DNA of 63,983 nucleotides, the filler included, from Stramenopiles sp. TOSAG23-3 (taxonomy: Eukaryota): assembly GCA_900128585.1 (NCBI GenBank). It is 7 parts of 7 records of this genome, joined end to end, with 100 filler letters (N's around TTAATTAATTAA, not from the genome) between each part and the next. Parts side by side here need not be neighbours in the genome. Positions count along the whole stretch, not along the records: positions 29,163 to 43,618 come from LT642566.1; 6 more parts are not named here. One strand, written 5' to 3'. How positions within the stretch are numbered: position 1 is the stretch's first letter; every line of letters starts with the position of its first letter. This document shows positions 1-63,983 of this stretch, piece by piece. The position numbers and the translations under genes are program-made. Below the pieces are notes generated by a model, which saw only the letters and a list, made by a program, of their open reading frames with translations, was not told the origin of the DNA and did no database searches.

Positions 1-10500: not shown

Positions 10501-11792
10501 TCACGGACGCGAATGAGGCGATGGGCGGAGAAGAAGAAGCAGAAAAGGCTTTGGTAAAAGAAAGTGAAAAAATTACCAGCCAAAAAGCAAATGGGGCTCC
10601 TCCAGACACCAAAAAATTGAAAAAATTACAGGGCAAATTCTCCGATGCAGTCAAAGCAAAAACCTGCTCGGACTTTCGTTTGATGTACCACCAGTACAAT
10701 TTGATGAAGCAAAAGGTGGCTACGTCGAAAAGTTTAAAGAACTGTTTTGTATGCTCCCGCTTCATACTTCTCAACAGGTTCGCCAGTGGCAGCCAAGGGG
10801 GGATGATGAAGGGGGAAAGCTTGTCGGAATACCCAAAGCAATACTTGAAGTACCCAGATTACTCCAAAAATGTCTGCGTTGGTGAAATGTTTTCAAAATC
10901 TAATTCAGATTCACTGAAAGTGGCAGAAGGCAGCTGTCCCAACGGCTTCAAAAAATTCATCGGGAAGAAACGGCTTTCATCCAAGAAAGGTGGTAGAGCA
11001 AAAGTGTTTCTAGAACTAGTCGCTGCAGCAACCGCGCACGCAGGGGATCGCCAGAGCAACCCATTGAGTGACATGTTGAGCGATTCCGGGGCTGCAGCCA
11101 AAGCCGATCCACTGGGAATGAAACGCATGGGGAAATCGTTAAACAATGCCAAGTTAGATTGTGGTGTAGGAAAAGTCAGCGCCAAAGATACGGTAAAACT
11201 CCAAAATCATATAGACTGCATAATGGAAAAGACAAATGGTATGTTTAAAAGTGACATGTCAAAATCGCAATGCAATCGCATCGTTAAAGGTGTCAAGACC
11301 AAGGTAATGATGAAGCTGAAATATTTGGCAGCATCTCTTGGCAGACCTTTGCCTGGCACAAACATGCCATTCCCAAAGCAAGTACAGCTGTACGACGAGT
11401 TGCGAGATTTAGCCGTCAACGCAAACGGGGAGGCAACAGAAAGTGTTATAGACGGGGGTGCGCTCGGATCGGCTGGCTTGTTGACATACAATTCGTTGTG
11501 CTGCGACTTGAAGATGTGCAGCTACAAAAATGCAAATTTTGTCCGCTCCTATTTTAGCAAGCAAGCTGCCGGTAATTGGCATTATGCGGGTTTGATGAAA
11601 GAAAGTGAGTTAGAGGGCCCATTCACTGAAAAGACCGTGCCGCTGGCGAGACCAGGGTTTGGTGAACTGGGTCCGACTGAAGTGAAGTCTTTCGAATCGG
11701 CCAATGTAGAATTTAAAAAGCTCACGCAGACGGATACACTAGCTGCTAGCGGCACAGACAAAGGTTCCGCCACAAAGAGTAAAACGAAATAA
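7575..11792 (+). CDS. Secreted MACPF/perforin-like protein with two C-terminal saposin-like Cys patterns
   Basis: Signal peptide; PG..LGNGFN..G; MACPF signature FGTHFIDKVTLGG (nt 8562); YIGGG; W.ES..LSPDVI..L.PLY.L; two CxxC...C...C...C-x5-C sets. Confidence 0.85.
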   Translation: MASRLSPALFALLVFLGVYLTVVAANGATRRKKKIHHKKSSGTTDLDKLETETMPLHQAQMLDSRAKLGASRLAATFLKRARVTEMRATKLMRKPFPPGMSQLGNGFNAFNGKVTQGVISINPELVHDGSQSPLYEKYNVPAAVYGDLLHEAGDEKSTVFYQEEQKLRQEMAHDMGLKNSEGFFTMFDEVQKYRPTFASNDYVVEVQKSMKEFEIGLNLDEYHAKEGIKLDTKRLNERESVDFEPDVRPKLLYNYKISPLLKRAVIEELPDCVFNPRSLVLDRDRQEDGVEQLYLPRMPAEEKHSGIAGEKVRMCNAEDTWKVAKFYHTFGTHFIDKVTLGGKAKQTFIVRGAAVDTEDIQTASFVSSLINKYNEHVGVHKNTGGKYDRDSPLITEIADAFSAKGKAISKSAGSTLFKANRASQERSETAQKIQSGNFPNPVQDEAKELESSRKQQGKPRRSLLASEEPAATPSKTFKKSFDHGLNAAPNPSDIESFLHSLGIQKVTMEYIGGGRFPIDGTNLMEDDYEVWEESTRLSPDVINSDLSPLYSLFKLKDFVVTNTVKRTAADIMLKNKKVSKVKALRRATKQWAGRKIFSFSYGRQLIRKEILMKNYLTYFRNKAHKYAFLMAKKENLLFQVQMHLNRMKKSISHYGNAILKLDPQAHQMAGNFIGTMNVWNKYISGLLDTNPKAASLMGDLVGPLVQYSSEIYHTRRLAASYCQLSAETFSRGLRLNGYGNLDSIKKNHHSMSEKKVLARANSTSSSEDAVPVDEIGQVPVLEEKEPLTEMRARNVEGQCNRRWKNKLTFHEKNYYAENSEFGSTIKKLFFEARDLSCMQCVSIVHNELDPQRDFTGSKEVAEEGIQSSVLAYCYSLPTKYLQTSCKITARSLRDTIAGESVFAPHDALDAKKQLSWFLEKLFARSSRFRVYSKPIDQFTGKETDRLETSNKVCGLYQGCEWLFNDDHEEIKGEKSLTDANEAMGGEEEAEKALVKESEKITSQKANGAPPDTKKLKKLQGKFSDAVKAKTCSDFRLMYHQYNLMKQKVATSKSLKNCFVCSRFILLNRFASGSQGGMMKGESLSEYPKQYLKYPDYSKNVCVGEMFSKSNSDSLKVAEGSCPNGFKKFIGKKRLSSKKGGRAKVFLELVAAATAHAGDRQSNPLSDMLSDSGAAAKADPLGMKRMGKSLNNAKLDCGVGKVSAKDTVKLQNHIDCIMEKTNGMFKSDMSKSQCNRIVKGVKTKVMMKLKYLAASLGRPLPGTNMPFPKQVQLYDELRDLAVNANGEATESVIDGGALGSAGLLTYNSLCCDLKMCSYKNANFVRSYFSKQAAGNWHYAGLMKESELEGPFTEKTVPLARPGFGELGPTEVKSFESANVEFKKLTQTDTLAASGTDKGSATKSKTK

Positions 11793-11871
11793 AAAGGTTC
11801 TCTTTTTTAAAAATATTCTTTTATGTGAGTTACTTTCCTCTCTCTCTCTCTACCTCCCTCTTTTCTTGGTC

Positions 11872-14481
11872 TCATTCATTTTTTGCGGTCCGGAAACTCT
11901 CCAACTGGCTTCTCATAGTTTCAATTGCCAAATTAACAACGATTCCATCTCGGTCTGCTTGGATGCGCCAAAATAGTTGTGCTAGAAATAAGGGCACATT
12001 CTTCCACTCATCGCTTAAATCTTTGTCCAAAGCTGCTGGCAGTTGCTCTTTGCTGCAAGTCAATATTATCGATGTGCAATCCAAACCATTCTGTACATCG
12101 ATGCAAACCATACCCTTTTCGTTTAAGCATTTCTTAACGGCAACAATGTGCCCGCCGCAAACCGTCGCGCAATCAATCGCGCCGTGGACGCCCGGGTGTT
12201 CCTCCCGTTTGTTCTTTGCGCGCCCATTCAGCACGATACTCAGGGTCTCGTCTTTTATATGACCCATTGTAATTTTACCTTCTAGAGATGATGCAAATGT
12301 TCGAAGACTGCCAATTGCTCTCGAAAATGTTGGGCGCAACCATTCCTCGCAAGTGGCAATAGACGATGATGAATGTACACGCCACTCGGTAGATAGGATT
12401 TTATGAACCTTGTCGTATCCAGCGACAGAAATGTTCAGCAAGGCACAAACCGTTCCTGAGCGGTACGAAGGGAGGTCTTGGGCCATGTCCATGGCCAGTC
12501 GCAGACTAAGCAAGACCCCAGATTCGTCGACAAAAAACAAGTATCGTTCATTCCCAGAGCAAGACTCACCTACCATTGCTGCGACGACATCAATACAATT
12601 CTGGCCGGCGTTCTTTTGGTTGCCCCCCTCATACTCAGCCACAATCGTTTTCAGCAACACACGACTGCGCATACTGGACGGAATACGAAACTGGGGGTCA
12701 ATAAATGGCAACTTTATTGGAGAGCATGAACTCCGTTTGTTAAAATTAAAAGCGAGGGGACTTGCACTCCCACGGTTCGAAAGACCGAAAAATCTCCATG
12801 CTGTTCCAGCCCCCATGCTCTCCCATTGATCGTGACTCGCCCCCCACATAGTTATGGACGCGCACGCGCCCGCCGTAGCACTTTTCCCCATGTTTTTTAC
12901 GTCAATAGCATCGATACGAAAGAATGTACTGACTTGCCGCTGAAGCGTTTCATTTTCTCCCTTCCCCATTAACTCATCTAATGCACGCCGCTCTGACATT
13001 TCTGATCGCAACTTTGTCGACCCATCTGCCTTTTTTTCCATGTACACCAACGCAAATCGTCTGACAACCACGACTTCAATGCAGCCGACAATGCTCCCAC
13101 TATCGTTTCCATCTATAGAGCGCAACCGTAACGGGAAAAAACTTTGTTTCTGAAAGCCTAGCTTGGCGCTCCAATTTGCTGTTCTGCATGCATTTTTAGA
13201 GAGGCTGAGCTTGGGCTGGTGCGCGCTCATTCGTTCCCGTTCGTCGTCGCAGCTTACCAAATTGCAAAGGCATTCCAACGGATTCACGCCGCGCCCGCCA
13301 CCGTTGTTGCCGTACGACACATCTGCTTGTTGTATGCACAACTTCATTCCAATGAATATCTTTCCCTCTTTTACCAACCCAACCATACCGTGATCAAACG
13401 CAACTTCGATGGCATACCATCCGTCGGTAACTTCACCAGACACGCTTTTCCCGTCCATTGATTCTTTAATGTTGGAAACGCACAGAACCATAAACCGCGA
13501 TGGTGACGCGTCTCCTTCTAATATCGTGGCGAGAGCCGATCTCCGGCATTCAATGAATTCACGCTGGTATCGAAACTTTAGTTGCCGCAAAACGCTTTTC
13601 GGCGAGAGCCATTTTCCCTTGCAAAAATCTGGGAACCTTCGCTCCATGGCCGCAAGTTTCCATATTATCCATCGGTAATGGTTTGCAACCCATGCCCCGG
13701 TGCACCGATATTTGTCAATTACCGCCCCGTCATTGGTAAACCGAGAAGTAACCATACGCGCATGAAAGTCCCTCCAAGTCAAAGGATCGTCGAATTCTGA
13801 AACGAACGTGAACCCGATTGCATTCTGGCTGGTGACCTCTGGCGCTTTTTTGTTCGTAATGGTCCCATCGGTGTTTTCTAAACGATCCATCTCAACTAAT
13901 TTTAGCCGCGACGCAGGCGGTGGTAGCACGCGCGTATCATTCACTTTTTGCCTCTTTGCGCTTTCCTTTTTTTGATGCGACGGGAGCACTTTCCCAGGCA
14001 ACAAGCGTGGAGTGACAAAACCTTGAGATCGTCGCTTTCTACCCGTGCTCGGCCTGCTGATGTGACCATTTCCTGATACTTTGGAAGGGGCGGTAAAACG
14101 GGGCGTGACAAAGGTTTTGCCTGATAACCGTGCTGGGGTTTTTTTCTCCTCCCGCTTATGTTGGAAGTTGTCCTGTACAAAAATTTCCTTCGCTCTAGAC
14201 AAGGCGGCTTCAGAAATCGCAATTTTTTGACCAGAGACCGTCGAAAACCCGCTGGACACAGATCCGGCAGGGTTGGAGCTCTTGTCCTCGGTGGTGAGCA
14301 TGTTGGCGGCCTTCTCCAGGCTTTCCTTCGACACTGCAATTGGTTTTCCGCTGACGGTTGAGAAAAATGAGCTGCTCGACGCTGTAGGTTTTGAGCTCTT
14401 GCTCGCATCGCCGGTCAAAATATTGGCGGCCTTCTCCAGGCTTTCGTTCGACACTGCAATTGGTTTTCCGCTGACGGTTGA
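11872..14481 (-). CDS. BRCA2: BRCA2 homologue, 5'-truncated by contig end
   Basis: BRC repeats FSTVSGKPIAVS..SLEKA; helical domain WVANHYRWIIWKLAAMER, QLKFRYQRE; OB1 EVTDGWY; frame open to contig end. Confidence 0.93.
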   Translation of the reverse strand, partial: STVSGKPIAVSNESLEKAANILTGDASKSSKPTASSSSFFSTVSGKPIAVSKESLEKAANMLTTEDKSSNPAGSVSSGFSTVSGQKIAISEAALSRAKEIFVQDNFQHKREEKKTPARLSGKTFVTPRFTAPSKVSGNGHISRPSTGRKRRSQGFVTPRLLPGKVLPSHQKKESAKRQKVNDTRVLPPPASRLKLVEMDRLENTDGTITNKKAPEVTSQNAIGFTFVSEFDDPLTWRDFHARMVTSRFTNDGAVIDKYRCTGAWVANHYRWIIWKLAAMERRFPDFCKGKWLSPKSVLRQLKFRYQREFIECRRSALATILEGDASPSRFMVLCVSNIKESMDGKSVSGEVTDGWYAIEVAFDHGMVGLVKEGKIFIGMKLCIQQADVSYGNNGGGRGVNPLECLCNLVSCDDERERMSAHQPKLSLSKNACRTANWSAKLGFQKQSFFPLRLRSIDGNDSGSIVGCIEVVVVRRFALVYMEKKADGSTKLRSEMSERRALDELMGKGENETLQRQVSTFFRIDAIDVKNMGKSATAGACASITMWGASHDQWESMGAGTAWRFFGLSNRGSASPLAFNFNKRSSCSPIKLPFIDPQFRIPSSMRSRVLLKTIVAEYEGGNQKNAGQNCIDVVAAMVGESCSGNERYLFFVDESGVLLSLRLAMDMAQDLPSYRSGTVCALLNISVAGYDKVHKILSTEWRVHSSSSIATCEEWLRPTFSRAIGSLRTFASSLEGKITMGHIKDETLSIVLNGRAKNKREEHPGVHGAIDCATVCGGHIVAVKKCLNEKGMVCIDVQNGLDCTSIILTCSKEQLPAALDKDLSDEWKNVPLFLAQLFWRIQADRDGIVVNLAIETMRSQLESFRTAKNE

Positions 14482-14482
14482 G
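14303..14482 (-). repeat. Near-identical BRC-coding DNA repeats, 120-nt period
   Basis: 14303-14362 and 14423-14482 differ at only a couple of positions. Confidence 0.9.
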
Positions 14483-14582
14483 NNNNNNNNNNNNNNNNNN
14501 NNNNNNNNNNNNNNNNNNNNNNNNNNTTAATTAATTAANNNNNNNNNNNNNNNNNNNNNNNNNNNNNNNNNNNNNNNNNNNN
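14483..14582. other. Artificial contig linker (N44-TTAATTAATTAA-N44)
   Basis: Six-frame-stop linker flanked by Ns; the same linker recurs five more times. Confidence 0.98.
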
Positions 14583-14820
14583 GTTATTTAAGTAATTAAA
14601 TTTAGCTTCGTCGTACCCTAATCCTAACCTGGATATGTAATAAACATACTATATCATTAGGTTTTTTTTTCCATGAGAATGCCGATTTTTGTTAGAAAAA
14701 AGAAGATGACATGAAGGAAAAATGTAAACCTCTAATGGACAAATACTGAGTAGATTCATTTTTCGCGGTATATGAGGAAGCTAAATTTTAATTACTTTTA
14801 GCGAATCGGAGGAGGCGCAA
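14583..14820. repeat. Copies of dispersed repeat family, both orientations
   Basis: gttatttaagtaattaaatttagcttc at 14583 and gtaaacctctaatggacaaa..agattcatttttcgcggtatatgaggaagctaaattttaattac at about 14724-14795. Confidence 0.8.
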
Positions 14821-14840
14821 TTTTCCGTTTCCAAAGGTCA

Positions 14841-16895
14841 TCATACCGATTCACACAAATACTCCTGTGTGGACAGTACTTTGCTGGCAAACCGGCGAAC
14901 AGTGGCGATTGCCGCATCGTGCCGCTCCGATGTCCCTGCCAAGCAAGCATCTTCAACAACTGTGCAATCGTACCCTAAATCACACGCAGCTTTGACCGTC
15001 CCCGCGACACATTCGTCGGTCAACACCCCGCAGCAGACCAACTTGGACACGTTCATATTTGACAAGACATAGTGTAAGTTCGTGGTTACGAAGGCGTTGC
15101 TTCCTGTTTTGTTAAATACCATTTCGTCGCCGGCAGGGCCAACGCCGTCCATGAAAGACCCTTGCGAAGCGTTGGCAGTCGGGGGGACATGAATGTTCAT
15201 CCGTTTGTGCAATTTGGACCGGTCCCTACCGTCGTGTGTCATCGACATGATACGGCAATGCACCACTTCCATCGTCGCGGGATTCGACCGTGCATGTTGC
15301 TGAAGCTGGACGACGTTGCCCAACAGCTGCGGAAGGTTTTTTTTCCAGTCCTGCAAGTCTTGATCGCTGAAATCGACTTCGGAACGTTCCGACGTTGGCT
15401 CCATATTTTGCAAATCAATGCAAAGCAGCACTATCTGGTCAGTGGAATTGCACTCGTCACCCGATACCTTCTGCTTTTTACTTATCTCGCTCTCCCCCGC
15501 TGGCGCCCTTCGTCGACCCCGTTCGTCATCGTCATCGACGACTCCTTTCGTCGCCATTTCGATCATTGTGTTCAGCAACACATTTGCACCCGCCACTAGG
15601 TCCTCAAAGTCCGTGTGCTCCGAGTGGTGGTGGGAAATTCCGTTCACACTGGGGACAAATATCATTCCCATGGGACCTATGGCCGCAATTTGTTGCGCGT
15701 CGTGGGCGGCGCCCGAAGGCATCAGCCGTGGTGCCGGCTTATTATTCTTGGCACATTCAATTTTCCCATAACGCATAATGATGTCTTGTATGCCGTTGCT
15801 CGCGGGCACGGGCGGCATGTTAGACATGGTGCGATAATTAAATGCCAGGTTGCAGTCCCGCGCAATGCGCTTCAAGGCATGCAACGCATGCTCGGACATG
15901 GCCCTGATAACCGCCGGGTCCTCGTCTCGAAGCTCCACGGTGAAAGTTGCTTTTCCCGGGACCACGTTTGGGCAGTTGGGTACCAGATTCACTGTACCTA
16001 TCGTGCATACCGTGGTTTCTTTCCCGTGCGCTTTTAGGAGGGGTTTGATCATCATTTGCATTCTTGCGCAGCCTTCAAATGCATTTTGGCGCATGTGCAT
16101 TGGCGTCGTGCCTGCATGGTTCGCTTGCCCATCGTATGTGGCTTCGATCTTCCATAAGCCGCAGATCCCGGTGACCACGCCAATTTGTTCCCTTTCCTTT
16201 GCTCCATCCAGAACCGGGCCTTGTTCAATGTGCAGTTCCACATACCCGACAATGCTACCCTGATCGTATCGAGCCTCAAGACACTTCTCGCAGTATTCTT
16301 CCTTCTTCATAGGGGCGGACGGCGGCGCCCCTTTCTCTTTGACCTTCTTCAGAAGCTCGCCCACCCCTTCGCCCGAGTCTGCAGATTGCATCTTCGCAAT
16401 TTGCTCTGCTTCTGTGAACTTCCCTGCGACGCACATAGACCCGAGCATTCCACCGAACCGGCCTTCTTCGTCCGTAAAATCGATGACTTCCAGCGGGTAC
16501 TTTAAAACGACCGTTCCCTGTTCGACAAGCTCTTTTATCCGTACAATACACTCTATCCCGGCCAGAACCCCGAGCGCGCCGTCCAATCGACCTCCTGCTA
16601 TAACAGTATCGTGGTGCGAGCCAGTGACGACGTACGGATTTTCAGGACTTGGCGCGGCGACCTTGCCGCCACCGTCCACCGGGAGCACTCCATGAATGTT
16701 CAGGGCCTCGTCCTCATACACGGTAATCCCCCAAGCTTTCATCTGCCCTTTCAACCAGTCTCTGCCTACCATATCATCATCAGACAACGCAAGACGGAAC
16801 AAACCTGGCCCCTTTTCAGGTTTCAAACCAATTTTAGAACTAGTATCCAAGAGCGTTTTGAAACGCCCCTGATTGATCAAGTGGAAGGAAGTCAT
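14841..16895 (-). CDS. Fusion: M20 N-carbamoyl-amino-acid/allantoate amidohydrolase + isochorismatase-like cysteine hydrolase
   Basis: GSHHDTV, DGALGV, DEEGRF, ELHIEQGP, NHAGTTPM, SGAAHDA; then IDLQN, FNKTGSNAF, TDECV (D-K-C triad). Start may instead be ATG 16967. Confidence 0.88.
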   Translation of the reverse strand: MTSFHLINQGRFKTLLDTSSKIGLKPEKGPGLFRLALSDDDMVGRDWLKGQMKAWGITVYEDEALNIHGVLPVDGGGKVAAPSPENPYVVTGSHHDTVIAGGRLDGALGVLAGIECIVRIKELVEQGTVVLKYPLEVIDFTDEEGRFGGMLGSMCVAGKFTEAEQIAKMQSADSGEGVGELLKKVKEKGAPPSAPMKKEEYCEKCLEARYDQGSIVGYVELHIEQGPVLDGAKEREQIGVVTGICGLWKIEATYDGQANHAGTTPMHMRQNAFEGCARMQMMIKPLLKAHGKETTVCTIGTVNLVPNCPNVVPGKATFTVELRDEDPAVIRAMSEHALHALKRIARDCNLAFNYRTMSNMPPVPASNGIQDIIMRYGKIECAKNNKPAPRLMPSGAAHDAQQIAAIGPMGMIFVPSVNGISHHHSEHTDFEDLVAGANVLLNTMIEMATKGVVDDDDERGRRRAPAGESEISKKQKVSGDECNSTDQIVLLCIDLQNMEPTSERSEVDFSDQDLQDWKKNLPQLLGNVVQLQQHARSNPATMEVVHCRIMSMTHDGRDRSKLHKRMNIHVPPTANASQGSFMDGVGPAGDEMVFNKTGSNAFVTTNLHYVLSNMNVSKLVCCGVLTDECVAGTVKAACDLGYDCTVVEDACLAGTSERHDAAIATVRRFASKVLSTQEYLCESV

Positions 16896-17714
16896 GTTGA
16901 TGCAATGTATTACCAAGTGCACGCCACGCGCGGGTATATTAATCGAATTTTCAAACAAAATAATCATACATATTTCTCTGTTCGAATATTAGAGGTGGCA
17001 AACACGAGGTATGAATCAAGGTCCATCAGAACCACGTTAACCATGAGTCCAATGAGCCATTAGGAGAAGATATAAAAATACTTAATAATAAATAATATAC
17101 TACCACCAACCACACCACCTTCCTCTCCTCCTCTCCTCCTCCTCCCAAACAAAAAAAGATTTTTTTTGAGAAGATAAAGAATGAATAAAGACTGACTCTC
17201 GCTCTGATGAAGATACTCTTCGCAGGTATTATTGTACAAATCGTAACAGATCACAGCAGGATCCAATTGCTTAAATTTATAATTTGGGTCTTTTTATTTT
17301 TTCATTCACTTGCACTGTACTATATAGGTATACTAAATATATATTACCTATAATTAATTGATCTCTCTTCCGGCGGCGGCGGCGGCGGCGGCAGTTATTT
17401 TTTTTTTAATAATAATAAAATAATAATTAAAATATAAAAAATTGTTGTGTTTTATAATCCAGATGTGAATTATGAAAAATTGTGAATTGTGATTACATAT
17501 GTACATATACGTTCGTAAAGAGATAGATTTATATACTTTTAATTAGCGTTTTGGGAGAGAGGTCTTTTGTGCTTGTTTGATGTGTTGAATTTAAGTTAGC
17601 CACTGCTGGTTTGTTTGCAGCGTTAGTAGTATATTTATATAGTGAGCAGTGGTAATAGGTAGCGGTGCGAACTTGTACCCGCCTCTTTCCTTCCTTTGCT
17701 GAGTATCCCGTGGA

Positions 17715-20700
17715 ATGGATTCGGGGGAGCGTTTGGGCTCGAACGATGGAACATTTTCGCATTCAGAAATAGTGGTTCCGTTGACACGGTATTCTAGTAG
17801 TAGTGAGGGGTATGAGTCTTTGCAGGGCCTTGGCACGGAAAGGGGTGGGGAAAGTTCGGCGTCCCGCGAGTCACCCAGCGTCCTTGGCGTGGGTTTCGAC
17901 AGCCGCTCAACGTTTCGGACGGTGAATTCGCCGTCGTCCGCAGGGCAGAGCAGGGGGTACAGGAGCGGCGGCGATTACCATCCCCAGGATTTTCACCTTA
18001 ACGAATTGACAACCCCAAGGTACCCAGAGAACGAGCACGATCCCCTGTGGCTAGCTTCCAAGCACGTGGAAAGTTGGATGGAGTCGTTTGAGAATGAGCA
18101 GGCACAAAGCGGTTCGCTGGTGGCGTACCTGCACAAGAAGCTCCAGGAGGCGCTTCGCTCGTCTGACAAGCTGGGCAACCCGAATGAATTTCGAACGGCG
18201 GTGTGCTGCCATCTTTTGGACGTAATATGCCGGACGTTCGGTCGGTACAGCGACCTGATTGACCAGCTAAAGATGGAAGTCTACGCCTCGATTTACATCG
18301 ATAAGGACGAGCTGTTCAAACAGTTGGGTATGATAGACCAGCCAACTGCAAGAACGTTCATTCAGTTTCAACCTTATTTCAGAAAGGTAGAGCGTTTATT
18401 GGTGAAAAAGGAGCAACTGGAAGACGAGGTAGCGAAAGCAACGCGCCAGAGGAACAGAATGAAAGAGGAGCTGAACAAGAAGCAAAAAGTTCTCGACGCG
18501 ACGGCCCAGCGGTGGCAAAAAACGTTGGTCGAGCAGTGCTTCCGCACATGGCTGAAGACCTTGAGGGCGAGGAAGCAGCAGCGCGAGATGCTTTACAAAT
18601 ATTTCGTTAGTAAGGACAAGTCAAGGCTTGCGCTCGCAATACGGGAGTGGCGGCTATTTGTACACACCAGGAAACGCCAGCGGGCGAACGAGGACTTGAC
18701 CGATGCCCGGGACAAGGTCATGACAATGGAAAATGAGCGGGCCGCCCTGGAGAGGGACCGGGACGTGGCAAACGAGAAAATTGCCGATCTCAAGGAAGAG
18801 TTGGAGAAAGCAAGGACGGAATTAGCAGAGCTGGACGACGACGCGGTGCGCGTTCAGCGCGAACTGTCGGAAAGCAAAGAGGATGAGTTGGTTGCAGCGG
18901 CACGCGCGTGGGCTGAGATGTGCGACACGGCATGCATGGCCCAGATGAAAGCGCTGCGGCACAAATTGGACGCCCTCGACGAAGACCCGTTTTACGCCGA
19001 CGTGACCCTTCTCGCAAACGCCCCGATCGTGCTGGACAAGCACGGCACGGAGAAACGGATAGCGACGATTCCGCCCCACCCCATTCCGTCCGAAATAGAG
19101 GATCTGGAGCAGAAAGGGGTCGACTGGAAGAACGATCGGCAAGCGACGGTGGTGAACATGCCCGTAGACATACTGTTGCTGCGGTGGTGCAATTTCCATT
19201 TGAAGCGGGAGAAATACCCGAAAATTGTGGAGAACTTTGGGAGCGACATGGAAGATTCCGAAGAATTGGCAGTGATCCTGGCGGCCTGCTCCCGCGCGTT
19301 GACATCCCCGTGTCGCGATCAGCCGTTGAGCAAGAAACTGCAGAACTTCGACATCGAAGCCCGGGCAGAAGAGATTGTACAGCGAGTGGCTAAACTCGGG
19401 GCCCCTTCCCTGATAGAATCGGACGACATTGTCTTCAAAGAGTCGGACTCGATTCTTTCATTGATCGCCTACCTCTTTTGCAACTACCCAGAGCTGCAGC
19501 CGGACCCAAAGCCTTGGGTCATTGCTAGTGACGCGCTCGACAGGGCCATTGCAGCGTGGTTGAAGTTGAAAGAACAGTGGATGCAGGCCCCGGTCCCTCC
19601 AGCGCCGCTTCCCGGGAAGAAAGCCTCAGACCTAAAGAAAATTACCCCGGTAGACGAATCGGACATAAAGAAAGTTGGGCAGCAAGTGATGGCTGCGTGC
19701 ACGGCCGCCAAGAACGCCATTGCTCGCCATGATCGCGCCACCCTCCTCTACGAAAGGGTGCGCCTCAGGGTCAGGAATTTTGGTTGGGAAGCCATGAACA
19801 AGAGGGCGGAGGGTACACCGATAACAATACTGGACAGGAGAGACTACCGTGAACGGCAGGCATTCACGTCGTTGCGAGTGGATCAAAACTCAAAGCGTGC
19901 GAACAAGACCGGATCGATGTGGGCACGGTTTAAACTCGAGGCAGACCCCGTCGGCGAGATAAAATCGATCGAGACCTTGCTCAACGAATATTTTGACGAT
20001 TTAAAGCGCATATATCGGCACTACAGCAGCAGTAAGCCAGGGTCCTCCGGGACGATCGATCTTGCGGAGTTCGGGATGCTTATGCATGACATTAAGCTTT
20101 CCAGCAGAATATTCAAAAGTAGCGTGCTTGAAAACATTTTTCGTTTGACGAACAAGACGAGCGCTTCGTCCAAAAAGTTCGACGCCGAGCTGGACGCGTC
20201 GGAGTTTATCGAGGCCCTGCTTCGCGTGGCCAGCATGAAATTCTTCAAGACATCGTATGCAAATGTTGCAGACGATGTCCCCGCAAACGCGCTCACATAC
20301 ACCCAATTGTTTCGGAAGTTTATGGAAGAGAATGTAATTCCGTTTGCCTGCCGCTCCGACGCCGAACGGTTCCGAAAAGACTTGCGATCGGACGTCGTCA
20401 AAGTAGTGTTTCGAAAGCACAGGGGTGCTTTGCAAAAAATATTCCAAAGATATAGCAAAGGAGACGGGGCAATGGACAGCAAAGAATTCCTGAAGTTTGT
20501 CAGGGACCGGCAGCTGATTAACAATTCACTTTCAGAAACAGAATTGTTCCAGGTTTTCGCAAAGGTCCAGGACGACGAGGGCGCGTTCCACTCCAGTGTT
20601 GGGGCGTTGGGGCTGGACGAGCACGGCCACGACGACGGGATAAAGGGGTTTAAATTGTCGTCGAAACTAGGAAAGCTTGACGTTGAACTAACGTACCCGG

Positions 20701-20813
20701 AGTTCCTGGAAGCGATTGCCGCGATTTCAATATTCAAAGACCCAGACCCATACATCCCGTTGAAGCAAAAGATAGAAAGCTTTTTGCTGTCTGACATTTT
20801 GGTGAAAGTGTAA
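17715..20813 (+). CDS. Coiled-coil protein with calponin-homology domain and EF-hand-like C-terminus
   Basis: 1032 aa; heptad region; LLLRWCNFHL..VENFGSDMEDSE (fimbrin-type CH); GTIDLAEF, ELDASEF, GAMDSKEF, ELTYPEF. Confidence 0.75.
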   Translation: MDSGERLGSNDGTFSHSEIVVPLTRYSSSSEGYESLQGLGTERGGESSASRESPSVLGVGFDSRSTFRTVNSPSSAGQSRGYRSGGDYHPQDFHLNELTTPRYPENEHDPLWLASKHVESWMESFENEQAQSGSLVAYLHKKLQEALRSSDKLGNPNEFRTAVCCHLLDVICRTFGRYSDLIDQLKMEVYASIYIDKDELFKQLGMIDQPTARTFIQFQPYFRKVERLLVKKEQLEDEVAKATRQRNRMKEELNKKQKVLDATAQRWQKTLVEQCFRTWLKTLRARKQQREMLYKYFVSKDKSRLALAIREWRLFVHTRKRQRANEDLTDARDKVMTMENERAALERDRDVANEKIADLKEELEKARTELAELDDDAVRVQRELSESKEDELVAAARAWAEMCDTACMAQMKALRHKLDALDEDPFYADVTLLANAPIVLDKHGTEKRIATIPPHPIPSEIEDLEQKGVDWKNDRQATVVNMPVDILLLRWCNFHLKREKYPKIVENFGSDMEDSEELAVILAACSRALTSPCRDQPLSKKLQNFDIEARAEEIVQRVAKLGAPSLIESDDIVFKESDSILSLIAYLFCNYPELQPDPKPWVIASDALDRAIAAWLKLKEQWMQAPVPPAPLPGKKASDLKKITPVDESDIKKVGQQVMAACTAAKNAIARHDRATLLYERVRLRVRNFGWEAMNKRAEGTPITILDRRDYRERQAFTSLRVDQNSKRANKTGSMWARFKLEADPVGEIKSIETLLNEYFDDLKRIYRHYSSSKPGSSGTIDLAEFGMLMHDIKLSSRIFKSSVLENIFRLTNKTSASSKKFDAELDASEFIEALLRVASMKFFKTSYANVADDVPANALTYTQLFRKFMEENVIPFACRSDAERFRKDLRSDVVKVVFRKHRGALQKIFQRYSKGDGAMDSKEFLKFVRDRQLINNSLSETELFQVFAKVQDDEGAFHSSVGALGLDEHGHDDGIKGFKLSSKLGKLDVELTYPEFLEAIAAISIFKDPDPYIPLKQKIESFLLSDILVKV

Positions 20814-21014
20814 ATGGTGACGCGAAATCATAAGATATGTTAAAACCCATAAACTTATTTAAGTCTTCCTGATCCCAGGATAATAAACAAAACAATTGGC
20901 TATAGGATATTAACTTAATTTTATCCGAAACGTATTATTACGAACGGTTAAGCATTTTTGTTTTTTTTTGAAACTTCAAAGTTTTCGTGCAATACTCGTA
21001 CGAATTATATTTTT

Positions 21015-22454
21015 TTATTTTTTTGGTGTGGCATTGGCAGGCTCCAACAACTTCGATTTTTTTAATGGTCGTGCCATTTCTACAGCACATTTACCCTCGT
21101 TTCTACACCGACCCTGTATCACAAAATTTCGACCACTCCATTCTTTCGGAAACCGATACAGACGAACACTCCAATTGCTACCTAAGTAAGCCTTGACGCG
21201 CAGACTATTTATAATGCGCGTTGCACAATACTGTGCGCCGTCTACTAACTCGTTTGTCTCGGCTATGCGCGACAGAAACAAGTAATCTTCCCTTGAACAA
21301 ACCTCCTTCGGTCGCAACTGCGGAAACGATGCAAAGCAGCAGGTGCACAGACAAAATGTGAGTTTAAAAGTCCCACAGACCTCCAAAATTGCATCCGAGA
21401 GCCCTCCACACGCGTGGAGGCTTACGAGCAGAGGCCTCCGCCCGTCCTGCCGCTCAACGCCGTACTGAGGATTGCCCAACTTGCGCGCCAGAGCTTCCAA
21501 GGGCTCGCACTTAAATGTTATGTTTGAAAACCCTAAATCCGTCGCCCGGGTCCTTCCTTGGTCACAGCTTGGACGGTTAGGTTCGTACACGAGGACTTGG
21601 TGGCCTGGAAAGGTTTTTGCTAAGGCGATGCCAAGGTCACCGCGGCCTCCTCCGACGTCAATGATAGTTTGACCGCTTTGAACGACTTCTTGGACAAGTT
21701 TTATCATCGTTTTCACCTGCGGGCGCTTCTTTTTCTCTGCATAATGGTGGCGCCCACCGCCCTGCCCCACGGAGATCTTTCCGCCGCTTACTATGTTGGC
21801 GAGCGGATCCGCATCCCCCAAAGCGACAGTGCCGGCGTTCATACGAAGCCACGCACTGTCCAGGACGATTTCGTTCAAACCGCGGCAATCCGTTTTCAAT
21901 CGTTCTAATCTTGCTAATTCTTGCGAAGCTAATTTCGGCTTTCGTATCCGTCCGCGGCACTCTTTGCCCGTGGAGACCAAGCGGGCGGTTTTCGAACAGA
22001 AGGCCTTTCGTTGCTGTTTGCTGGTGCCAGGGGAGAGCACCTGTTGGAACTCGGGGGTGGTCAGCCCCACGAGGGAAGCGGCAACACCTATATTTACAGT
22101 ATTACTATTTACATCTTCCAGGAGCTTCCAAACGAGCGAGGGGGAGACCCCACAGGTGAACCTGACAGCTTTGGACTCGGTTATGAACAAAGACATGGTT
22201 CCGCTTTTCGCTTTTCTGTAGTTGCCCCGGAACGTGTGCTCCGTGCAGGGCTTCAGGTACCTCATCGATTCCTTGTACGTCCCATCGCTGCCCATCTCTT
22301 GCCTGCATACAATTGCCTGTATTTGACCCAAGCCGTCTATTTTTGATTTCTCATTACCCTCTAGCCGTACCGTGACGAAACACAAGTGTTTTCCATGCTT
22401 TCGAATTTTTAACACAGTCCCAACGACATGGATTTCCCGAGAGGAGTTAAACAT
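21015..22454 (-). CDS. OB-fold + SAM-dependent methyltransferase (Methyltransf_32-like)
   Basis: HVVGTVLKIRKHGKHLCFVTV...IQAIV (aaRS anticodon-type OB); IIDVGGGRGDL, VSLHACGGLSD, CTCCF; first ATG at 22454. Confidence 0.78.
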   Translation of the reverse strand: MFNSSREIHVVGTVLKIRKHGKHLCFVTVRLEGNEKSKIDGLGQIQAIVCRQEMGSDGTYKESMRYLKPCTEHTFRGNYRKAKSGTMSLFITESKAVRFTCGVSPSLVWKLLEDVNSNTVNIGVAASLVGLTTPEFQQVLSPGTSKQQRKAFCSKTARLVSTGKECRGRIRKPKLASQELARLERLKTDCRGLNEIVLDSAWLRMNAGTVALGDADPLANIVSGGKISVGQGGGRHHYAEKKKRPQVKTMIKLVQEVVQSGQTIIDVGGGRGDLGIALAKTFPGHQVLVYEPNRPSCDQGRTRATDLGFSNITFKCEPLEALARKLGNPQYGVERQDGRRPLLVSLHACGGLSDAILEVCGTFKLTFCLCTCCFASFPQLRPKEVCSREDYLFLSRIAETNELVDGAQYCATRIINSLRVKAYLGSNWSVRLYRFPKEWSGRNFVIQGRCRNEGKCAVEMARPLKKSKLLEPANATPKK

Positions 22455-22843
22455 GGACGCAAGGAAGGTGGCGGTTGGTTGCAGGTTACCTAAAGACCAC
22501 ACACACAAGGGTCGCACTCTATCGCCATGAGAATGATGTCTAAGAGGAAATCGAAACTTTTCCCCTGTGAAGAGTTGTAAATTTCAAAATCGTTCGTCGT
22601 CAAAGTGGTGGCGTGGCGTGCACGGCGTCGTGGTAAAAAAACAGAAGAAAAATTAATAGAGAGAAGAAGAAGAAGAGAGAGGAGGTAGGAGGAGGAAAAA
22701 AAGAATATAAAATAATAATATAAATAAAAAATAATATAATAATAATATATATTTAGTTCAGCTCTTTCTTCTTCGAGATCAAATAATAATACCAGTAGTA
22801 TATATTAATAAATGGAAGAAATACTTTCCTTGATTGAATGGTC

Positions 22844-23452
22844 TCATTGGCCTGCCTTTGCACTAATCATATTGTCCAGTCTTACAACATCCTCACCGAA
22901 ATTAATAACGAAGACAGTTTTACATTTTTGGGTCCCATCCTCCAAAGCGACTGGAACGGCACGCACCTCGGTGGCGGGGAAACCGGAAGCTTCCAAGACC
23001 CCGTCTATGATGCCAGCCATAAAAGCGGCACAATCTAACGATCCCATTTCCTCCGGGACAGAGATGAACCTATTGACGAGGGGGTCGTTATCGTGAATCA
23101 TATACTCGTTAGCCCGCTCCACACTCTTCTGCAGATTGTCTGCCGGTTTGCCAAAAAGACTCTTCCACACAATGTCCTTTATAAAGGACAACATTCCAAC
23201 TATCCCTCGGGAGCTTTCTTGCGACTGCCACCACGGAGACACCCCCGGCCGTTGCCTAAACGCGGTGTACTCCAACGCCCGGTATCCTACCTGTTTTCCA
23301 GCCTCCGACAGCTTGTCTGTCAAGTCGCCCACCCTGTTAACCCGTCCATGATAGTAATGAACAAGTTCCCGAAATAAGAGCGCAAACGCACTCAAACTAA
23401 CTGGCGGGTATGGTTTCTGAAGGGACCCTTTCGACGAAGCAAACGAAGACAT
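22844..23452 (-). CDS. TRAPPC5: TRAPP complex subunit Trs31
   Basis: VSLSAFALLF.E, WKSLFGKPADNLQKS, FISVP...LDCAAFMAGIIDGVL. Confidence 0.93.
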   Translation of the reverse strand: MSSFASSKGSLQKPYPPVSLSAFALLFRELVHYYHGRVNRVGDLTDKLSEAGKQVGYRALEYTAFRQRPGVSPWWQSQESSRGIVGMLSFIKDIVWKSLFGKPADNLQKSVERANEYMIHDNDPLVNRFISVPEEMGSLDCAAFMAGIIDGVLEASGFPATEVRAVPVALEDGTQKCKTVFVINFGEDVVRLDNMISAKAGQ

Positions 23453-23987
23453 GCTTGGTCTCTATTTATAATCCGGAGGAGAGACAGAAGATTATATGTC
23501 GCAAAAAATATGAAATAATTTATATTTCACACACACTCTCACACTTTCTTTCTCTCTCTCTTAATGTGTATTTTTACCCTAGGTTCGTTTTCTTTGTATG
23601 TAATTTGATAGATGGTGATATTATTATCAGTTTTTTAGGCCCTCTCATTCACACATAATAACAATCAATCAATCATCCACGGAATAATTACTCCTCCTCC
23701 TCCTCTCCTGTTGTTTTTTTTTCTTTCTTTTCTTCTATTCCACCACCACCATGTTTCCGGTGTTAACGTATTGTATAACTACACAACTATCCTATCAAAA
23801 TATGACCCTTCTGACCTCGTATTTCTTTCTGACTTTGCCTAATTACAAATAGACACAGCGTCATTCACAATGCTGTGTCAATACGAAATCTTTGCATCTG
23901 GTTCCAATTGGTATCTAATACCTGGTATAATAATGATGGGGGATAAAGAGAGATAATATGGAATTATTGGATTTTTTTCGAGGTGTG

Positions 23988-24160
23988 TGTTGTTGTTGTT
24001 ATTATTAGGCCATCCTCATCATCCTTCTTCTCAGTTTTCTTCAACTTTTGACGGGTTTTTACTTTTTCTTCTGTTGTTGTTGTTATTATATTAGGCCATC
24101 CTCATCCTTCTCAGTTTTTTTTCTTCAACTTTTTTGACGGGTTTTTACTTTTTCTTCTGT
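23988..24160. repeat. Imperfect tandem duplication of an ~85-nt unit
   Basis: gttgttgttattat..taggccatcctcatc..tcagtttt..cttcaactttt..gacgggtttttactttttcttctgt occurs twice in tandem. Confidence 0.85.
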
Positions 24161-24373
24161 CCCCCCCTATATTACCTTGGTATAATTTATTAAAAATTCG
24201 GTCCTCCTCCTCCGTCCGGATAATATCTTATTAGATAATATGATATGGTAACGGATCGCTTGAAAGAAAAGTCGAAATACAACAACCAGAAGCCAGAAAA
24301 GTAGAAGAAATGACAGGAGAAATGATTACGTAACGTGTTACATATCTGTACGTGTCTGCAGCCTGGTGGGAAA

Positions 24374-25009
24374 ATGAGCGTTCGGAAGTATACTGGTGTT
24401 CGATTCGAAACGGCCCAAGCAGCAAGAGTGTTGTTCGAAGCGTTTGAAGAGGACCCCTTGATGCTGGCGACGTTCGGCAACGATGTGTGGAAGGGAGACG
24501 GGGAGACTTTGATTACGTGGATTATATGGGTTTATTTTTGTGATGACATGATCGATATAATTGTTGAGAACGACGGCACGGACGACTCAAACATTGTCAG
24601 CGTAGCACTGTGGGAAGGGACCCACATTTCGCTGTCTTCGCTTTATCGCATTCTTATCTACTTGTTTTGGTTAATGTACAGGTACGGATTTTCCTACACG
24701 TGGCGCTTGATAATTTTTTTTGTTAGTATGCTCATGAAGAAGGAACAAGTGGCTCCAAAGGCATATCATTTAAGCATGATTGGAACGGCGTCCAAGATGC
24801 AAGGAAAAGGCATTGGGTCAAAAATCTTAAGGCACGGCGTTTCTAGAGTAAGCGACTTGGGTCTAAAATGTTATCTTGAATCGTCAAACCCAAAGAATGT
24901 CCCATTTTACTTGCGCAATGGCTTCCGCATCGTCGAAGAATATTACCCGCTCGAGAACGATAAAGAAACGGAGGGGAAAGGCCCTGTCGTAACCCTGATG
25001 ATGAATTAA
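24374..25009 (+). CDS. GNAT family acetyltransferase
   Basis: AFEEDP, VALW, YHLSMIGT..MQGKGIGSKIL, CYLESSNPKNVPFYLRNGF. Confidence 0.9.
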   Translation: MSVRKYTGVRFETAQAARVLFEAFEEDPLMLATFGNDVWKGDGETLITWIIWVYFCDDMIDIIVENDGTDDSNIVSVALWEGTHISLSSLYRILIYLFWLMYRYGFSYTWRLIIFFVSMLMKKEQVAPKAYHLSMIGTASKMQGKGIGSKILRHGVSRVSDLGLKCYLESSNPKNVPFYLRNGFRIVEEYYPLENDKETEGKGPVVTLMMN

Positions 25010-25139
25010 GCAGGGTGAAAGCGAGAAAGAAAGAAAGTGGTTTGAACGATGTGTTTTGTTTAATTGTGTGAATTGTTACTGTCATACCGGTGGTTCAGTT
25101 GTACTACAGTTTCTTACAGGTACGACCAAGATATGACCA

Positions 25140-25400
25140 CCCTTTAATTACAAGAAAATTGGCTGTTATTTAAGTAATTAATTTAATTCTTAAATTGATT
25201 CTGTAATTTTGATTCGTTGTTGGTTGTCAATCACCGAGGGGATGATATAATTTCCAATGAACAATTTGATTCCATTTGTCCGTTAACGGCCCAGTCCTTG
25301 TACCATATTCCAAGCAGCGGCTTAATTGTCCACCCTTTAATAGAAAAAAAAAAAATTTAAAACACAAGAAAATTGGCTGTTATTTAAGTAAATTAAATAT
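25140..25400 (-). repeat. Copies of dispersed repeat family
   Basis: caagaaaattggctgttatttaagtaa twice (25151, 25365); ccaagcagcggcttaa at about 25310 matches 33788-33803 inverted. Confidence 0.8.
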
Positions 25401-25569
25401 TTATATAGTTTAAGATAATCCGCATTTTAGAAAAAAAGATATAATTTGTTTTTTTATATAATTTTAATCAGATATTCGCACTTCTCTTTTATTTTAAAAT
25501 CTAGGATACGCGTAAGTTTACGAATTATTTGTTTCCTATAAGATACGAGTAATTTTAGATAAATTATCT

Positions 25570-27798
25570 TTAGCTCACATGTTGAAGTTGCTTCGCCTTC
25601 GAAATTAATGTGTTATAATAGTCCAGCAGGTCGTTATCACCATTTTGACTTAAAGCCACGGCCTTCTCACTATCGTCTGGATTCAAATTTTTACGATTTA
25701 CGTCTTGGTCTTGTGCGATCGGAGTGTCAACACTTGCAACCAGTTCTTTATCTGTATATCCTTTGGTTCTTTCGCTTACTCTCTTTGCGGTTGTCGTTCT
25801 TTCTTGGTGCAAACTTCGTGAAGTTTGACTATTAAGATTTAGAGAGAAACTTTGTTTAACACGTTTAATAATTGCTGTTACATTCATAACAAAAACTGTT
25901 GAATTTTCATCAGTATTTGACTTCAGCACTAGTGACCATTCACGCAATTTCGGGATCAAGTTTGCCACAGAAAAGTATTTATGACACGTGTAGTCACGAC
26001 TCATTTTTTCCAAAAGCATGCTTAATGCTTGTACAACTTCAATATTTGGCATGTTTAAGATTGCATCGTGCACTAATTTCCCCGGCAAAGTAGTGAACAA
26101 GTGCGCACACTGGCGAAAAAAAGATTCACAGCCACATTGATGCTTTAATAATTTTAGGTGTGCTCCATCTTGAACAATTGTTAACAAAATACTGACAGCG
26201 ATTCTTATAAGTCTACGGTGACCCTTGATCTTGAATGTTTGGCTATTTAAAATTGGCATTAAAATGCTCATACCGTCCTTATTCGCGAATTCAAAACGAC
26301 CCAAATCTGTTTTGACACATTCTAAAAGAGCTTCAAGTGCTGCACCAATATACTCTACTCGGCGTGTTAACTTCAGTACTAGACATGATGCAACAGAAGC
26401 GAGTTTAATATCATTTGATAACAGGGGGCTGGTGGCAAATACCACAATAGAAGGATTGTTCAAAAACTGAAAACTTTCTTGGTGTTCTAGTCTGGCAGTG
26501 GGATTTAATCCATGGGGTTTCTTGGGCGTTTTGTTCGCATAGTAGGTGTTCGAAAGGCCTAATATGGCCTGCACCAAATGTTGGCATCCTGGTACGCTGG
26601 ATAACGTTGAGACGTGTGAGATGCCGTCATCGTGCGTTTCGCAAGACTTCCAGCAGTATTCCAGCAGTGGCATCTGTATGCTAGAAGACTGAGGTCTTAG
26701 CATATCTAGCGTAGCTGCAATACCAGGAAAAACTTTTATACTACAAGCAGCTGAATTTGACGGAATGTTCTCCATTAAAGTGCATATCAGTTGAAGCATG
26801 GAGGCTTGTCGATTTGTTGCAGCGATATGCTTATTATGATTCCCACTACCAAATCTCACCACCATCTTAGGCTGTTCTGCTGCTGAAGTTTCACCTGCGT
26901 CATTGCCAGTTTTCAGTTTGGGTTTCTCCATCCGCAATTTGTCCCTGGTGGAATTGTTTAAGGACTTGGAGTTAATATGTTTGTTATTTTCAGGGGTTTG
27001 TTGAACGCTTTCTTTTTCTTCTCTCCATTTTAAGATTCTATTTTTTTTCTCGAGTTTTTGAATACGCTCACTAGCGTTGGCCAGCTTGGACAACAAACGT
27101 TTGTTTGCTTGCTCTAGTTTCTCTCTCGCAGATTCAACCTGCTTTTTTTCATTTAAAACAGTAACGTTTTGCTGCTGTAGTGAAAGAAGTTTTTTTTCAG
27201 TTTTTTTCATTCGCCGCAAAGTCTTGGCAAGTTTTTTCATCAATTCTTCAGACATTTCTTGAACATTACATTCAATAGTATGGGATATCTTTGCAGCTTC
27301 ATCTGTTAACAGAACTTCGGCACGATACAAATCTTTTGATAGTTTTGTCTCGTTGAAATCTACTTTCCGTTGCCTTTGCTTGATCAATTGAGCAGTTCTC
27401 GCCAATTCATGGTAAAAATTGAGTGCGTTAGGGAAACTTGGCTGCTGTAGTGGAATGTTCACAAGAATATCATTAAAGCCGGAGAGATCACTAACACCAT
27501 CAATCTCAGGGCCATCGTAATTTTCGGGAACTTCAGGCGGTTTTGTGTTTCTTTCTTTACTTTCTTGGCCCCGTTTTGACTCAGTCAAGAACCTAAACTG
27601 GGTATCGTCCAGTTTGTACCAACCTTCGTCACCATCCTCATATGTAATCATATGCATACATTTGCGAGAATCGAATTTTACAATTTCCCCACGATACCAA
27701 CTTACTACTTTGGGGTCCCCGCTGGAAAGTGTAACATTTTCAGAGCCTCTTTCCCATAAAACTTCAACTTTCCTTCCAACAATTTCCGTTCCGTACAT
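25570..27798 (-). CDS. Tudor-like N-terminus, coiled coil and helical C-terminal domain; function unknown
   Basis: IVGRKVEVLW..WYRGEIVKFD..HMITYEDGD; heptad K/E-rich segment; ORF over 740 aa. Confidence 0.72.
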   Translation of the reverse strand: MYGTEIVGRKVEVLWERGSENVTLSSGDPKVVSWYRGEIVKFDSRKCMHMITYEDGDEGWYKLDDTQFRFLTESKRGQESKERNTKPPEVPENYDGPEIDGVSDLSGFNDILVNIPLQQPSFPNALNFYHELARTAQLIKQRQRKVDFNETKLSKDLYRAEVLLTDEAAKISHTIECNVQEMSEELMKKLAKTLRRMKKTEKKLLSLQQQNVTVLNEKKQVESAREKLEQANKRLLSKLANASERIQKLEKKNRILKWREEKESVQQTPENNKHINSKSLNNSTRDKLRMEKPKLKTGNDAGETSAAEQPKMVVRFGSGNHNKHIAATNRQASMLQLICTLMENIPSNSAACSIKVFPGIAATLDMLRPQSSSIQMPLLEYCWKSCETHDDGISHVSTLSSVPGCQHLVQAILGLSNTYYANKTPKKPHGLNPTARLEHQESFQFLNNPSIVVFATSPLLSNDIKLASVASCLVLKLTRRVEYIGAALEALLECVKTDLGRFEFANKDGMSILMPILNSQTFKIKGHRRLIRIAVSILLTIVQDGAHLKLLKHQCGCESFFRQCAHLFTTLPGKLVHDAILNMPNIEVVQALSMLLEKMSRDYTCHKYFSVANLIPKLREWSLVLKSNTDENSTVFVMNVTAIIKRVKQSFSLNLNSQTSRSLHQERTTTAKRVSERTKGYTDKELVASVDTPIAQDQDVNRKNLNPDDSEKAVALSQNGDNDLLDYYNTLISKAKQLQHVS

Positions 27799-29062
27799 TT
27801 CAGACACGCAATCTTTATCTCAACTCAACGAGGGCAGGCGACAACTCTCTGGTACTACGCTTTGAGGTGGGGGTTCCTATATATTTACTCAGTAGGAGTA
27901 GTTCTGTTAACGTTGTGGTGTGTGTCTGTGTGTGGCTAGTTTACTGCTCTTAAGAATCTTATTCTCACGTTGACGCATTGCTAAGTATCGTCTTTTGTCA
28001 CGGAAATAAAATCTAGAATTTAACCAGACGACTAATTTGATTTACAATCTCTTCTCCTCCTACCTCCTCCTCCTCTTCTCTTCTTCTTCTCTACACTACT
28101 AATAATAATAATATTAATAAATCGTATAACAACTCAACAATCCACGGTATTTTAATATTAATATTAATAAATACCATTGTGTATTGTGTATATATATATA
28201 AAAAAAATTTACACTAATAAAATAATCCATCCACTGAGCAGCAGCAGCAGACAGCAGACAGCAGATCGATCTATTTTCTCGATGATCGATCAATCAAGAA
28301 GAAATTTGAAAGTCCGTCGTTGTTGTGTTGCCATTAAATTATTTATATTTATATACTGTAGGAGGTATTAATATCTAGGAGTAACAGAGTAACAACAGGG
28401 AAAAAATTCACACTAAAGATTAGCTAATTTAAATATTTATCATCCTTTCATATCACATAACATACCGGTACAGTAAAAAGACCACGTTTTCTATTCTCTT
28501 TATTCGCAATTCTTTTATTTTCAATAATAATATAGGAACATATTATATGATTTCAATTCTCAGTCCAGTAATTTAATTCCGCAAGGAATGGAGGTGAGTT
28601 GTTCAATTTTTTTATTAAATTATTATTAAAATTGAGAATCTCAAATTCCATTTTGTTTTAAAGTGTTTTTATATTGTATTTTTATATATATACCCCATCC
28701 ATATCATTTATTAAAAGCAATCCCCGAGAGAAGAAAAAAAAGAAGAACGGAGAGTACGGCCGATAAAAATAATAATAATAAAAAAATAATAATAATAAGA
28801 AGTAGAAAAAACGTGAGATCCACCACATGCAATCCCACCCATACAATCCCAACGGTTTCCATACTTCTTTGGTCGTATTTACTTCGTTTTAATATTATTT
28901 CGCGCACTCCAATTGCATTGTAATTGCATTGTGAACGTCAATTCTGAACATCAATCATCTAATTTGTTTGTTTATATAGAACATATAGTACTACTTATCT
29001 CAGTTCTCGACATAGTATGTGTGCCCTTTTCACTTCTGTAGAGAAAATTATGCGGTTGGCGC

Positions 29063-29162
29063 NNNNNNNNNNNNNNNNNNNNNNNNNNNNNNNNNNNNNN
29101 NNNNNNTTAATTAATTAANNNNNNNNNNNNNNNNNNNNNNNNNNNNNNNNNNNNNNNNNNNN
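29063..29162. other. Artificial contig linker
   Basis: N-TTAATTAATTAA-N, 100 nt. Confidence 0.98.
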
Positions 29163-29163
29163 C

Positions 29164-29952
29164 AAGAAAAAAGGCGCGGAAGTTCTGAAGGGAGAGGTTG
29201 CGAATGTGCGCAATGCATACGAAGAGAAGACGAACGCGCACAGGGTAGACCGCGTCCTTTTGAAAGATGGGCGCACTCTGGCTTGTGACATGTTTTTGGT
29301 CGCCTTGGGGCCATGGTCTGTGCTTGCAGAAGACTGGTTTGCGGATACCTCATCCCTGTCCGTGCCAATGGAAGGCATAAAGAGCAGCTCGATCGTTCTG
29401 AACCACCCGCCAGGGTCGATGCAGAAGCCGTTTGCTTTGTTTTGTGGGGAAGATGATCGCTTCAACACACACTTAGAAATTTATCCCAGGCCGGATGGGA
29501 GTATATACATGTGCGGGTTAGGGGGCAGTGAGCATTGTCCGAAAAATCGAATTATTGAACTTACCCCTGAAATGGTAGTTCCCGATGCCAAAAGGGTAAA
29601 AGCTGCCGTTCGCTGTTTCCAAACGTACTCCACTTCCCTTGGGAAAGGTGCGCCAGACCTTACTGCAGCATGCATGCGACCGGCCGTGTCCGATGGGTAT
29701 CCAATGATGGGAAGGATTCCGAACTACAGCAATGCATTTATTGGTTGTGGGCACAACTGCTGGGGGATCCTCTGGGGGCCCATTTCTGGGTTGGCGCTGT
29801 CTGAGTTGATAATTGACGGGAAATCAACAACTGTAGCTTTAAAACACTTTGACCCTGGGCGTTTCAAACGAAAAGATAGTAATAATAGAACGAAAACAAA
29901 AAAACGAGGCCGGAAGGATCAAAATGGAAACGAGGTGGGTGAACAATGGTGA
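29164..29952 (+). CDS. FAD-dependent oxidoreductase, DAO family (Tda3-like), 5'-truncated
   Basis: LVALGPWS, EIYPRPDG, ACMRP..DGYPMMG, GHNCWGILWGPISG. Confidence 0.88.
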   Translation, partial: KKKGAEVLKGEVANVRNAYEEKTNAHRVDRVLLKDGRTLACDMFLVALGPWSVLAEDWFADTSSLSVPMEGIKSSSIVLNHPPGSMQKPFALFCGEDDRFNTHLEIYPRPDGSIYMCGLGGSEHCPKNRIIELTPEMVVPDAKRVKAAVRCFQTYSTSLGKGAPDLTAACMRPAVSDGYPMMGRIPNYSNAFIGCGHNCWGILWGPISGLALSELIIDGKSTTVALKHFDPGRFKRKDSNNRTKTKKRGRKDQNGNEVGEQW

Positions 29953-30495
29953 GCACGAAAGAAGATTTATGTATATATATATAGGGTATTAATATTTACA
30001 ATACATATATTGACAAATAAATACCATAATACGATGAGGACAGACGACATGGGAAAAACTGTGAATTGGAAAGAGAAAGTGGGGGGGGGATCGATCGGCT
30101 TGCTTGTTGATTCTATTTGCAGCATAGACAAGACAGCTTTACTAGTTTATTAAAATTATTATATTTATATTTAAACTGTATTATAATTGTATATTATATA
30201 AATGTATAAAAGCTTATTATATGATGGTATAAGAAGTAAGCTGATGGGATGGATGAAAAACAAGGGCGGCCTCCTCTTATTATTGTATTACATAATTTAA
30301 ATAGTCGTCTAATAATAACACCGGTAGGGCGATTCGATGCCTGAACGAATATGACCGATCTGTCCCCACGCCAAGAAAAAGTGTTCACAGAAAGAAAGGG
30401 GTTGGTGTGCGAGCAGTAATTTCAAAACTGGGCGAGTTTATTGCATTGTTGTGTTGCAACCTTTTCTTACCACAACGATAACGGTTCGAAGAATT

Positions 30496-31977
30496 ATGGG
30501 CCTGTCAAAATTTTACGGTGTGTTGCTCTGTTTGTTTCTTGCTTCAGATAGCTTCCGTGCGGTTGTTTCTGGCCAAGAGCTTAAGACAAATATTTTCACC
30601 AAGTTTTTGAAGAAAACCCCCACTTTTTTGAAGAAAGATGCGGATGTTGTTCGGTCGGTAGAGACAAAGCACAAAGGGGTAAAACTGCAGCCGACCTGCC
30701 AGATGACTTTCAGGGAGCAGATCTTCGACGGGGTGTGCACCACTCAGAAGCACTGCCGCCTCTCGGTCCTGGACAGTGACGGGTCTGCGCGGGATGCTGG
30801 CGGATTTTACAAGAGAGGGTACAAATCCCTCACTCAGAAGACGTGCGGAACGCAGGGTTCAGAACGGTTAGATTGTTGCGCAGAGATTCAGTGCATGAAA
30901 GGACACGGGCACTGCATTAATCCGCACGGTCCCAACGCGATAAAGTGCGGTGAGCAAGTCGTCAGTGGGCACTGCCCCGGGGCGACGATATGTTGCCCGT
31001 TTGACGACGACTCGTTCGGGGACTACCAAAAGAAAGAGTTCAAGGAACACAAGCCTTGCCTAGTCACGGAGGTGGGCGGGGCGGGGGGTGTGTGCCGACA
31101 TTGGAAGACTGGGGACTGCACCACAGGGTGGGAAAGCGGCCACTGCGACGGGGCCGATAGGTGCTGCCCCAACGCAATAGATAGCGCCCAGAAATGGAAA
31201 GCAGAGCAAGTGCAGAAAGAGTGCGACCTTGTCGGACCGGCTGCAAAGCATTTAAACCTAGACATCACGATGCTCTTAGCGTTTAAAAAGGTAGAGAGTG
31301 GGGGTGCACCCGGCGCCGTCCGCTTCGAATGCCACCTATGGAAGCGAGACAAGAAAGTTTCGGCGGCAAACAAGAAAAAGATGCCGTGCTCCATAATGCC
31401 CGGGGATAGTTTTTCCAAGGTTGCCTCGGAATCCAGCTCGAACGCGTTCATGAAAGCGTACAATTTCGACAAAGCAGGTGCCATCCGTGCGACATCTTTC
31501 GGGCTTTTTCAAGTCATGGGCGCGTACCTTCTACGCCTCGAATCAAACCCGCAAAAGGCGCTAGACCTTTTTCGGAAACACAGCAAAGAGGTCAGCATGA
31601 AACTGCTTGCCCTTTGGTTCAAGGACCCCTCTTGGGGCGCCATCGCTGCCAAGCGGGCGAGAAAAATAAAGAGCTCTTCCGCGAAGCACATAGACGACTG
31701 GAAATTCGTCGTGCGAAAGTACAATGGCCCCGGCCAAGTGAATTATTACACCCAAAAGCTTAGAGAAGCGTACAATTTGTACGACGGTAGTTGCCCCGAC
31801 GCGTCAACGTACAGCACCGATGATTTTCTTCGTGGTGTTGAAACGGTTACCGCAAGCGTGAACCTCCGTACGGAAGATCTCATGCGAAACCGTCGCGGGG
31901 GGTTGTTCCAGGAATTCTTGCACAGAAATACAAAGATGTTGCTGGTCGATTCCAGAAACCATGAGATGGAAGCATAA
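30496..31977 (+). CDS. Secreted N-acetylmuramidase (DUF3380/phage endolysin-like) with three six-Cys repeats
   Basis: Signal peptide; three C..GxC..C..C..CC units; AFKKVESGG, VRFECHLW, ATSFGLFQVMG, FVVRKYNGPG. Confidence 0.82.
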   Translation: MGLSKFYGVLLCLFLASDSFRAVVSGQELKTNIFTKFLKKTPTFLKKDADVVRSVETKHKGVKLQPTCQMTFREQIFDGVCTTQKHCRLSVLDSDGSARDAGGFYKRGYKSLTQKTCGTQGSERLDCCAEIQCMKGHGHCINPHGPNAIKCGEQVVSGHCPGATICCPFDDDSFGDYQKKEFKEHKPCLVTEVGGAGGVCRHWKTGDCTTGWESGHCDGADRCCPNAIDSAQKWKAEQVQKECDLVGPAAKHLNLDITMLLAFKKVESGGAPGAVRFECHLWKRDKKVSAANKKKMPCSIMPGDSFSKVASESSSNAFMKAYNFDKAGAIRATSFGLFQVMGAYLLRLESNPQKALDLFRKHSKEVSMKLLALWFKDPSWGAIAAKRARKIKSSSAKHIDDWKFVVRKYNGPGQVNYYTQKLREAYNLYDGSCPDASTYSTDDFLRGVETVTASVNLRTEDLMRNRRGGLFQEFLHRNTKMLLVDSRNHEMEA

Positions 31978-32698
31978 ATCTGATTTTTTTGTAACCTAAA
32001 ACTACTACGAATGAACAAACAAACACCGACCATTATTGTAACATTCGCGTATTTAAACTATTCTATATCTAAACTATATAGTTGTTATTCAACAAACGAC
32101 TTCAATAATAGTCTTCTTCTAACAAACAACAACACAACATCATAATATCGTCGTTTGATAGACGATCAAAATTGAATGTTGTGAATTTTATAATACTATA
32201 GTATCGCTATATAAATAATACAATACATATATGAATAATAAGAAGCTTCTTTTTTTATTTTTTATATTTTATATTTGATCATCGATCGTGACACTACGTC
32301 GTACTACATTCTAAATACATATTACATTATCTTGTCGTCTTGTATTACATTAATACATTGAATAGTGTAACAAACTAAAATTCCAACCAAGGCACTTTAC
32401 TAAAAAAACAACTGGAAGTAGTTATAGAACTTGGTATTAAAAAACTGGTCTGGATGGTGGTCGGTTGATCGATGATTGCATTGATGATTGTATTATTTAT
32501 TAATTCATTCTCTCCTTAGTTAACGACCTAAACAATTGGAAAATTAATAATCGAAAGTATTTCATAGTTGAAGTTGGTGTATATTCAATTGTTCTCAACC
32601 TTATCTTTTTGTTCTTGTGTTTTGTGAGAAGGGTTTCCTTTGTTCGTGATCCCTCTGCTCGATTGTGCACAACGTCCACCCGTGCGTGGGGAACAATA

Positions 32699-33604
32699 AT
32701 GGGGCGAAATGGCAGTGTCGGTAAAGACTCCGCCCTGGAGGCATTGTATCAGGTTCAAAAGCGTCGTGGGTGGAAAGAAAGGCCTAGGCCGTCACAACCG
32801 AACTTTTCGAGCGTCATAACGGCAATAGATCTGTGGAAGGGAAAGTCCTACTGGGCCATTAATAAGCTCTCTTCCTCGCCACGGAAAAAGACCAGGGACG
32901 CACTGCTGCACACCGTGTCTGCCTGGTTGAACCGAAGAAAGAAGCGTGGGGGGCCGAGTAAGTTTGTCGAAGCAGGCCTGGCAAAACGGTTTGAAGAGGA
33001 AATCATGCGGGCGGGTGATGCTGAAATAGCTGGGGCAAAGTGCAACAGCGCGACGTGTTCGGCGGGAGGAAAGCCTCGTTGCTCCGCGAAAAAGGAGTCG
33101 TCAGTCCCCACGTCAAAACCCTCCGAGAAGAAATACCTGAACGCCACGCAATGTCCCGTTTTGCACACTTGCCCTGAGGCCGGTGTCCACGTAGATTTTA
33201 TGGTGGATGGAACTCTTGAGTGCAAGCACCGTGCAACGTCGCGAAAATGCTGCTACGACAGTCAGGACCACGTCCATGTTGGAAATTTGGCAATGTTGGA
33301 TAGTTCGGAATGGGAGCAATGGGGGGAATTAGTGCAGGGCTTGACCAACCACGGGGGGCTAGCTGTTCAAGAGGGCGAACACAAACAAGGCCATGAACAC
33401 GCACAAAGCTGTGGGCATCGTGCCGTATTGCACAAGTGCCCCGAAGAAGGGCCGCATTTGGACTTTATAGTAGATGGAGAAATCCAATGTCGGCATCGGT
33501 CAAACTCTCTAACGTGCTGCGATGACACCCATGTAGTCGTCGAGAACATGAACGAAATAGAGCAAACGGAGTGGGACAACCTGATAAAACTATTGGGAGA
33601 GTAG
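32699..33604 (+). CDS. Unknown protein: basic N-terminus and two His/Cys-rich repeats
   Basis: VLHTCPEAGVHVDFMVDGTLECKHR..CC and VLHKCPEEGPHLDFIVDGEIQCRHR..CC; HEHAQSCGH linker; GC-rich coding-like block. Confidence 0.8.
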   Translation: MGRNGSVGKDSALEALYQVQKRRGWKERPRPSQPNFSSVITAIDLWKGKSYWAINKLSSSPRKKTRDALLHTVSAWLNRRKKRGGPSKFVEAGLAKRFEEEIMRAGDAEIAGAKCNSATCSAGGKPRCSAKKESSVPTSKPSEKKYLNATQCPVLHTCPEAGVHVDFMVDGTLECKHRATSRKCCYDSQDHVHVGNLAMLDSSEWEQWGELVQGLTNHGGLAVQEGEHKQGHEHAQSCGHRAVLHKCPEEGPHLDFIVDGEIQCRHRSNSLTCCDDTHVVVENMNEIEQTEWDNLIKLLGE

Positions 33605-33785
33605 AAGGCCACTTTAGTGAGTCCTTCGTAGAGAGGGCAGGGGAGGAAGAGAGTGCTTGCGTTTGTGTCGTGTCATGTTTTTAATTTATTTTTGCATTGT
33701 GATTTAAACAATATATACTTTTTTTTGTGTGTGTGTGTTTTTTTTTTTACGTTAATTCACTTTTGTCTTGTTAAACAAATTACTT

Positions 33786-35220
33786 ATTAAGCCGCTGCTT
33801 GGGAAATCGCACAAGGATTGAGTCACCTATGAGTGAGATATCGGATGAGGAAGTTGATTACGGTTCATTTGCAAGCATTGCCAATCCAGATACCGATTCG
33901 GATTTTCAGTTTTCAGTTCGCAGTATATTCAGTTCGCAGTACATTGTTTTTAAAAAAAATACTTAAATAACAGCCAATTTTCTTGCTTTTTTTTAATTAA
34001 AAAAATAGAACAGCCAATATTGTTTTTGTTGTAACAACGTGTTGTCAATCCAAATACCCGATTCGGATAAAATGCATGAGTACATCGTGATAGTCTAAAC
34101 TACTTTGTAAGTGACAAGGGTGTATTGATTTTAGTAAAATCACAGGAGCAGAGATAAATCCGCAGTATGCGAATGAACGTAAACCTTTAATGGACAAAAG
34201 GAGCAGATTCACTTTTTCGTGTTGTACAAGAAGAAGATAAATTTTAATTAATCTGATTCATTTACTAGTGAGCCATCGGATGAGGAAGTTGACTACGGGT
34301 CTTTTGCCATCGACGCAAATCCACCTACCGATTCGGACCACGCGTGGAGTACATCTGAGCATGATAATCAAGACTAAATAACAACGGTATATTGATTAGT
34401 AAATCGACAAAAGAAGAGATAAGTTCGCCGTACATGAAGGAACGTAACATTTAATGGACGAAAGGAGCAGATTCGTTTTCGCGGTACATGAGGAAGATAA
34501 ATTTTAATTAACACTTTATAAATCACAGCCAGTTTTTTGTTTTTTTATAAGTAAAAAAGGATTGAGTCGTCTATGAGTGAGATATCCGGCGAGGAAGTTG
34601 ATTATGGGTCATTTGGAAGCATTGCTAATCCATCTACCGATTCAGATCATGCAAGAGCAAAGATAAGTTCGCAGTACACGAAGGAATGTAAACCTCGAAT
34701 GTCTAAATCTAGAGTTCAGTTCGCAGTACATTAATTTTAGCTTCCTCATACCCTAAGTAAAAAATGTTTCAACAGATGCTTTAATATATATAGTATGTAT
34801 GGATGGATGCTTTAATATATATATATGATAGTGCTTTTTTAGAAAAAAATAAATTACATAGGCATAGTATGTTTTAAGACTCTCATTTTAAATCAATTAC
34901 TATTTCAGTTCCAACCCAAGTGCTTTCTTTAATACATTCGTACCTCGAAATGGCACAAGTTACCTGTACAGGGTACAGGTAGTTAACTATATTTTGACCA
35001 CGCATGGAGTGTACATCTGAGCATGATAATCAAGACTAAATGACAACAGAATTTTGATTTGTAAATCCACAAGGAGTAGAGATAAGTGCGCCGTACATGA
35101 AGTAACGTAAACCTTTAATATGGACGAAAGGAGAAGATTCATTTTGGCACGAGAAAGCTACATTTTTTATTACTTAAATAACAGCCAATTTTTTGTTTGT
35201 AAATATATAACAGCCAATAT
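33786..35220 (+). repeat. Cluster of 4-5 partial copies of a degenerate dispersed element (likely TE or gene relic)
   Basis: Repeated blocks gaggaagttgaytayggktcwttt, gagataa.t.cgc.gta, atggac.aaaggagcagattc, acttaaataacagccaattt. Confidence 0.85.
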
Positions 35221-35294
35221 TTTCTTTTTATTTTGTAGTTTGCACCAATTTCCTTCCTTTAAAATTCGCCATATATTTTTGACCAGTTAACTGC

Positions 35295-36800
35295 TTAGTG
35301 CCCGTGTCCTGCGTGCGGATCGGCGGCTGCACCACCTTCATCGGCGGCCGGCATGTTCTCGCAGTGCTTGTGGAACGTGAGAATTATGGCAATTATCGCG
35401 AACCCCAACATAACTATCGCAAAGTGCAGAAGCCGGTCTTTCTTCTTGACCGTCAATAACTTTGGCATGCACTCTACGCAACCGATCCAGACATATGCAC
35501 CCGCAGCGAAAGCCAAGATGAAGCATTTAAGTTCCTTGCCCACCGGAGCGGAAGCTGCAATAGCGCCACCGATCATGCAGGACAGGCCCGAAAGAAAATT
35601 CATCAGCAGCGCCTCGAACGTGGACATTTTTCCCGCTCCCCGGAGAACCAAAAAGTCTGCCCATTCTTGCGGAAGCTCGTGCGCCACGGCACCTGCCATG
35701 ACAGCCCATCCCATGGCAGCATCGCAGGTCGTAAAGGCTATCATAACGGCGAGACCGTCCGCAAAATTATGCAGAAAGTCACCCACCAACACGGGCCCAA
35801 CGACGGTACCCCAGTTTTTGGGGCGAATAGCAAACTTGCTGTCCGGCGTCTTGTCATTCGTCTGTGGCAAATCGGTACTTTTCCCGACTTTCGCACGGAG
35901 CTGGTTCACATTGCCCATCTCGATCTCCTTGATCTCCTTGGCCGTCCCGACTTCATTGAACTGGACGCCAAATGCCCAATTAATCCCCAAATTAACGATA
36001 AAACCGAGGAAAAGAGCGATGCCGACGAAAAAGTTGTTCGAATTTTCGTTCCCGTACCCCCAGGCGCCGTCGATGATTCGTACACTCTCTGGAATGATGA
36101 TCAGAACGCTTACCGAGAGGAGTGCCCCGCACGCGAAAGCGGCGGACGTCGTTATCAAGAATTCGGGATTTCCGGACGATTTAATGCATGGAAGCGTCGC
36201 AACGATGCCTATTAGTGTGCAAAATGACACGATTAGGCACGCCACAACTCCAAGGCCCACGTTGGACTTTCCATGGTCATCATGGTGCCCACCACTCTTT
36301 TTCCCAGGCTCTGTCGCTGTCGCTTCGTAGGCCTTCCCTGAGGCGTCCAGCAGTTCAAAATCAAACTCGCTCGTTAAATGTTGAAAGAAGAACGCGTGGG
36401 CGGAATCTGACGCTACTGTGAACCTGTATGCTGATCGTGGCGTCGTCTGGTCGAACTTGAGCGAGTACAACGTGTTCGTGGCGAGTTTCCCTGAAAATCG
36501 GTTTCCAAGCACTTCGGTGGCGCTTCCATCCCACAGCGTCTCCGCGGCGGCCTCGACCGTCTCGATCCCGTCTGTGGTTTTGGCAGTTGTAGTTACGTAC
36601 GAAAAGTTGCAGATGGCATCCGCGTATTTTCCACCCTTTTTAGAAAAGTAAATGGTGTAATTTCCTGTCTCGGCGCTTTCGTGCAGGTCGTAGACCGCTG
36701 CAAACTCCCATTTATGCGAGGACCCCCCCAGGGCGGGTTGCAACATGAGGACGGTTGCGAGCACGCACGCAAGGACCCCAATTCTGACGGTTGGCTTCAT
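35295..36800 (-). CDS. ZIP (LIV-1-like) metal transporter with signal peptide and extracellular domain
   Basis: GDFLHNFADGL, HELPQEWADF; His patches GGHHDDHG and PHAGHGH. Confidence 0.92.
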   Translation of the reverse strand: MKPTVRIGVLACVLATVLMLQPALGGSSHKWEFAAVYDLHESAETGNYTIYFSKKGGKYADAICNFSYVTTTAKTTDGIETVEAAAETLWDGSATEVLGNRFSGKLATNTLYSLKFDQTTPRSAYRFTVASDSAHAFFFQHLTSEFDFELLDASGKAYEATATEPGKKSGGHHDDHGKSNVGLGVVACLIVSFCTLIGIVATLPCIKSSGNPEFLITTSAAFACGALLSVSVLIIIPESVRIIDGAWGYGNENSNNFFVGIALFLGFIVNLGINWAFGVQFNEVGTAKEIKEIEMGNVNQLRAKVGKSTDLPQTNDKTPDSKFAIRPKNWGTVVGPVLVGDFLHNFADGLAVMIAFTTCDAAMGWAVMAGAVAHELPQEWADFLVLRGAGKMSTFEALLMNFLSGLSCMIGGAIAASAPVGKELKCFILAFAAGAYVWIGCVECMPKLLTVKKKDRLLHFAIVMLGFAIIAIILTFHKHCENMPAADEGGAAADPHAGHGH

Positions 36801-37762
36801 TACTTTTGTTTTATGCGGTGTGGTGGGTTGGTGTGATAATGAAAGGGAAAAAAGAGTATTTATATCTGTCTCTGTTTATTTGTTTGTATCTGCTTTAAAC
36901 TTTCTCTATCACTTTTTCAGTGAGATTGAAATCTACTATGTTTGGTTTTGTTTATATAAATACTACTGTCGTAACAACAAAACTGCCACACAACACACCA
37001 CAAACAAAAAACAACCACACAACGAACGAAGAAGAAAGAAAAAAACAAACAACTATCATCAAAAAAAACAATCTTCCGGTAGTACCTGGTATGGTACTAC
37101 CATTATGACACAGCATTGTTTTATTTTTAAAATTATTTTTCGCAATATAAAACAACAACAAAAAACTGTACGATGTTGTACGATATAGAAGATAGAAGAA
37201 GAAATAAATAATTTTATTTTTTTAAATGAGAAGGAGATGAGAAAGTTTTCTTGTTTTTTAGTATTTATCTTTTTTTATATTAACAATATAATAAATTATA
37301 CTTTTTTTTTAATTGTTATCCAATATAAATATCATTTTATAATTAATTAAGTAATAAAAACTCCTTAATCTAATAATATTTTTTAAATAAGGAATTATAT
37401 TTTTATGAAATTGATTTAGTCGTTCTTCGAGTATATTTTTGGACTCTCACAGCCTCGATTTATTTATGCTATGATGATCTATTGATTGTTGTTTTCTTTC
37501 AATTGTTTATAAGTCCACGAAAGTGATAAACTAATTCCTTTGGTAATTGTAGCCTTAATTTATTTATCCGCTTTATGATAGGGGAATGTTAGTAATATAA
37601 TTTGTATACTTTATAGTAGGGAATCTCAATCATCATCATCGTCTCAATTCCAATTTTCTTTCGTCGTGAGATAAAATATTATACAAGTAGAAAAGATTTG
37701 GTCCAATATTTTAGAAAAATTTCATATTGTCTTAACTTTCAAACTTTGCAATTTCTTTCAAA

Positions 37763-38341
37763 TCATGTTCTACTCAATGCCCCGAGCTGATCCCGTATTT
37801 TGTGCATACCATCTATCAGGGTCCCAAGGCTTTCTTTGCTCAACTCAAAATTTACACTTTTCACCGCGGGCGGTTCCGATGCCGTTCGTGGCTGTTCCTT
37901 CACTTTTAAATCCAACACGACGGTGGGGACGTGCATCCGTGACATCTGCTGGGAGGACACTTTTACGTCTACTTGCCAGTTCATATCGACCATTCGGGGC
38001 CACGATATCATTTTGCGGGAAGCATCGGCCTTCCAATCTAACAAATTACGGCCTACGGTCTTTGCGATTAGCTTCTTCAACTTGTCGTCCAAGCTCGGGT
38101 CGCAGCAGTTATAAATGGCCTGGTAGTCGACTTGCGCGGACGCCGAGTACAACGACTTCGCTATAACATGCCTTGCCGCCTCCAGCACAGCCCTAACTTC
38201 CCCTTGCTTAATCCCAAGCCCATCCGCTACTTTATCGGCAGGCGCGTATGACAGGTCCCCACGGTAATGAAAGGCGTATGCAAACACTTCCTCCAATATG
38301 GTCTTATTTTTTGCGCCCATCAGGGCGGTCAGTGCAGACAT
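37763..38341 (-). CDS. COMM domain protein (COMMD9-like)
   Basis: PRMVDMNWQVDVKVSS..VPTVVLDL..VNFELSKESLGTLIDGMHKIRDQL. Confidence 0.87.
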   Translation of the reverse strand: MSALTALMGAKNKTILEEVFAYAFHYRGDLSYAPADKVADGLGIKQGEVRAVLEAARHVIAKSLYSASAQVDYQAIYNCCDPSLDDKLKKLIAKTVGRNLLDWKADASRKMISWPRMVDMNWQVDVKVSSQQMSRMHVPTVVLDLKVKEQPRTASEPPAVKSVNFELSKESLGTLIDGMHKIRDQLGALSRT

Positions 38342-39004
38342 ACTTTGTACAAAAATTGAATAAAGATGGTGGTGGATGGTAAGTACCGCTGTGTACCAAA
38401 TCGGTTAAAATTGAGTGTGGGACGAAATTATGTACAATCCACAATTAACGAAATCATGGAGATGTTTCTTTTTCATGTCTATCTATACAGATACAAAATT
38501 CATTATTAATTTTTTACGTATCACATTATATATATTATTATATAATAAAATAAAAAAATATTTATTATTATTCTCTTTTATTATTACAGAGAGAAGAAGA
38601 CGACAGAACAGGGAGTGTGATGTGAATGATGAAGTGAGGATGATTATGATACGACGGACGACGGTGCGAGTAATAAATGAAAAAATGAAATATAGACTAC
38701 CTTAATATCATAATATATAGTTATATAATTATAGAACCAAAATATTAAACAGAACGAAATCAGAAAAAAGATTTTATGGCTTTTTTGTTTTAAATATATG
38801 TTAATAGGATAAATATCATTTGTAGGGAAATCCTTATTATTACTTAGTTGTTTATTTCGAGTAGTACAGGACGGGAGGAGGAGGTAGGGAAAAAAGTATA
38901 TGATATTAAAAAGAGACACGTAAATTTTGTTAAAAAATTTTAACTTCTTAGTTAACTAACGAATTATGCACTCAATTCTTTCCAAGAAAGATAACAGGAA
39001 TCGT

Positions 39005-39622
39005 CTAACGGTAACGTTTAAGTTTAAGTACGTTGCGACGTTTCCAGTTTCCACGCCATGAGGAACCTATAATCTTGTTGGCGCGATGTCCCCTCTTTCT
39101 CAATCCACGACCGGAGCGTCCTGCCGACGTCAACCCGCGCATTTCACGGTGCTTGTGTGTTGGGTTGCAGATCCAGTTAACGCGGGCGTCGTTGCGGATG
39201 GCGTTGTGCTGGACATCCACAAGGATAACTTCGAAATATTTCCAGGAACTGTCGCTGTTTACCCAGTAGCTGTTCAATACGCGCAAGTTTCCGCATACTC
39301 GTCCAACACGTTCTTCTGCGATACTACGCAAGTTACGGCGGGCTTTCAATTGGTTGATACCTTGGTGCTTTGGTTTACCGTAAACAATACCTTTGTTGTT
39401 TTGGCGTTTGCGTCCACCGCGGCGTACAGCAACACGGTATACAACGAAGCCTTGCTTAGCTTTGTAACCCAATCGGCGGGCCTTGTCCGGACGCGTTGGC
39501 TTGGTTATGCGTTGGATCTTTTTGCCTTGGCGGTATTCCCAAGCACGAAGACGAAGCAAGTAGCGAAGGACATCACTTTGCTTTTTCTTCCAGATTTCTT
39601 CCAAATATTTGTATGCAGTCAT
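39005..39622 (-). CDS. RPL15: 60S ribosomal protein L15 (eL15)
   Basis: [40 protein letters not shown]. Confidence 0.99.
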
Positions 39623-40479
39623 TGTTAATGATAGATAAGATTTGTTTTTTTGGTGTGTTTATTAATTTATCTTGGGGAACTCTCTCTTCCTTCGGTAAAT
39701 CTTTCTTTGCATCCAACTTCTTTCCGTAACGAACATGGTCACCGTACCGTTGAAAGAAAGGAGGGGGTGGGGGATTCTTTTAACCTTTCTTTATTATATT
39801 ATTATTATATTAAATATGAAGTCAATCGAACTACCACAGGCAGGCACGCAGTATTATTTTTTTATTATTATAGCGAACTAAGTAGGTTTTAGGAATTTAT
39901 TGATAAATATATAATATTTTGTTTTCTCTTACAGAGTATTGATAAAGTAAATAGTATCTATTTAAAAAATGATAATTGTGGAATGGTTAAATTATTCTAC
40001 CTTAATTAATGAAGCGGAGAAATTCTACCACTCAATTTAATCTTCAGAAGAAAAAATAATATAAAAAACCCTATCAAAAAAATAAAGAATAAAAGAAACA
40101 TTACAATGGAAAACAACAGAGAATACGAAACCATTGCAATACTAATATATAACTACAACTCATAGTCTAAATATAAATATAAGTGCAAACAAATGAACCA
40201 GACACCAACCAATCAATTCATCAATACTGTGTGGATGTATATTATTCATCCTATCCTTCATTCATCATCGAACAATAATTTATATAGGAACAATAACATA
40301 CAACTATTTATATATAGTATACTAATGTGTTCCATTTTCCCTACCGAACCATAACATACTCACAGCATTATTAAATTGATTGGTTGTCAATGCATCAATC
40401 GGAATCAATAAGTAAGGAATGTTATGACTATTGCAAATAGTCAGCACGTTTTGATTTACTTCATCCTCATATTAAAAAG

Positions 40480-40558
40480 ATCTTTTAATCTTCTTACCTA
40501 AAAACAAAATATTATTCACGCACATCTATCTCCTTAATTTACAAAGCAGCAATCTCCA
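40480..40558 (+). repeat. 79-nt segment repeated in inverted orientation at contig end 43540-43618
   Basis: atcttttaatcttcttacc...gcagcaatctcca is the exact reverse complement of the contig-terminal bases. Confidence 0.9.
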
Positions 40559-41049
40559 ATGCTATATGTATATACTATTAAAATCGTTCGGAAGTATATG
40601 CTGTCTGTATATAAATATTATGGACTCTACTATTAATATGTACTTTTATGGTCTGTATTATTTCCTATCTTTTACATCCATTATGATTCAGACGCTATCT
40701 GCATATTGTTTTAATATATCTCTTTGCTATGCGTACGTATTCAATCAAACACAAGAAGAAATGGGAAAGTCATCTTTCCCATTTTTCTTTTTTTAAACAT
40801 GAACATAGTCACACCATTATACAAAAGAAAAACAACAAACGAAGAAAGGATGAAACAAAAAAGTATCCTCAGGTGTAAGTGGAATGAACCAGCGATTGAA
40901 TGGCTACTTGGTCCGTATGTAGGAGAGGTAATGGAAGCCTCGATCGTGTAAAGAAGTAATAGAGTCATAAACTTCGGGTGCATACGTTCTTGTAGCCGCA
41001 AAGTATAAAGGAATAAAATTTGTATTACTTTAAAACAACTCGTTTAACC

Positions 41050-41709
41050 ATGGGTCGCCGTCCAGCTCGCTGCTATCGTTACTGCAAAAACAAGCCGTAC
41101 ATCAAATCGCGTTACTTGCGTGGTGTACCAGAATCCAAGATTCGAATCTATGACGTCGGAAACAAGACGGCCAGTGTGGAAGAGTTCTCCCACTCCGTTC
41201 ACTTGTGCTCCGACGAACGTGAACAGCTTTCTTCCAACTGCTTGGAAGCCGCGCGCATTTGCGCCAACAAGTACCTAGTAAAGACTTGCTCCAAGGACGG
41301 TTTCCACATGCGTATCCGCTGCCACCCTTTCCACGTGCTTCGTATCAATAAAATGCTTTCCTGTGCCGGTGCTGATAGACTTCAGACCGGTATGCGTGGT
41401 GCCTTCGGTAAACCCGAAGGTGTTTGCGCCCGCGTTAAGATTGGCCAGCCAATTATTTCTGTACGAACCCACGAGAAGTTTGTGGATAACGCCGTCGAGG
41501 CCTTGCGTCGTTGCAAGTTTAAGTTCGCCGGACGCCAAAAGTTGATTCTGTCGAACAAGTGGGGGTTCACCAAATGGATGCGTGAAGATTACTTGCGAAT
41601 GCGCGAAGAAGGAACCCTTATCCCGGCCGGCAACCTAGCCAAGTACATTCCAGCACACGGGCCACTTCCAGGAGGCCCGGGAACCAAAAACCCGGACTTC
41701 AGAGCATAA
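41050..41709 (+). CDS. RPL10: 60S ribosomal protein L10 (uL16)
   Basis: [42 protein letters not shown]. Confidence 0.99.
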
Positions 41710-42246
41710 GGGCACTGCCCTGCCCGCCACCGCACTTGTTGTGGAACCGAGCTGGAATAAGGGACTGTACCTGGTTGTTCGGTTTTTTGGCAATAATTTA
41801 TACGTATTTCGACGTGAGGAAGAGTTCAGGGGAAGTATAATTTATAGCTAAGCAAAGTAGTAGTGGGCATGTTTTACCTTGTTGGACGCTCAACCGTTTC
41901 TGCGTACATTTTTTACATCTCGAAGAATAAAGACTTCAGATTTATTTTACACACACTCAATTTCACTCTCATGGCCTGGAAGAAGCAACTTGCGCCCAGC
42001 CGCCGCGTGCAATTTGCATTTTCCCTCTGCTGTCTTTTATTTCTCTCCATCCGCGTGCACACTTTGCTTACATCATAGTTCGACTATATCTATCTAATAC
42101 AAATATAATTTGTTTTTTTTTCTTCTATACAAACAATTTATTTTTTACATTACAAGTTTACCCCCCGCTTGCCAACACACGTTGCCGTCCAATGGCAACA
42201 TTGTGGTGGTGGTGGGTGATCCATCTATACCTCCTCGCTTCTAATT

Positions 42247-43407
42247 TTATCGCTGGGCATTGCGAAGCCCAAGGTTTGCCTCTATAAAGTCCATCGCCTC
42301 TTCCAGACGCTCCCCTAGCAGGGTTCTGTCGAAATTGGGGTCTGCGCCGACACCATCGTTTCTCACTGGCCGTTTGGATGCGACCCTCGAACACCAGTCC
42401 CAAAACCCCATGGACAGGGCCATGGCGCGGTTCCCGTCTTTGCAGTTACGTACCAAGCCATCGATTGCTGAGTCCACCCGCCGTGGGCTTCTGTGGTGTC
42501 GCCCGTACAAGAAGAGCGCCAGGGCCAGCGGGGACTCCAGCTTCAGGTGTGGGTCTGCGGACACGACAGTAGCGTTGTATTTCTCAAACGTTCCCAGGGC
42601 TCTCCCTAAGCGAACATACGCGTTCCGAGCTGCGCACATCGTGTCCCGCAACTGCTTTTGAACCGTTTCGTATGCCGACGGCAACTCCAGGGCTTTCATA
42701 GACTTCCATTCAATCGAGCCTGAGAGGGAGCCCCCCCGGAATGGCGCTTTTTCGGCCTTAAGGTCCACACTGTACGTATCACGAAACGGCAACGGCAGGC
42801 GCCCCCAAAATGCAAGCTCGTTCTTGTGCTGTTTTTTGGCATCCTTTGCCCCAGGAGACGCGCCCGATGCCGGCGCAGGGCTGCGCCCATAAATTTCTAT
42901 CAAAACATATCTTTCAACGATGCAAAATTTGGCTATACAAAAGCACAGGGCAAGTAGTAGCCCGTGCGCGTCATCGTCGCTGTCCTTGTTCTGGCCAACC
43001 AGTTCACGTACCTGGTCGAACGGGTACCCGATTTCGATCAAGTTGTCGCACACAAAATACACGACTGAGTCGAAGTGAAACTTACGGCTGCCGTTCTTCC
43101 CAACGACTAAACGCCACGCCTCGGACAACATTTCCTTTGTGTTTTCCTGCGCCGCAAGCGCCTCGTCCCTACCCAACAATTCCAGCAGCAACAAATCGTG
43201 CAGGGCTTTCCACAGCGCAGGGCACATGTCGGCCTTACCGCAACTAGCACGACGAAACACTTCCGGGTTTACAGATGTTATCCCATGAATATGTAAAACT
43301 TTACAGACAAACTGAACCGCTTCCTTACCCGTTGGTGGTGGTGACGGGGACACTGCCCCCCCGCCTTCTTTTCCACCGGGTGAGCCCTCTATTGCGATTG
43401 AGCTCAT
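42247..43407 (-). CDS. TEDC1-like (tubulin delta/epsilon complex) protein
   Basis: PEVFRRA...PALWKAL, LLLAL.F and PLP segments recall the TEDC1 N-terminal domain (recognised by eye). Confidence 0.6.
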   Translation of the reverse strand: MSSIAIEGSPGGKEGGGAVSPSPPPTGKEAVQFVCKVLHIHGITSVNPEVFRRASCGKADMCPALWKALHDLLLLELLGRDEALAAQENTKEMLSEAWRLVVGKNGSRKFHFDSVVYFVCDNLIEIGYPFDQVRELVGQNKDSDDDAHGLLLALCFCIAKFCIVERYVLIEIYGRSPAPASGASPGAKDAKKQHKNELAFWGRLPLPFRDTYSVDLKAEKAPFRGGSLSGSIEWKSMKALELPSAYETVQKQLRDTMCAARNAYVRLGRALGTFEKYNATVVSADPHLKLESPLALALFLYGRHHRSPRRVDSAIDGLVRNCKDGNRAMALSMGFWDWCSRVASKRPVRNDGVGADPNFDRTLLGERLEEAMDFIEANLGLRNAQR

Positions 43408-43618
43408 CGCGCCGCTCTCCCGCCAAAATATTCAACCCCGGGATGAAATCCTGGCTGTTGACGGCAATCAATGCTGTTGATTTCACAACAAAATCATCTC
43501 TCCATGCGCGCTGTTTCGTATTACCATAATCAATATGCATGGAGATTGCTGCTTTGTAAATTAAGGAGATAGATGTGCGTGAATAATATTTTGTTTTTAG
43601 GTAAGAAGATTAAAAGAT

Positions 43619-43718
43619 NNNNNNNNNNNNNNNNNNNNNNNNNNNNNNNNNNNNNNNNNNNNTTAATTAATTAANNNNNNNNNNNNNNNNNNNNNNNNNN
43701 NNNNNNNNNNNNNNNNNN
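43619..43718. other. Artificial contig linker
   Basis: N-TTAATTAATTAA-N, 100 nt. Confidence 0.98.
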
Positions 43719-43719
43719 G

Positions 43720-44619
43720 GGGGATATTGATGTGGAAGAGGAAGGGCTGAAGCCGGAGCACATATGGTGGTTTGCGAAGAAAGGCGACGAGGTAGCCGCT
43801 GTGATGAACGACGATGGAACCTTGAATGAACTCACCTTGGCAATGTGTCAAGACGTGTTCGGGGAAGACCCGCCCGAGGGCACAAGGCTCCCGTCCAGCT
43901 ACAAGCAGTACCTAAAAGTCATGCGTGAGTACAACAAAGCCTACGAAGAAATTGACGACGTTGTCAAGGAGTTGGAGGAGGCTTCGCGCCCATTCACCGT
44001 CGACAGGCCGAATACTGCCGCGGAGATGGCCGCAAACCTTCCGACGGAGCTGATGCTACCGCTTTCGGAGCAGGTGGACGAAGGGAGCGTGTGCATGGTC
44101 CTGAGATGGTCGAACCGAAGTTCATGCAGCCCTAAATGGAAGATCGAGCGGTCGGACGATATGTCAGAGACGGGGATTGTGAAAAAGGAGGGTGGCAAAA
44201 ACGCTTGCGCGGATGTTGTCGCTTTTGGCCCAGGTGCAAGCTTCAAATCACTCTCGGTGGTGTTGGCGTCGGATTCTGACGATTTCGTGAATGACTTGAA
44301 GCAAACGTTGGCATCGGTCCACATTTACCAGCATGGGCTGCTGACCGATATTCTGCACGTATCTAACACGAAACCATCGTTCCCGAACGAAGGAAAAGAG
44401 TGGAGGATTCTCCAGTTCGAAAGGGAGGGAGGGTCAATGGCCGTAGTAAACGTCATACTCTCCGAGAAAAAGGCGGAGTTGGGCACGGGAGAGAGCGACG
44501 GTGAACCTGAAACCGTTTACAGCAGCAACGAGGAGGAGGAGGACAACGAAGAGGAGGAAATCTACGACGATGAGTTTGAAGAAGACGATTTGTATGGGGA
44601 CGACGAGTGGGAAGACTAA
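43720..44619 (+). CDS. Unknown acidic protein, 5'-truncated
   Basis: Frame open from contig start; GC-rich; D/E-rich tail. Confidence 0.72.
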   Translation, partial: GDIDVEEEGLKPEHIWWFAKKGDEVAAVMNDDGTLNELTLAMCQDVFGEDPPEGTRLPSSYKQYLKVMREYNKAYEEIDDVVKELEEASRPFTVDRPNTAAEMAANLPTELMLPLSEQVDEGSVCMVLRWSNRSSCSPKWKIERSDDMSETGIVKKEGGKNACADVVAFGPGASFKSLSVVLASDSDDFVNDLKQTLASVHIYQHGLLTDILHVSNTKPSFPNEGKEWRILQFEREGGSMAVVNVILSEKKAELGTGESDGEPETVYSSNEEEEDNEEEEIYDDEFEEDDLYGDDEWED

Positions 44620-45367
44620 TCATTGCCAACGAAAAGGTACAGCTTCCATATATTATTTGTTTTTATATAGTAGTGCAAATTACAAATTGCAAATTACAAA
44701 TCGTAAAATAGTTATTGAATTGTGATTATCCTGATGCTACGGTAGGTATTAATATTATTATGATAAATGATCCAATTGGATGTTGTTTGGATTTTTGGAT
44801 TTTGGGATTGATTATTATTATTTTAGCTTATTGCCTTATTATGCCTTTATACTTTATACTTTACAGAGCACTGATGACTGAGGACTGAGCAGTTATTTTG
44901 TTCTTTTTATTTACGAAGTTTTTAAAGTTGTAACGTCATTTATGAAAATGATGCTGTGTACCTGTATTATACAAAGTAGTAGAATGGAACTCATTCTACT
45001 ACGGGTAAACTCCTACCTTGTTCGATTAAATAAGGACAATACAATATAAAAAATCCCTTTCCAAGTATTGGTAAAGGCTGATATGATAGTTAAAAACAAC
45101 ATTGATATTATAGTAATGCACTACATCCTTAATTAATGAATGGAGACCGCGAAAAACGAAACCAAAAAAAAAAGGGAAAGAAAAAATGTGAATAAAATAT
45201 TCTATAAAAATTAGAAACGCATTGCTCCACAAACGGTTGTAGTTTGCGGGTTGCAGTCTGCAAAGTAGAAACAGATTTAAACGCTTCGTTCCCCTTTGCA
45301 TGGTGCGTTTCTCACTCCGCTGACGAAAAGTTACCGTGACATTTGTTCGCTCGTCTGAGTTCGGAAG

Positions 45368-46894
45368 ATGCTCAACAATAGAATGCGGCGGTTGACCACT
45401 CGGGGCAAGGTGTCTATGGTTTCCGTGGACCCGCAAAAGAACGGCCCGGGGAACGAAAACGGGGCAAGCTTCCAGAATAGTGAAGAGTTCGAACGCCTTA
45501 AGCACGAGAACAATGCACTTCGAAGGCGCGTTTCTCACTATGAAACCATGTTCAACAAGAAAAAGAATAAAACGGCAATGGACAAGCACATTCACCTGTT
45601 CAGCAACTTGCTGTATCAGGCAAAAATGGCAAAGAAGGACGCGTCGAAGGACAAATCAATAGGGAAGGAGCAGTTGAAAGCGGAAGTGAAGAAACTGTAC
45701 GGGCTGCTACAGTTAGCAAAGAAGGATTGTTTGAACAAAATGGACCAACTTATACAGGCAGACATACGGCTGGAGAAGGAGAGGGAGGAGAGAAACAAAC
45801 TTTTGGAGCAGTTGACCGTGGACCGGCAAGTATTTGTGGAACTGCTGAACGCCGATCGGAAGCGGTACGTAGAGACCCTCCAACGGGTGCAGAACGGAGG
45901 GCAACATGTCATAATAAACGATACTATATTTGGTGAGGATGCCAGGGTCACGTTTAGTTATAGGAAGAAGAAAAAGAAGAAACAAAAAATGCGCGCTCGG
46001 CCAAGAACGTCGGAGAAAACCTTTCGTAGCAATAAAAACAATAGTAGGACTCGAATGCGCAACCGTCGCAAGCGACCGCACACGGCGGGCCGAGTGGAGC
46101 GGAGGGCTGGGGCGGGAAAGAAGGGCAACGGTAAAGGAAAGCCAGAAGCATTGAGAACAGCATTAAACGAGCGGCCACAGAGTGGCCCCTCTGCAGCAAG
46201 TTATGCACGATCAAATTTGGGCGTCCCTGCCCGAGTCTTGGACGCCGCCCCGCCAGAATCGCCCGCAAGCGTGGTGCAGGAGGACTTCTCGTTCTCGAGT
46301 AGCAGTGGAAACCAGGCCCTCCAACCCCGCCCTCCCCGACGACCGGTTCGGGTGGGGCCCAAAGAGCGCGCTGGCGGGATTCGACGCAGGATTATATCTG
46401 GTCCCGATACATCGGTGGCGAGCACCGGTGACGCCACGGTAATGAGAAAAATAGAAGGAGCGGAAGAGATCATGATGCCCGTCGCCAGCCCGAAACACTC
46501 GTACTCCCCTGCAAAGCTCAGCACGTCCCCGATTAGAAACCTGGCAGAACCGCAGGATGAGATCAATGGAAAGGGGTTCTTTGAAAACGATAGCAACGAA
46601 GTGCCCACTATTTCGGGGGGACCAGTGGAAATCCCGAAAGTTTTGCCTGAGAGTGACACAGCCGAGGAAGAAATAGACGAAGAGGAGGAGGAAGAAGAAG
46701 TTGACGAAGAAGAGTCGGAGGAAGAATCGGAGGAGGAGTCCGAGGACGATGAAATGCTTTCAAAATTAATGCAAGGGATCCAAAACGGTGGCAATGGCGG
46801 CGTTGACGGAAGTAGCAGGAATCAAGAATCCAATGAAACGTACGTGAATTCTGAAAAGGAATCCGTTGTAAGGGACTCTCTACCTGTTCTGTAA
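45368..46894 (+). CDS. Coiled-coil/low-complexity protein of unknown function
   Basis: 508 aa; heptad N-half, basic middle, poly-E tail. Confidence 0.75.
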   Translation: MLNNRMRRLTTRGKVSMVSVDPQKNGPGNENGASFQNSEEFERLKHENNALRRRVSHYETMFNKKKNKTAMDKHIHLFSNLLYQAKMAKKDASKDKSIGKEQLKAEVKKLYGLLQLAKKDCLNKMDQLIQADIRLEKEREERNKLLEQLTVDRQVFVELLNADRKRYVETLQRVQNGGQHVIINDTIFGEDARVTFSYRKKKKKKQKMRARPRTSEKTFRSNKNNSRTRMRNRRKRPHTAGRVERRAGAGKKGNGKGKPEALRTALNERPQSGPSAASYARSNLGVPARVLDAAPPESPASVVQEDFSFSSSSGNQALQPRPPRRPVRVGPKERAGGIRRRIISGPDTSVASTGDATVMRKIEGAEEIMMPVASPKHSYSPAKLSTSPIRNLAEPQDEINGKGFFENDSNEVPTISGGPVEIPKVLPESDTAEEEIDEEEEEEEVDEEESEEESEEESEDDEMLSKLMQGIQNGGNGGVDGSSRNQESNETYVNSEKESVVRDSLPVL

Positions 46895-47377
46895 TATGTA
46901 ATAAGTCTGTTTAAATGTTTGTTTTCACTCTTTAAAACTCAATATATATTCAATTCAATCCAATTCAATTTGGTTCTTTGTTCACTTTGTTCACTTCGGT
47001 TCTATTTCAACTTACACTTTTTGATCTTTATAACTACGCATTCTTCATTTCATAGGAATATAAATATAATGTATACCAATTAATTACATTACAACTACAA
47101 ATTATCGTAATTTGAAATTCTGAAGAATGAATGAATCAATGAATGAATGAATTGAAGGAATTGAAGGAATTCCTAAGATCTGAGATCATGAAGTCATGAA
47201 GTCATCTCAAAAGATTCATCAAGATCTCAATAGTAAATAAAGGTTTAAAGATTCAATTCTAAAACGAAAGAAATGGAAAGTAGAAAGTGTGTATTTTGAT
47301 CATCCCTCGCGCTTTCCCAATCCCAACCTATCGAAGTTTTTTTGTGTTGCACACCCCAACCCACACCGTATACCATC

Positions 47378-48655
47378 ATGTCCGCGACTGCTGTGTCGGG
47401 GGTTACCCGGAAACGCGTGAGAAAACTTTCGAAGAAGATATACTTACATTTTGATTTGAACCGTACGGTTCTCATGTCGGATGCTGCTGGGGGACGGTCG
47501 ATAGAGGACACCGTTAACTACTTGCTCGCAGAAGTGTGCTATGGAAAGGCGCAGGGCGAGGGGTGGGCCCCCTTTTCCCCGTACGAACCGCGCCCGGGGG
47601 CGAACTTGAACCCGGATCTCGTTTCGTACAAATCGTTCGGGGACCGGAAGTTCCCGTACTTGAACCAAGGCGACGCGTCCGCCAAGGTTCCCGAGGGCTA
47701 TGAGAGCATAGCAAAGTACAATAAAAGCCAAAAGAAGCACCGCAAGAAACTCCAGAGCTCTTTCACGAACGAGGGGAGCCCTGGGGTGTCGTTTCGACCG
47801 TACATGGACGACGTATTGAAGGCGCTCAGCCTGCCGGAGGACAAGCAAGAGGCAGCGGCGAAGGCGTCGGCCGAAGTGGAGAACGGGCTTTTGGCAGAGT
47901 TCTGGCGCAACGGGAAGTACTTTTTGCTCCCTTCGTTCCTAAATTTTTTGGTGTACCTTCAATCCGACGAAGCACTGATGGAGAATGTCAACATTATCTA
48001 CCGCACCTTTGGGGAGGACCTTGAGGAAGTCTCGAAAGAGTTGAAAATGTTCCAGGAGGGGAAGCACCCGTGCTACCCCGGGCTTCACCTCGACCGGAGG
48101 CTTTGCCTCTCTGAACCGTTCGGGGTGTTTTTTCGAAATAGCGAAGAGAGCGACGGGATAGCCCTGGCCATCGGGACGATGACAAAGGCGCCGAAGGACT
48201 GCGCGGACATAAAAGCGTTTTACGAGGAGTTGGGGCAAGGGAATGTCTCCCTAGCCCACGGGTTTGCAGCGTGCCACAAGGCAATGATGGGGCGCTTCTC
48301 CGACACGGTCCACGCCGCTGGCTTTCGGGATTATTTTGAGTGGTGGCACTCGCACGGGGAAAGCGACGACTCGGGGAAAGTTCTTCTTGTAAACGACAAA
48401 AGCTCTGAGGCGTACCAAAGCGAGTACCACGCCTTCATAGACGATCACGTCGAGGCCGATCACAGCCATATCGTTGATGTACGGACCGCGGGCGACGGGT
48501 CCGTCATTTCCCCGAAAGAGAGCATTGGGAAGGTTATCTTTCGCGCTGAACCGTACGTTGCCATCACGAACGATGCGTACTTTATCGAACAGTTTGAGAT
48601 GATCCTGAAAACGGCAGGGGCAGAGGACGTCGGGGACAGGGAGTCCAACCTGTAA
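47378..48655 (+). CDS. Uncharacterised HAD-like protein
   Basis: LHFDLNRTVLMSD (motif I-like), IIYRTFG (motif II-like), AFIDDH (motif IV-like). Confidence 0.7.
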   Translation: MSATAVSGVTRKRVRKLSKKIYLHFDLNRTVLMSDAAGGRSIEDTVNYLLAEVCYGKAQGEGWAPFSPYEPRPGANLNPDLVSYKSFGDRKFPYLNQGDASAKVPEGYESIAKYNKSQKKHRKKLQSSFTNEGSPGVSFRPYMDDVLKALSLPEDKQEAAAKASAEVENGLLAEFWRNGKYFLLPSFLNFLVYLQSDEALMENVNIIYRTFGEDLEEVSKELKMFQEGKHPCYPGLHLDRRLCLSEPFGVFFRNSEESDGIALAIGTMTKAPKDCADIKAFYEELGQGNVSLAHGFAACHKAMMGRFSDTVHAAGFRDYFEWWHSHGESDDSGKVLLVNDKSSEAYQSEYHAFIDDHVEADHSHIVDVRTAGDGSVISPKESIGKVIFRAEPYVAITNDAYFIEQFEMILKTAGAEDVGDRESNL

Positions 48656-48765
48656 AGAAAGTTCTCTGCAGGGCAGCCGTACAACGACAAATTGCGTACA
48701 ACGGTAAAACCAAGAAAATTAATACTATCAAAATAATTTGTTTTTTTTTATATTTTAAATAATTC

Positions 48766-49704
48766 TCAACCTTGTTGCTCGTCTTCTTCCGCCACTCCGC
48801 TGCCCCCCGAAAGCCGCTCTCGCAGGGTATCGTTGCATGCTTTCTTGAACGCGACCTTGCATGCCTTTAAATGTTTCCTCGCTTTCGCCAGTTTTTTCTG
48901 CAACGACCGCAAAGCGCTCATGTCGGCGGAAGGCTTGCCCCCCTCCTCGTTTGGTCTACTTTGGGGGACATTACCAGCAGCTGCACCACTGCCGCTGCCA
49001 GTTTTCCCTTCTTCTTTGTTGCCTTCCTCCTCCTGGGACAGGACCAGCTCTTTCAGGGCAAGATAGTCGCCATACGCGAGCTCTGAGTGTGCCCACGTAT
49101 TGTCAATGTCCCAAAACTGCCCTCGAACTTCCTTGTCCATCTCCTCCTTGATCATCCCCAAACGCGCGCTGATCCTTCGTTGATACCCTTTCATGCACGT
49201 TTTGTCCAGCTTTATGGCCTCGTCGCAGTCGAACGCGGCCGCGGACCACTGGGACAGTTTCAGCTTGCACTGCGCGCGGTTCAAGTGGAGGGTCACCTTC
49301 AAAGCAACGATGGCTTTCTTTTCCTGGGCAGAGAAGAGATGGTTCAGCTCTTCCTTTTGGTAGTACATTGCAACGAACGCCAAATCGTAATGTTTAATGG
49401 CGGCCTGTACCTTCTTCTTCCCGTCCGCCTTTGCCGCCATCGCGTTGAATATTTCACTGTCCTTGATTCGGTTCGTCTTCGGGTCTTTCAGGCCTTCCAA
49501 CTGAAGCAGCTTTAATCCCGCCCTGTACATATCGTTGCCGTTGTTCTTTTCTTTCGTTGCAGATTGCAATCGTTGCGAGATCGGGGCCATCATACTTACC
49601 ACAGTCCCTGAATCCGACGCGCTAGCTTTGTTTGCACTCTCCTCCTCCAGGTTAAACCGTTTAAACTCTTCTGCGGTGGGCTCCACGTTCGCCAAGGACG
49701 CCAT
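48766..49704 (-). CDS. TPR co-chaperone-like protein
   Basis: KEKNNGNDMY, LHLNRAQCKLKL..W..A..DCDEAIKLD...KGYQRR (FKBP/Cyp40-type TPR). Confidence 0.82.
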   Translation of the reverse strand: MASLANVEPTAEEFKRFNLEEESANKASASDSGTVVSMMAPISQRLQSATKEKNNGNDMYRAGLKLLQLEGLKDPKTNRIKDSEIFNAMAAKADGKKKVQAAIKHYDLAFVAMYYQKEELNHLFSAQEKKAIVALKVTLHLNRAQCKLKLSQWSAAAFDCDEAIKLDKTCMKGYQRRISARLGMIKEEMDKEVRGQFWDIDNTWAHSELAYGDYLALKELVLSQEEEGNKEEGKTGSGSGAAAGNVPQSRPNEEGGKPSADMSALRSLQKKLAKARKHLKACKVAFKKACNDTLRERLSGGSGVAEEDEQQG

Positions 49705-50026
49705 TCTATACAACGAAGAAGCAGAAGCCCGCGACCGATGGGTTAGTTTAATATACTCTTAAATGCGTATATATAAATACACACGAGAACAAAACCTAAC
49801 AACGAAGGCGTATCGTGGATTCAAAATCTGGTACGAATTATAAAAAGGGTATCACAGTTTTCTCTGTGTCACAACAGACGTTTTGCGTTGGAGGTCGGTC
49901 AGAAGACAGTCTCGAAAAAAAGGGTCCGAAAAAAAGAAAGAAAAAAACGGGAAAAAAAAAATCGGTTTGTTTTATGCACGAACTTCTAAAAGTTCCTTTA
50001 ATAACAATTTATATACATCATATTTT

Positions 50027-50647
50027 TTACATCCCGTCACGACCACTTTGATTCGAACCTTTTAACAATTGACTTTTGCAACACCCTTTCTCTGGACAAG
50101 AGGCAACTTCGTTGCCGTCGCGGTACAATCGTTCAATAATCCATTCCCCATAAATCCAACCAGGCCGTTTCGTCACACCACACCCATGCCTTATCCCATT
50201 CTTATATTTTCCAGTAAACACAGTCTTGTCGTTTTTAAACTTAACCGTACCAACTCCATGACGATTTCCATCTTTCCATTCCCCTTTATAATAGCTATCA
50301 AGGGAAACATAAACACCACGCCCGTGCTGCTTGTTACGACTCCATTGCCCATTGTAATAATCACCACTTGGAAACGTATACTTGCCCTTCTTTCTTAGCC
50401 CGTGCTCCCACGTTCCTTCATAGCTTGTTTTGTCACCATCCCAGACAATCTTCCCGTGTCCGTGTGGTTTTCCATCTAAAAAGGATCCGCGATATACGTT
50501 ACCTTCTTCTTTAAATGTCCCTTTACCATCAATGCAATTCCCTTTCACACACTTACTTTCCCCTCTGTTTGCACAGAAAAGAACAACAAGCAGGAACAAC
50601 AAACATTTCTTCTTCACGATGATCCAACTTTTTGAACCTACCATCAT
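50027..50647 (-). CDS. MORN-repeat protein with predicted signal peptide
   Basis: Repeated YxGxWxxGxxHGxG; hydrophobic CLLFLLVVLFCA; CVKGNCIDGKG cap. Confidence 0.82.
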   Translation of the reverse strand: MMVGSKSWIIVKKKCLLFLLVVLFCANRGESKCVKGNCIDGKGTFKEEGNVYRGSFLDGKPHGHGKIVWDGDKTSYEGTWEHGLRKKGKYTFPSGDYYNGQWSRNKQHGRGVYVSLDSYYKGEWKDGNRHGVGTVKFKNDKTVFTGKYKNGIRHGCGVTKRPGWIYGEWIIERLYRDGNEVASCPEKGCCKSQLLKGSNQSGRDGM

Positions 50648-51335
50648 ATAGTCAATCAACAAACATACAAATTGACGAAGAAAAAGCGTTTGAAATTGAA
50701 ACGCAACTCGATTGAAACCAATTCTATCTACATTGATAAAAGTTTTTAAATTTGTTGAAATTGAACAGAGATCATATTTTTTATTACCAACGCGAAACGC
50801 GAAGAAGCGAAGAAGAAGAACGACCATTTTATTTTTGTGTTTTCTTTCTTCTTCTTCTGTTTTTTTTTTTTTACTTCGACATTAAATTATTAAGTACGAC
50901 TAAAATATTCAAAATACATTCATTAGTATGCAAATGCTTAGTATATAAATATACATGTCCTATCTGAAGAAAGGTCCTTCGATTTTTATTTTATTTTTCA
51001 AATAAAAAAAGTCCGTCCGATCATCATCATCACCACCACCCCCAATAATATAACGCTCCGCCCCTCCGATCGCTGATCAGTCTGTCTTTAATGAATTCCC
51101 GTTCTTTGACAGTTCAGTTTGTTGAACTTTGTCAACAATTATGAACACTTTATACGATTGGGTAAGTTGCGGAATACAGCAAGAAAGTTCTTGTTCTCTC
51201 TCGCTGACTCGCCCAAGGCCTTGGTGTTCTCTTTTTCTTTCACACCACGAACACTTTTTTCCCCAGTGTACATTTTCCCCGGCCTCCGGTCGCTGTGCGT
51301 GTTGCAGTATCGTCTTTTAAATTTGTTTGTTTTGA

Positions 51336-52337
51336 ATGGAGTTTGCCGAGGAACAAGGTGGCAATGCGGCACATATGGATGAACAGTTTCTTACGAGCCA
51401 GTCGGTCTTGTTCACGTCCTCTCCACCAAAGTTAGTATACACTTGCCGGGAAAACAAGTTGGAGAAAAACGTCTTGGAGACGTTTGTTCAGCTGAACAGG
51501 GACGCAGAAACGTTGGAATACTTGGAAACATATTGCAGTGGCAAAGAGAGCTTTTTACGGTCGACGATGGCCCACCTGGCGAACTATTTTCTATCTCGAA
51601 CAGATTCAAACGCGCTGGTAGGTCGGGGGCAAATGTTTGTCCTCTCGACCGCCCAAATAGAACGGCTTCTCTCCCACGGAAAACCCGGTAACAAGGGAGG
51701 TCCTACTGCTATTCTTCCAGGAGGGAAACCCTTTCAACGCCTTTTGGACATTGGCGCAGGCGATGGAACGGTGACTAAACATTTTTCTCCTCTAGTGAAA
51801 CACATCACAGTCACAGAGGTCTCCACGCACATGATAAAACGTTTGGAAGGCTTGCCCTTCGTGGACAGGGCCTGCAATACCGCATCATTGGACCCATTCC
51901 CAACCGGCAACGAGAGCGATCACTTTGACTTGATTGGTTTGCTAAACGTTTTGGATCGGTGCCATGAACCAAGCACGCTGCTGTACGAAATTCGCAAACG
52001 GCTTGTCCCTTCCACGGGGCGGCTCGTGCTTGCCGTCGTTCTACCGTTTTGCCCGTTTGTGGAAGATGGGACGAAGCAGCAGACCCCGTCCCAAGACTTA
52101 AACATGAACGGCGGAAGGTGCAAAGAAGGCGCATCGTTCGAGGAGTCGGTGAATGTTCTCATCAACAACGTGCTGATCCCACATGGCTTCATAGTTCACT
52201 CGTGGAGTCGTTTGCCGTACATCTGTGCCGGCGACGAGCGCCAGCAGTATTATGTGCTAAGCGATGCTGTCTTTGTCCTGTCGCACGATGGGGAATTGGG
52301 GGAAGAGCGCGAAGACGAACTGATGGGGTTAGAATAG
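51336..52337 (+). CDS. METTL9: METTL9/DREV protein-histidine methyltransferase
   Basis: SRTDSNALVGRGQMFVLS, LLDIGAGDG.VT, TEVS..M, LNVLDRC..P, LAVVLPF, WSRLPYICAGD..YYVLSDA. Confidence 0.9.
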   Translation: MEFAEEQGGNAAHMDEQFLTSQSVLFTSSPPKLVYTCRENKLEKNVLETFVQLNRDAETLEYLETYCSGKESFLRSTMAHLANYFLSRTDSNALVGRGQMFVLSTAQIERLLSHGKPGNKGGPTAILPGGKPFQRLLDIGAGDGTVTKHFSPLVKHITVTEVSTHMIKRLEGLPFVDRACNTASLDPFPTGNESDHFDLIGLLNVLDRCHEPSTLLYEIRKRLVPSTGRLVLAVVLPFCPFVEDGTKQQTPSQDLNMNGGRCKEGASFEESVNVLINNVLIPHGFIVHSWSRLPYICAGDERQQYYVLSDAVFVLSHDGELGEEREDELMGLE

Positions 52338-52671
52338 AACGCTTCTGCTTGCGCAACAAGAAGACATTCTACTGTGGTGAAATATTTTATCGTGTGTGAT
52401 ATGATAAGATAGCACATAATTCAGAGAGTGAATTTGATTTTGTAAAAAAACGTTTTTTTTAAGTTGCACAGAAAATGTAAAATAACACATAAAATGTAAA
52501 AGAGTAATTCGTAGGATGTAACATTAAAACATATCTTTAATCCACAACAGGTGGGTACACATCTCAAAACACTTCTCCGTTTAGAATCTTACTTCTTCCC
52601 GATCGTTCATGCAGTAGGATCTAGCACAACATAATGTTGTTCGTAGGTGTTGAATGTATTTTGTTAATTTC

Positions 52672-53364
52672 TTACTCAAGTTCCGGCATATCGTCCAAGT
52701 CTTCAACATCATCGTCCGAGTCAACCTCGTCTGCGTCTCCGCCCATTCCCGGAGGCATACCCCCCATTCCCGGGGGCATACCTCCCATTCCCGGCATGCC
52801 TCCGCCGGCGCCGCCTTGCATCCCAGCCATCATCTTTTGAAGCGCGGCCATGTCCATTCCGCCAGCGCCGCCTCCGGCGCCGCCCATGCCTGGCATTCCG
52901 CCCATTCCAGGCATCCCGCCCATGCCAGGCGGCATGCCGCCCATGCCTTGCATACCACTCGAATCGACGTCTTTGGCACCATCAAGCTCGTCTTCGTCCA
53001 CCCATTTGTCCCAGTCGGCCTTGACGAAGCGTTTCTGAAGGTTTTTGTCCTTCAAAAGGCGCGGCCAGAAGACTTCTTCGTCGTCGTCGTCTTTGGCGCC
53101 ATCTTCCTGCTTGCGTTTCAAGACAAAGAAAACGTTTCGTCCACGGACCTCGTACTTGCTGTTTTCCGCGTCTATGTCCTTGAACAACTCCATTTCGCAT
53201 TCGTACAACTTACCTGCACTCTTTGCAGAAAATTTTACAATGTTGCTGTCCACGGATATTTTCTCATCGGTGACGTCAGCAATATCTACCGTAACGTAGA
53301 TTTCTTCCTTTCGCTGTGCCCAAAGGCAGGTGGGAATGTTAATTTGCGAGGCAACGGCTGCCAT
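52672..53364 (-). CDS. p23/Sba1 HSP90 co-chaperone with GGMP-rich tail
   Basis: P.CLWAQR, WPRLLK, KADWDKWVDEDE. Confidence 0.93.
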   Translation of the reverse strand: MAAVASQINIPTCLWAQRKEEIYVTVDIADVTDEKISVDSNIVKFSAKSAGKLYECEMELFKDIDAENSKYEVRGRNVFFVLKRKQEDGAKDDDDEEVFWPRLLKDKNLQKRFVKADWDKWVDEDELDGAKDVDSSGMQGMGGMPPGMGGMPGMGGMPGMGGAGGGAGGMDMAALQKMMAGMQGGAGGGMPGMGGMPPGMGGMPPGMGGDADEVDSDDDVEDLDDMPELE

Positions 53365-53656
53365 GGTTGTGTATGGTACAAAAAATTTGTTTGTAGGTAG
53401 GTTAGTAATGATTCGTTGAAATTCAAATCGTTGTAATGTGCTGAGCTGATCTGGCGCAAACTCGCGGCTTTCCCCAACTTTTGTTTTCTGCCATTCCTCT
53501 TTCCTTGTTCCCTTTCATTCTTCGTTTGCGTTAATGATTCACTTTTTTTGACTAAAAAAATCCATTTTTTCGCAAAAAAAAAAGTGAACGTTGTTGTAAG
53601 TATTTTTTATTCAACCCTATCATTATATTAAATGTTGTTGTGTGTCCTTGGAACCG

Positions 53657-53738
53657 AATGGGTGGCTCGAGGGATGATTATCTTCATTGTATATTTGTAT
53701 ACTTATGTCCTATATATATATTGTACTTATTATTTATT
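53657..53738 (+). repeat. 82-nt segment repeated in inverted orientation at contig end 58088-58169
   Basis: aatgggtggctcgaggg...cttattatttatt is the exact reverse complement of the contig-terminal bases. Confidence 0.9.
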
Positions 53739-56700
53739 TCTTCTTTTTGTTCTTCTTTTTTGTCTTTGTCTTTGTCTTTGTTCCGTCTCCTTTTTTATGT
53801 TTCTTTCTGGACTCCCGCCCACGTTGGATTGCTTGGAGTTTGGTTGCGGCTTCTTGCTCTTCCATCATTTGCTTTCGTGCCATTCTGCCTCGGTGCAATG
53901 CTTGAATTTTTGACGCTGCGTTGGTGTCGGCGTCCCCGGGCGGTGGTGCTGTAGCAGCCTTAGTTTTGTTCAAACTCGAGACCACGCTCTTCTTGGCCCT
54001 CAGTTTCGCAACGAAGCGTTTTACCCGGAGGGTAGTGCTCAGGGCAACAAACCCCTTCTCTCGCCGTGCCATCGTCGTCAGCGTGCGGTACTTGGACCAT
54101 GCTTGCTCCAGCTGGTCCGCCTGCTGTATCCTCAGGTCCTTTTCAATAGACTCGATCATGATGGTAACGCCTTTGACTGCGTCCTCGTTGCTGCTCTTTA
54201 TGCTCTCCAAGTACTCGTCGATCTCCTCCTTGGAGTCCTCCCACGCGTCCTTGATGATGTCGTAGTTGGCGATGTTCGTAAGCTCTTTCTCCGACAGGTT
54301 CTTGTTTTGGCCATCCCCTATCTCGTCCATGAGGAAAGTGTCTTCAATATCCAGTAGCATCTCACCCTCCCCCCCTCCCTCGGACGCGACGCCAGGTTTC
54401 CCGGCTCCCCCGCCCCCTCCCTTTCGCATCCGCACCAGCTCGGACAATTGCTCGTCGTTGAACGAGCTGTCGATCACTTCCAGGAACGAGTCTTCGTTGA
54501 TGATGCCTTTCTCCTGGTCCACCATCGCGCTTTTGTACAACCGCATCGCGCGCTTCTTCTTGAACTTTCCGGCCAGGTCACCAAGGGCCGCTTTCAGCAG
54601 CACCCTGAACTCGTCAAACGTTAACCGGCCCTCCAAACCTTCCCCAAAAGTGCGAAAAGTTCGTCGAATCTCCAGGCGAACGGCGGCCGCCTCAAGCTGG
54701 CACGACCGCCGCATGATGCGGACAAAGTACTCAATGTACGTGTACAGGTACACCGACTGGCCGAGAATTGCTTTGTAGTCTTCGCGCGCGTTCTGTCCGA
54801 GCACACGTTTGACAAAGACAAACTTTCGTATCGGTTCAAGTTTCTCCAACTTCTCGGCCTTCTTGCCGAGGAAAGCCATCGCTTGGAAGGCGCTCCGCAG
54901 GAAGGACTCCTTTGGGAAGTCCAGACCCACGATTCGGGTCGAGCCGATGAACTCTTTTGCCGGCGGCTCCAGAGCGACAGACCGCAAGTCTGGCCAACTG
55001 TTGTGGTCGTGCACGCACTCGCTCTTGTACAGTGTCGAGCGAGTGAGTGCTTTGCGCAAGTTGTCGAACCCAGAAATGAGGCTGCACTCCAGGGGGGAAC
55101 CCTCTTTTCGCATTTGGTGCAACGCGTGGATGCCGCTCAAGGGGCTTCGCTTCACGTTGTGCAGGCATCGAAAGGCGCGGTTCATGTCGACGACGTGGTG
55201 TATGTTCGAGTTCCCGTCGACGTGGATCCCCAGCATCTTTTGCATGAAGTGGATCCTGGGGTGATCTTTCACTTTCTTCATGCTGGCCAGGAATTTCCCC
55301 AGCTGCCTGTCCGCGAGCTTCTTCATACCGTATTTGTGAAAGAACCAGTCCACGATGAAGACCGGTAGGCACTCGTTGATGTCCGGGTCGTCTTTCATCG
55401 CGCGGATCTTGTCGGCAAGGATCATGGCTATTGTCTTCAACACAAGGGGTTTTGGCAGCAGCTTCTTCTTCTTTTTCTTCAACCCCTGGAACCTGTCCAG
55501 GCACCTCTCGAGCTCTTTCGACGCCTTGTCGGCCTTGGAGACGGCGCTCGCTTTTCGCTTCTTCCGTTTCTCCGTCTGGACGGCAACGGACACGAACGAC
55601 CGCCCGTCGGCGTCGACGGTCTCCACTTCGGCCTCCTCGCACGGCCCGTTGTCCTCCATCCCCAGCGTGGCAACAGTTGCCGACTTCGTCTTTGCTACTA
55701 CGCTGGGCTGTTTCGCGGCCGCCGGGGTCGTTTGCGTGTCCACGCTTACCATGTGGGCATGGTTGTGGCCCATCTTCATCCCCAGGATTCGGAGCGAACC
55801 GGACAGCGTGTTGATCATGGTTTCCGCGTCCCGCCGGCGCAGCTTTATGTGAACGTCGTCTCTGTCGCTGTGCGGCCACGCCGCGTCCAGCGGGACTTCC
55901 GTGCTCGTGAAGTCTCCGTCCCGGGTGATCGTGAACACTTCGTGGTCAAGGGAGACCAGCCGTCCCCGCTGCAGAACGTTCCGCAGGTCTGCGTTGGAGG
56001 TGGCTACCTTTTCCCCCGCCTTCATCGCCAAGGTCACCCCGTGCAGCGTCACCCACGGCGACACCGCCACATCTTCCACGGGCGCTGCCGCCCCGGCGTC
56101 CCCACCGTCCTCGTCCACGCTCGTGTCTTCGAGCACGTAGATGTGCATGTTCCTGTTCCCTTTCCCTATCCAGGGCGAGGCCAAGGGGAACTCCTCGTCG
56201 CTGTACGTCCCGTACTGGGCAACGTGGAACAGCTGCCCCCCAATTTTGACGTGGGAGCCCCGTTTCACCATGGAGCGGACGTCCGCGCTCGTGATGACGG
56301 CCGCCTCGCCTTCGATCACGGTGCCCGTGGCCGGCACCAGCCGCCACTCCTCGTCGTCGTCCGGCTCCATGTCGCTGCCATCGTCGTATTCGGACTTGCA
56401 CGCACTCTTTTCAATGTACAGCGGGATGCTGTACGTGGCCTCGTTCATCCAGATGGCGTTCAGCGGTATGCAGGAGGGGTAAAAGTCCCCCTCGTAGTTC
56501 ACGGTGAACCGTTTCGGGCCGATTTTAATTTTTTGCCCACGCGCCAGGACGTGAGTCATGTCGACACTGCTCTGCGCCATCGCGCTCATGTGCGCGATGT
56601 CCACGGTCACCCCGGACAGCTTGACCCACTCCGTCTTGTCCCCAGAGGTGTCGTACTTGTCCAGCTTTGGGGAGCGGCCGATGCTCGTCATCAGGTCGTC

Positions 56701-57912
56701 GTGCAACTTTTGAAGGTTCCGGTCCACATTGGAAAACTGCTTCGACACGAGGAGGCTCTTTCGCTTCTTCAGGGCTTCCTTCGTCTGCTCGTTTGACGCG
56801 CTGTCGGCACCGGGTTCCTGCTGATTGCTGCCCGCGCTGCCACGGCTGAAACTGGTGCGACTCACCGGGACGGCAAGGGCGTTCCGGAGCATTTCCTCTT
56901 GTTTTCTATTCTTATTTACATGCGCCCCCAGCCGCATCCCTAGTGTCATTTTCTTCGCCGCTTTCCGGAAGAACTTGTTGTTTGCAAACCTGCTGGTGCC
57001 CCGGTGCTTGGCGGGCTCGGACGTCGACTTTATCAAGTTCATGTGCTCCTCGTGCTGGCGTTTGTGCAGGTCGTGCTCTTCTTTGAGCGCCCGCAGCCTG
57101 CCCTCGAAGTCTTCCTTTGCCAGGCTGATGTGGCTGTGCGTTAAGTTCCGAATCTTGTCGAACGTGTTGTTGTACGCTTTCAAGATCCTCGTCATCGAGC
57201 TCCCCAGGTGCGGGCTCAGGCCCTCTATTCTCCGCAGGGCCTCGTGGCAGTACGAATTGTAGAACAGCTGGATCTCCTCTATGTACTCCCAGCTTTCCCG
57301 TTTGTACCGCTTGTTTAAAAAGGCCTCCATTTTGTTGGCCCACTCCTCCACCAGCGCCACGTCCATGCGGCTCCCGTCCGCCTCCAGCGGGGGCAGCACC
57401 CGTTCGCTCTCCCCGTCCTTTACAAAGTACCGATGCTCGTGCGGCACAAGCGTTGCGTCGGCGTTGGGCGCATCGACGTCCAGGGGGGCTCGACCGCCGC
57501 CTTGGCGAAACCGGTGCCGTGACGGTTGAGGGCGCAGCGGCGACAGCGGTGGGCGCAGGGCAAGTATTCGCAGTTTTTGAAAACGGTTCTGTTCCTCCTG
57601 CCCCACGGTCTGCTCGTACGTGTGCTGGGCCGTTAAAAGCGCCTGGCGTTCAATCCATGCGTCCTCTTCCACCTGCTCTTCCTCTGCTGCCAGCTCCTCC
57701 CTCTCGTCTATCACACTGTTCACTTCCTCAAAATTAGTATCTGACGGGGCACGGTAGCCGAGCGACGGGTCGTGATGTTTGGAAATAACACGTCGTGGGG
57801 CCAAACCAAACGGCAGCGAGGACACCGGCTGCGCGGAATAGTCGGGGTTCACGACAGCCGGCTGCGGCTGCTGCTGCTGCTTCGCCTTTGCGAGCGACAG
57901 AAGTTTGTGCAT
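53734..57912 (-). CDS. Large coiled-coil protein with three beta-rich repeats, EF-hand-like pair and two IQ motifs (probable axonemal/cytoskeletal)
   Basis: IQALHRGRMAR and LQAIQRGRESR; GRLTFDEF; FFHKYGMKKLADRQL; likely start MHKLL at 57912 (ORF extension runs through AT-rich duplicated DNA). Confidence 0.78.
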   Translation of the reverse strand: MHKLLSLAKAKQQQQPQPAVVNPDYSAQPVSSLPFGLAPRRVISKHHDPSLGYRAPSDTNFEEVNSVIDEREELAAEEEQVEEDAWIERQALLTAQHTYEQTVGQEEQNRFQKLRILALRPPLSPLRPQPSRHRFRQGGGRAPLDVDAPNADATLVPHEHRYFVKDGESERVLPPLEADGSRMDVALVEEWANKMEAFLNKRYKRESWEYIEEIQLFYNSYCHEALRRIEGLSPHLGSSMTRILKAYNNTFDKIRNLTHSHISLAKEDFEGRLRALKEEHDLHKRQHEEHMNLIKSTSEPAKHRGTSRFANNKFFRKAAKKMTLGMRLGAHVNKNRKQEEMLRNALAVPVSRTSFSRGSAGSNQQEPGADSASNEQTKEALKKRKSLLVSKQFSNVDRNLQKLHDDLMTSIGRSPKLDKYDTSGDKTEWVKLSGVTVDIAHMSAMAQSSVDMTHVLARGQKIKIGPKRFTVNYEGDFYPSCIPLNAIWMNEATYSIPLYIEKSACKSEYDDGSDMEPDDDEEWRLVPATGTVIEGEAAVITSADVRSMVKRGSHVKIGGQLFHVAQYGTYSDEEFPLASPWIGKGNRNMHIYVLEDTSVDEDGGDAGAAAPVEDVAVSPWVTLHGVTLAMKAGEKVATSNADLRNVLQRGRLVSLDHEVFTITRDGDFTSTEVPLDAAWPHSDRDDVHIKLRRRDAETMINTLSGSLRILGMKMGHNHAHMVSVDTQTTPAAAKQPSVVAKTKSATVATLGMEDNGPCEEAEVETVDADGRSFVSVAVQTEKRKKRKASAVSKADKASKELERCLDRFQGLKKKKKKLLPKPLVLKTIAMILADKIRAMKDDPDINECLPVFIVDWFFHKYGMKKLADRQLGKFLASMKKVKDHPRIHFMQKMLGIHVDGNSNIHHVVDMNRAFRCLHNVKRSPLSGIHALHQMRKEGSPLECSLISGFDNLRKALTRSTLYKSECVHDHNSWPDLRSVALEPPAKEFIGSTRIVGLDFPKESFLRSAFQAMAFLGKKAEKLEKLEPIRKFVFVKRVLGQNAREDYKAILGQSVYLYTYIEYFVRIMRRSCQLEAAAVRLEIRRTFRTFGEGLEGRLTFDEFRVLLKAALGDLAGKFKKKRAMRLYKSAMVDQEKGIINEDSFLEVIDSSFNDEQLSELVRMRKGGGGGAGKPGVASEGGGEGEMLLDIEDTFLMDEIGDGQNKNLSEKELTNIANYDIIKDAWEDSKEEIDEYLESIKSSNEDAVKGVTIMIESIEKDLRIQQADQLEQAWSKYRTLTTMARREKGFVALSTTLRVKRFVAKLRAKKSVVSSLNKTKAATAPPPGDADTNAASKIQALHRGRMARKQMMEEQEAATKLQAIQRGRESRKKHKKGDGTKTKTKTKKKNKKKK

Positions 57913-58169
57913 GGCTGCTGGTCCAGTTGTCAAACGAACGAGCGAGCGAGCGAAAACAATTTTGTGTAAACCTTTCTTCGGTAGTGCAGACTTTTCGGGT
58001 GGAATTGTCCGGAGGGGTATACGCCAAGTCGTTTGGAAATCAATACCAGATTGCCGGCGAAAGTAAATATATAGAAGAAATAATAATAATAAATAATAAG
58101 TACAATATATATATAGGACATAAGTATACAAATATACAATGAAGATAATCATCCCTCGAGCCACCCATT

Positions 58170-58269
58170 NNNNNNNNNNNNNNNNNNNNNNNNNNNNNNN
58201 NNNNNNNNNNNNNTTAATTAATTAANNNNNNNNNNNNNNNNNNNNNNNNNNNNNNNNNNNNNNNNNNNN
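58170..58269. other. Artificial contig linker
   Basis: N-TTAATTAATTAA-N, 100 nt. Confidence 0.98.
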
Positions 58270-59285
58270 TGAAATGAAGAAAGAAAAGAGAAAACATTAT
58301 AATAATTTTGGCAAAATTGAATAGGTTAATTCAAGTACACAGACTTGTATAACACAGACAAAGAGTACAAAATCTCGTAGACTTCGATTGGTGTAATGGT
58401 TGGTTGACGGTGCTATCGAGTCGTAACCCGAACTCCGTTTATTGTAATAGAAACTGCTATTAAAAAGATAATCATTCTCTACCCTTGCTGCACACCAACT
58501 GTCTCTCTTTAAAAGGAAAGAAGAGAAAAGAATATTCTACAGAGGTAATTAAATTGAAGCAATTTTAATTTCGGTGGAGTTCGGTCAATTTATACAAAAT
58601 TAGGTGAATTGAAAATGTATTGGAAATATTGCTGCTATTGTTATATAGTTACGGTATAATATATACTCGTAGTTACGCAACTCTAGGACTCTAGGCCATT
58701 TTTAATTTAATTCTCGTCTATTATGAACCATAGAAATCAGAGAATAAGGAAAGAGCAAAGATCGATTTTAATAAACTCTCCGTACTAAATATTATAAAGC
58801 TATACTATAGCGCTTTGGAGAGAGAGAGAGAGAGAGAGAGATAGGTCCGTGTTTCTTTATTAGTTATACTTATAGTATTACGTTCCTATTTAAATTCGTA
58901 TTTTAAATTAAACCATCTCACCTGAATCCTCTACATCCATCAATCAAATAAAAAAGAAAATGAAATAATTAAGCTTGAGAGATTGAGAGATTGCTACGGT
59001 ATTAATACCGTACCGTACCAGGTCCATGAGAAAAAGGTGGTGCGTGGTACGATGAAGAAGAAGAAGAAGAAGAAGAGAAGGGGTTTTTTATTATTATATT
59101 ATTATTTCAGTTTTTTTGTAGTTTTAAAGTGAAAGTGCGTGCATGAGAGAGAGAAGGGAATGATAAAAGTATACGAAAGGGAAGGAGAAGAGGAGAGACG
59201 AAAAGTGTGTATATTACTCTTTGTATATATACACATCGCAATTCTATTTGAATTTAATTCACGTTACCGAGTTTCTACAACAAAC

Positions 59286-59621
59286 ATGGAAGAGCAGTAC
59301 AATAACTTTGACCGCGTCGACGCCTTCGACGAGGTGAACGCCGCCGAGGGGCTTGGGAGTGGTAATAAAGTGCACATTCGTGTGCAACAGCGCAATCGCC
59401 GTAAGTGTATTTTGACAGTTCAGGGGCTAGATGATGATTTGGATCTGAAGAAAATCTGTAAAGCGCTGCGCAAAAACCTTCAGTGCAACGGAAACGTAAC
59501 CAAGGATAAAGAATATGGGGATATCCTTCAGCTGCAGGGGGACCACAGAGAGGCGGTCAAACAGTTCCTTATCGGCCAAGAGATCGTCATGCCAAACCAA
59601 CTCATGGTTCACGGTGACTAA
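59286..59621 (+). CDS. EIF1: Translation initiation factor eIF1/SUI1
   Basis: VHIRVQQRNRRKCILTVQGL..DLKKI.K...CNG.V..YGDILQLQGDHR..VHG. Confidence 0.97.
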   Translation: MEEQYNNFDRVDAFDEVNAAEGLGSGNKVHIRVQQRNRRKCILTVQGLDDDLDLKKICKALRKNLQCNGNVTKDKEYGDILQLQGDHREAVKQFLIGQEIVMPNQLMVHGD

Positions 59622-60108
59622 GCGTGCGGCCTGTTTTGCGGGTCCAGAAGACGCAAGCAAACTAGGGGAAGGGGAGGCCCGTGTCTGGGGCAATCTTGTG
59701 TTCGTAGTGTACAAAAAATATAACATATGCCCGTCGGCAAGAAAGGCGACGTGGGGGCCTTTTCGTGGGCCAGCACCAAAGCAGTGCACGCATCGGGCAT
59801 TAAAATACGAGACAGAGAGAGAAAAATACGCGCGAGAAAATACGCGTAAACGTGACACGAGCAGTAAATTACATCATACATTCGTACGAGTATATTTTTT
59901 AGTTCCATTGAAACGTGCACATACTTATGGTTTGAAAAAATGCGTCTCCTCTCCTTCTCGTTCTTTCAGGCGGCTTTGACGGGGTCCACGCACGCTCTAC
60001 AGGCGGCTTCCAGAGGGTCGCATCGTCCGGAGCAGTTCCGCCTGCCGCACGCCACGTTGTTGGGACAGGAGCTGCTCGTGCTCTTTTCGGTACCAAAGGT
60101 TTTGCAGG

Positions 60109-60208
60109 NNNNNNNNNNNNNNNNNNNNNNNNNNNNNNNNNNNNNNNNNNNNTTAATTAATTAANNNNNNNNNNNNNNNNNNNNNNNNNNNNNNNNNNNN
60201 NNNNNNNN
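60109..60208. other. Artificial contig linker
   Basis: N-TTAATTAATTAA-N, 100 nt. Confidence 0.98.
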
Positions 60209-60209
60209 A

Positions 60210-61676
60210 TTTGATCGTATCTGCGCAGAAGACAAAGGCGGACACCTCACTATCAAGGCTGGGGCGTACGTTTTCTCCAACACGTCACTTGAGATTACTG
60301 ACTGCCGCCATGTATCCGTCCATGGTTATGGTGCTATATTTTTGTTCTACTATGGCTTCGGCATCTCAATCAAAAACTGCGAAAATGTTACAGTGCAAGG
60401 ATTAACACTAGACTCAGACCCTCCCAACTACGCTCAGGGTCGAGTTACTCATGTCGATTCAAATACAGCCTCTTTCACTTCCACTTTTGACGAGGCCTTT
60501 TTGATGCCTGACACATCGACTGTACCTTTCAATGCACCTGGCGGCTCAGCAGGAGCAAAGATTATGTTCTGGAGAGCCGATACTCGGCTTCCCTCTCGTC
60601 AAGTTCATTTTCTTAAATCGAGTAAACCCGCTAACGGTGTCGACTCTTGGCAAATCGAAGTGAAGCACAGCTTGTCTTCTCCACCACCGAAAAAGGGAGA
60701 TCTTGTCACCGTGTTTCCAAGGAAAGGATTCACTTGGCTCAGTTACAACTCGTCTGGTGTGGTTGCTGATAGCATTGTCATCCATGCTGGTGGAAATATG
60801 GGGTTTTTAGAGATGATGGGAGAAGGTGGACATTTGTACCGCAATGTGTCAATCGTGCGAAAACCAGGAAGTCGAGGACTAATGGCACTCAATGCCGATG
60901 GTTTTCATTCAAACTCTGTGAGGGTAGGCCCTACTCTTGAAAACAGCGAAATTTCTTTCACTGGGGACGACCATTTGAACATACACGCATCCATGCTGGT
61001 AGTATGCAAAGGCATAAAGCCTAATCAGCTTGCTATCATCGATCCGTCTGACCAAATAATTGTACCAGGAGATACACTTAGTTTTTACAAACTGCTCTCA
61101 TCTATGCCAGGGCATCCGCCGGGTAGCCTAAATCCATTCCTGGCAAGTGCTATTGTGAAGGGCATCAGAAAGGCAACGGATCCCTCTCTTATTCAGGATT
61201 GCCAAAAAGCCAGCACATTAATGGGCCAGCCTCCTTATAATGCCTGGCTAATAGTGAGCACCTTAAATAGTCCAGTGTATGTCGTAGATTTTGAAACGCC
61301 TCTTAGTCCATCGGTGACTAGTACAAGGTATAACTTGGTATCCTTAGACTCCAATCTATGTGCTAACGCGAAAGTGCGAGGCAACTACTTTCACGATAGC
61401 TGTGGCTCTGGTGGCAGGATTCTTCTCAAATCGAGAAACGCTACCTTTGAGAAAAATGTTGCAGAGAGATTCGGTGGCATTCACATTACGACTGAACAGG
61501 AGTGGCTTGAGGGAGATCTTGGCATAGGAAATATAGTATTGGATAGCAACTTTATTGAGGATCAGGACGGATTTCTTACACACGTAGACGTCATGCCTGG
61601 TTTGGTCAACGTCACTTGTGAAAACACATCATTTGTTGAGCATGGAAAGACCACCCATCGCTCAGAGGGCTGCTAA
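60210..61676 (+). CDS. Parallel beta-helix glycosidase, GH110 alpha-galactosidase-like, 5'-truncated
   Basis: Frame open from 60210; TLDSDPPNYAQGRV, LNADGFH, GPTLENS..FTGDDHLNIH. Confidence 0.72.
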   Translation, partial: FDRICAEDKGGHLTIKAGAYVFSNTSLEITDCRHVSVHGYGAIFLFYYGFGISIKNCENVTVQGLTLDSDPPNYAQGRVTHVDSNTASFTSTFDEAFLMPDTSTVPFNAPGGSAGAKIMFWRADTRLPSRQVHFLKSSKPANGVDSWQIEVKHSLSSPPPKKGDLVTVFPRKGFTWLSYNSSGVVADSIVIHAGGNMGFLEMMGEGGHLYRNVSIVRKPGSRGLMALNADGFHSNSVRVGPTLENSEISFTGDDHLNIHASMLVVCKGIKPNQLAIIDPSDQIIVPGDTLSFYKLLSSMPGHPPGSLNPFLASAIVKGIRKATDPSLIQDCQKASTLMGQPPYNAWLIVSTLNSPVYVVDFETPLSPSVTSTRYNLVSLDSNLCANAKVRGNYFHDSCGSGGRILLKSRNATFEKNVAERFGGIHITTEQEWLEGDLGIGNIVLDSNFIEDQDGFLTHVDVMPGLVNVTCENTSFVEHGKTTHRSEGC

Positions 61677-61807
61677 AACTAGACGCTATTGCTAGTGTAG
61701 TGCTATAGTCAATTATAATTTTAAAAACATTTTCCTAAAATATAATTCAATAGCATTTCAGTATTATTTTATATAAGCATAGTGTGACTGACTGACATAT
61801 TAATTTT

Positions 61808-62044
61808 TTAAAGGATACTTGTACGAGGAATAGTCGGGCCAAAGACACTGGCGTACAGCAGAACCGTAAGAATGCTTGACCCAATCCAATACCAATTTCT
61901 CTCTAGTCGGAAGGGATTCATGCCGGTGACTTTTTCCCGGTTCAACCATTGCATCATCCACATCATTCCACTTGTACCTCCCATAGAGCTGGGGATTGTC
62001 GACGTAAGGACGATCATTACTCCTTCTGGGTTTAGTAGACCAAT
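61808..62044 (-). CDS. C-terminal fragment of a probable membrane protein
   Basis: Frame open from contig end (IGLLNPEGVMIVLTS...WYWIGSSILTVLLYASVFGP); GC-richer than flank. Confidence 0.55.
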   Translation of the reverse strand: MGLLNPEGVMIVLTSTIPSSMGGTSGMMWMMQWLNREKVTGMNPFRLERNWYWIGSSILTVLLYASVFGPTIPRTSIL

Positions 62045-62046
62045 GC

Positions 62047-62146
62047 NNNNNNNNNNNNNNNNNNNNNNNNNNNNNNNNNNNNNNNNNNNNTTAATTAATT
62101 AANNNNNNNNNNNNNNNNNNNNNNNNNNNNNNNNNNNNNNNNNNNN
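62047..62146. other. Artificial contig linker
   Basis: N-TTAATTAATTAA-N, 100 nt. Confidence 0.98.
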
Positions 62147-62455
62147 ATGATATCGATGATAAAATAATAGATTGATTAGATGATCGGATGGATGTTGTTG
62201 CTGTGAGATGATGATTATTGAATTACTTTTTAAGTTGCATGTGAGTTCTTTCTTTTATTCACGTTCTTACTTACAGTAGTAAAAAAACAGTATTCATTAG
62301 TATTAGAAGAAATCTTAAGAATTCAGTTTCACAATTAGTTGCACAATCTGAAAGGGTCGTTTCCGCTTGCTTTTATTTTCTCTGCATTCCCTTAACATTA
62401 TCTTCTTCCCCCCCCTATCTCTCTCAGCGTTCATCGCAGTATACAACAACTCAAA

Positions 62456-63983: not shown

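Follow-up and report, generated by a model that had tools for sequence, protein, structure and literature searches.

How does a muramidase of the kind carried by phages and bacteria come to lie among the housekeeping genes of a marine, stramenopile-like protist (Stramenopiles sp. TOSAG23-3), and what would it be used for there? The earlier note on this DNA had read the gene as a phage-endolysin-type enzyme domesticated and secreted by a eukaryote. The window, which is the whole 63,983-base stretch that was analysed, is a concatenation with six joints, each composed of 44 N, TTAATTAATTAA and another 44 N; the real contig of the gene and the features of the locus are given in Table 1. Within it, the muramidase open reading frame and the motifs ascribed to it were confirmed, the mature protein being basic (pI about 9) with 22 cysteines.

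Table 1. Features of the muramidase locus. Positions count along the window and residues along the encoded protein.
Feature	Position	Strand	Basis or details
Real contig of the gene (14,456 bp)	29163-43618	.	N runs and joint read
Upstream intergenic stretch, AT-rich	29953-30495	.	GC 0.35
Complete intronless CDS, 493 aa + TAA (protein P0001)	30496-31977	+	Uninterrupted from ATG to TAA
Predicted signal peptide, aa 1-26	30496-30573	+	Hydropathy; cleavage site approximate
Lys-rich linker or possible propeptide, aa 27-62	30574-30681	+	pI 10; weakly conserved
Cys-rich module 1, aa 63-129	30682-30882	+	C68, C81, C87, C117, C127, C128
Cys-rich module 2, aa 130-170	30883-31005	+	C133, C140, C151, C160, C166, C167; ends CCP
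Cys-rich module 3, aa 185-227	31048-31176	+	C188, C200, C208, C217, C223, C224; ends CCP
Helical connector with invariant C243, aa 228-258	31177-31269	+	Helix 230-253, pLDDT 84-93
PF11860 (DUF3380) N-acetylmuramidase domain, aa 259-429	31270-31782	+	HMM, PHROG, PDB, Foldseek
Glu267 (GAG) in VESGG, putative general-acid Glu	31294-31296	+	Aligns with AP3gp15 Glu101 and Pae87 Glu29
Glu278-Cys279-His280	31327-31335	+	Glu278 corresponds to Pae87 Glu46 and AP3gp15 Glu118, His280 to His48
Tyr418	31747-31749	+	Aligns with Pae87 cleft residue Tyr174
Variable C-terminal tail from invariant C433, aa 433-493, and stop codon	31792-31977	+	
Downstream intergenic stretch, AT-rich	31978-32608	.	GC 0.28
COMMD	37763-38341		On contig 29163-43618
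RPL15e	39005-39622		On contig 29163-43618
RPL10/L16	41020-41709		On contig 29163-43618

The protein belongs to a small family. Seven full-length homologues with 38-47% identity were found, all sharing the whole architecture, and two homologue clusters include eukprot entries. Alignment A1 comprised eight sequences, a further protein of 373 aa (P0009) being kept out because its C-terminus diverges from the family. In this alignment the linker varies in both length and sequence (pLDDT <50) and the C-terminal tail shows little conservation past C433 (pLDDT 24-39).

DUF3380 comprises endolysins of phages, virion lysins and hydrolases of bacteria. Membership of it, which had been proposed from the motifs, was borne out by HMM search: the Pfam profile PF11860 (Muramidase) was matched over positions 4-174 of 175, spanning the whole domain, with an E value of 2.7e-12 and a score of 47.8 bits vs a curated gathering cut-off of 22.3, well outside what chance would give. 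Matches to the muramidase also came from PHROG endolysin families 2860 and 1224. The motifs follow one another in the order claimed, with VESGG succeeded by RFECH (aa 276-280), SFGLFQVMG (aa 334-342) and YNGPG (aa 409-413), and alignments to PDB entries 7q4s, 7rum and 5nm7 support both the domain and the residue correspondences. According to the available text on AP3gp15, the E101A exchange removed 99.4% of the activity (PMC5674055), while that on Pae87 describes Glu29 as catalytic, Glu46 as the second catalytic glutamate, and His48 and Tyr174 as conserved in the cleft (PMC8972805). E267, E278, H280 and Y418 of the protist protein are invariant in 8/8 homologues of alignment A1, as is Cys279.

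In the AF2 model the muramidase domain has a pLDDT of 70-93. The top seven PDB rows returned by Foldseek are all PF11860 endolysins (7rum, 7q4s, 7q4t, 5nm7). Each has a probability of 1.00, TM by target lies at 0.51-0.64, and the next match has an E value of 0.6; the lysozyme-like fold expected earlier was recovered, in that the predicted model matched only solved members of this family. Sequence and model together support a PF11860 (DUF3380) muramidase domain in which catalytic residues and fold appear to be kept, with a clade-specific loop insertion at aa 390-400.

The PF11860 endolysins of Burkholderia phage AP3 (gp15; 5nm7), Pseudomonas phage JG004 (Pae87; 7q4s/7q4t) and an E. coli phage (LysT84; 7rum) share with the protist enzyme the domain, the fold and the Glu/Glu/His/Tyr cleft. 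However, the protist enzyme is only 21-24% identical to the solved endolysins, has four extra invariant cysteines (243, 279, 298 and 433; proposed pairs C279-C298 and C243-C433) besides the insertion, and bears three six-cysteine modules instead of the PG_binding_1 domain of AP3gp15 and LysT84. Whereas these endolysins are phage-encoded within a lysis cassette, the protist gene is situated amid housekeeping genes and encodes a predicted signal peptide. An endolysin as a functional system was rejected, the neighbouring genes (DAO-type oxidoreductase, ZIP, COMMD, RPL15e and RPL10) providing no phage lysis context, and a bimodular lysin combining PG_binding_1 and Muramidase was ruled out, PF01471 being missing. 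Judged by its sequence, the protist protein probably works like the catalytic domain of an endolysin, yet is no endolysin.

A hydrophobic core marks the N-terminus (MGLSKFYGVLLCLFLAS...), where the maximum 12-aa Kyte-Doolittle score is 2.23, starting at residue 6; no TM-like segment follows further on. All homologues (8/8) have a hydrophobic N-terminus, and later TM-like windows are absent from all of them. The hydropathy analysis agrees with the signal peptide of the earlier note and suggests entry into the secretory pathway; the secretion claimed there stands as a prediction from the sequence.

Between linker and connector, aa 63-227 are cysteine-rich throughout the family and form three modules that the earlier note does not mention. 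In module 1, which is modelled as beta-rich with low confidence, all six cysteines are invariant in 8/8 sequences; in module 2, C133, C140, C160, C166 and C167 are invariant and C151 is aligned with a cysteine in 7/8 sequences; in module 3, all six are invariant. Modules 2 and 3 (pLDDT 61-68 and 74-88, respectively) are alike, with 75% identity across 12 residues. The Cys-rich region matched no Pfam family, gave no significant fold match (0/500 listed Foldseek matches at E <=0.001) and obtained no usable feature match from the protein atlas. No stand-alone homologue of 90-303 aa was found among 864 candidates, no second copy of the modules occurs anywhere in the window, and the PF01471 peptidoglycan-binding domain was absent from the N-terminal region even at E up to 10. 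Our guess is that the likeliest task of the modules is to anchor the enzyme to the bacterial envelope or to lend it stability.

Beta-defensin six-cysteine domains were also compared with modules 2 and 3, which likewise carry six cysteines ending in CC. The best defensin row of Foldseek, at rank 40, was human beta-defensin 4 (5ki9), with E 3.1, probability 0.15 and a TM by target of 0.57 across 45 columns, and Atlas row 2 was a beta-defensin 126 cluster (TM 0.28/0.40). Unlike defensins, the modules are acidic to neutral (pI 6.4 and 5.4), so non-cationic, and C2 and C3 stand further apart in them than in the defensin consensus. Pfam Defensin_beta_2 yielded no significant score (E 9.6), and the likeness was set aside as a lead only.

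The origin of the gene was addressed through phylogeny. In the FastTree reconstruction (280 rows), the eukaryote-type rows formed one branch, 24/24 at 100, and in the IQ-TREE reconstruction (61 rows), which was rooted at the midpoint and has a backbone without resolution and most metagenome rows without provenance, they formed one clade, 8/8 at 100/100. This clade lies inside a 50-row group, from which a 100/99 branch splits off 11 bacterial and prophage rows, and joins P0038 and P0138/P0149 at 92/63. The horizontal acquisition proposed in the earlier note is thereby upheld as far as the clade falls within phage and bacterial diversity; a phage rather than a bacterial donor is moderately supported by the sequences, at that same 92/63.

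Relatives accounted for 203/299 pattern-matched stretches in bacteria and 535/591 in viral contigs. A single-sequence scan of bacterial genomes retrieved no relative, whereas the alignment-based scan did find relatives. Cultured phages provided one weak match (27% identity, E 6e-4) among 50,697 records, and the donor is therefore probably not among sequenced isolates. A search of IMG/VR with P0185 yielded no relative; scanning it with the eukaryote-type alignment identified five loci matching in the muramidase domain only, at 26-32% identity, and 0/5 had the Cys-module architecture, the scan reaching only sequences that share two peptide patterns.

Closest among the metagenome relatives are P0038/P0185, a modular lysin, and P0138/P0149, proteins of about 200 aa with an N-terminal hydrophobic segment. 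They share with the eukaryote clade the cysteines of RFEC and PC(T/S) and the motif YNGPGQ; their domain identity is about 40%, and they differ in being without Cys-rich modules. PG_binding_1 is present in 4/10 of the nearest non-eukaryote-type metagenome relatives. On a 37-kb metagenome contig that bears phage-like genes, the first 183 aa of P0185 are found again, 97% identical; this N-terminal half, the only part found by the metagenome scan, is fused there to an M15-peptidase-type lysin, which is modular lysin shuffling. With modular lysins of phage-like kind as the closest relatives (92/63), the data point to a horizontal acquisition in which the usual peptidoglycan-binding domain would have been swapped for new Cys-rich modules, and the transfer is likely to be old because the eight known versions share only 38-47% identity.

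We consider it probable that the locus is a genuine nuclear protist gene, encoding a secretory-pathway PF11860 peptidoglycan hydrolase that was horizontally acquired and is used on bacteria. The ancestor of a small protist clade would have acquired a PF11860 muramidase gene horizontally, after which a eukaryotic signal peptide would have been gained and PG_binding_1 replaced by three six-cysteine modules with putative disulfides, two of them tandem duplicates. The protein would fold in the ER and proceed to food vacuoles or, by predicted secretion, to the cell exterior. In either place Glu267 and Glu278, by their presumed activity, would cleave bacterial peptidoglycan at the MurNAc-GlcNAc bond; the modules may assist, and prey digestion would be the likely outcome.

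The chief grazers of marine bacteria are small heterotrophic flagellates, whose digestive repertoire is deduced for the most part from catalogues of glycoside hydrolase families. The protist gene adds to that repertoire a muramidase family that the searched literature treats as phage and bacterial, and the literature search found no description of PF11860 with a signal and Cys-module architecture in eukaryotes. It also offers an example of the fate of a phage lytic domain in a eukaryote, with a predicted signal peptide, probable extra disulfides and Cys modules replacing the wall-binding domain. Since lysozyme transfer into protists is already established, the finding extends the known picture rather than overturning it.

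Among acquired or digestive hydrolases of protists, the available text on Trichomonas describes laterally acquired GH19, GH25 and NlpC/P60 peptidoglycan hydrolases (PMC12612818), and that on the bacterivorous marine stramenopiles MAST-4 reports GH22, GH23 and GH24 lysozymes (PMC8237690). As far as these texts extend, both represent the same kind of event, likely with the same use against bacteria; the enzyme family differs, because PF11860 is not named in the available text of either source, and the domain architectures presented there are also unlike that of the protist PF11860 protein (PMC12612818; PMC8237690). The same enzyme could instead serve antibacterial defence or competition, being released to the water or directed against bacteria that are attached or live inside the cell, in the manner of other antibacterial genes that eukaryotes have acquired horizontally; this use we regard as unlikely. 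A basic, disulfide-rich muramidase with predicted entry into the secretory pathway fits defence and digestion equally, the window holds no sign of phagotrophy, and the acquired muramidases of Trichomonas are read in the available text as microbiota-targeting tools (PMC12612818). However, lysozyme families rank with the most strongly expressed glycoside hydrolases of MAST-4 and are read as digestive, again in the available text (PMC8237690), and defence and feeding are not exclusive.

It is rather improbable that two more specific propositions hold jointly, namely that the three six-cysteine modules are an artilysin-like eukaryotic invention and that the domain was captured from a marine-phage virion-associated lysin. 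Defensin-like or envelope-binding modules would then bring the muramidase onto or through the Gram-negative outer membrane, causing lysis from outside, and the virion-associated lysin gene would have been taken up inside infected prey. Should the modules attach to the bacterial envelope or break through it, they would be of interest to the engineering of lysins against Gram-negative bacteria.

Loss of catalysis, leaving the domain as a peptidoglycan binder or sensor, would suit the unusual architecture and the clade-specific insertion, but is very improbable given that both catalytic glutamates, His280 and Tyr418 are invariant across sequences otherwise 38-47% identical. Ownership or delivery of the gene by a giant virus, or by a viral element integrated in the protist, is scarcely plausible too: giant viruses are known to carry bacterial-type enzymes, but here the neighbours are housekeeping genes, and the IMG/VR loci reached through the two peptide patterns match the muramidase domain alone, the Cys modules being found in none of the five.

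The ownership of the gene by the protist, which the preferred reading presupposes, was examined through its surroundings. The linkage to RPL10, RPL15 and COMMD claimed in the earlier note survives the concatenation of the window because all three lie on the same real contig as the muramidase. This contig carries, in addition to these, a DAO-type oxidoreductase fragment before the muramidase, an unknown ORF and a ZIP transporter between it and COMMD, and a second unknown ORF after RPL10, and the muramidase gene sits 1.3 kb inside it, away from the joints. The AT-rich flanks said to be shared with the neighbours were also found, the GC of the two flanking stretches resembling the 0.26-0.43 measured in the remaining intergenic DNA of the contig, with 0.53 in the gene itself. 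Its GC3 is 0.63 vs 0.52-0.63 in the contig's other genes, and its RSCU correlation (r = 0.56) falls inside the neighbours' range. Among the 120 RPL15e matches listed, the organism-named ones were all stramenopiles (4/4, 75-79% identity). Scanning the contig against Rfam and for tRNAs gave zero matches.

Independent contigs corroborated the outside linkage on one side. Record 17 of metagenome X4 (2,461 nt) spans 29163-30891, from the upstream DAO gene into the first 396 nt of the CDS, and record 25 of metagenome X5 spans 30245-32094. Of the metagenome contigs listed, no single one connects the muramidase with the genes downstream of it or with those for ribosomal proteins. X4 covers 30/30 bins of the contig, its depth being about 4-9 except in one repeat; the best DNA runs may be the assembly's own source.

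RNA-derived contigs were found in two studies. The oligo-dT run X18 contains a 1,296-nt contig (record 3) that is co-linear with 30547-31842 without gaps, and the polyA run X20 contains contigs at 30679-31042 and 31061-31941, while the intergenic bin 32055-32536 has zero RNA contig cover in both runs. These contigs are blind to strand and polyA tail, such libraries can hold DNA, and contig depth cannot rank genes; likewise, a lack of RNA or X5 cover along the contig (e.g. at COMMD in the RNA runs) is not to be read as silence or absence. The co-linear contigs in oligo-dT and polyA libraries support transcription of the muramidase gene by the eukaryote.

An assembly artefact or contaminant, with a phage or bacterial gene misjoined to eukaryotic DNA, could draw on the stitching of the window from separate contigs of a fragmented assembly, the very small organism-labelled runs (7-12 million letters) and the bridging of the upstream side only, but is largely refuted and barely credible in view of the distance from the contig end, the metagenome contig reaching the upstream gene, the even cover, the codon use and AT-rich flanks like those of the neighbours, the contigs in oligo-dT and polyA libraries, the single weak match to phage records, and a predicted signal peptide and Cys modules that are unseen in phage and bacterial relatives and common to seven divergent homologues. 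As to selection, in-gene variants detected in other runs were third-position synonymous in 3/3 cases, and the organism carrying the muramidase is present in 20/24 listed public marine runs, from 12 studies.

The muramidase gene is a single reading frame, open over 493 codons and closed by TAA, and its protein carries the motifs VESGG, RFECH, SFGLFQVMG and YNGPG where the earlier note had placed them. That note's assignment to DUF3380 was borne out by Pfam: residues 259-429 matched PF11860 (Muramidase, formerly DUF3380) over 171 of 175 profile positions (E 2.7e-12; score 47.8 bits, gathering cut-off 22.3). The same residues were matched by the PHROG endolysin families 2860 and 1224. The protein sequence alone retrieved the solved endolysin 7q4s, while a profile built from eukaryotic homologues retrieved 7q4s, 7rum and 5nm7. 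The protein is a member of PF11860.

The active site is also conserved. The four residues aligned with those of the phage endolysins Pae87 and AP3gp15 (see table) are invariant in all eight eukaryotic sequences of the alignment. In the published reports, the AP3gp15 mutant E101A lost 99.4% of its activity (PMC5674055), and the Pae87 mutants E29A and E46A retained only a minor part of theirs on cell walls (PMC8972805). An AlphaFold2 model was built from the eight-row alignment (mean pLDDT 62.9; enzyme domain 70-93). When it was compared with the PDB by Foldseek, the seven top-ranked matches were chains of 7rum, 7q4s, 7q4t and 5nm7 (probability 1.00; TM by target 0.51-0.64), the eighth-ranked match having an E of 0.6. 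The modelled domain thus has the fold of the solved PF11860 endolysins.

Features of the muramidase gene, its protein, its contig and the joints of the window
Feature	Nucleotides	Strand	Residues	Detail
True contig of muramidase gene	29163-43618			14,456 bp
DAO-type FAD oxidoreductase, 3' part	29206-29952
Muramidase gene	30496-31977	+
ORF without family, downstream of muramidase	32609-33604	+
ZIP transporter	35295-36800	minus
COMM-domain protein	37763-38341	minus
RPL15e	39005-39622	minus
RPL10/L16	41020-41709
One more ORF	on contig 29163-43618			no assignment
Joints	14483-14582, 29063-29162, 43619-43718, 58170-58269, 60109-60208, 62047-62146
Cys-rich module 1			63-129	six Cys; upstream of enzyme domain
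Cys-rich module 2			130-170	six Cys; upstream of enzyme domain
Cys-rich module 3			185-227	six Cys; upstream of enzyme domain
VESGG motif	31294-31296 (Glu codon GAG)		267 (Glu)
RFECH motif			276-280
SFGLFQVMG motif			334-342
YNGPG motif			409-413
E267			267	Pae87 Glu29, AP3gp15 Glu101 (alignment)
E278			278	Pae87 Glu46, AP3gp15 Glu118 (alignment)
H280			280	Pae87 His48; AP3gp15 counterpart not mapped (alignment)
Y418			418	Pae87 Tyr174; AP3gp15 counterpart not mapped (alignment)

The window contains six joints, each composed of 44 N, TTAATTAATTAA and a further 44 N, so it represents at least seven separate contigs of a fragmented assembly, and linkage across the joints is invalid. Co-location of the muramidase with RPL10, RPL15 and COMMD therefore stands, since all lie on one contig, but the window as a whole cannot be taken as one contig; TRAPP, CCDC138 and other genes elsewhere in it are not physically linked to the muramidase gene. 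The pieces are arranged in descending length (14482, 14480, 14456 and 14451, then 1839, 1838 and 1837 nt). The CCDC138-like ORF (25570-27807, minus strand), on another contig of the concatenation, has a GC3 of only 0.37 and a codon-usage correlation with other genes of r -0.38, and may be a wrong ORF call or frame, or belong to a contig of another genome.

In composition the muramidase gene (GC 0.53, GC3 0.63) resembles the remaining genes of its contig (GC3 0.52-0.63), and its RSCU agreement with the pool of these genes (correlation 0.56) is inside the range of its neighbours. Its AT-rich flanks were likewise as the earlier note described them, with GC of 0.35 and 0.28 against 0.26-0.43 in other intergenic regions. 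RPL15e is a single 205-codon ORF co-linear with its homologues; in this genome, then, a muramidase gene free of introns is nothing unusual and is uninformative on the age of transfer. The four RPL15e matches listed with an organism name were Hondaea fermentalgiana and a Vaucheria entry (79% each), Ectocarpus fasciculatus (76%) and Fibrocapsa japonica (75%). Vaucheria and Ectocarpus are stramenopiles. Hondaea and Fibrocapsa are assigned to the same group in the NCBI taxonomy, and the nearer matches (80-89%) were other marine sequences; judged by the best matches of this one conserved protein, the host is called stramenopile-like.

The stretch searched, or part of it, was contained in 20 of 24 listed public runs. 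These 20 come from 12 studies; in 14 of them half or more of the sampled words occurred, and six were RNA. Run labels were marine or seawater, save for four small runs labelled with the coded organism. Contigs from two metagenome DNA runs (X4, X5) and two RNA runs (X18, oligo-dT; X20, polyA) were mapped onto the whole contig. X4 covered all 30 bins, with a depth of about 4-9 except in one repeat region, and its record 17 (2,461 nt) extends from beyond the left contig end, across the DAO gene, to 30891, thereby including 396 nt of the coding sequence; record 25 of X5 spans 30245-32094, the whole gene with both flanks. Among the records listed, no independent contig bridged the muramidase to the downstream genes. 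Independent genomic linkage was accordingly obtained on the upstream side only, to the DAO gene. Other runs showed three variants within the coding sequence, namely 30861 A>G, 30987 G>T and 31041 C>T, all of them third-position synonymous.

The gene is transcribed. X18 yielded a 1,296-nt contig co-linear with 30547-31842 with two mismatches, and X20 yielded contigs over 30679-31042 and 31061-31941, whereas the intergenic bin 32055-32536 had zero cover in both; contigs from RNA libraries carry no strand or polyA-tail information, but a covered gene beside an empty intergenic bin fits transcripts better than contaminating DNA. Overall, these data place the muramidase gene in a eukaryotic genome.

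A search of 5.8 billion clustered proteins (6,511 candidates; E 0.001 or better) returned eight other proteins. Seven are full-length (449-538 aa), 38-47% identical to the muramidase, and all seven share a hydrophobic N-terminus, three Cys modules and PF11860; the eighth (P0009) was omitted from the alignment owing to its divergent C-terminus. Members of the homologue clusters include eukprot entries. When 1.84 billion representatives were searched exhaustively with HMMER, 216 matched at E 0.001 or better, of which just four, query included, reached 1e-30 or better, the next (1e-24) involving the muramidase domain alone. All ten best domain-only relatives carry PF11860, and four carry an N-terminal PG_binding_1, the combination being the classical endolysin architecture. 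Relatives made up 203 of 299 pattern-matched stretches in bacterial genomes and at least 535 of 591 stretches among the matches listed in viral contigs; cultured phage records gave one weak match only (E 6e-4).

For phylogeny, the domain was cut from 351 HMM matches, and the 295 with near-full cover were reduced to 280 unique rows. FastTree placed the 24 eukaryote-type rows on one side of one branch (100*). IQ-TREE (LG+C20 PMSF) was run on 61 of the 280 rows, comprising eight representatives of the eukaryote-type proteins, the 34 rows with the shortest paths and 19 spread rows, and likewise recovered the eukaryote-type proteins as one clade (100/100). With a midpoint root and an unresolved backbone, this clade lies within a 50-row group split by a 100/99 branch from 11 bacterial and prophage rows. 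Its junction with three metagenome sequences, P0038 and the pair P0138/P0149, has moderate support (92/63). Outside the clade, the RFEC cysteine occurs only in these three among the sequences seen, while the PC(T/S) cysteine also occurs in P0037 and P0040. Both P0138 and P0149 measure about 200 aa and have a hydrophobic segment at the N-terminus; P0038 is part of the 374-aa protein P0185, whose source name points to the fraction below 0.22 µm.

P0185 has a near-copy of its first 183 residues (97% identity) on a 37-kb metagenome contig (L161), where at 7001-8152 this N-terminal module is fused to an M15-peptidase-type domain and PF11860 is absent. The common module thus bears swapped lytic domains, as is typical of phage lysin module shuffling. 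Beside the L161 lysin lie sugar-nucleotide enzymes and, after it, an ORF exceeding 1,781 aa; a neighbouring ORF weakly matches a late sigma transcription factor family (E 3.4e-4). Another metagenome protein, P0152 (700 aa), combines a P0185-like N-terminal module with a PF11860 muramidase and, at the C-terminus, an M15/VanY peptidase. Taken together, the homologue distribution, the trees and the nearest relatives favour a single old transfer from a phage or bacterium to the ancestor of a protist clade; the horizontal acquisition proposed in the earlier note is thus favoured by the single eukaryote clade, its nearest relatives and the bacterial and viral spread of PF11860. A phage donor is plausible, though not established.

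Of the 18 module cysteines, 17 are invariant, and C151 is aligned with Cys in seven of eight sequences. Modules 2 and 3 look like tandem duplicates, given their common CCP end and nine of 12 identical residues. The Cys-rich region matched no Pfam family, none of 500 listed rows of a fold search reached E 0.001, and no stand-alone homologue was found in the 90-303 aa size class; the sole hints to its identity were non-significant resemblances to beta-defensins in structure and protein atlas comparisons. Unlike the enzyme domain, which is strongly basic (pI 10.0), the modules have no cationic character (pI 6.4 and 5.4). Further invariant cysteines at 243, 279, 298 and 433 bring the mature protein to 22. 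This even count, the hydrophobic N-terminus and a hydropathy profile showing no later TM-like segment point to folding in the secretory pathway. A putative disulfide C279-C298 is proposed because both cysteines are present in the nearest non-eukaryotic relatives; another, C243-C433, would clamp both ends of the enzyme domain.

Horizontal gain of wall hydrolases by protists is already established: in Trichomonas, muramidases of GH19 and GH25 and NlpC/P60 peptidases were gained by lateral transfer (PMC12612818), a parallel to the PF11860 gene. By title and abstract, the PF11860 literature listed concerned phages or bacteria throughout, and no eukaryotic member was described in the literature searched, although supplementary tables may list such a gene otherwise labelled; one DUF3380 paper counts one eukaryote among 233 domain homologues. 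The lytic family and the type of event are therefore known, whereas the eukaryotic setting was not found in print, and the Cys-module architecture around PF11860 is new among the sequences and literature searched.

The protein would enter the ER, form about 11 disulfides and be delivered to food vacuoles or the cell exterior, where PF11860 would hydrolyse the glycan strands of bacterial peptidoglycan with E267 as acid and E278 as second carboxylate. With PG_binding_1 lost, the Cys modules would probably take its place in binding or stabilisation. Secretion, activity, module role and use in feeding are what we infer from these features. The earlier note's observation is confirmed with the contig correction, and its interpretation is supported wherever testable, digestion of prey being its inferred element. 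For the biological role, the leading alternative is antibacterial defence. That the gene is an artefact, encodes a pseudo-enzyme or stems from a giant virus is improbable; on the last of these, a viral-contig scan with the eukaryote-type alignment gave domain-level matches alone (26-32% identity).

Downstream of the muramidase, the ORF at 32609-33604 has AMPK1_CBM as its best Pfam match (E 0.005, below cut-off) and two copies of the Cys/His motif C-P-x-x-H-x-C-P-E-x-G-x-H-x-D-F-x-V-D-G ... C-C-x-D; it is covered in part by RNA contigs. Between this ORF and ZIP, the 1.7-kb intergenic region (33800-35200) contains three copies of a ~80-nt unit starting ATGAGTGAGATATC, at about 33829, 34270 and 34574, as well as repeated 'GATAAGTTCGC.GTACATGAAGGAACGTAAAC' pieces. 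Over this region, metagenome contigs pile up to a depth of hundreds to thousands and show numerous joints, which suggests a dispersed repeat or widely shared low-complexity sequence.
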